A stretch of 64,000 nt of DNA from Zygnema circumcarinatum SAG 698-1b (GCA_037447605.1 CM074804.1:2108001-2172000), one strand, 5' to 3'. Numbered from the stretch's first letter, positions 1 to 64,000 are shown. Notes: a model not told the origin generated them from the letters alone. Numbers and translations: made by a program.

Positions 1-3000
1 CTGAGCGTGCAGAATCGCTTGGCTGATTTGGAGGATGTTGGCAGCATTTCGGAGTTTCGGAAAGTCGCCAGCGGCGAGCCAGAGGTGTTACCGCGGAGTA
101 CTTTATAACCTTCGTCATAGCTTCATTTGCAAATTCCCAGTTATCTTCCTCGTCAATTTCCCAATTTCTGCATCATAAAAGAACCTGCTTGATCTTTGTC
201 CTTGAGGTGCACGAGTTGTTCGCATTCGGAAGAAGGGGCTCGGCCACTGCATCTCATGGTGCTTGGGAGGTAGGGGGCGGAATGGGGCAGGTGCCGCAAG
301 TGCGCAGGGGCTTGGATGTACGTCGTCGGTCTGCTGATACAGACGGTATTGTCCCTTCTCATCCGCAATTTGTTGCACGCATAGCAGAGACTATATTGAT
401 TTAATTAATCCTCAAAATCGTGTCCGATATTCTTTTGTTTTGGCTTACCTCGAATGTAAGGCGCTTGGGGATTTTATTAGTTGACAAACGTTACAAATGT
501 GTAGAGCTTCACAACTTCTACAGCTCGAGTTTTAAGGCGTTTCGGTGATTGAGCTGACGTTTGTTTGCAGTTCAAATAGAAAGAAGTTATCAGGCGTTGC
601 CAAAAGTTTTTGGAGTGGTTGTTTATTGTGGTTTTTTTTTCCTTTCTCTTCCTCTTCTGGGATGTTGCAGATACTGAGACGTTGCCTTACAGGGGCAGAA
701 GTAGCTCGAATGCAACCAAGCGAGTCGCACCTCCCCGACTGTCATCTCCTTCTGAGGGCTCTTCTCCCAAAAGACGTCCTCCTGCTGACGGTTCTCCCGC
801 CAATCCTTCCTGGAAAGCTCCTTCCGCAAGGACGTCATCTTCCGGTGGCTCCTCTGTGAGGCTGCCATGGGTGCCGGGGTCTTCCTCCTCCCTGTTGGGT
901 GTAGCCCAGAGGAGGTTGAAGGCAGACAGCGGAGCAGAAGCGCGAAGTCTTCCAGGAGGGCCTCCACTACCTCCCTGGCTCTCCTCTCCGGAAAGCACGA
1001 CTGATTTCAGTGACGCTGTCACTTCCGCATCCCCGACTAGAGATTTGGAAGGATCTACAGTTCAGTCAGATTCAGATCACCTCCGGGAAACTGGCAGGCG
1101 TCATGCGAATGAATTTGACAATCGATTTCAGCGATTCCCTTCTAAAGCTCGTCCTTCTGGCCCTTCGCAGTTCTCCGGCCCTTCAAAAGATTCGTTCATG
1201 TTGGAGGAACCACGAATAGTGAGTCAGCCTGCCTCACAATCAGATTTGCTTCCGAAAGTGTTTCCTCCTCCTCGTAAGAAGAAGCCTCGTCCTCCTCCCT
1301 TGCCTGAGACGTTGGGTGACGCCGAGGTTGCCCCCATGGACATTCCGTTCGAGTTCAAGTATAGTTACACGGAGGAACCTGATGTGGCTCCTATAGGTTA
1401 TCGTGAACCGCAGTTTTCCCCATTCGGACCAAACACAATGTCTAGGCCTTGGACTGGTGGGCCACCTTTGAAAAAGAGTAAGAAAAATAAACTTCCCCGC
1501 CTCATTCTAGAGTTCGACTCGTTCACCCCCCCTCCCGGACCGAAGAAGGGAGTCAAGCCTGTAGAGGCCCCCGGTCCGTATTTGGAGGGCGTGGGGCCGC
1601 AGTATGTTCGTTCCAGGGAGGAAGTTTTGGGAGATCCGCTGACAGAGGAGGAGAAAGTAGCGTTGATTGAAGACTGCAACAAGGGCAATCGACAAGTCAA
1701 CCTCGGTATGCACAGCGATTTTGAACCCGACATGCAGCACAGGGGAGGTTCGCCAGGTGTCACCAAGCAAATGCACGAGCAGGCAAATGGTTTACTTGAT
1801 TGAAGTGTGCACTGCCCTGAGGATGGCTGCAGGACGAGACGGACTAATCCACAACATGCTGGACCTCATTCACTCTCACTGGAAACGACGCCGAGTGGCG
1901 AAAATTCGCTGCAAGGGTGTTCCCACTGTGGACATGGATAAAGTCTGCCGGGAATTGGAGGTGTGCCTTCGGTCTTGCATGGCCCGCCTCTGTCCGTTGA
2001 ATGACCTTCTGGTTGATAAGCAGAGCTTTGCACAGCTGGGTTTTGAAAAACGAATGATGAGAATACTACTAATTATAGCAGGTTTTGCAATTTTATTCAC
2101 TCTCAGAAGAGGACTGCGTCTCATGCATGATCACAGCTGGAGAATTAGCCAGAATCGCTAGCATTTTGCATCTGTTTTTGGTGATGCCGTATGTCGTTCC
2201 GGTTCTTGCCCGAGTTTCACTCCAAGTTGAAACAACCCACGGAACATACTCTGTTGCTTGACGAGTTTGTTCTTCAATGTTCATGTCAGCGAAGTCAAAA
2301 GGACGACTGAGTCTAAGGATGTCGAAACACTCGACTTGTTCTCGAGTGGAACGTTGACTAGATGCTCAATAACCTTGATTTCTGCCGGGCCCACCAATGT
2401 TGACCCGCATTGGGTCATATTCCTCTACAGGATAAAACGGGCGGGCAGATCATACACAGGGCCGGTGGAGTGGTTTACCTCTTCCGCGGCCGCAATTACA
2501 ACTACAAGCTGCGGCCCCGCCTGCCGCTGATGCTATGGAAGCCGCCCGCGCCCATTTATCCGCGACTCATTGTCGACACGCCGGGAGGGTTAACCAAAGA
2601 CGAAGCAAACGAACTGCGGCTCAGGGGACGCCAAATCAGGCCTGTCGCTCGGTTAGGTGAGATAGTCTGATGTTCTGCTGCAAAGCAGGCTTCATGTCAT
2701 GTTTGTACAGTCTTGTGGTCAATATGGGTCTTTGACCTACTTGAGCAGAGTTTCCTTATTTTTTGCGAGTCTAAGCCCTTCCTTAAACACGAGTGATGTC
2801 AGGCTTTTGTTTTTTTCCGGCACATGTATTCATTTGTCTGCGTGAAGGTGTCACCCTCCCACTTATGGGAATTGCAGTCACATTATTCAGCATTGTTTAT
2901 GAAAGATCACTACGATTAAGCTGTACCACTAGGGTGAGAATATTAGTGAGAATTTCAGTGTCTTGACAAACTCTTATTCATGCTTTTCAGATCATTGTGG

Positions 3001-3999
3001 CCAAAGTACTTTCATTTTGATCAAATGTCACTCCCATCCTTGAAGCGGTTGACCATAAACAAGGATGTTGTGGACTTTCGATCCTGTTCTTGTTAGTTGG
3101 CATTTGTATGTGGGTCTGGCTGTGCTCTGCTGTGAATGTCTGTCTCCTTCGCCCTGAAGACTACTGCTAAGAGACGTCCCTGGGGGGTGGCGCAGGCAAG
3201 AATGGGGTTTACCTTAACTTGGTCGAGCAAGTCCAAAAAAATTTCGAGCACAGTGATCTTGTGAAGGTGGACTGCACAGGCCTCGACAAAAGTGACTACA
3301 AAAAAATTGGTGCCAAGCTAAAGGTTAGTTCAACCTTTTCAAGGTTTATCAGCATCGCTTGCAAGGAGGTAGTTATGACTTCTGCTTGTTCCATGACTGT
3401 GTTTTGGTAGCTCATGCCGGACGAGCTAATGCCTCTGTGTTGCTGTTTGTTTGCAGACATTGGTACCATGTGTCCTGCTCTCTTTCGAGAAGGAGCAGAT
3501 TCTCATGTGGCGGGGCCCGCCTGGTGGAATTGTGGATGCGCCCGAGGACTTCGAGAGCAGCGACAAAGCAGCTATGGAGGCTGGTTATGGTTTCGATGGC
3601 GCAGGAGAGACAGTATTCAAGGCAAATAGCAGAACTGATACAGCGGATGAGCAGTCTGATTCTGCAGTTGACGCGGAGGAGGGAGATGAAGAGGATGATG
3701 ACTGGGAGACGGAAAACGAGGATGCGGAGGTGTGGTTTAAGGGAGGACAGGAGGATGATCCTTCAGTTTCCGAATTTGAGAGATTGTGGGAGGAGGCAAA
3801 GGTCTCAGGAGCTATGACGGAGCTGTCATTATCGGAGACACAGACAGGGGGCGAGGAGGACCCGAAAGGAGGCGCAATGAGGAGAACTCTTGAGAGTGAG
3901 AGTGTGAGTGAGAGGTGGCCGGGCCCTGAGAGCAGTGGAGACACTTTGGCAGATACGGTTTTGGCTGCTTTGGAGAGGCATCCACGAGCCAAGGAGTAG
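1..3999 (+). CDS. CAF1: CRS2-associated factor 1-like chloroplast group II intron splicing factor (two CRM domains); multi-exon, 5' end lies before the window
   Basis: Spliced translation gives [14 protein letters not shown]...RQVNLG|[106 protein letters not shown]|[20 protein letters not shown]. This matches the plant CAF1/CAF2 CRM pattern. Phase-compatible GT/AG boundaries; stop at 3997-3999. Confidence 0.9.
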
Positions 4000-4503
4000 C
4001 CTTCCTTGAGGAGCCTTTGTGGAGCCAGCCCCCCCTTCCACCCGACCCAGGGGAGCTCAGCTTGAGCCTGAAACCTGGCCCATGGCCCTTTGGGAAGTGG
4101 CAAAAATGTTCGGAAATGGAGGCCTCCGCCGTTCAACTCAATGGCTTTATCGAGCTAGATTCTCTCCTGAGAGTTCTTTCTGCCTATCAGTTGGAAACCG
4201 ATGTCGTCATCTGTCTGCAATGGATTTCCATGGAGGTCGTTCCATCCGAAATGTTTTTGCGATTCTCGTACCGACCTGGCCCGTGTTTTCCGCTTGGTTT
4301 TATAGCAGAAAGCACGGAACGTTTGCTTTTCAAAGGATGACAAGGTTTCTTTAACTTGTGACTTGTAAAAACAAAAATGTTGCATTTCAGCCCAAACGTG
4401 CCGAATTAACAGACATCATTAGGGAGCGGGTAAAGATATTTAGTTTATATGTATTAAATATAGAGTGAAAATCGTCCAGTGCCATGCTTGCATATGCATC
4501 CTT

Positions 4504-6191
4504 CTACTTGCGCCAAGTCCTGAGTGCGTTCACGGAGAAGGCGCCGACCGCTGCTGCGCAGGCAACGGCGAGGGAGAGCTGCCCAATGCCGCCCCCCCCG
4601 CTCTGAAGAAGCGCCGGAGCAGCCACCTCCTCCCAGACATGCTTCCACAAGACAGCAGAAATGGTGCCCGCAGCAGCTCCCACCGCCACCTGACTCACAG
4701 TGTGGAGGCCGGTTGCAATCCGCAGCCATGCCTGACCCATCCCCACAGCGACTCACATCAATGTGGGCGATAGGACAACCCTCTACAGCTGGTTTAGAGG
4801 TTCGTGGGCATATCAAGTATGTGGCCTGAAAGGAAAATCATTCGATAGGTGAGGGAAAAACGTACCATGAAAGAGGCCACAGCTATGATGCTCACGGCTG
4901 CTGCAAGGCCCAGGACTGAATCCCCGAAGGATTCTTGAACTGCACGTGTCTCCATTCACCAGCACATGGAAGCCACACATCACCCAATACATTGCACTGA
5001 TCAATGCTGCCACACATGCTCGCTTTAGCCTAACCCACGTAAATATGTTTACTCTCACTTTGACACTAGACAAGAACTTGTACAACTGTGACGTTAACCT
5101 TGCATTTAACCAATCCCTCCATGTATCAGAATGGCAAGAACACGGCAACATAGCTCACCTACGAGCGCGGCATATGTGGCGAGGTATCCCAGACTTTGAG
5201 CATGAGAGGATGGCATTCCAGGGTCCGCCTTTATTCCCAGAGCGCTGTCAGGCCTTGCCTGGTTGATGACCCTCTTCAGCAGCTTCGCCAGCGCACTGTT
5301 CAGCACTGCGCCCACAATGCACCACGCGACCGCCTCATCGTGCCACCAAACCAGAACAGAACCCGCTGCCAGAGAGACGACCCACTTCGTCTGCACACAC
5401 CACACAAGGGTGAATACATCTAAAAAAAAATATATTGCGGATATGAACTTATGGCGTGGAATGAGGATACGCAATCCTATGTCAAGCTGGGAACTAAAGG
5501 GCAAATGGGTTATCTAAACTGCAATGCAAGAATTTAACATGAAGCTCACTAACTTCTACAAAGGGAGAACGTTTTCTTTTCTTCAGCAGCAAAGGACGGG
5601 TCATTGGGCTCATTTTAAGCCTTAAGAAAATCGATTGATCCATGCCGCACAGCGCAAGTGCCTTCTTTGCAACGTATCTTCACTTCCAGGCGCATTGCCG
5701 CCGCTAAATGGCAGTTTACAGTGAGACAATCTTCTCTTTGTTCGAGCAGCACAGCACGCGCGCGGACAAGGAAGAGGGGCAAAGGAAATGCTCACACTGC
5801 TGTTGACTTTCCGCAGCAGCGCCATGGAGTCACCTTCGCCTCCGCTGCCCCCCAGCTCCCCTTCTCCGCCCCCTCCCACTGCCGCCACTGCTCCTCGTGT
5901 GCGCTCTACCCGACCTGCGCGCTTGCACACGTGTCAGCAGGGCTGCATTGCTCGCCCTCCATTACCTCCAAGCCTCCGCGTGCAGCATCGGCCCCGCCTC
6001 TCAAGCCTCCCATTCCTCTCCTCTCTCCTCTCCTCCTCCCCTCTGTTCCCCTCACCACAGCTCAGCCAAGCAGAGCGCAGAGGAGCGGGTTCTTTCAAAG
6101 CCGCCACGAGGCCGGTGCGCAACGCCCCATATGCCGGCCATGGCGGCCTGAGGAGGAGAGGCGTAGCGGGAAGGCGGGCGGCGAGTAACAT
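4504..6191 (-). CDS. Plastid lipid phosphate phosphatase epsilon-like (PAP2 family); multi-exon
   Basis: PAP2 motifs KRVINQARP...DPGMPSSHAQSLGY and WLRIATGLHTVSQVAVG. The N-terminus MLLAARLPATPLLLRPP looks like a transit peptide. Exons between about 5400 and 6050 are not fully resolved. Confidence 0.85.
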
Positions 6192-6277
6192 TTACTGAAG
6201 CAGCGCCACGTGGCGGGAGCCCAGCAGTCGAGGGGGGCGTCTGCTCCAACTTCCCCCTCCTCCCCCAGCTCGGCAGG

Positions 6278-9200
6278 ATGAGGCGCCACGTGGGGCGCGC
6301 CCTGCAGCGCCACGTGGCGGGATGGGGGGGGGAGGCGGGCGCTGCAATGGCTCTCCTCGAGCCGCTGCGCAACGCGGAGGCGGAGGGGCTGCAGGCCGCG
6401 CCGCCGCTCGGCCGCATGCACCGCCTCCTCGCCCGCCTCCGCCACCCCGCCGCGCTCTACCGGGTGGGAAGAGGATCTCAAATGTGGGGTGTGAAAATTT
6501 TGGAGTTTTGGAGGCTTCGGGATGTGGGGTGCGAGAATTAAGCACGAGACTGGAGTAGAGGGAGGAGAGTTGTGGAGGGGAGGTGGGGAGAGCGGAGGAG
6601 GTTAAGGGGAAGGAGGATAGGGGAAGGGGGAGAGCTGGAGAAGAGATAGCATGAGAGCTTGACTTGAATAGTGAAGGGAGGGTGAAGGAGAGGATTGTGA
6701 GAGGCAGAGGGAAAGGAGGGAAACAGAAGCTGTGGTAAGGGGAGTGGAGGAGAGGTGAACAGAGAAGGAAGAGGAGGGTGAAGGAGAAGGTGATGCGTCG
6801 GAATTATCTGTGCTTTTGTGCTGCTGATTTTGAATTGCCAATCTGTGCTCGAGGGAATAGCCAGTGCTGTGTGTGCTAGGCGTTTGCTCTAGCGATGCTG
6901 CAGGCTCAAAAACTCCGCTTACTATTCGTTGGGCTGAGGGAAGAGTACATTATTTTATTTGACTTTGCGTCTTCCCTTTGTATTCAATTGGGCCAGGCAG
7001 CCACATTATTTTCTTGGAGGTTTACTCGTGCTTCAGTCAGAAACATCAGAGACTTAGCTGACTGATGGGAGGAGTCAGTACAAAATCTTCAACTGTCTGG
7101 AAAAGCGCAGTGCCTTCATGAGACTTCCTCGAGTAGCCATAGTTGTTTGCACAATAAAGTGCACATGTTGACGACTTCATCGGTTTGTCCGACTGACATA
7201 AGCGATTCTCTCGATGCAGGTGGTTCACGTGGCAGGCAGCAAAGGCAAGGGCTCAACGGCGTGCTTTCTGGCCTCCATTTTTCGAGCTGCAGGGCTGCGA
7301 ACCGGCCTCTACACGAGGTAAGCTCGCCCGCTGCCCTCCACGGGGGGGGGCTCTACTGCTCTTGGACGCAGGATTCCTGTGCAGGATGTGGGGCTATAGG
7401 GCTTGAATTCACGACTAATACCCGCTGACGGCTGCAGCCCGCACGTGCGGAGTCTGCACGAGCGCATCTGCGGCCCCTCTGGGCTGCCTGTGACTGCGAC
7501 CGATCTCGACGAGCTCGTGCTGCGTCATCGCAGCGATCTCGCTGCCGCACTGCAAGAGGAGGGGGGGCAGCTCACGCACTTTGAGGTGAATTCACTGCTT
7601 GGCAATGGAACAGAAAAGGAATGGGGTTTCAGTTAAATGATTAAATGGGTACGGATTGGGCTTGGAGGGACAAGCCAGTGTTGTATGTGCCTAGCGTTCG
7701 CTCTACGAATGCTGCAAGCGCAGAAAACTGCGGTTACTATTCATTTTGGCTAATTGTGTGATGCCAAAAAGTTCAACATCTCCATGTGATACACGTTCCA
7801 GCGTTAACTTGACGCGTGGTCTGAGCGCTGTCACTTTGTGCGTGAGCTGTTGCAGATGCTGACAGCATTGGCCTTTCTTTACTTTGCTGCGGAGCATGTG
7901 GACGTGGCAGTAGTGGAGGTAAATGCCACCTTTTGCCTTGCTGCATACACTCAGCCTCTGTGCTCTCCAACAACAACAGAACAACAACAACAACAACAAC
8001 CAACAACAACAACCTTCAACAGAACGTTTGGACAAACTTCTTCTTTTCCTTCTGTTGGTTACCTTTGTCCTCCCTCTGCTGTGCGCTCTGCTTGCATGCG
8101 CAGACAGGCCTTGGGGGCACCCATGACGCCACCAACGTGGTCCCGCACGCCTCCCTGGCAGCCGCCTGCATCAGCAGCCTCTCGTGGGAGCACGCGGATG
8201 TGCTCGGCGGCACCCTGGAGACCATTGCGCGGGCGAAGGCAGGCATCCTCAAGGCAGGCCGCCCGGTACGAGATCTCTCTCTCACCTTCCCTCCCCCCCC
8301 CCCCCCCNNNNNNNNNNTCCCCCCCCCCCCCCCCCCCTGCCACGCTGCTCTCTTCTCTCCTGCATGGCGGAGCGCTGTGACGTGATGCGGGCGGGGAGAG
8401 GCGGTGCAGCGCAGCTTGTGCTCGCGGAGCAGGCGGAGGCTTCGGCGGAAGCGGTTGTGAGAGAAGAGGCGGCAAGGCTGAAGGCGCCGCTGCTACACGC
8501 CGCACCCCCACTTGTGGAGTGGGCGAACTATCACGCGGTGCAAGAGGGGGGCGGGAGAGGGTACGGCTGCTGCGACTTTGAAGTCGATGCTGCTGCTATT
8601 GAGGGTATTGTCGGTACTACAGGCGGTGTGAGGGGCAGAAAGAAGGTATGGGCTGTCTTCACATTGCTGCCATGCTGCTATGTCTTCAATTCTAAGCAAG
8701 TTTGGCTTTTCATCAAGAGTTTCGTTAATGTGTAGTCATCCTTTGGGTAGTTGAAGTTTTAGGACCCTTTCAAACCTTGGAGCACATGGTTCTTTCGGTG
8801 GCTAGTTGGTGGAGATAGAATGTCAGCGCTCACAACGGGAGTATGGCGTGTGTGTGATCTGCAGCCCCTCGTGTGGCAGGACGTGCGACTGGGCTTGGTG
8901 GGCGCGCATCAAGTTCGAAATGCAGCCTCTGCACTGCTTACCTCTGTCATGCTGCAGTTGCAAGGTGCGAGTGCGGGACTCTGCCCTGCATACACGGAAG
9001 AGGCATAACCATTTGCAACAGAAAATGGGCTGAAGTGAAGGCCCTTGAAGATGCTGAGTCCCATTGCCCTCTTTCTTTTGTTCAAGGAGCACCTAACTTT
9101 AACATCGGCAATTGCAGGATGGCCCATCAGCCAGCAGGCGATCCGTCAGGGTCTGGAGGAGGCGCGGCTCCACGGACGCTTCCAGATGCTCACAGAAGAG

Positions 9201-9922
9201 GAGGCTGGCAAGCTGCCAGTTGGGACTGCATCAGTTGTGCTCGACGGAGGTAAGGGAGGCTTTCTCAGTTGTGCTTGCGGCTTGCTTGGCGCTCCATTGC
9301 TTGTTTTAGACGCGTCTCCAACTGGATGTCGAGGTAGAGGGCTGACTCGCAAACTGTCTGCAGCGCACAACGCTGCCTCGGGCCAAGCCCTCGCCAGTAC
9401 TCTAAAGGAGATCTTTCCGAAGCACGCGGTGGCGCTTGTGGTGGCCATGGCGAAAGACAAAGACCACGAGGGCTTTGCGGCAGCTTTGCTTCGGGGTGGG
9501 TGAGCTTGGAGCTCTCCTGGGTCAGGGAGTGGGCTTACTCGCCGCCACCCTCCTTTCTGCACTCACAATCACTTTTTCGCTATTCTTGAGCGTCTGCAGG
9601 AGCGCAGCCGGGCCTCGTGGTCGTCTCGCAAGTAGCCATAGCAGGGAGGGCCACACGCAGCATGCCTGCAGAAGCACTCGCAGACGTGTTCCGCAGAGAG
9701 AGAGAGGAGGGGGGGAGAGCTGCTGCTGCGCCCTCCCTTCAAGAGGGTCGGGCCGGTGTGGAGGAGGCGCCTTCGCTCCTCGCGGCAGTGGCTACGGCTG
9801 GGCGGTGGTGCACGGAGAGTGGGCAGGGCCCCACGGTGGTAGTCGTCACGGGGTCACTGCACGCCGTGGCCGCCGTGCTCGATCTCCTCGCAGAGGCGGA
9901 GGGAGAGGGAGAGGGCGGCTGA
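6278..9922 (+). CDS. Dihydrofolate synthetase / folylpolyglutamate synthase (FolC family, closest to plant DHFS type); multi-exon
   Basis: [37 protein letters not shown]|[17 protein letters not shown]|[36 protein letters not shown]|[20 protein letters not shown]. The start may be ATG 6278 (Arg-rich presequence) or 6347. The 10-N gap at 8308-8317 is intronic. Confidence 0.9.
6851..7751 (+). repeat. Two diverged copies of an ~85-90 nt sequence (6851-6935 and 7665-7751) in different introns of the DHFS gene
   Basis: Manual alignment: GAGGGAATAGCCAGTGCTGTGTGTGCTAGGCGTTTGCTCTAGCGATGCTGCAGGCTCAAAAACTCCGCTTACTATTCG versus GAGGGACAAGCCAGTGTTGTATGTGCCTAGCGTTCGCTCTACGAATGCTGCAAGCGCAGAAAACTGCGGTTACTATTCA. 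Confidence 0.75.
7965..8015 (+). repeat. (CAA)n microsatellite, intronic
   Basis: Direct reading: caacaacaacagaacaacaacaacaacaacaaccaacaacaacaac. Confidence 0.9.
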
Positions 9923-10462
9923 CGCATCCTGCTAAAGATTTTAATTCTGGTGGGTACAGCGAAATGGGAGATGGACCTGTAGTCTGGTCTGCATTGCGTG
10001 CTGGCTGACTCTTGGGGAGGACACAGGCCGCTCACAGTCATTCTCTGGCTTGGTAGCAGGAGGGCTCCACTTCGCATTCCTCAGGAGGGGAAGTAGCATG
10101 CCACTTAAAGGCTGCAAATGTTGTGGCTCTCCTCTCCCCCCATCTTTCCCCTGAGCACTTCATTCCTTTCTCTGATAGTGTTCCCACTATAATGCCCCAA
10201 GAGCTCATTCCAAAAAACATGGACTCGTCCCACTAGGCGAACATCTAACCGGGGCAACAGTATAATAATTAAGTGGCAGGTGCCGCAACATGGGCACCCC
10301 ACATTAAGAGCCAGCAATCATTCAAAGTACAAATATCTTATCGTCAGCTGTACACAACCGACCGAATCACCCGAATCGTATGCACAGAGAGGCTGCCATC
10401 TGCCAGGGCACGGCATGGCAGCCTTATTGCTCGCTGTACAGCCCCCAGCCATCCTTTTGATG

Positions 10463-13400
10463 TTATGCCAAGTCCGCAGCAACCATGAATCTCTCCGTCG
10501 CCTGCAGTCCCGTCCCATGTCCCGACACCACACCACGAGTCAGCCCCCTTCTTTGGAGGAAGGCCACCTCCTTGGGGAGACAACTGGCGCAACGAATGAA
10601 CCCCAAGTGCTGCTTGATGCTGCAGCTGTATGAAAACCTCCAAACAAAGTCTAGTGTCCATTTAAGGAGCAGGTGTTGGCGCTCACCGCCTCCCAGGTCA
10701 GCAGACGTTTCTGCTCCGGCCGCAGGGGAACGGGCTCTGCTGCTGCCGCTTGCAGAATGGCCGCAGAAAACGCTTCTGCAGGGACCCCCTTCAAGCAGAC
10801 TGTGAAGGCAACTTCTTGCGAGGCAGCTGCGGACTTTGGGGAAGGCCATGGGAGGCTAAGCAACGCAGAAAGTACGAGAGTTCGAGGACTTTAGGCTGCA
10901 AGGGGCCAAGCCAGCACAACACACACTCTGACATTTGCAGAAGCTCTTTTGCTGCCAAACCTATGCATATCCTCAACTTTGAGCCTGCCATGGGCAAGGG
11001 GACACATGACCCACCTGGCTTGAGGTAATCGTATACGATGCAATTTTCAGGGAAATTGTCCCTGAAAAACTCATTTGATGGATGATCTGCCACCACCTGG
11101 TTGCAGGACCACAATGCGACATGGAGGAAGGGCGTAAGTGACATCTTAACTCAAATGAGTAGCAGCAAAACTCCCGTTCCCGCCAGCGAATAACATGAAC
11201 ACATTTACTACTTTGACCCTCTCAAATATTCATAGAAGGTTCGGCTGGATTTACTTGCTGGCTGCCATACAAAGATCGTATGAACTGTCCTGCTGAGAAA
11301 GGCTTTCCCGTAAAGTAAAGTGCACACATGATATCCACAATGTGCAGTTCTTACTAACACAAGAATCACATGAGTGCAGCTGATCCAACTTGCGATTTGT
11401 TGACACTCAGCTCACATGATCTATCTGAGCAGTTCAGTTCTGAGTTTATCACTTGGTAATTTATATGTAGAAATATCTGAAGGTTTTACACATAAAAATT
11501 TAGTATTAGGTGTTACTAAAGTTGTAGATAAATGAGCCAAGACTCTTTTTGTGCAACGGTGCGATACCTATTTCCTGCTGAGTAAACAAGTAAGAGGGTC
11601 AAGTCCGTACCGCAATCTTGCCCATGGCTATAGCTTCTGCAGTGGTTGTGCAGAGAACATCGCTGACACTCGGGTTGACAAACACCTTGTACCTGAAGTG
11701 CCACGTGAACGAAAGATTGTGCAAGGTTAGATTGACCTTACGCCATTCAGTAGTCAACAATGAAGTCAGCCCATGAATTGGTGGAAAGAAGTTGACAGAG
11801 GGGGAAGAGGAGGGGGATGGGGAGGGGGGCGGGGTAGAAAGAGGGAGCATACTTTCGCAATTCCAAGTCAGCATGGTCCTTTTTTCCATGGAAGCGCAGA
11901 GGCAGCCTGTGGCTGCAGAGAGCAACACCTCTCACCTTTTGTCAGAAAGGATAAAAAGTGCCCGGCAATGCATGTACAAAACCTTTGAGTCGAGGGTCAT
12001 AACTACTACGCTGGAGCATGACGAATGGCTTATTAATGAAACCGCACGTCCGTCTCCATTCAACACAGCAGGCTTCACATTTGATAGTACGTCCGCTTAC
12101 CGTGAAGCAAAATCCATGACTTCCACTTCATCAAACCCGCTTCCATAGATATCCATCCACAAGTCATGGCCCTCGCTACCACTCTTCAGCCCACCCTGTG
12201 AGGTGCCATTGGCTGCTCCATTCTGAGAGGAGCTTGCTGGCCCTGTGCAGGGCTGCACGGAGCCATTATGAGCGGGAAGATGGCTCTGGACGGAAAATCC
12301 GTACTGCTGGCAGTGGACGAGGAGGAGGTCACAGAGTTCACGATATCCTTTTCCCCAAAGCACCTGCGTACAGCAAGTTCATGAAATTGGTCCAAGAAAG
12401 CAGCCTCTGTGGTGACGAAAAAGGCACAGCATCAACTCAAGTAGAACCGTCCTTGCAGTCAGAATAACGATGAATCATACCTTTCCAATAAAATAAAGTC
12501 CTCGGCGAATGTCACCAGACGCCGTCTTTGCCCCATCTTGCGACGAATAGTCCATCAAAAATTGCGGTGATACCTGGATTAACCCATCCGCACAAGTTTA
12601 CTCTATCAGGGAAAGAAGAATTGCTGACACCATCAACTTTTGAGCAAAGACATAAAGCTTACATTCTTCTAGGTACGATGCGTACACTAGGATAGGTGTA
12701 AAATTTCCTACAATAAATATCTGAGAGGAATTCCATTCGACATCAGGGGGGGTGTCTTCAAGCATTATTCCACAACAACGGTTGCAGTGCGGAACATGCC
12801 CTGCCTATCAATGCCAGTATTCATAACGCCATATTCTTTGTGTACATAGTCGGGCTGCTGTACCTGCATGAAAGGTTGCCATAGGCAGAAATATTTATTT
12901 TCTACGGTATCTCGAGAAATTAAGCTCAACGACTCAACACCAAGGCTTCAGAAAGGACTTGCTCTCACCCCATGCACGTTGCATACGATAGAATTCGTAA
13001 AATTCTGCACGGCAGCTGAGAGACGAATCACACGATGACAGTTGGCGCGAGCTACAAGCCAATTGTAGATGAAAACAAACCGCGCCGTGTTAGGCCCGCC
13101 ATGGACAAGGTCCCGTTTTATGTATTCCACGTAATTGGTGTGCGCAATTCCAACAGATTTCTCATACTTGGTACGCCACTTCGGGCCGACCAAGTGGTAC
13201 CTGCAATAAGATACGGACTCTTGTTTAAGGCGTAAAGATTTAGCTTGCAGTAGAAAAGGGCACATAGGTGCAATGCCCCGCCTCCAGCAAAAAGGATGAC
13301 TATAACAGGAAAATGAAAACAGCAAAACAAAACCGCTCGCTGTCTTGCAGCATTTTGTGATGAAAAAATCTTCGGATGGTTTTAAAACAAAAAGGCAATT

Positions 13401-15262
13401 TGTTGGCAGCTAACATCAACCAAAGGGAATAGACGGGCTTCTGACCTGCCCGTAGCACATGACTGCCAAGGACATCTAAATGGCTTCAAACCTGAGAGGG
13501 CAAGCGTACCAGCAAAGGTGCTCGGGCTCCTCAAGAACCGCTATATCAGCTTCTTCATCCAAAATGTGTTCAGTGACATCCGACCCTGCTCCACACACGA
13601 TCACAATATATCTCCACCTAATCAGCTAGCTGTACGGAGCCAGAATGGATGGAATACTTCAACCCCATGCATAAGAAGAGACTACACCACTTTCTCTGCA
13701 ATTCTGTCTGATTGCTAATTGTCACCGCTTGAGCCAACTATACAGCAAAATCGTCACTAAAGGTTTACAGGATAAACAACATTCAATAGGTGGCACTTGG
13801 AACAGGCGCCAAGTCTCTGCAAGAAAATTCAACTGGAACCATTGTTTAGCAGCTTCTTCTGAAGCCGTTCAAGTGTGTCCACCACTGCTTCCCAGGCCCA
13901 CCAGACTTCCATCTATAGCCAGCCTGAAAGACTCACTGTCTAGGGGGAAGATGCTGCCCTTTCGTGGGTCATACCACGAATCGTAGAACAAAATCCGCAT
14001 CTTCGTGGAAATGTTTAGCCTATTGTTCACCCACTGTCGCACATAGGCTGCTTGCTCTTCACGACTCTGGAAGACTGTGCCCGTGTACACGGTGCGTTGC
14101 TGCTCTATAGGGATCCATGGGAACAGAATGGTGACCCGAACACGATGGTAACGCTCCAAGTAAGCGGCTCGTAGGAGAGGGTTGATACTCGTGCCTGCAA
14201 CAGCCGCAATGGCCTACGCCTTGAGAGATGCATCTGCATATAATTCTACAGCGCTGGATGATCAGTAAAGTTCTAGAACCAGGAAAAGTAGAATTACAGC
14301 TAAAACATTGAGATCGTTTATGACGGGTAACAATTTGTACCAGTGAGCCAGGGCAGGCAGGCCGTCGTAACAATTGTAATAATGTAGTCACCCCTAGCTA
14401 TACTCAGTGGCATAGTTGGCACTGCTGCCGGAAGTTCAAAAGTTTTAAGAACAAACGGTCGATGATACTCCAGTGCAGCCAAACGGCGGACAGCCTCCTG
14501 CTGCTTCTTTTGAAATTCGCATTTTCGCAGCTGCTTTTTGGAGAGAGCGAGCAACTGTTGATCGCTCGAGTTGACGGGCCGCCCTGCAGTCTCCCGCTTG
14601 TCCATAAAAAAAATCAGGTTCTGCCAGGTCTAACACTCAGCGCGCATTCCAACTGAAACAACGGTAGGGAACATAAGCTCCCGGAACAGCGACTCACAGC
14701 GAGGCCCGTGCTTGTAGAAGTATTGGTAGCCATTGCTCAGGACTGCATCGAGTGCAGACCCATGCCTACGCTGATGCCATAAAGCAGGAACTTGTTCTGA
14801 AGTCTTCCTTGATATCCGCAGTTGCCACCATTTGAATGGCTTACGACTTCGCACGACATGACACTGCTGAGGTAAAGACTTCCCTATCTCTTGGGGTGCC
14901 GCAGCTGCTGTGGGTGCACTTCCACTAGCAGAAGCAGCTCCAGACTGCAGCCTTAAAGCTGTGCGGATCCTTCTGAGGAACCTTCGAAAGCTGACACGCA
15001 GCGGTTCCCGGTTCCCGTTCTTGCTATTCCTTGCGGAGTGATGGCGCTCGGCTGAAACTTGCGGTTTGCTTTTCCATGCTGACTGCACTCTGCCAATCTG
15101 CCGTTCAGTGGCATAGAGCCAATTGCTGCAAATTGCAGCCAGCTGTTGGAGACCATTTGCACCACCTGCGACAACAATAGCTCTATTGTGTCCTGTTGAG
15201 TCGCTTTTTCTGGCAGTACTGGATGGCCGCGCTCTTGGAGTTGAAGGCTGTTCCCCATCCAT
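10463..15262 (-). CDS. DGD: Digalactosyldiacylglycerol synthase-like glycosyltransferase (DGD1/DGD2 family, divergent); multi-exon
   Basis: TTACLPWLT|[39 protein letters not shown]|[42 protein letters not shown]|VSPQFL..GLYFIGK|[56 protein letters not shown]|[12 protein letters not shown]. Confidence 0.9.
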
Positions 15263-15936
15263 TTCCACAGAAGTCTCTAGTAACGATGAAACGCACCTGG
15301 AAATAGAATACTTCTGCAGTTCAAGCTACTAATAAGCTAAAGAAAAAATGCCATGGTATTCTGGTCCCCAAACAAAAGCATTGTAACAGCATTGCAGCCG
15401 GCTCTACCTTGTTGAAATACAACTGTCCATCCACGCCAGTGATGCCCGCCCGCGCTTGTGGCCCACAGCTCACAGCCCACAGCCCACAGCCTGAGGCCCG
15501 AGCGCACAGCGCGGAGCGATCAGTGGCGTCTCGGCCTCACCTTCTGCAGGGGCCGCAGCGAATCGAATCTTTGGGCGCCCGTTACGTTCCAGTTACAGTT
15601 GCAGTTCCATATCACTGAACAGCCTGTTCCAGTCTATGTGTGAAAATGTGAATGATAATTCTCACTAACCAGCAGCATGGAAACGCGTGGTTGAAAGTCG
15701 AGTGTCGTGTAGGGCCATACCGTACATCACCGTACTGTACGGTAGAGGAAGGTCCTTGCGGCCGTTGGTGGCCCATGCCTTGGTAGTTGGTAGTTGGCAG
15801 TTGGTAGTTGGCACTTTGGCAGGCGCGAGAGCGAAGCGGAGTAGAAGGCTAAGCAGACAGCCGCAGGCGGACAGGGCCGGCAAGGGCTTGGGCTGGGCAC
15901 CGCACTGCAGCTGCAGCTGCAGCTGGCCTTGCCTTG

Positions 15937-16279
15937 GGGTTAGGGTTTATGGTGAGGGTTAGGTTGAGGGGTTAGGGTGAGGGTTAGGGTTAGGGTTAGG
16001 GTGAGGGTTAGGGTTAGGGTTAGGGTGAGGGTTAGGGTTAGGGTTAGGGTTAGGGTTAGGGTTAGGGTTAGGGTTAGGGTTAGGGTTAGGGTTAGGGTTC
16101 GGGTTAGGGTTAGGGTTAGGGTTAAGGTTAGGGTTAGGGTTAGGGATAGGGTTAGGGTTAGGGTTAGGGTTAGGGTTAGGGGTTAGCGTTAGGGTTAGAG
16201 TTAGGGTTAGGGTAAGGGTTAGGGTTTAGGGTTAGGGTTGGGGTTAGGGTGAGGTAACGGGTTAGGGTTAAGGTTGGGG
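15937..16279 (+). repeat. Interstitial telomere-like array, about 55 units of (TTAGGG)n with degenerate flanks
   Basis: Direct reading. The core is near-perfect GGGTTA, with TGAGGG, TTCGGG, TTAAGG and ATAGGG variants. Confidence 0.97.
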
Positions 16280-16300
16280 TGCTCCGTATAGCAAGGACAG

Positions 16301-19300
16301 ATGGAAAGGGGCGGAAGGATGGCCTCCAGATGCGCGGCCTGCTCCCTCAGCCTTGGCCGGCCTAGGCGGAGCCCTGCTGCCGCGCTGTCCTCCTCCTCTG
16401 CCCGGGCGCTTCTCGCCGGCGCGCTGCTCGGCTTCCTCGCTGCCGCGACCTGGCTTGTTCCACACTACCTCACGAGGTACCCGCGGGCTGCTTCGGCTTT
16501 TGTCGAAGATGCCCTGCTAGAAGATGTTTCCAGCAAAGGCTGTCAAACTGCTGCAGGTGCCTCCCATTTCCCTTCTTTTTAGAACTTGATGCCGTCGCTT
16601 CTTCTGAGGCTAGAAAATGATGGAAACGTACATTTCAACTGCCCGAGTTAAATGAAATTAGTCATACGTGGTTCTTTGGTGAGAGATGACTAGGGAACTC
16701 AGAGTGGTCTTAGCCATTGAACTTTCGTCTACTATACTTTAATGAACTGAAGTGTGCTGTGTTTCATAAATCGCTTTTTTGCCCTAAGCCATAACTGCCA
16801 GCAGCGCTATAAGTTGTTCATATCCAGGTTAAGGGTATTGAATCGCTCAGTAAAATGTAGACAGCTTATTCACACCATTCGGCCAATTGTCCTAAGACAC
16901 GTTCCGTTCAAGAGCTGGCATGTTGGGTCGCGCTAGCCGGAATGGAATCGCATAAGAGTAGTCGGAGGAAGTTAGTTGTTCTTCCGGGTGCGTGATGGGC
17001 TCGAACTTGTGGACTGGCCGCCAAAATGCTGGTGATGGTCCTGAAGGTCATGTTACTGGGCATGTTTCCAGGGTCATGCTCCTGCAAGTGAACATGCACT
17101 TCGTTACCGCTTAAGTTGATCAATGTTTCTGAGCAGATGTAAGGTGGTTGATACTCATCACTTCTGTCACATTCGGATTTTGAGAAGGAATTTGGGATGA
17201 TTGGGTATACCTCCTCTCCAGCTTCTCAGGATGAGATTACGGAAAGGAGAATGATTGAAGATGTCAGCCTCACGATCTTCTGCGCCCCAAAACCGTTCGA
17301 AGATGTGGAGGGGAGGAACTCACAGCTTCAAGCTCTACTCTCCTGGCTTCGTCTTGACCCCTCCGTTAAGGTGGTCTTAATCGGGAATTCCTCCTTGTCA
17401 GCTATAGCAGAAAAGTTTCCAGGCCGCGTAACTGTCGATTCTGATGTGGACTTCAATTTTATTGGCACCCCTATGTTCCATTCGCTCATAGCCAGAGCAA
17501 GAGCAGCTGAGACAAAGTTTTCACTATTCATCAACGCAGACATCATCCTTCTCAGTGATTTTCTGACAGCGCTGCGCAAAGTAGCCGACAGGTAACGGCC
17601 CTGGTCTATGCCTTTTCTCCAACATCCTGTGCCCCTGGGTAGAGACTTAGAGCCTGCGTTTGTAATGTGTCTCAAGATCTGAATGGAGCAACAAAACAAC
17701 ATAAAGGCATATATGAAGAAACCTGACAATCCTTAGAACACGAAAAAGTATTTTGAAGTTAGAGACCGCTGCGTTGAATGTGTTACATGCTGCGCAATAC
17801 CATCTGTATGGCGATTGTGGCCAGTTGAGAGTGCCATGTTATAGAAGCGGTTGGATAGGTTGCCATTCTGATTCGTTGACGGAGTTCCTGATTCGTTGAC
17901 GGAGTTCCTGGTGGCCGTTTTGGGTCTCACCAGGCACCTTTCTCCTTTATGGCTATTTCCTTTCCTTTTTATCCTGACCATCTGTTCGACTGTAGTTGGC
18001 CGTACGTTAAATTCGAACGTCGTGTTGCTGCCGAACAGGTTTTCAAGTTTCGTGGTCACTGCCATGAGGTGGGACATTGAATCGATGCCGTTTTACTTTG
18101 ACGAGGCCACGCAGCGCCTCCTTACAGAGAACGACACAGAGGTTGATGACGATGTTGTGAAGCAGCATATCAAGGAAAAGGGCAGTCTGCATACGTATGG
18201 AGGAGTTGATTTTTGGGCCTGGAATAACGGTCCTGTGCCATTCTTTGAGATACCCATGCCTTCATTCACATTCGGCCGAGGCAGGTAAGAGGTGAGAAAA
18301 CTACAAGGTTGCAAATTGCTCATCTTGGTTATATCGCTGTGCTCTTTTTTTTTTTACTTTTTCTCCTCAAGCATGGGTTTCCTTTGGGATATCAGAAGAC
18401 ACCATGAGTGAAAGCCCATCTCTGATCGCAAGAGGTTAAGTTACGAAGCTCCGAAATGGTGGGGGGGAGGCAGGTATGACAACTGGTTCACACATGAAAT
18501 GGCTGAGTCAAACATCCGAGCAGTTGTGGATGCGAGCGATGCCATCACGAGTGTGCACGTGCTGCACTCCTACAGACACCTCAAGCTGCAGGTATGGCGT
18601 GTGCCCCAAAGGCGAGGAGAGGAAGAGGGTGCACTCATTGTGGTGAAGGTAAGGGAGTCGCATATGCCTGCAATTCATGCTGCAGGATCGAACAATTGGA
18701 CGGCACTTCGGTATGGTGCATGGACGTTCTTAGTTAGATCACAATAGTTTCACACCAGCCGCTTTTTCCCACCGAAGGATACCCCCGAGCGTTTAAACTA
18801 AGAAAAAGGCGAGGGGGAGGGTGAGAGGGCTGCATAGCATAGCATGGGTGAGCATAGCTGCGGCTGAACGATTTATTTGGCTTGCCGGATGCATTTGTTC
18901 GTCCTGGTCGACATCATCTTGTCAGATTTCAGTATTCAACTTGTTTATCCGTCAAAATAACGAAGCAAGGTACCACAAACTGCTCTGGGCTGGCTGGCGA
19001 TAGGGTGCAGGACCCCGTGGAGGGCAACTTTTGGACCATTAACAAGAAGAAGAACTGGGAAACGTTCGCGAACATTCACCTCTCCCGCACTGTGGGGTCG
19101 TTCAGCAGTCAGATGGGCACCGCCATGCACCTCCCCTGGAAGCTTGCCACGTGCGATGAGCCGGCCAGTTCGCACATGTGCCTCAGCCGCCGCCTTAAAC
19201 CCTTCGCCTGCCGCTGCGAATACTCGCCCTACGTCATGCACACGCAGGTGGGCTTCCACCTTGGGGCAGGAGGGGCCTTCGGGGATGTCTTTGGGGGGAC

Positions 19301-20643
19301 TTGCGTTGACCGGTTGTTTTGGTGGGCCGGGGGTTTTGGAATTCTGTTTTGAGCAGAGCGAACCGTCAACTATCGGGAAGAAAATCTTCTGCGGCAATAT
19401 TGTCGTAGATAACGACATAGAACTTCCTGTGACCCCCACAATCCCGGTTGTTCCAGGTCTTCCCCATACTCTTGAGCAGCTGTTGAATGAGGTATGGATT
19501 CCACCCAAGGGTAGGCTCTTCTTCTCCCTCTCTAGAAGTGGGAGATCCCTGTTTCTCTGCATTTCGTTTCGCCTCCCCCCTCTTTCACCTGCTGAGAGTG
19601 CTGCGTGTCCTTGCAGGTGGCAGATGCAAGCAGGGCGGTCACCCTGGTAGCTGCAAGCAGCCGTTACCGTGAGATGTTGGCGGACTTTTCCTGCCGCTGC
19701 ACCGCACTGGGCGCTAAGAATTTCCTCATCGCTGCATTAGACGAGGACCTGTACCGCTTCGCCTTCACGCAGGGCCTGCCCGTCTACTTCGTGGAGTTGC
19801 CCATCTGGCTATCTCAGGGCTACTCTCTCACGCTGGAGGAGGGCACGTCAGACTGCCAGCAAAATGCGTCATGCTTCCATTACTACCGTCAGGTGGGTGG
19901 TTATGCAGAACTCGACTGCTAGGAAAGAGGGATTGCAGGTCATCAGCAGCACAGCGGTTGTTCGTCCGAACTGCTCATGTGTGTGGGGAGCATTCCGTGG
20001 TTGGCGACAGGTGAAGTTCTATGCGCTTCTCCAAATACTGAAGCGAAACTACAGTGTCTTATGGAGTGATATTGATTCCATATGGATGAAAAATCCGTTC
20101 CCTAACTTGCAGTCCCTATGCGATGGCTGCCTTCTCGTCGAGAGCTCCGTTGTTGACGTGTCTCTTGCAGCGAATGGCCCTCCCCCAGATGGGATTGATT
20201 CCGGGGGGCTTATTTTTGCTCATCCGGATCTGCTGATAGTAAAACTTTTTGAAGAGTTGCTGGACGTGTTAAAGGCGAAGTGGCTGAACAAGAAGAGCGC
20301 AGAGCACACCCCTCTGTACTCCCTCGTTTGTGGGACGAAGGGCGAGACTAGAGGGTCCGCATTAGATGAATGCCGCTACAAGGGCCACCTGCCGGTGGTC
20401 TTCCTTCCCCGGGAGGACTATGTCACCGTGGAGAACAGCGCTGACTGGACGACCGGGAATGTGCTGGCGGAGTGCCGCAAGAAGGGGTGCCAAGTGGTGC
20501 ACAACCGGCTCAAGGGGGGCGGCACTGCGCTCAAAATGCGGCACCTGGAAGAGACCGGTCTGTGGCGCTTTGACGCCGAGCAGAAGATGTGCAGACATCA
20601 CTGGACAGCAAAGTCGGATGCCTTTCAAGTCCTTCCAACATAG
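16301..20643 (+). CDS. RAY1: RAY1-like beta-arabinofuranosyltransferase (N-terminal glycosyltransferase-like domain plus C-terminal GT77-type nucleotide-diphospho-sugar transferase), type II membrane protein; multi-exon
   Basis: N-terminal TM segment (LLAGALLGFLAAATWLV), then LTIFCAPKPF..ALLSWLRL..VDSDVDFNFIGTPMFHSLIARA, FTFGRGR|YDNWF, and C-terminal NFLIAALDEDLYRFAFTQGLPVY..LLQILKRNYSVLWSDIDSIW (DxD). Confidence 0.75.
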
Positions 20644-20773
20644 CACATCGCTGCAGACCGCATGCAGATTCAGCTCCTGCCTTGTACAGTTGTGATTAAT
20701 TCCGTTCATTCTTTTATCTGCACTTGCCTTTTGGTATTGGAGGTGGGCGGTGTTTCCTTCTCAATGGATGATA

Positions 20774-20889
<116 letters not shown>

Positions 20890-21003
20890 AGCCCATCGCC
20901 CGTAGTGTGCCACGTGAACACGGCGTACCGTACAGCGTTGCGCCGTACACTCGTGCCAAGCCACGCCGTGGAGCGTCCAACGTGGCCGCCTCCTGCCCGC
21001 CGG

Positions 21004-21120
21004 CCGCCCGCGAATCTCTCCCCGTCCGCCCGCGAATCTCTCCCCGTCCGCCCGCGAATCTCTCCCCGTCCGCCCGCGAATCTCTCCCCGTCCGCCCGCG
21101 AATCTCTCCCCGTCCGCCCG
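21004..21120 (+). repeat. 22-bp tandem minisatellite CCGCCCGCGAATCTCTCCCCGT x5 plus a partial copy
   Basis: Identical contiguous copies start at 21004, 21026, 21048, 21070 and 21092. Confidence 0.95.
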
Positions 21121-21727
21121 GGACCGCTCCGACGCCCACGTGGGCGTGATCTCCCCGTCGATTCGCTGTCTGTTCTAAGGACACATCTAAAAATAGTTAA
21201 AGACACCACTCAAACGTCAGCAGTGGGGCTGCAGCCAATCAGGAGCCGTCTACTTCCCTTACGTCGTACGGCGTGCTCGTCGCCGGTAGTTGACGAGGGT
21301 GGGCATTTTTGTCGTTTGCGTAGAGCACGGAGATATCGCTACTCCGACGGTAGCCGGCCAAAACTTGCCGGCGCCGAGCTGCCGGCAGTGGCTTCATTAG
21401 CGATTTCAGACGGCCGGCGGCTCTGCCGTCAGCGATCGAGGCTACCAGTGGGTCCAGCGCCGGCACGATCTGCCAGCAAGATCCGATACGCCGGCGAAGT
21501 TACGATATTTCGTTGAGCCTTATCGCAAAGGACAAGCTGGTCTTTCCGAGTGGGTCCTGATTGGCCGAACCATTCTTGCTGACGCCATCGTTGTGGAAAT
21601 CACAGTTTTTCGTTGTGCCCAGACCCAGCTCCCTTTCTAAATTTTCCCGATCCGCCCCCGCGCGATCGCAGCCGTCCGCTCTCGCCATTGGCCGCCTCGC
21701 GGATTGCGATAACGGGCGACTTCTCGG

Positions 21728-21788
21728 CCAACCAGAGCGGTCCACGTAACCATTTAAGCGATCTCCGCCAATCAGAACACGCCACGTG
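21728..21788 (+). promoter_or_regulatory. Tandem CCAA(C/T)-N9-CCACGT composite elements (CCAAT box plus G-box/ACE; ERSE-like spacing) upstream of HEMA
   Basis: CCAAC-cagagcggt-CCACGT at 21728 and CCAAT-cagaacacg-CCACGTG at 21768, about 115-175 bp upstream of ATG 21903. Confidence 0.6.
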
Positions 21789-21902
21789 ACCCGCCTGCCC
21801 TCCGAAGCCTCCCTTTGAGACGGGGCTGCGCTGAGACTTCGTATCAGTCGCCGCCTACAGCTGCCGTCTCCCCTCCCCCTCCCGACCTGCCTCCACGCAG
21901 CC

Positions 21903-23945
21903 ATGGCGGCCGTCTGCCTGCGCCCCGCAGCCTTCCTTCGCGCCGCAGGAGAGGCCTCAGCAGACGAGCTGAGAGGGAGGTCCAGGGCCGGGTTAGGGTC
22001 CTCGCATTCGGTGGGTCTCGGAGGCGGAGATGCGGAGTGGCGGCAGGCGATGCCAGGGGAGCACAGGGTTGCGCAGGGTGGGGTTGCGCAGGGAAGGGGT
22101 CTTAGGGTTGTACGGGCGTCCGCGGAGCAGCCTCTCCCTAAGAGCCATAAGCTGCGTGCAGCGAGCGCTGCGGCACTGGAGCAGCTGCGCTCCTCCGGCG
22201 CAAATCGTGAGTGCTTTGAACTTGTGGGTGAAACCCTAATTTTGTAGGGGAGGATTTCTTTGAACCTTGCTGGCAAGGTGTTTAGTGGGCGCTCCGGTGT
22301 ATGAGCTTGCTCAAAGTGTGTCCGCGAGGGTCGGCGGTTTGAGCAGGCTACACGAGCGAGAAGAGCAGCATTATGGTCATTGGGTTGAGTGTGCACACGG
22401 CGCCGGTGGAGATGCGCGAGAAGCTGGCGGTGCCGGAGGCGGAGTGGCCGAGGGCCATCACTGAGCTCTGCAGCTTCCCGCACCTAGAAGAGGCGGCTGT
22501 TCTCAGCACATGCAACCGCATGGAGATCTATGTGGTGGCTCTGTCATGGCATCGTGGTGTTCGTGAAGTCATGGAATGGATGTCCAAGGTAAGGCTCGTC
22601 ATTACGTGTATTGAATGAGGAGTTTCGTATTGGGATTTGAAAGTGGTGGAAGCGCCGTATTTTTTGATTTGTGTTCTCTGCTGCTTGTCTGTTGGAACTC
22701 GTTCGCGTGGGATTTGAAGGCCCATACGACAAAAAATAAACAAAAATCTCATTGCGATTTTGGACTAACTCTCGCTCACGAGGAAGGCACTGGAAAAGTC
22801 AGTTTCCAGTTCTGTACCTTGCTTACATCTGTAGGATGGTTCATGTATGTGTGCAGACAAGCGGAGTATCTTTGGAAGACCTGCGTTCGCACCTCTTCAT
22901 CCTGCGGGAGCAGGATGCGACCCAGCACCTGCTGCGAGTGTCATCTGGACTGGACTCTCTGGTGTTAGGCGAAGGACAGATTCTTGCTCAGGTGAAGCAG
23001 GTGACCAAGGTGGGGCAGGGAGTCATTGGATTTGGACGCAATCTCAATGGTCTCTTCAAGCAGGCGCTGACTTGCGGCAAGCGCGTGCGTACTGAAACAA
23101 GCATTGCTCAGGGAGCTGTGTCAGTCAGCTCTGCAGCCGTTGAGCTGGCATCAATGAAGCTCAAGGAAGGATTTCCCTTTTCGAGAGTAGTTATTGTGGG
23201 TGCTGGAAAGATGTCAAAGCTACTGGTCAAGCATCTTCTGTCTAAGGGTGTGTCAAAGATGGTGGTTGTCAACCGCTCCGAGGGCCGTGTGACTGAGCTA
23301 CAGGCGGAGTTTCCAGACGCAAAGTTGCTCTATGAGCCCCTAGATCAGCTGATGAACTGTGCGGCTCAAGCAGAGCTGATTTTCACCAGCACTGCCTCAG
23401 AGACCCCACTGTTCTTCAAAGAACACGTGGAGCAGCTTCCACCAGCTGCTGATACAACAGGAGGTGTGCGTCACTTCGTCGACATTTCAGTGCCCCGCAA
23501 TGTTGGTGCGTGCGTAGGGGAAGTGCCCAGTGCCCGCGTGTATAATGTGGATGATTTAAAAGAAGTAGTGGCAGCAAACCAGGAGGAGCGCAGACGTAAA
23601 GCTAAGGAAGCCCAATTCCTAATCGAAGACGAACTGCAGGCGTTCGAGGCATGGAGAGATTCGCTGGAAACAGTGCCGACCATCAAGAAGTTGCGACAGA
23701 AGGTTGAAGCCATTCGGCAGTCGGAGCTGGAGAAGTGTTTGATTAAAATGGGGGATGAGGCAAACAAGAAGCAACGGAAAATGGTGGAGGAACTCAGTAA
23801 GGGTATTGTAAACAAGATTCTGCACGGGCCCATGACACACCTTCGGAGTGACGGTAGCGATGCTCGCACAGTCAGTGAGACTCTGACTAACATGCACGCG
23901 TTGGAGCGTATGTTTGACCTAACAGCAGAAGAGGCTCAGAGATAA
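21903..23945 (+). CDS. HEMA: Glutamyl-tRNA reductase, plastid; 3 exons (21903-22207, ~22347-22588, 22857-23945)
   Basis: [108 protein letters not shown]. The N-terminus looks like a transit peptide. Confidence 0.97.
22231..22239 (+). promoter_or_regulatory. Telo-box AAACCCTAA in HEMA intron 1; a second copy (TTAGGGTTT) lies at 27633-27641, about 20 nt upstream of the MBD start codon
   Basis: Exact 9-mer matches at positions typical for plant telo-boxes (5' region or first intron). Function not shown. Confidence 0.4.
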
Positions 23946-24600
23946 GGCTTACGAAAAACAAAGCTAGGTTTGCGCCTTCGGTATAGGTTTTTAGGAATTC
24001 AGTTATATAAAAACTTGCGGGTGCATTTCGGTAGTGATGCTCGCATTAGCTGTGCCTGACATTCTTGAGGCGGGTTGCAATACGAAAGCTACTGAAGTCC
24101 ATTTTTGTTTTTTATGTTCATTATAGGATCCAGAGTTCAGCTTCAGTAGCTCGAGATAGTTCTCGCCGATGGATGTGTTAGGGAAGGGATGTACAAAGAG
24201 TTGCACGATCCAAGGAACCTGACGTTGCAGATGAGATGTGTTAAGTTTTGATGAATGAAGTGGAAATAAACTGCTGGCTCTTGCAGTGAAAAGGCTTCAA
24301 GGTCGTACATACTGTGGCCTGCTGTCGTAGTTTGAGTGCATTCTTGTTTTTTGCATGCGGTTTCAGCTATGACCTATCCTCCGGTTGGCAATAGCACATG
24401 TGCCGCAGTCATGTGCTCCTGGCTGGGATCCTCCAAGCAAGCAGGTGCGGCTGAGTTGAGCGCTTGTTGCTGCGCTGCAGTTCGTAGGGCAGAACACATT
24501 GTGTCTGCACCGCCTTGAAGTCGGGGGGTGCCTCCAGCCACTCGAATCTAAGGGCTATGCATTGAGGCATGAGCAGGAATATGGAGATGTGGGCGATGTG

Positions 24601-24601
24601 T

Positions 24602-24642
<41 letters not shown>
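24601..24642 (+). repeat. (TGCGTC)n microsatellite
   Basis: Direct reading. Confidence 0.9.
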
Positions 24643-25611
24643 TGACTGCACTGGGAAGCATTCAAAATGTCCTGGAAGCTAAATGCACACTAGGCTCTGA
24701 AGGGTTCTCACGCAGGTTGAGAAGAACATGGCAGGGCAGTCATACCAGACGGTCGTGCGACTGAAGGCTGTTGGCTTGAAGGGGGGCTGCAAAGGATGCC
24801 AGAGTGTGCTTTTTGCTCGGCCTGGTGACCGAGGGGGAGAGCCGCAAAGGCAGCACTGCAAAGTTCGGTGCCCGGCTGTGTCCAATACTCGCACAAAGGA
24901 CAGCTCACATCAGTCACTTCCCCGTCAACAGACAACAGGTACCTTCTCTGCGCACATTCTACGAGGCATGACGTGAAGCAGACCTGCCCCACTACGGCCA
25001 GAAGAGCGCACTGCAAGCGTCGCACTGACTACGCCCAACCATTCTCGTGTGCATTGCATTGCATGTCCATCCACAGCCAACCGCTCCACAGGCCATATAT
25101 TGCCGGGGCACATCCCAATGCTGCGCAGGCCCGCAAGGACACAAGTAAAGCTGTTCATTTGAAGCGGTCGGCATCTGTGTGAGCTAAGCTCGAATCAACT
25201 GCCGGACGAGTCAAAGTCAAAGCCGGCGCACTGTTTGTATGCCAACCTTCTGCCATGATTCCAGGAGCCTACCCGTGCTATTCCTGGAAGTATGCCTATC
25301 CGCCACATGGAACCTATCTACAAACGTGCTCTCGATGCAGAGTCTTATCAATTTTTGGACGCAGCCCTAACAGCCACACAGTTCTATACAGCGGTAGATC
25401 TCGCTTATCCTTGAAGACATTCCGACCAGCCAACATGCACTGCTTTACCGAATTCTTTATCATGATTGCCATCATGTGGGAGACTAAACTGCAAAAACCC
25501 CAAACTCAGCATATGGAGTCTTGATAGCGATGGCTGAACATCCCTCAAAAAAGGAGGGCTGGCTAGCGCGAGGAAGCTGAAAAGGAAGGGGGAGGAGTGG
25601 CAAAAAAATCT

Positions 25612-27611
25612 CTATGACTCGGGAACCGGCATTTCCGTTGAAGCAATGGGCTGCAAAGAGCCCTCCCCTTGCATTCTCTCGTCTGCCTCCTTATCTGCCT
25701 CCGGACCGTTTGCAACTTCGACTTCTGCCTTCGTCTCCGTAGCTGCAACAAGTGCAGTTTCTTCCATATGCAACTTCTTAGCAGGATGCTCCTCTGCTAC
25801 TGCTGCGGCTGCCCGCTTTGACGAGATTCCAACCACTTCACCTGCAGGAGTAGCGTCAGTGGAGGACTTCCGTCCTTTTCCGGCTGATGTCCGGGGTGAG
25901 GCGTTCGGCGCGAGAGGCCGCGGTGATGCGAAAGAAAATCTTTTTGTTGTAACACCTTGTTGCACATATTCTGGATTCTCCGCCAAGAATCTGCACAAGT
26001 GCTCGGTTCAGTTCGCTGGTTTAACAGAAATATATAAGGCAAAAAGATCAATTGGGAGCCCTGACAGACTCGTATTCTTACACCCTTTGCCATGTGCACA
26101 AAATGAAAGGAGTGAAAGGAACGTCGTTCGCAAGCAGAAAGCTGCTGACATGCAAGGTGAGTACGGGAGGATATAAGATACCTTCTGCCTTCCAAGTAAT
26201 ATGGGTAAAGAGCTATCAATCTCAAGAGATGAGAAGCGGTTGCAAGGAAGAAACGACCATAATTTGAGTGACTCCATTTTGAATAATTGCACTGACAGCA
26301 GGGTAGAGTATCTCGGTAAAGTACCAGGCAAAATAGTATCTCCCTATATAGAGCATATTTTGCCTGCCGAATGTCAAGGCAGAGTTTGAACGTAGCTTAC
26401 CTTTCCACATCATTCATGGAACGAAGTGACTTTCCGCACGGGGAATGGTAATAACTGCACTATGCAGCAGCCCAACCGCGCGGTTTAAGTTAACCAACGA
26501 GCTGAAGTTCAACTTGGAATTTCCAATACAAAAACTTGACGGTGTAACAGCGCGAGATAAAAATGGATTCCAACCTCTCAATGTCAAACCAAACGCCAGA
26601 TGACAAAAATTGCGGACATCGCCCTTTTTCCCTCTCTCCTTCTACTTAAACTCCCGTCTTTCAGTCACTCGTTTGGTTTTCCCCTTCCCATCCCAAATGC
26701 TTATCCCATCCCAAATGCTTCATCTCCTATTATCCTGTCTCGCATTTTCAGCTCCTGCTTCCCTCCCTCCTGCCTTTCCCTCCCCCTCTCTCCCTCACCC
26801 TCTCTTCCCCGGCCTCTCCTACTACCTCTCACCTCCCTCTCCCGCTCCCTTCCCCCATCCCTCTCCCATTACACCTCTCCCTTCCGCTCCTAGTACCTCT
26901 ACCCATTCCTCCCCCCCCCTCGCCCTTGCTCTCCATCGCCCATTAACTCTCCCCCTTCCCCTTCCACCATTTCTGCCCTCCTGGCCCGCTCCCCCCCCCG
27001 CACTCTCTCCCCCTCCCTCTCTCTCTCCTTCCCCCCCCCCTCTCAGACCTCCGGAACACTTACACGTCCGAGAACTTGTTGGAAGTGCCCCCCCTGACAA
27101 CAATACGGCGGCGCCAGTTGGGCGGCGGCTGCGGAATGTCCTGGCGGTCCATCGCCCAAAGCAGCGACCCGTCCTGCACGAGATCTGGCGGCGTGGAGCA
27201 GCTCACAGGCGCGTGCTCCCTTCCCAGCCACTCCATGGCTTGCTCGCACGTGAACGGCTGCTTCCCTATGCGCGCTCTAATACCCTCGTAAGTCTCCAGC
27301 GTAGGCACTCGCCGCCACTTCAAGCAGAGAGCGCACTGCACAGTGAAGGCAGTTAGAGTTGCAGGAGGACGCCGCCCGGCTTCTCCCGATTCTCCAGGCG
27401 CTGCCCCTGCTCCTGCGGGAGAAGGTTTTTCTGCAGCCTTGGCGGCCTTCCGTCTTGACGAGGGCTTGGGAGGGAGAGGAGAAAGGGAAACCACAGCTTC
27501 TGCAGGGGCCGGAAGAGCAGGCGAGGGATCCGTAGGCATGGAGGCGCGGTCCGAGGAAGGAGTGCTGAAGAGCTCCGCTTGCTGGGGCGGCGGGTCAGCC
27601 TGCTGCTCCAT
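25612..27611 (-). CDS. zf-CW plus methyl-CpG-binding domain protein (plant MBD2-like); 3 coding exons
   Basis: AFTVQCALCLKWRRVPT...FTCEQA...SCSTPPDLVQDGSLLWAMDRQDIPQPPPNWRRRIVVRGGTSNKFSDV|YYHSPCGKSLRSMNDVER|FLAENPEY..RFSFASPRPL. Confidence 0.88.
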
Positions 27612-28652
27612 GGCGGATCAGGATTTCGCTAATTAGGGTTTGGACGATTAGATATTTTGCGGAAAGGCAGAAAAGGTGAAGGCAGACGTCATTATGGAAT
27701 GTGAGGGCAGTAAGAAAGTGGTGGAACTTTTGGAAGTGCGAGGAGGGCGGGAAAGGCCATGGCTGCCGAGGAGGGGCAGCGAGCCTCAGAAAAGCGTTCC
27801 GCGGCCCACTGAGGGCACTCCCCGCTCGCTTTAAGGACGCGGGTCACGCGCCCGTTCCATGTGACTACCGTTCAGTTTGCGAGGGAAACAATTGGTTGTG
27901 CAACTGAGGCGTTCCCTGTCGAGCCACAAAGTAGAGGCTGTGGTTGAATTGACCTCACGGTGGCCATCAAATGTCAATGGCCAAAGACAAGTGTGTAACC
28001 AAGGTGAAGCGGTAACAAATGACCTAGGAACGAAAGGAGAGCTTTGACCGCCATTCACAGCTAGCAATGTAACATGTACTGAGTTCAAACAATGACTGGC
28101 AGACTCGCTCTATAGTCTTGAGCTGTGCAGCGAGGAAGTACACGGTTTCCCAAATACTGAACCGTTTCACTTCCAATAATGTTTTGCTTGTTCGATCATT
28201 TGGAGGACTGAGTAGGAAGTTCTAATCTTAACAAGACCATCAGGGTCGATATGCGAGTTTCAGCGTGCCAGGAAATACCTTTCCAGCGAGCCCCAAAACG
28301 CGAAGGAATCGTTGGAAAAGGAAAGAAAAGTAACTCGTGGTTGGAGCAGTCCAGTGCGTCGGCTCAAGCAGCGACTATGTCAGCGACAGCGTCACACCCG
28401 ATTCGGAACAAAACGGCTAATTTTAGCGCCGTTTTTCTACAATTGACACTCTTTATTAAGACTGCGCGCCGTCATTGCCTCCATGGCGAGACCCAGAGCA
28501 ACTCGCCACGTGAGGAGTAACACAAGAATAAAAGACTTCAAGACGTTTCCTAATCAAGAGGATACAACGGAATAAATGGCAGTGCCTGCACAAGCAGCTC
28601 GCCCCGATGAGCGGCCAACTCCCTTCTGCATCTCCTCCGCTCCTACGGGAAA

Positions 28653-33117
<4,465 letters not shown>

Positions 33118-34114
33118 TGCAGCAGCTGTGATGGCAGCGCGGCCCACAGCAGGGCAGAGGCAACTATGGCGCCCACGTCGCCTTCGTCGCCAGTAGCACA
33201 GGCAGAGACAGAGACACGTCTTGTTGCGGCCCTAGTCTTTGAGTTTGGGTCCTCCGGGGGGGGGGGCAGGCCTGGGTCTGGCTCTGCAGGAGGGGCCGAT
33301 GCGGCGAGGGCACAAAGGCCCAAAAAAAAGTGAGACAATGGAATGCTTCAATGGCGACAGGGACTGAGGAGAAGGCCCTCAAAAAGTCATCACTCAGATT
33401 CGTTCCTTTCATCGCATGACAACCAGTTCCCACATCGTGAGAGAATCCAATTAGAGATACGTGACAACTGCCACTTGTCGTTCTCTGGAAATTTTGCATG
33501 CGGTAATTTCGTATGGAAGTAGAATTGCAGGTCTCATGTCTGACATGTCACTGCCTACAGTTGGCACATCTTCACCTTGCTATTCCTTTGACCAACATGC
33601 ACATGTCATTGTCATTGACTTTGACAAACATTTACCGTAGAGAAGCAATGGCATGCCAGATGTGTACTATTTCCAGTAATTTCGTGGCGGGTTCACCTTT
33701 TACTGGATTCTTAACTGACCACGAGCTCCATTGTATGTCTTCACCGAAAGTCTACAGGTCGACACAAGCGAACATGATGTTCTTTGCCATATCACAGCAC
33801 CGGTCATCCTTCAGATTAGGTAGGTCTAATTCAAGGAAGTTTCCATTGCTTCATACCTAAGATAGTACAAGAGATACCTGTCCTCCGTTATGAGTGGATG
33901 CTACCTAAGAAGCATCTCCAACTAGATATAGTCCTCTGTTATGATTTTAGACATAAAATATTTACCGTCGTCCCAAGGGCAGCCCCTAACTACTAGAGAA
34001 AACTGGTATCCAGCTCTGCGCGCTCACACTAGGTATACTGAGCGTTGCTGCAGCTCTTGCAGCTCCATCCAAGATACCGAGGTAGGGGCAGTGCGGAAGC
34101 TACAAGTCTACATC

Positions 34115-37100
34115 CTACGGAGCCAGCACAAGCACTTTGATGGTCCCCTGGCTGTTAGCCGCCAGCATGGTAGGACTATCGCTCTTCCAACACACCGCGC
34201 TGATGAAGTGTGCGGCGTCGTCGTCACTGTCCTCCCCAGTAAGAGGGTCTGGAGACCCAAAGCGGTGCACCGCTGCAGGCTTGGACATGGCCTGCCATCC
34301 ATTCCCTCTCCCTCAGTCATTCAGCATAGGCCCAAGATACAGGCACGGTTGTTTGCAGCAATTCTGCTCTCTGCCTTCTATTTCAATGCAAATGAACCTT
34401 AGAGAGTCTTCTCACCTTATAATATACGTACACCTCGTTTGTTTCACTGCCACATGCGATGTAATCGCTGTTGACTGAGAGGCCCACAAAATTTTTCTCA
34501 TTCGTATGTCCTTTCAGTGTTCTCATCTGTAGCCCACCAAGACAGAAAACAAGCAAGTCAGACCAGAATCAGCTTTGCACCTAGCCGATATTGGCTCACT
34601 GCCCTGCCCGCCATGCCAGTTTCCTTACCAGACAGTTTTCTTGCACATCCCACAGCCGGAGTGTGCTGTCCGTAGAAGCTGACGCCAGCTCTGTGGGCGA
34701 TATGAACTTGACATACGAGACAGCTTTGCGGTGGCCGCTGAAGACGTGCAGGGGAACTGATGGATTACGTACATCATAATAATGAATATGATGATCTGCA
34801 GAACCGACCTGCAGAGCAATAACGACAGGATAAGAACCCAAAGCACTCGTCTTCCTGGGACTACAACATCCCGTTGGGACTTTGGAAGTACATGCTGAAC
34901 TAACGTTGCTGCTAAGAAACGGGATCCCTTTCATATTCCTGACACATCAGAAGAACAGCTCCACTTGAGTGTTCTAACTGATTCAATTAATGCTCACCGC
35001 AACATAATTTGCAGATCCTGGGTTGTACTTCACGCAGCAAATGTTGGCCTTCATGTCAATATTAAGTACACTTGCCTCCTGCCTTGTGCACCAGATCTTC
35101 ACCTGCACACCTCAGAAATGAAAAAACGTCATGTCTATAATCATGATGACTCAGCCAAAAGGCCATTATCGAAAGGCAACACAGCTCGGTTGCTTCTGTT
35201 ATTCCAATCTCACCTTGCCATCATCGCTGCCTGAGACCAATCTCGTTGGTTCTGTCCGTGAGAAATCCACGCTCCACGCCCTCTTCTCATGCTCCTCATA
35301 CTCCATTACACTCTGCACGACATCACACCATTCACCAGCAATTAAGAAGATTGCAGAAACTCATGATGGTGAGATTTCACGGCAACTGCGTGGCAGAGGT
35401 CCCGTTTGAAATGAAGCTTAAACAGTTTATCGGCAGATGTACTCTTAAGATTACACACCTGGCAAGTGTTGACATCCCACACAGTGACGATGCCTTCATA
35501 GTCGCTACTTGCAATGTGCGCCTTCACATACTTATTCCAGCTCAAACAACTAAGTTTCGATCGCGTAGGCATCTCTACAACAGGGCAATGGACGTCTGCC
35601 ATCTCATTCACTACCTGCATTCACAGGAAAAGTAGGCAACGATGAGAACATAAATTTCATGGTGGGTTGCATCGTGGGCGAGGAAGGAGGAGAGCAGAAG
35701 CAGAGCCAAGAGTCAGATGGAGAGATAATGCCATACCGTAGCATACTCGAAAACCTTTATTCGTCTAGACACTCCCGCAGTCGCAAACAGCTCATCATCC
35801 CGATCGAATTCAATGCTGCCACAACACCAAGACAAGTGAAGTTAGGTTTGGTCATGAATCTCTTCTCAGCATCAAGCACATGAGTGCGTGACCTAACAAC
35901 ACTTGCACAAGAGCCTCACCTGGACACAATGTTGGAGGAATGGAAGAGATCTCCATGCCGCAGTTCTGCCGTCACCCGCAGTCGGCTGCACAAATCACCA
36001 GCCCATGTCAGGATGCAGCAGAAACCCAAAATCTCATGCCACACACCAGCGAATACGCAGCCCCATTATGAATGCTCTGCAGTTTTGTCATGCCTTCACA
36101 TATACTAGCTACTTCAAAAACATCGTTATCCAAACATTTTCCCGTGCCTGCTTCCAAAGGTCTGACCCAGAATAGATATAACTTAGGGGAATGGACGAAT
36201 GCATGTAGCCAAAGCAGCAACCCCCACGTATAGATTCACCACAAGAGACTTTTCCAAAAACAAAACTTGAACACGAGGCCGTGTCGGAGATAGATCACGG
36301 AGTAGACAAGACGCAGCGGGAATGAAGGCGAAGGCATCCCAACCTGTACTTGGTGAATGCAGTAAGTACTGTTTGAAAATCATCAAGGCCTGTTCGCTGA
36401 CTGCCAGGATCTGCAGACGCGCCATCCTGATTCTGGGCGAATGTCCTGCGTCGTCGGTGTAGATAGCACTCTTGCAAGTCGTCGAACTGCATGCAGCGTA
36501 GACCAATCCAGGTAAGCCTGAAGCGCTAAATTACAGAAAAGCATTCTGTTGAAAATAGACGATGCAAACCCATCAAAGACCTCATATCTGTGGACTGAAA
36601 AGAAACTCCTCAGGAATAAACACCAGCGCTTCACCTGTGAAAATACCCGTCGTTTCTTTGCCACAGTTGCAGCTGCTACAGCAGTTGCAGTAGCTGCAGC
36701 TGCAGCCCCTGATAGTTCAGACGGAGTCACGTCAATATATCCTGGCTCCTCCTTCACAGTGGCCCCTTGCCAGGTCTTCCCAGACATCTTTTTTCTCGCT
36801 GCGGCTGAGACACCGAGTCCTGCACCGCCCTGTCCCCCGCGCGCTTGGCTCCCGCCTCCCCCAGGCTTGTCTCTCCCCAGCGGATCTGGAGCAGCTTGAG
36901 GCCCCTCCAGCAGCAGCCTCAACTTGGCAGATGAACGCTCCCGCATGTACATGAGATCATTCCGCCGTCCCTCCACTGCTGAAATATCCTCCTTCAAGAA
37001 TTGCAAATCTGTTTGCAACTGCCCATGTCCAAAACAGGAGCAACACGAAACACATTCATTGTTCTGAAGCAGAGAGGAGACTCGCAACAGAAGGCAGATA

Positions 37101-38526
37101 TGGACAACTTCATCTGTGCAGAGCTGCAAAGAGCGCCACTGCAAGTAGAGGGCAAAATACCTCCTGAAGCTCCGCCTGCTTTTGCTGACAAGAACGGTGA
37201 AGGAAGTCCAAAAGAATCTCCATATTTACTTCTGCCTCCTCTTGTTCCGCTTTCCGTTTTTTCTCCGCCAGCAATGCCAGAAGCGAGTCCAGTTCCTTGA
37301 CAGATAACTCAGCCCCCTGAATATACAGAAGGATACACATCAACGCCTTATCTAACATGTCCCCAAGGACAAACGAATACTTTCATACGAAGAACAACAC
37401 CCCAGCATGCGCAAAGCAATATCTCCACCACGGCAGCATGGGCAGTACAACTTCAAATGCGTTTTCTCCACCTTCGTCAAGTTCCCTCCGTGCCTAGTAG
37501 AAACCGATAAATGCTCCACGTAAGCAATAGTACGACAGAACCCTTCACCTTCTCATTTGTCTAAGTAGATGAAAAAAATGTCCTTACAGCCAGGGTTGCA
37601 CTCTGAGATGGCTGACCTGTTGAAGTGCAAGTCGCAAGTGCTCGATCGGAGACGCATTACTGACAAGCTGGCAAGCTGCTGCCTTCTTCAACAACTGCAA
37701 ACGAAGCATACATGACAGATGAGAACAGCTCTCTGACACGAAGAATTGTGCGGCAAGTGTTAAGTGTGACCAATTCTCCTAGTGCAACTTCAAAAAGCAC
37801 AACATCACTTCCTTGTGAAGGGATATGAATTTTTGGAATGTCGACGAATATAAGAACGACAGACAGAAACCCCAAAAAGAATCAATACGAACTTCTAGAA
37901 GTACACCCGACAAAGAATGAAAAACCATCTTTAGTTACAAGGATCAAGAGTAAGAGCTAGTTTCTCGAAGTTGCGTATTTGGCTCGTTCGACAAATGCTG
38001 TGATAACGGCAACCTATATTACATGCAATGCTGCAACAAGGATTCCGTTGCCCTCCCAAGTGCCATGCAGTACTCGCGACGCCGCGCGAAAGGGGCACGG
38101 TGTACACTTCATTTCGCGGATTCGACATCTTCCGCTATCTTGATGCTCTATGTCCAGTGGAGCTCAGAAGTCCCGCCATCTCCTCTTGAGTGTTCTCACC
38201 TTGTTCAGCAGAAAGTTCGGAAAAAGCTGGTCGTGCGTCAGAAACTGTCCGCAACACGGGCAGTTCTGCCGGTTGTTCAAGTGCGTGGTGACGCAGGAGT
38301 AACAAAAGCTGTGGCCGCACGACGTCAAGAACGCGTCCTTTATCCTCTGCATGCAGATCGGGCACAGCAGGTCCTTGTCCAGCTGAGCGTGCGCTCCGTG
38401 CATCACCACCGTCTCGTCATCCCCAGCCGTGCCCCCTGTCTCCCTTCCCGCTTCCGTCTTCACCATCACCATGGATGGCACATGGCTTGGCAGCCCCCCC
38501 GACCCATCCGTCAGCTGAAACTCCAT
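34115..38526 (-). CDS. COP1: E3 ubiquitin ligase COP1 (RING, coiled-coil, WD40); multi-exon
   Basis: [51 protein letters not shown], coiled coil ([21 protein letters not shown]), [89 protein letters not shown]. Confidence 0.97.
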
Positions 38527-39151
38527 TGCCGCCTTCCCTCCTCTCTCTCCCTCCTGCCTCTCCCTCTCCCACTCTCCCTCTCCCCCTCTCTCCCTCTCCA
38601 CGTCTCTCCCTCTCTCACTCTCTCCCTCTTTCCCTCTCCTTCTCTGCCTCTCTCTCTTTCCTACTGCCTCTCTGCCTCTCTGCCTCTCTGCCTCTCTGCC
38701 TCTCTCCCTATGGCTCCAAGGCGTCCAGAAGCGGCGCAGCGGATATTAGGGTTGGCGGGGGCCCGCGGCCCTGCCCTGCGCGGGACCGGCCGACCGGCCC
38801 AGAGGCGGGCCACGTGCCTGGGGAGCCGCGGGCCGCCCAGGGCCGACGTGGCGCCCTCTCCGTCGCCGGACGGCGGGCCGCCCCCGTTCCATGTGACCCG
38901 CACGCGCCGTGCAACGGGCACCGCATGGAACGCTGGCGGCGGACGCGACCATTTATGGCGCGCTGCCGCGCTGGCGCCTCCTGACTCGCGGGCGGTGGCG
39001 TTCTGCCACGTGGCGCGCGCTCTGATGGCCACGTCTGAGATCTGGTAGTCCGTGGCGGGCTTTGGACGGATTTGGGACTTGGGAGGCGGGGGGGCGCGGG
39101 CGGAGCTTCGGGGCACGCCATTGGCTGGTTCAAAACCGGGGGGGGCGCGGG

Positions 39152-39201
39152 CAAATCAGGACACGCCACGTCATAATTCCGCCAATCAGGACACACCACG
39201 T
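39152..39201 (+). promoter_or_regulatory. Tandem C(A/C)AAT-N9-CCACGT composite elements, 30 bp apart, in the COP1/GNAT divergent promoter
   Basis: CAAAT-caggacacg-CCACGTC at 39152 and CCAAT-caggacaca-CCACGTC at 39182. Confidence 0.6.
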
Positions 39202-39544
39202 CAGCCGGCGCCACGCCAACGGTTCTGTGGGCTCGCCGCCCGACAGTCCAAATCAGAAAGAAAGGAAATTAATGGGTCGGATAGGACGACATGGAACGGG
39301 ACGGTTAAACGACCAGTAATACTTGACTGGTTCGAACATAGAGCTTCTAAGAACTGTGAAAACCGATCATGGAAAGGGCGCGTGTTCCCGTGAAACGCGA
39401 CTGTCAGTATAGAGCAGAGAGGTGAGCGTTGTCGTTTGCGTCGTCACTCGTCACCTGCTTGAGCGCCTCGATGCGTTCCTTCACTGGCCCACCATGGGCT
39501 GCCATGGCGGCTTCGCGCCTGCTGCCAACCGGCAGGCCGCTCTG

Positions 39545-40477
39545 ATGGACCCGCGCATGGTGACAGTAACCTTGGAAAAGCAGGCCTTTTCGCAGGCGGT
39601 TGGATGTTCCCGATCACAGTTTTTTGCTGGAGCATTCATGTCGACCGCAGGAGGCAGTGCACCGTACTGCCTATTCTCCTGGGAGCCCCTTCAACCAGCA
39701 GCTTGCCACGCTTGGATCGGTTTCAGACCGCCATGCTCGCCCTCTTCTGTTTCGGAGGTCTTTTCTTCAGAGAAGCGCACTGGCGCTGTTAGGAGGTTTC
39801 ACAGCAGCGCGGCTCTTGTGACGCGTGGCGGGCGAGGAGTCTTTTGCTGCGGTCCTTTGCTTCCCGGCAGCTGGCAGACAGAGCCACCCGAAACCCGGCC
39901 GAGCAAGAGCCGCGGTTACTCCCTCATGTCATGGAGACTGAATGCCGAGAGACTACAGGACGGGCAAGCCGCCTGCACTTCCTCTCGCTATACCTCCGAA
40001 GCTGCGGGTGTCACTGAAAATGGCCTTTTCTCGCTAAGCGACGAAGTCCTGGCGGCTCGAGGCTTGGAGCTCTCAGCGGATTACAGAGAGCTGGAATTAG
40101 AGCAGTTGAACATGCTTTTTGCAAAGGTTGGCTTTCCTAAAAGAGAGAAGGGAAAGCTGACAATAGCCTTGGAGCACACCTTGGCGCTTCTGTGGGTGAG
40201 GGAGGTGCGAACGGGCCGGCTGGTGGCATTTGCACGAGCTACTGGCGATGCAGTTTTCAATGCAATCATTTGGGATGTCGTTGTTGATCCTTCCTATCAG
40301 GGCTCGGGACTCGGAAAAGCGGTAATGGAACGGCTAATGGCAAGTCTTCTCGCCAAAGGCGTGTGCAACATTGCACTCTATGCAGAACCTAATGTGGTTG
40401 GCTTCTACAAGCCTTTAGGTTTTGTTAGTGATCCAGATGGCGTTCGAGGAATGGCTTATAAGCGCAGCAAGTCGTAA
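39545..40477 (+). CDS. Plastid GNAT-family acetyltransferase (GNAT1/SNAT2-like), intronless CDS; probable 5'UTR intron ~39421-39535
   Basis: LEQLNMLFAKVGFPKR..IALEHTLALLWV..VAFARATGDAVFNAIIWDVVVDPSYQGSGLGKAVMERL..GVCNIALYAEPNVVGFYKPLGFVSDPDG. The start codon is uncertain (39493 or 39545). Confidence 0.88.
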   Translation: MDPRMVTVTLEKQAFSQAVGCSRSQFFAGAFMSTAGGSAPYCLFSWEPLQPAACHAWIGFRPPCSPSSVSEVFSSEKRTGAVRRFHSSAALVTRGGRGVFCCGPLLPGSWQTEPPETRPSKSRGYSLMSWRLNAERLQDGQAACTSSRYTSEAAGVTENGLFSLSDEVLAARGLELSADYRELELEQLNMLFAKVGFPKREKGKLTIALEHTLALLWVREVRTGRLVAFARATGDAVFNAIIWDVVVDPSYQGSGLGKAVMERLMASLLAKGVCNIALYAEPNVVGFYKPLGFVSDPDGVRGMAYKRSKS

Positions 40478-40678
40478 GCAAAGTCCAGCAATAACTGATA
40501 AGTGTCAAAAGTGATGTCAGTCATTAGTTTTAGGATGCACTTGCGGCCTACCAAAGCATCAAAGTTTAGGGCCTGCGGGTCGATTACAGATGTCTCCCCT
40601 GTACATCGCAAACCTTAGAGAGAACTAGACCCTGAGGCTGTACTGGTGCATATTGTACAGGATGATTTCTCTTGTCGC

Positions 40679-40715
40679 GCTAGGGGTTAGGGTTTTGAGG
40701 GGTTTTAGGGTTTCG
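40679..40715 (+). repeat. Short degenerate telomere-like tract
   Basis: gctaggggttagggttttgaggggttttagggtttcg, read directly. Confidence 0.5.
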
Positions 40716-40799
40716 AGTTGCTGTATACTTTAATCATCACGATGTGTCTACTAGAAGAGACCAGTGACTATTTCAAGCTGCATTTATAAACTTGAAATT

Positions 40800-41260
40800 G
40801 AATTTTCTTGACCAAATTGTTCGTCAGCTGTTGCAAAGATAACCGGCACTTGAACCACTTACCTACTCTCAATAGACTGCCTGTGGCATTCTAGAAGCGA
40901 TAGTGGACATAGGTGGCCAGTTAATCTCAGGCTGTTCTACTATCCCATTGATTGAGGCTAATACCTTCAGCCTACTTGGAAGACCTTCAATTGAACCAGA
41001 CTATTTGTTTGTTTTCATAAGCTGAATTGCAGAAATCAACCCTTATTGTTCACCCAGGGATAAACAGACATCCACTGAACCAGAACGGGCTCATTTTGTT
41101 CCATGACCCTGCTGGAACGGCAAGTAGAATGGACTGGTACAGCAAGACCAATTGCCTGCCTTGGGACCTCTACTTAGTCCGAAGATGATCAAGATCTTCC
41201 ACTCATTCGTCCATAGCTTGAATGCATTGTCTTTCCTGTAGTAAGGCACAGTATCCCTCG
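40800..41260 (+). mobile_element. Possible highly decayed Ty3/gypsy integrase remnant
   Basis: Broken-frame fragments FLDQIVR, (F)HP..LNQ, WDLYL and THSSI occur in the order seen in gypsy integrases, but spacing is imperfect and stops are frequent. Confidence 0.25.
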
Positions 41261-41730
41261 TCTGCCTACTGTCACGAGTGCCTCAAAGACTGTTAAATAC
41301 GTCTTGTTTATTACACGGAAGCAAGTCCAGAGGCTTCCTTCACATAGTGAAAGCCACGACGCAATCGTGTGCGCCTCTCGTATATTCGACAGGTACAGGC
41401 CTCCAGAGTGTTGCAACGCACCAACTTGGTATCCGAACATCGGTGACGATCCAACCCTCTTGAGCGCGAGTTGCCATCATTGCTGACGAGTTTGTGCGTA
41501 GATGCTCCACGCTAGCGGCTAATGATATTTCTAGGTACCTAGTCTTGTCGTCACTCTCTGTGGGCTGGCATCCACGTTGTCTCTAGGGCTGTTCTTTGGC
41601 GCGTGCTTTTACTCTAGATAGTTACTCTCACACAGCACAACATGTCTAGCTCCACCAAGCTCAGACTTGACATTTCGCCGCAAGTACGGGACTCCACATG
41701 TAGAGCGCCATGGACCGAAAAAAACCACCC

Positions 41731-42051
41731 CTAGCCTCTAGCCTCTAGCCTCTAGCCTCTAGCCTCTAGCCTCTAGCCTCTAGCCTCTAGCCTCTAGCCT
41801 CTAGCCTCTAGCCTCTAGCCTCTAGCCTCTAGCCTCTAGCCTCTAGCCTCTAGCCTCTAGCCTCTAGCCTCTAGCCTCTAGCCTCTAGCCTCTAAGCATC
41901 AAGCCTCTCTAGCCTCTAGCCTCTAGCCTCTAGCCTCTAGCCTCTTAGCCTCTAGCCTCTAGCCTCTTAGCCTCTAGCCTCTAGCCTCTAGCCTCTAGCC
42001 TCCCGCCTCTAGCCTCTAGCCTCCCGCCTCTAGCCTCTAGCCTCTAGCCTC
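41731..42051 (+). repeat. (GCCTCTA)n heptanucleotide satellite, about 45 units
   Basis: Direct reading, with a few variant units. Confidence 0.97.
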
Positions 42052-42127
42052 CCGTACGAACATGTACGGCAACCCGCCGTATGTACGTACGGTCGGCGCG
42101 CGCATGGCCGTGCGCTGCCCGCCGGGA

Positions 42128-42135
42128 TTTCGCGC
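42128..42135 (+). promoter_or_regulatory. Possible E2F site TTTCGCGC upstream of PCH2
   Basis: Exact match to the TTTSSCGS consensus about 190 bp upstream of the ATG. A chance match in GC-rich DNA is plausible. Confidence 0.3.
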
Positions 42136-42183
42136 GCGCTTTTTGGGACGCCGCGCTTGACCAAGGGCAGGGTCCAGAGGCCC

Positions 42184-42221
<38 letters not shown>

Positions 42222-42324
42222 CCCTCTCTCACTCTCTCTCGCGCGCGCGTGCGCGCTGCTCTCCTATCTGTGGTGCTGCTGGAGGCGGGGAGGCGCGCCT
42301 TGTACTGCGAGCCAATCAGTGGCC

Positions 42325-45300
42325 ATGATGGCCCAGGCAGACGCTGATCCCACTGCGGCTGAGCTGCCATTGCCGCCAGAGCCAGATGAAGACATGGCCT
42401 GCTGCTCGCAGCAAGCGACTGCTGTAGAGGATAAATACGCACATTCAGAGTACATTTGTTGGGTACCGTCGCGAAAGGTTCCCATTTCAGGTCGTCCCGC
42501 TCACTTTTGCAACATTTATGATGTGTTTTTTGGCTTTCCCAGCACCACTTTGAACCAGAAAAAAACTATGATATCTTGTAGCACAGCGTGTTATTACCTT
42601 GAATGCGGAATTTTTGAAGTTCCGACTGCATGTAAGCTTCATCTAAACAAGTCACAGAATCTTTGTGCTCATGCGAAAGCAGAGACTTTTTTCATAGATT
42701 TTTACAAAAGGAAAGTTTTGTCACCGCGTATTTCTGTATGCGTTGCTTCATTTCTTGGCTTCGAAAAATCCACGGCTAGATAAAATCCTGAGCAGAAAAA
42801 ACCTTCTCAATCAATCCCGTGACGCTTGCACCCAAAGATTGGCCATTTTTTATACGAAATTTAGAAGAATTGCTCGAGCGGCTCCTGTTCCAAATGCAGT
42901 TTCTTCTATTTTTTTGGCTAGCTTGTCTGGATGCCTTGACCAACACTTATTGGTATTTTCAAATTTAGCCTTCTTGCAGTCGAAGTATGCGTTCGAAAGA
43001 CAAGCACCGCAAAACCGGAAGACATTTCAAACGCCGTCAAGAGGTATGCGCACTTGCATTGAGAAGAATGGAAGCGGTAGAATGGTAGAAGCACATGACA
43101 TTCTGCGATCGACTATTGCAACAGAAAATCCCAAAATGCACATGATATTGTGAATATCCGTGTTTTCTTATCGTTAACTTCTTGAGCATATATTCCCTAT
43201 CAAGGCCTCCTGTCATGCAAGTTAATCACGAGAGGGCCAGAGGCTTAGCTTGAGATTACCTATTGCGTGAGTGGTAGAAACGGTAACGGTCAAATCATTG
43301 GCTCCAAGAGCACTCTAAGTTACAAAATTACTCTTTTGCAATGCTGTCTGGTGTACGCAATTTCTTTCTTTAACGTTTCCTGGAGCTGAGGAGGTTCCAG
43401 TACACCTTACGAACCATTTGATCCCTGGTTGAGTGACAGTATGCTAGAGAAACGGAGCCTTAACTATGTAAACGGGCCGGTCCCCGTTATCCCTGGAGAC
43501 GACAAGTTTCTTGACGAGAACGTGGAGAGCATCTCGATGGTTGACATAGGTACCGGAAATTATCATGTACACAACTTGACTGGTTTTTCCGACCGGTGCT
43601 CACCGCCAGGCTTGATAAATACGACTGATGAAACCCAATGGTACTTGCAGGGGACCAGTTGGACCAACAACGTGTTCTACTTTTTTGGCAAGTTGCCCTT
43701 CAAATTTATGTCTACCAGGTATTCGTGATTCCACGTGTATGTGTGTGCATATCCTGCATATGCAAAATAATATCTCCTTGTTTGTGCAATAGAAAATGAT
43801 GCAGTTGAACTCTACCCCGCCCAAAAGTGGAGTTCGCAAGAAAAGTCCCCCTGAAACGCTTGGGGTTGCTCTCTACTTTGTTGACGCGGCCATGAGACAC
43901 AATCCCTTCATTTCAGATCAGACGTTTTGCTCTAGAAGCCACGGAAAAAGTATGAAAACCTAGCGCTAATGCTCGCATTGTACAAACATGAGTACAACCT
44001 TATGTACATACGCCAGTTCTGAGTGCAATGTATCTCACAATTCTAGAAGCTTCGCTTATGCTCTCCTATACCTGAGTACCCCTTTTCAACCTGCGTTCTG
44101 ATTTCTTGGATTTGAACGCCCTGGGGCACGCTGAGTTAGCAGTTTTTCGGTTCTTAAATTCTCTGTCGAGTGTAGCAATGATATTTTCTAGGGGAGGGGT
44201 TCGAGATGGAGCCTTGCAGCTAAGTGAGGAAGGGCCAGCAGAGGAGATTGAAGATAACGAAGAAATTGCGACATTTCATGAGTGGATGCTGCCTTCGCGT
44301 GATTTCCATGGTCTTTGGGAAAGGTAATGCTTCAGTGACTCCTTCCTTGCCCCTGCATCACATTATGCAAGATTATGCTTTCCCAGTTATAAGTATTTTG
44401 AGCTCGTCAGGACCATTGCTTGCAGTGATTATTCCTTAAACGGACTCTTGTAGTTCATGAGCGTGTTGTCGGACACCGAACTAAACAGTGTACGAGCGTT
44501 TGTGCCGTTCTTGTGATGTTTTCAAATGCAGTGGACATCCGTGTGCCGCTTTTGATTTATAAAATCATGGTCTTGAAGAAGAATCCCGCGGTAAAGAATG
44601 CTGCAAAATACTAACTCATCGACCAACATAAAAGGTTGAGATGGATTCAGATGTGTGGATCTGGCTTGATCGCTTATCTTCTGGCTGGTACATGGTGGTT
44701 GGAACAGCCTCATCTTTGAGACGGGTATAAAGCAAAGACTGCTTCGATATGCGACCAGTGCGTTGTTGTTTGCAGACAAAGGGGTCAACTCTCAGTTGAT
44801 TTCCTGGAACAGGTTCGTACCTCGTGGTTGTCTTCCATCTAAAACAAAAAAATGGTTAGGTTCTTCGTGTTTTCAGTTCTGCCCTGCGAAGAAAAAAGTA
44901 TCCATGCAGTGCGCCCAGAGTCTAAAGATTCCAGAATTCAGTGCAAACTGCTTGCTTCATTGTACATGACTGATTGGAATTACTCGCGATCGGGGGGAAG
45001 GTCTATTGCTAATGCAGGCAATAGACGTCTGACTGTTGCGTGCAGGGTGGTGCTTCTCTTTGGACCACCGGGAACAGGTTTGTACTACCGTTTGACCTCA
45101 CAATAAGAAGTAAATGTACTGAAGCACGTGCCCTTACGTCGCCTCTTCTTGGCATGTCTTGGGCAACAACTCGAGGAGATAAAGTTGTTAATGGAACATG
45201 AAGCTCCATATGGTCCCTGCTGCATTTAAGAGTAGACATCTTCACCAGCTCGGAAGGCACACCCAATTGTTTGTAACTTTGGAACTAAGGGAATCACTGC

Positions 45301-47649
45301 ATGTAACTTCCGAGTGGCATGGCCTTTAAACTTTTATCTGCTCGTAGGTGGATATGTTCGCAGTCCTCATTAGGTCGTATGGGCTGGCTCGGGAACAGGA
45401 AAAACGAGTCTCTGGTAAGCGTGCATGTCTCGTTTAAATATATGTCAACAACAGCTTAGTTGATAAAAAACAAAAAAAAGAACAGTGCAGCGAGCATTTA
45501 GGGCGCAGCATCGTGCAGTCCAGTCATTCTGGGCCAACTTGATAAATTCATCAAGTACCGAGTGAAGGCTCTTACTTCAGAGTTTGGCGTACTCTCATGC
45601 AGCAAAGCCCTCTCCCAAAAATTGGCTATTCGCTTTCGGCAGCGGTGAGGTCCCCACCCTGCTATTGACACGTGCGTCTTGTTACAGCAATGGAAAATTT
45701 GACATCAGTTCAAGGTTGTGTCTTTTTCGGTGCTATAAAAGGCTTTTGCCTTGAGAGCATAGCTTATCGAGCTGTAAGTATAAATATAAGACTTCACTGT
45801 TTGGCTTCATTTAGGATCATGACACTGCCAGGTATCATTGTGCATGTACGCAAACCTTCTTTGGGGTCTATGGCTTGGGGCACATGCCTGGCCAGGTATC
45901 GGCAAGGGCAACTAATAGAGGTGAATGCACATTCTCTCTTCAGCAAGTGGTTCTCCGAGAGTGGTAAAATGGTAAGCGTGCTCTGGCCAGGCTTTGTGAT
46001 CCCTTGTGGAAAACTGCAGGTATGCGTTATGTATACGACATTCTCTTCACGACCTGTTTTAGGCGGTGCGTAGTTTGAAAAATAGGGTGCTCACAATCAG
46101 CAGGTCGGAACGTTGGCCAACACTCGTTGCAGCAGCTAACGACCATGAAAATGGTACGCTGTTCTCAAGAATGATTTAAGGTGGTGGTTGTGTGGTGGTG
46201 TGAGGGACATTCAGGTCAGCAAACTTTTTCAGAAAATTCAAGAACTGCTCGACGACTCAGACAGTCTCGTCTTTGTGCTTATCGGTGATAACCACAAAGT
46301 CCCTAAAAACTTGTCTCGTTAGCATTATCGTCTCATTCATGTGTGCAGAGGAATGTGTAGGTCTTGCGTCCTGCTTCAGGTAATGCCTGAATCTCGTCTG
46401 TATGTGTGCAGATGAAGTGGAAAGTCTGACAGCTGCCAGACAGGCCGCTCTGCAGGGCTCTGAGCCCTCTGACTCCATTCGTGTCGTGAATGCTCTCCTC
46501 ACTCAGCTGGATGCCCTGAAGCAGCGTCCTAACGTGCTCATTTTGACCACCTCCAACATCACTCAAGCAATTGGTGCGTCTATGATGGATTACGTGCTGT
46601 GTCCTCATGCCCCATTGACTGCGGCGGCCTCCTATAAGCATGGTTCACGTTTTCTCCTTTGTGTCTCCAGATATCGCCTTTGTGGACCGCGCAGACATCA
46701 AGGCCTACATCGGACCGCCCTCCTTGCGTGCTCGGTACGAAATTTTGATAACGTGTCTATTGGAGTTGCAGCGTGCCGGGATCATTGAAACGACGTCCGA
46801 GGTGAGTTTATCTATGTTGGGGTTGCGCTCGAGTAAAAGTTCTGGTCAAAGATAGTCGACTCAGGATCATCACCACGAAGTATCCTTCCTCCCTCACATC
46901 GTACACCTTATTCTTCGAGCTACAATCTGACAGTTGCTTGATGGAATTCGGCAGAGCCATGTCGCCGAAACGCGATTATTATTGATGTTTTGTGTTGAAG
47001 GTCCTTATTCAGCTAAACTTTAGAATTGCCTTTGGCTTTCAGGCGGGGCAGGTGCAGGCGCCACCGCTAGTGTTTGTTGACTATGCACGCATGGAGCAGC
47101 ATGCTACCAGACCCATTATGCGTGAGGAAGGGGAGACTGAGAAATCCTTGGAGCTAAGCAGAGACCTGCTGGCTACGGCAGAATTATGCGCGGTACAACC
47201 ATAGCTAGCCGCCCTTACATCCTCTTTTGCGTACTAAAACGACTGTCCCTCTCCCTGTCGCATTTTATTATTGCTTATGCATGGACAACGCGGTGGTTAG
47301 TGCCCATTCCTTTAAGATGCCTCGTGACTCAAGCAGTATCCTGTGGAAAACGTCGAGACTTACAGCGTGTCCAAAGCATAGGTCTGGAGTGGCTGTAAGT
47401 GGTAGTGGTTGTCGTAGAGTAAGAAGGGGAGTGCGGCGGTTTGAGGTGTTCCAGTGTCGATGTCGGACATGGATGCAGGGCTTGTCTGGACGAGCGTTGC
47501 GGAAGTTGCCCTTCCTTGCGCACGCCGCGCAAGTCGAGTCGCCGGTCTGCTCTGCCAAGGACTTCGTGGCGGCGCTGCGCAGAGCCGTGCAGTCCGAGCA
47601 CGCCGATCGCGCCAACATGGCGGAGAACGAGAAACTCCAACGGGGATGA
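42325..47649 (+). CDS. PCH2: Pachytene checkpoint protein 2 / TRIP13 AAA+ ATPase; multi-exon, including a 16-nt microexon
   Basis: [63 protein letters not shown]|[10 protein letters not shown]|GKTSL|[31 protein letters not shown]|[58 protein letters not shown]. Confidence 0.95.
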
Positions 47650-48299
47650 TCGGGAGCTTGATGTCACCGGCTGCACCTTTCTATTTGCTTTGGAAGTTTG
47701 TCGAACTAATGCTTAGGAAGCCACATCAATGCCACAGCATTCTTCTTTTTAAATGCTTAGGAAGAAAATATATTTTTTATCCGTACCCCTCGTAGACACT
47801 AGATTGTGCTACCAATTGCAAAAATTATTTTCCATTTCAAATCGAGGAAGGACACTGTAACTCAAAAGGAAAAGTTGAGCGACGTCTTAAGTTGCTAATG
47901 CACTCTCTTACTGAATAAAAGGGGAAACAACTCGTTTGAGGGAACTTCCTGACATCAGCTAGTCCGAAAAGTTTCGGCACCAAATAGACTGAACGCTTTC
48001 TGGTCTCTGAACGACCTGAAGGCAAAGGCAAAGGATGTAGCATTGATCTCACGATGGCGATGATGCCATCAAATATACATGGACAAAACCATCATGGGAA
48101 AAACTGGTCGCAAAGGACCTAAGGACAAAAGAACAAAGCTAGGAACAGAAAGCTACGCCTAGGCTCAACAACGCTTCAAGCCCTCCCTCGAAACAGCCGC
48201 GAAGGTCACATCGCGCGGAGGGAGGGAGGGAGGGAGGGAGCGGCGGAAGACGCAAGACGCATTTCTGGGCGGGGCTTCAAAAGTACCCTGTTGGTGAAG

Positions 48300-48320
48300 C
48301 CAATCACGACCCGCCACGTG
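48300..48320 (+). promoter_or_regulatory. CCAAT-N9-CCACGTG composite element
   Basis: CCAAT-cacgacccg-CCACGTG, read directly. No intact adjacent protein-coding start is evident. Confidence 0.5.
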
Positions 48321-48429
48321 TGCAGAATGTCCGATGCAAACTCTATCATTCTATCACATAGACTATCTAGCCACTATCTGTACTATCTTGTCGCTACACC
48401 TCATGGTTGAGTGGACCTAAACTCTGTAG

Positions 48430-49155
48430 GGGAAAAATTGCTGAGCTGAGCATTGCTAAGCTGGAGACTGGACAAGTCATTCAATGCTGCCTGGCGAAGA
48501 ACATGGCGAGAATGAACCCTCAATACCTCTCAAATTTGGCTCACAATATCAATCCCAAGCTAGCATTTCTCAGCCACCTCCAATTCTTTTCCATAAAGGG
48601 TTGTCAGTCGCAAGTGCCATTCGGACCGCTTGCATGCTGGGAAGTCTATACTGTGCTTTTCACTGAGTCGATCAACCTCGGTTCATCTGCCGTACTTGAT
48701 ATTGTGGATTCATCAGTGTAAGCCAGCCAAGGGGTCCATGTAATCTGCTGAGAGAAGTAGAGCCTATTACGGTGTTGTTGATTGGCGGATGCAATGTCTT
48801 CGTGTCAGTCGCTCTCTCGCGGGCATTGCCCGCTGTAAACCAAGAGCCCACTATTCTCCTCGGAGTTGATGTGACCCACCCGTCACCTGGCGAGGATTCA
48901 GTCCCCTCTATGACTGCGGTGAGTGTTCCTCCCATTTCGTGTGTAGTTCCATAAAGAAACAACCCTCCTTCTTTAACAATTCACCTTTGCAGTTAGTTGT
49001 GTGAAGAATGGGTGGTCATCGGCTCATGGGTCAAATCTATCCATGGATCATTTACAGCTGAATTCTGTTGGATGTGCGATGAAGCTCTCACGATGTATCT
49101 GCTGCAGAATATGCATCTGCCTAATAGCGTGATATTCTATCGGCATGGCATCTGA
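48430..49155 (+). pseudogene. AGO: Argonaute MID/PIWI-domain gene fragment with decayed intron boundaries
   Basis: ETGQVIQCCLAKNMARMNPQYLSNLAHNINPK | IGGCNVFVSVALSRALPAVNQEPTILLGVDVTHPSPGEDSVPSMTA | ...EALTMYLLQNMHLPNSVIFYRHGI*. This parallels the AGO pattern SQCC..QYLANV.LKIN.K/GG.N..L..A.SR.IP.V...PTI.FGADVTHP.PGEDS.PSIAA/..P..IIFYRDG. The donor after NPK reads CT instead of GT, and there are in-frame stops. Confidence 0.85.
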
Positions 49156-49617
49156 GTGACCCCGCCTAATTACGTATGAATTGCTTTATGAAATGTTCAG
49201 ATATATGTGTAGTCAAGACTGTCGAAGTCATGGCCCCACAAGGGTATCTTTTTGATCTTGATATTTTGGATACCGATGAACGATGGGTAACACAATCAAT
49301 TTATAACAGAGCTTTCAGAAGAAAAAAACAACTCTGGATTCAGCACATTCCCCTAAAACCTCTAATTGGTGAGTGAAGCCGCATGTGCGCAATTCACAAC
49401 AGCAAAGGTGAAAAGAAAACGTCAAAAAAGAAGAAGTTCAAAAAAGTTAAAAAACATGAAAACGCAACCTGAGAGAGAGGAGAGAGAGAGAGAGAGCGAG
49501 AGCGAGAGTAAGAAGAGGGGGGGAAGACAGAGAAATGGGAGTGATTCATCTTCATTTTTTTCCATTCTTGAAGGCGAATGGCAAGAACAACTCAATTCTA
49601 TTGCTATCCAACCCCCA

Positions 49618-52600
49618 TCAGCTGTCCGCGCTGCCCAGGCTCGCGTAGGAGTCCCCGATCGCCGCCACATTGCCGGATCTCGAAAACACGATCTGCATCG
49701 CTTGGCGGGGTACAGAAAAGAAATTGAGATAGACCCCACTTTTGAGCCGAAGAGCAATCAACTTTCTAGATTTTTTTTTTTGGCAAGAGTTGGCAAAGCC
49801 AAAATTGGATAGTGTCTCAGAATACTTTTGTTGCCTCTCCTTTCATGAAACCATAGACTGCACGTGTTGAGCCAAGAAAGGGCCAGCAAGGCTTGATCGG
49901 AGGTACCTGAAGGTCTCCCAAAGTACACGACTTGAAGCCGGCGGCGCAATAAACAAAGTAATAATCCCACATGCGGACAAACTTGTCGCTGAAGCCCAAC
50001 TGCATGATGGTTCTGCAAGCAGAGGAACGAGTGCTTTCATGCTTAGTTTCTCCTTCATTATCAACAAAGGCGGAGCGCCCCTCAGCCTGCACCCTCGCCT
50101 CGCCCTACACCCCTCCCTGCTATGCGGGACGTGACAAACGTGCACGGGTGTGAAGTACTGATTGGTTTATAGAGACGAGACGTAAAGGTTTGAGTTTGAC
50201 GATTTTTCACCCTTTATTCCTGAGGAAGTTGTCTCTCCAGCGGAGGAGCGTGGTGGCATAGTGCGGCCCGATGTTCTCGACATGCTCCACACTACAAAGA
50301 AGGGGGGGGGGGGGGGGGGGNNNNNNNNNNGGGGGGGGGGGGGGGGGGGGGGGGCAGGTGTCAGACAATGGGCCAGAACGAGCGGAGATGCCTAACGCAG
50401 GGCAGGGAAGGGAAGGGGTGTCCTTCACCTGAAAAAGGAGGAGGAGGCCATGGCTGTGACAAGTGCTGTGAAGGCAGGCACGCAGCACCCAGGAAAGATG
50501 TACTCCTTGATGAAGTCTGAACTACGGCGATACTCCTCGTATCTCTCTTCAGGAGTCGTTATGACCTGCTCCACACTCAACGACAAAATGCCAAAAAGAG
50601 TCAGTCTGCCACTGTTATATCTGCGTCCGATTAGCCAAACCGATATTCACTGAATGCCGCGAACTTACAGACGGGAAATAGCACAAAAAACGACAAAACA
50701 CAACCTGCACAACTAGAAGGCCGTCCAACGTGAGTAGCCGATCACAGTGGTGGAAGAAATCTCCAAGGTACTCGTGCCCTACAGCCTCCAGCATTTCACT
50801 GTGCAGCCCAACACGAAGAACACAGTGTGAAGATCCGCCAACTGGAAATGCATCCACTTGAAATGGAGAGACAGCGACACAGCCCACTCACCACGACACA
50901 ATGCGGTCGTACGACCCGAGCCCGGGCAGCTGCCGGTAGTCGCACAACTTGAACTCAATGCGATCCTGCGACCTCACCCAGCCAGTGAAAGCGTGAGACG
51001 CGTTCCACTTTTTTTTTTTTCAATTTTTTTTTTTTCCGTTTACATTCAAATGCAGTGTTTCATTATTGCGCGTATATTTTGCGGACCCGAGGTCTGTCTG
51101 GTGGAGGAAAGGGGAGGGAGGGAGGGAGGGCGGGAGGGAGGGAGGGANNNNNNNNNNGGGAGGGAGGGTGGGAGGGAGAGAGGGTGGGAGAGAGGGAGGG
51201 TGGGAGGGAGGGAGGGTGGGAGGGAGGGAGCGCACCTGCAGGCCGGCGGCTTGCACTCGCTGCTGCGCGAGGCGGAGCTGCTGCTCGGAGAGGGTGATGC
51301 CCGTGTAGCGGCACCCCGTGCGGCGGACGAGCTCCATGGCCATGCTGCCCCACCCGAACCCTATCTCCAGCACGTGGTGGTGGGCCTGCACGCGGGCCTT
51401 TGTGATCATCCGCCGCAGCTTCCGCAGCTGCGCCTCTTCGAGGTCCTCTTGCGGTTCCTGCACCCACTACGAAGGAACATCAGCAATGGAAAAAAACATG
51501 GAGCGTAGGCGGCTTGGCAGCTCAATTTAAGGTTCCCAAAACTATGGCGAAGGGTGTATGCCATATGCAGAAGTCAGACGCATATGCTTCTGTCTACCTC
51601 ATACAGGTCCGTTTGAATTCCAATACAACGTCAGATATTGCTTCAACCTGACCTTGAAGATGGCGCAGGAGTATGTCATGGATCTGTCCAGAAATGTTGC
51701 GAACATGTCATTGCTCTGCAAACCACACAACTTCCTCTTCCCCTTCAACAATAGCAAAAAAAGAGGAGGGGGCATGAGGAGAGAGCTACAGAGTGGAAAA
51801 TCAGTGGGGAAAACGTTTCTATCCCATAGGCTTTACAAAAGTTAATTTTGCTTGGTGCACCTGGGGGGCACCATTTCGACTGCAACTCAGTAGAGGTGCA
51901 GAGTAGCAGAATGCGGATTGAAGCTCACGAGGTCGTAGTGATCGGAGATGTTGCGGCGCGCCTTTGTGAGCGTGTTCCCGCGCAGGAGGTGGCGGAAGTA
52001 CAGCGCCGCCGACCCCAGCACCGCCGTCACCATGGCGGGCCGCCACCAGCCCCTGCAGCCCGCGGGGAGAGCCCCTCAGAACTGGGGCCAAACAGCATGG
52101 AACCTCGCCTCTGTTCACACATTCTATTCGATCGATACACGCAGAGGAAAAGCGGGCTTGTGGGTCTTACTTGGCATTGTTTGGAATCATGCCCGGACGC
52201 CTTGTGCGATCTCTGTTAGCAATCAGCATCTGAGATCATAAAAAAAAATAAAAACACGCTTTCGATCAGTCGTAAGGCAGTCACAAATGTTTGCAGCCTA
52301 TTTGGGGTTTCAGTCTTCACCATCAGAGGCACACAAAGGCTCTTCCCACATTCTTTGGCACACAAAGAAAGAAACCCCCTTTCATAGCGTTTACATCTAG
52401 GTGTGGATAGGCAATGCCCATGGAACAGAAAAAACTATGTCCTATACCCTGCGTATACGTATGAAATGGCTGGAAATCTCATCGATGCGAATGAGAATGA
52501 ACGAGCACCCACAAGAAGGAAAGCCAAAAGGCCGTCACTTCCGCCCACGCAGGTGAAGTCCCCATCCACATACGCGTCTGCTAAGCCTAAGTCTGCGCGG

Positions 52601-55600
52601 GTCGCCACCTGGCTTCAACACAACCCCAAGGCTGGTCATTTCCCCCGAAAATTCTTGCCTGCTCAAATGCAATCGGCACTTCCATTTGCGTAGAAATAGT
52701 AAAAAACTTTGACAATTCTCCTCACTTGGCATAAAAGTGAAGATAACAACAAAAAGGGGATGAAAAGACGAAGTGCGGCTGAAGGAGCAGCACCTTCCAG
52801 TAGAAAGCCGGGTTCGTCACATTAAGGCAACATTGTGCAGGCGCTGTAAGGGCGCTCTTTTCATCGCTACTTGACTTCCCAATGTCGACGACGGCCCCCC
52901 CCGTTTCCTGCACTCTGCAGCCGCCCCCCATGGCCTCCCCCCCCTAGCCACCATAGTGAGCCCTTTGCTGCGCTGCGGGGCGCTGGGCGGGCGGGCGGGC
53001 GGGCGGGTCCTGAAAGGCGGTGGGAGTGGGACCTGAGCGAGCCGGAGCGGACGAAATCGCGCAGGAATGCGAGCACAGCGCAGCGCGCCGCGTATTGCGG
53101 CCACGTGGCGGCCACGTGGCGCTCGTTGGGTAGCGGCACGTAGGGCTCCCCGAGGAGGCTCCGCGCGGCCGCAACGCCCGCCTGCGCCCGCCCGCCGGCC
53201 CGCCCCGCGAGGGATGACGTCACGTCAGGCGCGCTCGCCCCCGCGAAGGGCAGAGGGCAGGGCAGGGCAGGAGGAAGGGGCTCCAAAAGTGACACGCAAG
53301 GAGAGAGCTGCGACTAAACGAGTGGGCCCACCTTGAACCCGTCCTCGTGGAAGCCATATCCTGCACATGGCCACGGAATGATGTCAGCATCGGCACGGCA
53401 CAGCGCAGCACCTGGAGTAGTGAGGGGTGCTAGCGCAGTTCCATGGGACCTGAGACACATTTGTATGTGGATGCCATCAGCGGTGTGCCAAGACCCAACA
53501 GAGGTGCCGCTAGTGAAGTGGATAGCTGCTGGACGATGCAGACCGGTAGCCCCAAAGCAAATGACGACGAGTATTGGAGGCGAGCATTGGCAGAGAGGCA
53601 GACAAGGGAGACCGCGCACGCAGAGATGTGCCCTTAGCCGAGCTTCCGACCTTGGTACGCTCCGCAGAACCAGAGCCCCCGCTTCCCCTGGATGGCGGGC
53701 AGCTCCCTCGTGGCCACTGCGGCGGCGGGGGACGGAATTGGGTGCGCGGCGGTCCAGCGGCGCACAGTCTTCCGCGGGGGCTCCGCGGGATTGAGCGTCA
53801 CCAGCACCGGGTCGCCCGTGGAGTCCAGGTTCTGCCCCGCCCCGCCCCCAGCGCCTATGAAATGGAGGAAAGGCAAGGTGCACGCCTTCCTTGACGTTGA
53901 CACGAGCATTTCTATTAAGTGGCTTGGTGGCACTAACAGGTACGGCCCCTGTGTTTGTCTCTGTCATTCCAGCTTGCGACCAGGCAAGCGATGCTGGACG
54001 ATCAAGATAGGTTGGAGGAATGGGACTAGTGGGGGCAAGAGTAGTAGGAAGAGTAGAAAGGACACGTAGAGTGGGTATTTAAGTTATAAATACGAGGATG
54101 GGAGTCAGAGTGGGGGTCGTGCTAGTAATTGTAGGAGTAATGAGTGGGAGAGGCTGGACGAGGATGATTTCAGCAGCAACAGCTGCCGAGTCAACATTGT
54201 CAAGATGATCCTCCCTGTAAGTAAGCCTGGGTAGATGTGCACCTGCAGAGTATTCAGCCAATAGGTCAAACACAGCTTCCCATCCGGAGAGCTCTGGAAG
54301 TTCCATGCGCTCCACGCCGCTTTCCGTTTGGGCATGTAGCTTGCGTCCCGATGAAGATAAATGTCACTGAGCACCCCCATCGGAAGAAATGTAAGGTGGC
54401 CAATCCCTTCTCAAGGGCCTCACATACATAACACTACTTCGTTGGCAGCCCAGAATAAGCATGACCTCAAACCTGACGATCCTCTCGCTTATCGCCAGGG
54501 CAGTGGCAGACTGCACGGTGAACATTCCAGCCGGTAACTGAACGACGAGCCAAGTTACTCGCCGAGGAAAAAAACACCTCAGGCGACTAACAGTTGGATA
54601 AAGGGCATACCTAGCATAACAGGCTGCTCTAATGAACACGTCGATGCTGTTATCATTCAAGAACAACCCCCAATGTCTGACGGAGAAAGCCCGGACGCTA
54701 ACCTTGAGGCGTACAGGAAGGCCCCGAGGACGCGGCGCTCCCCCGCGGTGGCCTGCTCCCCGAGCAGCGCGAGCGCGTCCGGCGCGTGCGCCGCCACCAC
54801 GCAGTGAGTGAAGGAGGCGGTGCGGCCACACGTGTCCTCCACCTCCACGCCGCCTGGGAGGGCGCACCGCTGGGGCACGTCACATGGCGCAGCACAAAGG
54901 GGGGGAGGGGAGGGGAGGGAGTAGGGAGGAGGGAGGCGGGAGGGGGGAANNNNNNNNNNAGGGGAGAGGGGAGGGGAGAGGGGGGAGGAGGGAGGAGGGA
55001 GGGAGGGAGGGCAAGACTGCCTCACCTTCGCTAGTCGTGCGGATACTGCTCACGCCGCAATCGGTGCACACTTCGCATCCTCTAGCCTCCAGCTCTGCTA
55101 CCACCTGCTCGCAATACCACACTCACAGCGAACTGGTTATGAAGCCTCACACGTACACAAGGTTATTCTCCAACTTGGACGACACTTGACTATCTCTGTA
55201 GAGGCCATGATCTCCTTTGAAGAGAATATGCGAATCTCATACATCCATCGTACAGGTGCTGGAAACATCATACCGAACTATCGACTATCTAGAGAAAGGA
55301 AGGACTTCACGGTTATGGCAGAAAAGATCAGCTGTCCAATAACGAATCTCGACCATTAACCCCAATTGAGAATCTTGTCAGCTCATCAGAAGGACAACAT
55401 TGCAGCCATCCTAACAGGACCCTTCTTTACAAGTTGAGGTTCGGGGAAGAAGATATGACGATGACCTGCTGAGGTGAGTGCGAACCTTCAACTTGAAATC
55501 TATCTGGGCCTAACTCAGACTATTGAACGAGAGTCCATAATCAGCATTATCGTTAACAATGACCACAATTAAATAAAAAATGAATAACTTGCCATAAAAA

Positions 55601-57264
55601 AATGGTGACTTTGTTTTGTTTTTTTGAACCACAAGCGCGGTAAACTATTAGTAATTGACTATGGTTGCGTATGCCTGTTGCCTTTTTGACAACTGTGTCA
55701 GACGCGAAATATGTGAACCAGTTACCCGCAAGGAAACACGAGTGCGTGCAGTAAGCTGCGAGTCATGTTTCACCTTTTTCACGTACGTCTCAGAGCGGCC
55801 CTTAACGGTGAGCCATTGGGGCCGGCCCAAGATCTGCCCCCGCGCCCCCCCCCCCCTCTCCCTTTCCCCCCGTCAGTCCGTCCGCACGGAGGCCGGCCCT
55901 CCGGCCGCAGGCGGGCAGGGAGGGAGGGAGGGAGGGAGGGAGACAGGGAGGGAGCGAGGGAGGGAGGGGGCGCCCACCTGCAGCATGTGGTGGTTGCGCA
56001 GAAAGCTCAGCACCGAGGCCGCTGAGAAGCTCAAAACTCCCTCGGGCCCGCACGACCAGATGGAGGCGCACACGGGCAGCTGCGCTCCCACCTCTCCATT
56101 AGCATACATTCCAACTGCATTTATACAGAACCATAGGTACCATATCCTGGCAAAAGTTTGAAGGTTTTGGACCTAACTCAGTCTGCTTCCCTTCGCCCAG
56201 GTTCCTTCTCAAGTAATCCTCAGCCATATGAAGTTATTGAGAAACAAAGACTCACAAGGTAGCAATCTCGAAACTTAGCCGAATAACGCTGCTCTGCTAG
56301 GAAGTGCCCGAGGGTCTCATGAGGGTCCACTGTCTGATCGCCGGCCTCAATTTTGGCTAAGTACCTGAAACCGCACAATGGGCCCCCTGCTCGTAACACA
56401 AGCTCTCTCTCTCTCTCTCTCTCTCACGCCCTCTCACTGCCGCTCCGTCCATCTGATTGTTACCCATCGGCTTGGCTATCCATCCTCCTGTTGTTCTTGT
56501 TGGCTTCGCGGTCGAGCTCTTTCATAGCAAAATTACCAATCCCGTTGTTTTTGCTAAAAAATGCCACTTTGGCCTTCTCCACACACGTAACTTCTGAAAA
56601 ATCAAGAACAGAACCACACTGCATTCGTCGTCGCAACGTTGATGGCTCCCAGCGAGCAGGGAAGCACACCCAAGCAGCAGCAGGAGAGAGGGGCGAGGGC
56701 GGGGCCTGACTGACTGCAGCACGTGGCCGTGGAAGAGGTACATCTCCCGCAGCATGGCGAGGAAGGCGGGGTTGGCCGCGTTGCGGCGCTGCGCGAAGAG
56801 GCCGCGCAGCCCGTTGCTGCCCCACTCGCAGGAGGGCGCGCTCACGGAGAAGGACATGTCGGAGGGCTCCACCTCCACGCCCACCTCCTCGAAAAACGCG
56901 ATCAGGTTCGGGTACGTCACCTGCCCCCCCCTCCCGCCCGCCCGCTCAGACCGCCTCGCCATGCCCTTCCTTCCAAACAATGCTCTGAGGCGGCCGCGCG
57001 TCCGAGCCGAGCTGCGGAGGGCGGCTGCAGGCGGGCTGCGGCCCTTCAGGGCTTTGAGGGGTTGGAGAGGGCGCGCACCCTGTTGAAGACCATGAAGCCG
57101 ACGTCCACGGGCAGATCCGCCTCCGCGCGCACTGTCTGCGCGTGCCCGCCCACGTGGCCATCGCGCTCGTACAGCACCACCTGCAATCCCGCACGTGCGA
57201 GGGTCCAGGCAGCCGCCAGCCCCGCCACGCCCGAGCCCACCACCGCCACTTTCCTCCCCGCCAT
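49618..57264 (-). CDS. Cyclopropane-fatty-acyl-phospholipid synthase with fused N-terminal FAD-dependent oxidoreductase (amine-oxidase-like) domain; about 20 exons
   Basis: N-domain: KVAVVGSGVAGLAAA (GxGxxG), VGGHAQT, VDVGFMVFNR|VTYPNL, SDMSFSVS, SIWSC, QWLTVKGRS, AWSAWNF, LTYWLN, LVTLNP, QGKRGLWFCGAYQ|GYGFHEDGFK. C-domain: NPAFYWK|VATRADLGLADAYVDGDF, ARRNISDHYDL|SNDMF..FLDRSMTYSCA, HVLEIGFGWG, EMLEAVGHEY, DFIKEYIFPG, IGPHYATTLLRWR, FVRMWDYYFVYCAAGF. Confidence 0.93.
55150..55440 (+). mobile_element. Probable decayed Ty3/gypsy pol remnant (RNase H C-terminal region) in an intron of the CFA synthase gene, antisense to it
   Basis: One frame reads QLGRHLTISVEAMISFEENMRISYIHRTGAGNIIPNYRLSR, resembling the gypsy L.RRQARW.EF..E....I.YR.G..N..AD.LSR motif. 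In-frame stops follow. Confidence 0.45.
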
Positions 57265-57762
57265 GGCGCCCCCTCCTTCTTCCTCCGCCTTCTCCCTCCC
57301 TCCCTCCCTTCCTCTCACTCTCCCTCCCTTCCGCCTCGAGCCACGTCTGCAACAGCTCCTCTACTGTACGCTGCCAATCACCGTACGAGCCAAATGTACG
57401 GATTCAGTGGAGATTGCAGATCGAGTCGGCGCAGGTTGGGGCCGTACCGTGTGTTCGTACAAAGTATCAACGTAGCGCCAGTCACACGCTACCACGCGGC
57501 GGCTGCTCCGTTGAGACACGTTGGCCGATCGGCCGCGCGCGTACGGCCCGCGGCGCGCGTTGGAGCGTAGCGGCGGATATTTGCAGCGGCGGGCGGCGGG
57601 GGGAGCTGCGGCGCGCGCGGGGGGGCGCTGCCTGGAACGAGCGCGCCGGGGGGGGACGTCACCCCGCGCCCTGCTGCCACTGCGGGAGGGAGGGAGGGAG
57701 CGGGAGAAGGGAGGGAGAGGGAGAGGGAGAGGGAGGAGGGGGCGAGGGAGGGAAGGGGCGCC

Positions 57763-60227
57763 ATGTTCCGCGAGATCTGCCTGCTGCGGGCGGAGGATCT
57801 GAGCGTGGAGCTGAGCCCGGGCGCCAGCCGCCTGCTCGCGCGGCTGCCCCACCCCGCAGCCGCAGCGGCAGCGCGCGGAGCCGCCACTCCCCCGGGAGAG
57901 GCTGAGGCGCTCTGGCCCGCCCAGCACCACGAATGCCACGCGGCGCCTGCTGCGGAGCACACGTGGCGTAAGGAGGGAGGCCGCACTGGCTCGCGGTGGA
58001 AGACAGCGGCTAGCGCAGCGCAGCTGCTGACGGACGTCGGCTTCCTTGTGCGTCGCCGCGTCCTCTTCCCTCCGCCTCTGACTCCATGGCGTGGGCGGCG
58101 AAGCGAGCGGAGGGTGGGAGGGTTTGGGAGCCCCCGGGGTTGGCTGAGCGAGGCGGGCGGGCCGGCCTGCAGGTGTACGCGAGCGTGCACGTGGCGGCGG
58201 CGGTGGCGGTGGCGCGGTGGGCGAGTTGGCGGCTGGTGGGACTCTGCGGCGCGCTCTATGGACTGCGCATGTTCGGAATCACCGGCGGCTTCCACCGCCT
58301 GCTCTCCCACAGGTGGTGCTCTGGGTCAGACAAAGAACGGCCTTCTGCCTGTCGAGGAAGAATTAGGGCGTGAGAAACGGGCTCATGACTGAGAGATTTG
58401 AGGAGGTGCAGATCGTACAAGACGTCGCGGGCGGGGCAGCTGGTCATGGCCACTCTCGGGTGCCTCGCCTTCCAGAAGGGCCCCCTCTGGTGGGCGTCGC
58501 ACCACCGCCACCATCACCGGTGCTCCCCCTCCCCCTCCTCCTCCACTGTCTGCTCGGCCGCTATGGTGCGCTGGGAGAGAGCTGTGAAACGCCTCAGTTC
58601 CCCTGCGAGACGCTGTTGGTTCGATACCGCTGAATGAGGTGAGGGGTGGGAGCGAGCAGGACGGCAGACACGGAGGCGGATGCGCACAGCCCCTTGCTTT
58701 GGGGCTTCTGGTGGTCGCACATGGGCTGGTGAGGAACATTACTGTTGCTGCCTTCTGTCTGCCCTTCGTCGCAGGAGAGTAAATACTGTGTGGCCTCGCG
58801 CTAACAGAGGAGGAGGAGGATGGAGCGAGCAGGTTTTTGTGCACCCAAGAGCATTCGGAAGTATTGTGGGCGGCGGTGCCTGACCTCGTTCGGTTTCCCG
58901 AGTTGCAATGGCTGGAGAGGTACTGCGATCCGCCCTGGAAGTGAAATCACGCACTGCCCTACGGAAAAGTTTGAAACTTGCACGCATGCGTTGCAAGAAG
59001 AGTACGATAGAAGCGGGTGCGTGCGGGTCCAGGTACCACTACGTGCCTCCATTGGCGGTGGGCGCACTGCTGCTGGCGGTGACGGGGCTACCGGGCGCTG
59101 GTTGGGGCTTCGCCGTCAGCACCGTGCTTTGCTGGCATGCCACGTGGGTGCAGCTGCTCTGCCTCATCCCCTCTTCAATCACATTTAGCCACAGACTTTT
59201 GGTATCAATCTCACCATAGGTCAATGCGTTCCAATTAATTGGCAGTCGGACTGCAGTAGTTTTAATAAAGTTCAGGAGTGAGTGGTCTGTCTGGGAGGCA
59301 AGCCTCGGTGTTTGCAGCGCGAGTGACGGGACAGAGCGGGTGGGCGCAGATACTGCATCAACTCGGTGGCGCATCTGGTCGGGTCGCGGCGGTTCCGCTG
59401 CGAGTTCAACACACACTGCGGGGCGCGCAACAACTGGTGGCTCGCCCTCGCCACGCTGGGGGAGGGATGGCACAACAACCACCATGTCTGCCTCCCTCTC
59501 CCCCTCCCCCTCCCCCTCCCCCTCTCCCTCCTCCTCCTGCTGCTGCTGCTGCTGCTGCACGGGGGCTTGTCAAAGAGCGGAACGCTGCAAACGGCGACGA
59601 ACGGAATCTTGTTTGGCAGTGCCCAATGGCGTCGCTTGCAGCACTCAGCAGGAGCAAGCTTTGGGCTTCTCATCTCACTGACCTGTGCCTCGTCTGGATG
59701 TGCAGTGCTATATGCGATCTGCTCGCCATGGTTTCTATGCGCATGAGGTGCGCCACTCTCTGTCACTGATTGGCATGTCGACGTTTTTTTAGGGTTTGCT
59801 GTTGTGCTTCGCAAGACCGTGCACCGAGCGCCCGTGCGGCCTTTGCTGCATCTCTCGGGCTGCCTGCTGACGGCGGGCGGAGAGGGAGCATGCAGATCGA
59901 CGTGACGTGGTACATTCTGCTCGCGCTCGAGAAGCTCGGCCTCGTGTGGGACCTCGAGCGCCCTCCTCTGCCAGAGGTGACCCCTCCCCGCGGGCAGACA
60001 GTGAGAGAGAGAGATAGAGAGACTGACTGACTGACTGGCTGACTGACTGATTGACTGATGACTGACAGACAGACGGACAGGCGCTTGCCAGAGAGATAAC
60101 TCATTCGCGTTTCTGCTGTTGTGGGCGTTGGCAGCTGGAGAAGCACCGATACGATGACACCCATTTACAATGTCGCTGTGCTCGGGTCTCACAGGATCTC
60201 AACATCACATCGTCTGCTGCATCGTAG
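57763..60227 (+). CDS. Membrane-bound fatty acid desaturase, delta-9 / acyl-CoA-desaturase-like (bacterial-style motif set); about 10 exons
   Basis: Spliced product: [19 protein letters not shown]|[36 protein letters not shown]|[23 protein letters not shown]|[18 protein letters not shown]|[22 protein letters not shown]|[35 protein letters not shown]|[14 protein letters not shown]|[20 protein letters not shown]. All three His boxes are intact and all junctions are phase-compatible GT/AG. Confidence 0.92.
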
Positions 60228-61109
60228 AACTCAAAGCTGCCTATATATAGACCTACGACCTATTTATTAGGTTTCCCTTCAACTTATAGTTACAGTTTAG
60301 TAGCCGGTTACGTTCTTACCACATAATAGTTCTCATCAATGAACCGTCCGTCCGTCACCGTTCCGTCTGGTGAACTTGACGGAAATCTCATGCTCCTACA
60401 AAGGCAAAGCCTGCATAAGTGTGGGCGAGAGGGTGTTCCCTGTACTTGTATGAATGTTTGTTCACTGAAAATCAGGAAGGAAGTTCTTTCCAATGGGCCG
60501 TCGTCATTCGGTAACATCGCAACCGGCACTGCTTCAGCTGCCTTAGGCCTCCCCCTGCGGAGGGAAGGCGGAGATGCGGGCAGGGCAGCGGGAGGAGGTT
60601 GGAGGCGAGCAGGGCCCGGCGGAAAGCAACAAAGCTCCACCCTCCATTCTTTACATGGTCGCATAGTACGGCAGTGGCACGCTGTAAGCTGTATAGGGTA
60701 GTTCAAAATGGTACTCTTTCCAGAAGAACAAAAAAACAGAGAAAGACTACGAGTGTTACTGGGCCCTTCTTGTAAGCAAAATTGGACCCTGACCTCTACT
60801 AGTTCTACCTAGTGCAAGCGAGGAGTAATTGGCCGCACAGGCGCGGTTATACCTATGGCGGACATTTCTACGAAAGTGCGGGAGAGAAACCTGACCGTAG
60901 CTCAAGCATCCTTCTCTCGACTTTTGTAAACCTAAAGTTTTCCTGACAAAACTGGTCATTTGTGACTATCTGTCATGGCCACAAGAAGCACAATTGAAAC
61001 TCGCACAAGTGTACATAACTATGTGCACTAAGGTCTCCTTCCAACTTCTCGAGGAGGTCTCCATGACGTCCCGACGTTGTCTCGAGTCTCCTTGTCTCGA
61101 ATCATGGAG

Positions 61110-62209
61110 TCAATACAGTCGGATCTGCGCATGCAAACAGAACGGACAGGAAAGTTGAACATCTCTTCAACGATATGTCTGAGTTGTTTGCCAAAGCGCG
61201 AACATAGGACTTAGAAACTGCTGGGAGGGGGTCAAACTAAGTGACAACAGCCTCGCATGCACGTATCAAAATGCAGGGCGGAGGCCACTTATGATTTCGA
61301 GGGCCTTACCCCCAAGGTGACGATTGTGATGACATTGAGGATGATGAACAGCGCTACTAGCAGAAACAGAAAGTCAAGTATGCTCGCCCGAGGATTCACC
61401 TGCACAAAGAGTGCAAAATTCTCCCCTCTGAAGGTAAGTCTTCCGTTTCGTCTCAGTTGTCGTATTTGCACCTTCAGAACGTAGTCCAGCCAGTTTCATG
61501 AGCGAGCTACCCGTTGGACCTGGTTCTTCAGGTTTACAAAATGCAAGTGCAGCATGACATTAAAAGCATAACACCTTGAAGCACATATAAGACGAATGCG
61601 ACACACTTTCAACAGAGTTCCGACTACTCTTGTCAATCGCACAAAAACGGCGAAAAGAGCCCTCAAACGAGACCAAGCAGCTGCCTGCATGTGCATATCA
61701 ACGATAAACAGAGTCGCATCAGGCAGAGGGATACTCCCCTTCAGCACAGTTCAACAATTGAGTCGGTATCAGAAAAGGCCTTGCTCCTGACATACAAACC
61801 GGGTGCACATATAAATTACCTTCTCTCGAAAAACGCTAAAGCCTGCGTAGGCCAGAAGGGGAAACAGGAGCACAGCGGGACCCAGCCACCCAGGAGACTC
61901 TGCGACAGCCTTCTCGGCCTCCTCCGCGACCGCAGGAGGAGCCAGCGCCACGCTGAGGAGCCAGAGGGCGGAGGACGCGCCACCCGCAGCCGGCGGCTCG
62001 GGCTTCACAGAGGCGCTCCTCCTCCCTGCCGACTCCTCGTCATCGGCTCTCGCTGCGCGAGGAGAGGGAGTGCTGCGCAGGCGCCTCCTCGTGCTCAGCG
62101 CAAACCAGCTCGGCAGAGAGAGGGGGAGCGAGGTGGCAGAGCGAGGGGAAGTGGAGAAGGAAGGGGAGGAGCAGGGCCGCCACCGTGCGGAGCACACGAG
62201 GGCAGCCAT
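61110..62209 (-). CDS. Small hypothetical plastid (likely thylakoid) membrane protein with two hydrophobic helices; 3 coding exons (62209-61820, 61399-~61308, 61124-61110)
   Basis: Ser/Arg-rich transit peptide-like N-terminus, then ALAPPAVA-EEAEK, WLGPAVLLFPLLAYAGFSVFREK|VNPRASILDFLFLLVALFIILNVITIVTLG|IRLY*. No family recognised. Confidence 0.7.
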
Positions 62210-62349
62210 GGCCGCCGGTCTCTCGAAATAAGCAGCGAATGGCGCACGCCTTCGTGTAGCGACCCGCCAATTTTTCTTCGAACTCGGGATGCCGCAGCGA
62301 TAGAGAGCGCAGGTGGCGAAGGAGGAGAAAGGAAGGAGCGCGGAGCGCC

Positions 62350-64000
62350 ATGGCTGCCGCGCGTGTCCTGCGGCTGCTCCTGGCGGCCATGGCTCTGGCC
62401 CTGGCTCCCGTTCCTGTCTCGCTGCAGCGCTCAGCCGCTGCGGGGGAGCTCTCGGCCCTGTGTGAGAGCCTCGTGGCGGCAAGGGGCTACCACTGCGAGG
62501 ACCGACGGGTGGGCTTGCTCGTCTGCCTGTGTCCCTCTGCTCAATTTACAACTTGCAATCTGCCCCTTCTCCTGTCTTCCTCCCCTGCTCCTCTTCTCGC
62601 TCCGCCTCTTGGTTTCAACTCCTCTGTCCTTTCTCTGCTTCGTCCTTTTGCCACTTTCGCTGTTCCCCCTTTTCCTCTTGCCTTTTAGAGCTCTCGGGCA
62701 GCGTGGCCGCCACAGGCCCTCTCATAGCCATCGTTTGTGCAGACGACCACTGCCGACGGCTACGTCCTCGCCTTGCAGCGCATATCTTCCTCGTCTGCGG
62801 AGCTGCACGGCGGAGAGCTTCGCCCCCCTGTGCTGCTTCTGCACGGCCTAATGATGGTATCAGAATGCTTATTTTCTGCAATAGAATCTGCGGGTGTCAA
62901 CAGTGGCATTTACTGTAATTATAAATAAATTTGCACAGCATTAGCTATAGCATCAAGAGCAATGTTCTCTAACAACAAAAACATTTATTATAGAAAGAAC
63001 AAAACAAGAAAAAATACAGAATTGGGTAAACTTGCTGTGGACTTGCAGCAATGCACAATTTGTGTTTATAGAAAAAAATCTCCTACTTGCACAAGACATA
63101 CTAGAATTCCGCACTAGGTGCAGCAGCAAAACTTCCTCTTAGAGCAAAACAAGCTCAGCCTTCCACACCGTCCCTTCCCACCACCACCTCCTGTTCTCGG
63201 CTTTGTGCCGGATACGCAAACTACTCTGCCTTTGTTTCGGAACAGTTGTGACCTTTCAGACTACGGACTCCTAGTGCAGTATGTGAACCCATTTTGGGAA
63301 ATAAGCAATGGGGCCGAGGGGAGATCAGGACGGGCCAGGGCGCAGAGACGTGGCTCCTGAACTCCCCCGCCCAGGCCCTTGCGCTCGTGCTCGCCGATGC
63401 GCCCTTCGATGTGTGGCTGGGCAATACTCGGGGCAGCCGTTGGAGTCACGGGCACATCACCCTGCCGCGTTCCGGCAAGGTATGTGCTCCTGCGTCTCAG
63501 CTATGTGCTGAGGGAGAAGACGCGTTGACTGCCGGGGAACCGCTGACAGTGCCCCCTTCCTGGGAACAGAAATACTGGGATTGGACTTGGGACGAGATTG
63601 CGAAATACGATCTTCCAGCCCTGCTGCTGCATGTCTCTGAAGCGAGCAAGCAGTCTCGAGTACTTTTTGTTGGCCACTCTCAGGTCCGTTCTCACCTTTG
63701 CCCCTAGAGGTGTTGCCATGTTGCATTAATGGTTGAGAGCTTGACGGGGCTATCTGCACCAGTCGTAAGGCGTGTTTTGCTTCACTATTACGAATGGTTT
63801 GATTTAAATTAAATGAATTAAATTTCAGTTCCTCCTACTGTACTGTGGCCTGTGAGCCAGCCTGCCAACGGTCAACGCGGTAGTGACTGGTGTGCAGGGC
63901 ACCATGGTAGCTCTGGCAGGAGCTATACAGCAGCCGTTAGTTGCTCACAGTGTGGCAGCTGCTGTCCTTCTCGCCCCCATAGCACACCTCGCACATGTCC
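62350..64000 (+). CDS. Secreted/vacuolar acid triacylglycerol lipase (LIP1-like, alpha/beta hydrolase); multi-exon, runs off the 3' end of the window
   Basis: Signal peptide, LCESLVAARGYHCED, TADGYVLALQRI, PPVLLLHGLMM|GAETW, LADAPFDVWLGNTRG, YWDWTWDEIAKYDLPA, FVGHSQ|GT (GxSxG), AAVLLAPIAHL. Confidence 0.9.

Follow-up and report, generated by a model that had tools for sequence, protein, structure and literature searches.

Why should a gene for a membrane fatty-acid desaturase and a gene for an FAD oxidase fused to a cyclopropane-synthase-like methyltransferase lie head to head in an intron-rich streptophyte alga, and do their products work together? The question is raised by a stretch of 64,000 nucleotides from Zygnema circumcarinatum SAG 698-1b (GCA_037447605.1 CM074804.1:2108001-2172000), hereafter the window, from whose first letter all positions are counted. 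An initial annotation had read the pair as a possible co-regulated pathway for methyl-branched, furan or cyclopropane/cyclopropene fatty acids, an interpretation that as a whole is partly supported by the analysis given below.

Two intact genes on either side of a GC-rich spacer

The minus-strand gene, of the UfaD-UfaM fusion type, occupies positions 49618..57264, from its start ATG at 57264-57262 to its TGA stop at 49620-49618, and its 23 exons, separated by 22 introns that are all GT-AG, form a single ORF of 875 aa with no N in the coding sequence. Exons 1-10 (53332..57264) encode an N-terminal FAD/NAD(P)-binding amine-oxidase-like (UfaD-like) domain (aa 1-409), for which exon 1 gave Pfam matches to NAD_binding_8 (1e-15) and Amino_oxidase (2e-13), and which carries the GxGxxG-type dinucleotide-binding motif GSGVAG (57220..57237, translation checked). 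Exons 11-23 (49618..53181) encode a linker and a CMAS (UfaM/Cfa-like) SAM methyltransferase domain (aa 410-875); here exon 17 matched CMAS (1e-18), and the SAM-binding motif VLEIGFGWGS (51344..51373, translation checked) aligns with the bacterial LEIG[ST]GWG. When compared with the proteins of three bacterial operons (L036, L067 and L073), aa 5-418 are 35-37% identical to the UfaD homologues, and the UfaM part is 34-39% identical to the UfaM homologues; across the bacterial operon CMAS proteins its identity is 34-42%. An 871-aa gene of Klebsormidium, in which both Pfam families (Amino_oxidase and CMAS) are present, gave a collinear tblastn match. Judged from its sequence, the gene has the plant "CPA-FAS" or UFAM1-UFAD1 architecture, i.e. 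an FAD oxidase of ~400 aa followed by CMAS, ~870 aa in total, as in Arabidopsis UFAM1-UFAD1 (AT3G23510, 'AtUFAMD1') and the Sterculia and cotton CPS proteins (PMC10940516, PMC13247531, PMC3132707).

Since the fusion gene spans three assembly gaps, the position of the gaps was checked first; all three turned out to be intronic, and the intactness claimed by the initial annotation thus holds. The exons flanking them are in frame and align residue for residue with the Klebsormidium orthologue. The gap at 54950..54959 lies inside intron 6 (55025-54854), whose flanks join in frame as TTSEG|GVEVED and match TTSG..GVVITD of Klebsormidium. That at 51148..51157 lies inside intron 17 (51235-50966), whose flanks AAGLQ|DRIEFKLCDYRQL correspond to AAGLQAKISFMLCDYRAL, there one continuous exon, and that at 50321..50330 inside intron 20 (50428-50292), where AMASSSFF|SVEHVENIG faces AMTTHSNL|SVEGVENIG with zero residues missing. 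The placement of these three introns comes from the reading frame and the Klebsormidium alignment, the RNA-confirmed introns of the fusion gene being its first four. The gap at 54950..54959 is ringed by CCCTCC-type repeats.

The plus-strand gene (57763..60227) runs from an ATG at 57763 to a TAG stop at 60225-60227, and its 10 exons, separated by nine GT..CAG introns, encode 383 aa that are 69% identical to a transcript-derived orthologue (P0003), which starts and ends at the same points. The three His boxes of the family, HxxxxH, HxxHH and HxxHH, are found in this order as HRLLSH (58293..58310), HRHHH (58503..58517) and HNNHH (59471..59485), and NSVAH (59360..59374) supplies the Asn and the ninth His of an SCD1-type di-metal site: in an alignment of P0003 to human SCD1 (4ZYO; E = 3e-22) it falls on NSAAH. 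PF00487 is carried by the orthologues P0003, P0004 and P0026, through which the family is assigned, as single exons of the window gene are too short for a Pfam match of their own. The predicted protein is thus an SCD-type (delta-9-like) integral-membrane fatty-acid desaturase of the PF00487 family with all metal ligands. It is not a member of the NCBIfam DesA_fam equivalog, for which the scores were 60-78 bits where 400 are required. It belongs to the same fold family as mammalian SCD1 (4ZYO, 4YMK) and keeps every ligand of the di-metal site, nine His and one Asn; the algal clade differs in having a conserved N-terminal MFRE[IL]xFL motif, a 4-aa insertion that contains Cys, a Cys that immediately follows His box 3, and a CRC motif at the C-terminus. 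The lineage-specific insertion region, with two conserved Cys (59387..59422), is found in all streptophyte-alga members and in Porphyridium and is missing from the bacterial relatives; the C-terminal CRC motif (LQCRCA, 60165..60182) is kept from Mesostigma to this genome.

Between the two ATGs lies a spacer of 498 bp (57265..57762; 69% GC), which ends in a CCCTCC tract on the left and a GGGAGG tract on the right. Gene identities, divergent layout and spacer are therefore as first annotated. Both genes are transcribed and spliced: two studies, with four runs in all, provided spliced RNA contigs that confirm 12 introns, eight of nine in the desaturase and the first four in the fusion gene, and RNA depth is 3-11 in the spacer versus 35-120 in the flanking exons. 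In each of the four runs the contig depths of fusion and desaturase were similar, at 3/4.4, 38-47/35-50, 94-110/110 and 82/39-120, respectively; being assembler word depths from four runs only, they are a crude measure of co-expression. We infer that the two genes are co-regulated through the shared spacer.

Conservation of the pair and origin of the desaturase

The initial annotation knew of no such pair elsewhere in the plant lineage. What is new here is that the same head-to-head pair occurs outside this genome, namely in the distant Klebsormidium nitens (L002; fusion 2547-8857 on the minus strand, desaturase 10001-13624 on the plus strand) and on a Klebsormidium-like 52-kb metagenome contig (L085). 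Because the same divergent pair recurs in K. nitens, the arrangement is more than chance. In two Closterium genomes and in Porphyridium, on the other hand, no fusion gene was found within 10 kb of the desaturase, nor on the desaturase flanks of a compact green alga, of which ~6 kb on each side were examined. The pair is thus conserved in Klebsormidiophyceae and broken in Closterium; distant lineages, though not all, keep the two genes side by side in this orientation.

Similar groupings are found in bacteria, as the initial annotation had stated. Among 160 sampled bacterial desaturase loci, 33 are linked to UfaD, DUF1365 or UfaM homologues (17 of the 77 loci whose flanks reach 4 kb or more in both directions), most commonly in the order desaturase, UfaD, DUF1365, UfaM on one strand, and these linked loci are spread over at least two separate desaturase clades. 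In Stenotrophomonas maltophilia, whose smlt2375-2367 region, like locus L067 of Porticoccus sp. W117, places an SCD-type desaturase beside a UfaD homologue and CMAS as in the alga, smlt2374 (acyl-CoA desaturase), smlt2373 (FAD oxidoreductase) and smlt2371 (CFA synthase) are co-transcribed in one sigma-Ec/ChrR-controlled stress operon, which is up 200-700 fold in a chrR mutant (PMC11832516). The bacterial operons consist of separate co-directional cistrons and also hold DUF1365, DUF2878, DUF1295 and a second CMAS, whereas in the alga UfaD and UfaM form one polypeptide, the desaturase is divergent, the genes are intron-rich and DUF1365 is not adjacent. As the pair lies head to head in both this alga and Klebsormidium, and the same enzyme types share a bacterial stress operon, the fusion and the desaturase probably act in one lipid pathway.

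The linkage might instead reflect a promoter region shared merely by descent, since divergent genes that are so closely spaced are not easily parted, and the desaturase might be a delta-9 enzyme of general membrane fluidity with no pathway in common with the fusion. In keeping with such a history, Closterium broke the pair and kept the desaturase, and ~80% of the sampled bacterial desaturase loci are unlinked. Land plants also appear, from the sequence searches, to keep the fusion and to be without this desaturase, so that the fusion can work without it. Yet no other flanking gene is common to the window and the Klebsormidium loci, which makes neutral retention from Klebsormidiophyceae to a zygnematophyte-like genome unlikely, and several bacterial lineages have independently reached the same pairing, transcribed as one operon (PMC11832516). 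We therefore consider mere linkage by descent a rather unlikely account, although the strongest of the alternatives.

The desaturase clade comprises streptophyte algae, a red alga and a compact green alga. No embryophyte protein was among the best 120 hits of either the full-length or the C-terminal-region desaturase search, in which scores fall from 179 bits (Mesostigma) to at most 154 (metagenomic and bacterial proteins). A grouping with the ordinary ADS/FAD5 enzymes of land plants, which together with absence of the pair from relatives would have spoken against the initial annotation, is accordingly not supported, as judged from the search hits and not from a tree.

Could the pair be the relic of a bacterial ufa operon (desaturase-ufaD-ufaO-ufaM) that entered the early green lineage whole, after which ufaD and ufaM were fused and the desaturase was inverted? 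Its gene content equals the first genes of the bacterial operon, and in a quick tree a constraint joining the eukaryotes to the largest operon-linked bacterial clade gave a higher likelihood. In the careful ML tree, by contrast, the eukaryotic desaturases stand apart from both operon-linked clades, with intervening nodes of 99/89 and 93/83, and forcing them together costs 18.9 lnL (AU p = 0.059, a borderline value that is no formal rejection). Moreover, the clade includes the red alga and the compact green alga, in which the desaturase is unlinked. The careful tree, which covers the desaturase, offers no support for a joint operon transfer (AU p = 0.06), and we regard such a relic as improbable. 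This reading concerns the origin of the pair, and is compatible with a functional one.

A possible pathway for acyl-chain modification

The reading that we prefer, with a probability of roughly one half, is that the pair is a conserved divergent two-gene module for modifying the acyl chains of membrane or lipid-droplet lipids, in which the desaturase feeds the fusion. The SCD-type di-iron desaturase would place a cis double bond in a saturated acyl chain; the methyltransferase domain of the fusion, which needs a cis-monoene, would then transfer to it a carbon from SAM, so that either a methyl-branched trans-olefin or a cyclopropane results; and the FAD domain, a homologue of bacterial UfaD, would desaturate the methylated chain, after which closure to a furan ring could be left to an unlinked DUF1365 (UfaO-like) protein. 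Through the short spacer common to both genes, substrate supply and substrate use would be switched on together. In this scheme we infer that the fusion uses what the desaturase makes, that the two genes are regulated together, which signal induces them and what the final product is.

The order of steps has a parallel in Rhodobacter/Cereibacter, where the homologous methylase, UfaM, acts before the FAD desaturase, UfaD, and the two together with UfaO turn a cis-monoene on phospholipid into a furan fatty acid (PMC7380195). Unlike in the alga, ufaM is unlinked there and no SCD-type desaturase takes part, and the substrate, cis-vaccenate, is abundant in the membrane phospholipids (PMC7380195). 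Neither the 64-kb window nor the Klebsormidium locus contains a DUF1365 gene. In Arabidopsis, AT3G23510 (the fusion) is found together with AT1G30130 (a DUF1365 protein) on lipid droplets (PMC10940516). Cyclopropane makers among plants are confined to the Sterculia/GhCPS1/GhCPS2 clade; GhCPS3 gave no cyclopropane product on expression, and Arabidopsis, whose homologues cluster with GhCPS3, has been found to contain no cyclopropane fatty acids (PMC3132707).

A cyclopropene route, in which the fusion would make dihydrosterculate-type cyclopropane chains and the desaturase would add the ring double bond, was also entertained by the initial annotation and gained no specific support: which plant enzyme desaturates dihydrosterculate has yet to be established (PMC3132707), and the lineage-specific Cys and 4-aa insertion lie near the metal-ligand motifs (NSVAH and His box 3) in the sequence, but the desaturase clade was not found in land plants, cyclopropene-making Malvales included, cyclopropenes potently inhibit SCD-type desaturases (PMC3132707), the literature searched gave no record of such lipids from streptophyte algae, and the bacterial operons pair the same enzymes with DUF1365, so that we hold it to be very improbable. 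That DUF1365 accompanies the same pairing in bacterial operons indicates a furan route instead.

As for the signal that would switch on the proposed module, photo-oxidative or singlet-oxygen stress is probably the trigger, by analogy with bacteria and Chlamydomonas. In the latter, CFA1, CFA2 and the DUF1365 gene Cre06.g269300, green-lineage homologues of the ufa genes, are co-induced by singlet oxygen in a SAK1-dependent manner (PMC4067076). Neither a desaturase of the clade studied here nor physical linkage is reported for this regulon (PMC4067076), which gives a concrete prediction for the pair.

More tentatively, and in our view less likely than not, ancestral streptophytes may already have made furan or methyl-branched fatty acids by a pathway responsive to photo-oxidative stress, of which this pair would be the core. 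A dedicated desaturase, of SCD type and rich in cysteines, would in this case supply the UfaD-UfaM fusion with its monoene substrate as required. Bacteria would then have reached the sigma-E/ChrR operon solution independently, and land plants would later have lost the desaturase and rewired the substrate supply. If this were true, the synthesis of furan fatty acids in eukaryotes would begin with an enzyme hitherto overlooked, namely this desaturase.

Structure and expression of the divergent genes

The region is intron-rich eukaryotic DNA. Reading of all six frames, and then modelling of splice sites with relatives as a guide, recovered two complete genes. The UfaD-UfaM fusion gene lies on the minus strand (ATG 57264, TGA 49618) and has 23 exons, 22 canonical GT-AG introns and a product of 875 aa. 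Pfam detects NAD_binding_8 (1e-15) and Amino_oxidase (2e-13) in exon 1 and CMAS (1e-18) in exon 17, and the SAM motif VLEIGFGWGS is present, an architecture that is also that of the plant cyclopropane fatty acid synthases. All three runs of N in the model fall within introns, those at 55025-54854, 51235-50966 and 50428-50292 (minus strand). Judged by alignment with the Klebsormidium orthologue, the exons flanking each gap appear to be in frame with no residues missing, and at the 51148 gap a single uninterrupted Klebsormidium exon spans the corresponding junction. CCCTCC/GGGAGG tracts surround all three gaps (around 50321, 51148 and 54950), and are probably the cause of these assembly failures. 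A profile built from exon pieces of the window and Klebsormidium on bacterial CMAS scaffolds, with which eukaryotic fusion proteins were sought, matched bacterial CFA synthases only.

The desaturase gene lies on the plus strand (ATG 57763, TAG 60227) and comprises 10 exons, nine GT..CAG introns and 383 codons for amino acids. Its product carries the His boxes HRLLSH, HRHHH and HNNHH; among solved structures SCD1 is the nearest, and two further ligands of the SCD1 metal site, an Asn and a ninth His, are supplied by the motif NSVAH. The ATG and the first His box are in different frames, with the intron 58048-58172 between them. The start codon proposed in the initial annotation is borne out by P0003, a 367-aa transcript-derived orthologue from a related organism, which is 69% identical to the window protein and agrees with it in the unusual N-terminus (MFREIC.L) and in the C-terminal tail. 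No Pfam match was obtained with single desaturase exons, because they are too short.

Several features set the clade of this desaturase apart: an insertion that bears cysteines, a Cys following His box 3, the CRC motif at the C-terminus and the MFRE motif at the N-terminus. Five Cys residues conserved in the clade and absent from the bacterial relatives are located in the RFRCEFxxHC insertion (59387-59422), at the HNNHH-C junction (59486/59706) and in the CRC (60165-60182), all on the plus strand; by homology to SCD1 they are probably on the cytosolic face, and they may form a metal or redox site. The N-terminal motif MFRE[IL]xFL..E (57763-57820, plus strand) is common to P0003, Chara braunii, a Chara-like transcriptome and Chlorokybus, and since this N-terminus is acidic and conserved, it is unlike a plastid transit peptide.

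The two start codons are separated by a spacer of 498 bp (57265-57762) with a GC content of 69%. The ends of the spacer mirror each other, with CCCTCC/GGGAGG tracts at 57265-57330 and 57690-57762, so that each leader is GA-rich when read on the sense strand of its gene. ACGT-core motifs were also seen, and their count in the spacer matches the chance expectation for 500 bp. RNA contigs from four public runs of the same organism, belonging to two studies, were placed on 54400-60300. Spliced joints were found exactly at the modelled coordinates for eight of the nine desaturase introns and for the first four fusion introns, and the RNA depth was 3-11 in the spacer versus 35-120 in exons. The depths of spliced contigs for the fusion and the desaturase were 3 and 4.4, 38-47 and 35-50, 94-110 and 110, and 82 and 39-120 in the four runs, respectively; these similar values, four points of a crude measure, are compatible with co-expression.

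Distribution of the desaturase and conservation of the pair

The whole library was searched with 58086-58310, a query that includes 27 non-coding residues (intron end 58172), and 23 matches were returned, the needed orthologues among them; the other short matches, P0006-P0021, are bacterial fragments and not algal exons. The nearest relatives of the desaturase are found only in streptophyte algae, i.e. Spirogloea, two Closterium species, a Chara-like transcriptome, Chara braunii, Klebsormidium, Chlorokybus and Mesostigma. The search scores drop clearly after Mesostigma, and the next relatives are bacterial acyl-CoA desaturases (~50% identity) and Porphyridium; no land plant occurs among the best 120 matches of either desaturase search. 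In the trees, the window desaturase stands beside P0003 and Closterium, a position that makes a zygnematophycean genome probable, and the streptophyte desaturases form one clade (100/99), whose branching order is compatible with vertical descent. A same-clade desaturase also occurs at 5697-7066 of L087, an intron-poor, green-algal metagenome contig, where its neighbours are a PPR protein, PGM1 and BPL/BioY; it groups beside Chlorokybus in the tree, and thus extends the clade past the named streptophyte algae. For the Chara braunii orthologue (L086:10001-80925), the annotation gives a gene of 71 kb with a truncated product of 292 aa, and tblastn finds exons in it only up to residue 230 of the window desaturase.

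The head-to-head arrangement recurs in Klebsormidium nitens, where the annotation places an 871-aa Amino_oxidase and CMAS protein at 2547-8857 (minus) and the desaturase at 10001-13624 (plus) of locus L002, and tblastn shows this pair to be fully collinear with both window proteins. A 52-kb JGI metagenome contig contains the same pair; its exons are 80-88% identical to those of K. nitens, so it represents a second member of the Klebsormidiophyceae, not an independent deep lineage. The other neighbours are a Piwi gene and an acid-lipase gene in the window, and ubiquitin-L40 and an unnamed gene in Klebsormidium, which indicates that the pair alone was kept. The Piwi-domain (Argonaute-like) gene (~48400-49300, plus strand), seen as one exon with a weak Pfam match (5e-4), stops just short of the 3' end of the fusion. 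The desaturase is followed directly by an acid-lipase-type alpha/beta hydrolase gene (~62300-64000, plus strand; Pfam Abhydro_lipase, 4e-11), which is the third lipid gene in a row and has no synteny in Klebsormidium. The pair was not found within 10 kb of the desaturase in two Closterium genomes or in Porphyridium, and is absent from ~6 kb on each side of the desaturase in L087. The 10 kb upstream of the Chara braunii gene contain no fusion exon, an observation of little weight in view of the 71 kb that the gene spans. The adjacency is therefore conserved in part, and the pair of the window and Klebsormidium is a rare example, for the plant lineage, of a metabolic gene pair with deep conservation.

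Bacterial operons and the origin of the linkage

Bacterial desaturase loci were sampled in two sets of 80, the first taken from species genomes and the second from metagenomes, and were scored for homologues of UfaD, of UfaM or of the DUF1365 protein UfaO in the flanks. Such homologues were present at 33 of the 160 loci, and at 17 of the 77 loci flanked by at least 4 kb on each side. The commonest layout, on one strand, is desaturase, UfaD, DUF1365 and UfaM, after which DUF2878, DUF1295 and a second CMAS often come. The reading frames of Porticoccus sp. W117 overlap at the stop codons, and each family is confirmed by Pfam. The operon tail in this strain (L067:14364-16866), with equivalents in L089, L150, L156 and L166, consists of DUF2878, the steroid-reductase-like DUF1295 and a second, shorter CMAS, which may act on the same lipid as the ufa enzymes. 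In Stenotrophomonas maltophilia the same nine-gene cluster is reported to be a single operon under the RpoE-ChrR pair, and in a chrR mutant every gene of the cluster, the acyl-CoA desaturase included, is up 165-700 fold (PMC11832516). This operon and the 33 linked loci confirm the assertion of the initial annotation that bacteria encode an acyl-CoA-desaturase-like gene together with an FAD-dependent oxidoreductase, DUF1365 and a Cfa-like methyltransferase. The association of such desaturases with Ufa enzymes is recurrent, and the linked desaturases fall mainly into two separate clades of the tree.

In a careful maximum likelihood tree, the eukaryote clade attaches apart from both operon-linked clades, with intervening nodes supported at 99/89 and 93/83. 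Constraining the eukaryotes to group with the larger linked clade cost 18.9 log-likelihood units (AU p = 0.059), and in a quick tree the topology constrained to unite eukaryotes with a linked clade scored better; the clear separation of eukaryotes from operon-linked bacteria suggested by the FastTree and quick trees is softened by both results. Joint inheritance from a bacterial operon is without support in the careful tree and is disfavoured; it is simpler to suppose that the linkage arose separately in algae and in bacteria.

A putative pathway for furan or methyl-branched fatty acids

Furan fatty acids occur in plants; to our knowledge, their biosynthesis in eukaryotes is unsolved, and since 2002 the role of the oxidase domain in the plant "cyclopropane synthases" has been unclear. 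A CMAS-type methyltransferase requires an acyl chain that carries a cis double bond and is already esterified in lipid. In Rhodobacter, UfaM methylates phospholipid cis-vaccenate, the FAD enzyme UfaD then desaturates the product, and DUF1365 (UfaO) inserts the oxygen that closes the furan ring (PMC7380195). Arabidopsis AT3G23510 has been read as a UfaD-UfaM fusion (UFAM1/UFAD1), whose product shares its location on lipid droplets with the DUF1365 protein UFAO1 (PMC10940516, PMC13247531). In cotton the oxidase domain is dispensable for cyclopropanation, and GhCPS3 gives no cyclopropanes on expression; the Arabidopsis homologues cluster with GhCPS3, and no cyclopropanes were found in Arabidopsis tissues, so that this plant clade is not linked to cyclopropanes (PMC3132707). 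In Chlamydomonas, CFA1, CFA2 and one DUF1365 gene are induced by singlet oxygen in a SAK1-dependent manner (PMC4067076).

We propose that the desaturase, switched on with the adjoining fusion, would guarantee a cis-monoene substrate where and when it is needed, a supply that would help bacteria with monoene-poor membranes and, in the alga, the compartment hosting the fusion (the lipid droplet in Arabidopsis). The UfaM domain of the fusion would methylate the chain, the UfaD domain would then desaturate it, and an unlinked DUF1365 protein would complete the furan ring. The bacterial sigma-E/ChrR control and the SAK1-dependent induction in Chlamydomonas predict photo-oxidative stress as the trigger. 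For this mechanism, from substrate supply to trigger, we estimate a probability of about one half. The main alternative, that the divergent pair was retained neutrally with no link in a pathway, seems to us rather unlikely. That the desaturase and the fusion form a cyclopropene route is highly improbable, since no member of the desaturase clade was found in cyclopropene-producing plants and SCD-type enzymes are inhibited by these compounds.

Each of the two genes belongs to a known family, and our search of the literature found no report of a linkage between the desaturase and the fusion. What is new is that the divergent pair is deeply conserved in streptophyte algae, that it is recognised as the mirror image of a stress operon in bacteria, and that a clade of streptophyte-alga desaturases, apparently lost in land plants, is defined. 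The pair points to a third enzyme beside the fusion and DUF1365, a new clade of SCD-type desaturase, and together with the bacterial operon it predicts the inducing condition, singlet oxygen or high light. As a genomic lead the locus is well supported, and with it the proposed eukaryotic pathway for furan or methyl-branched fatty acids becomes directly testable.
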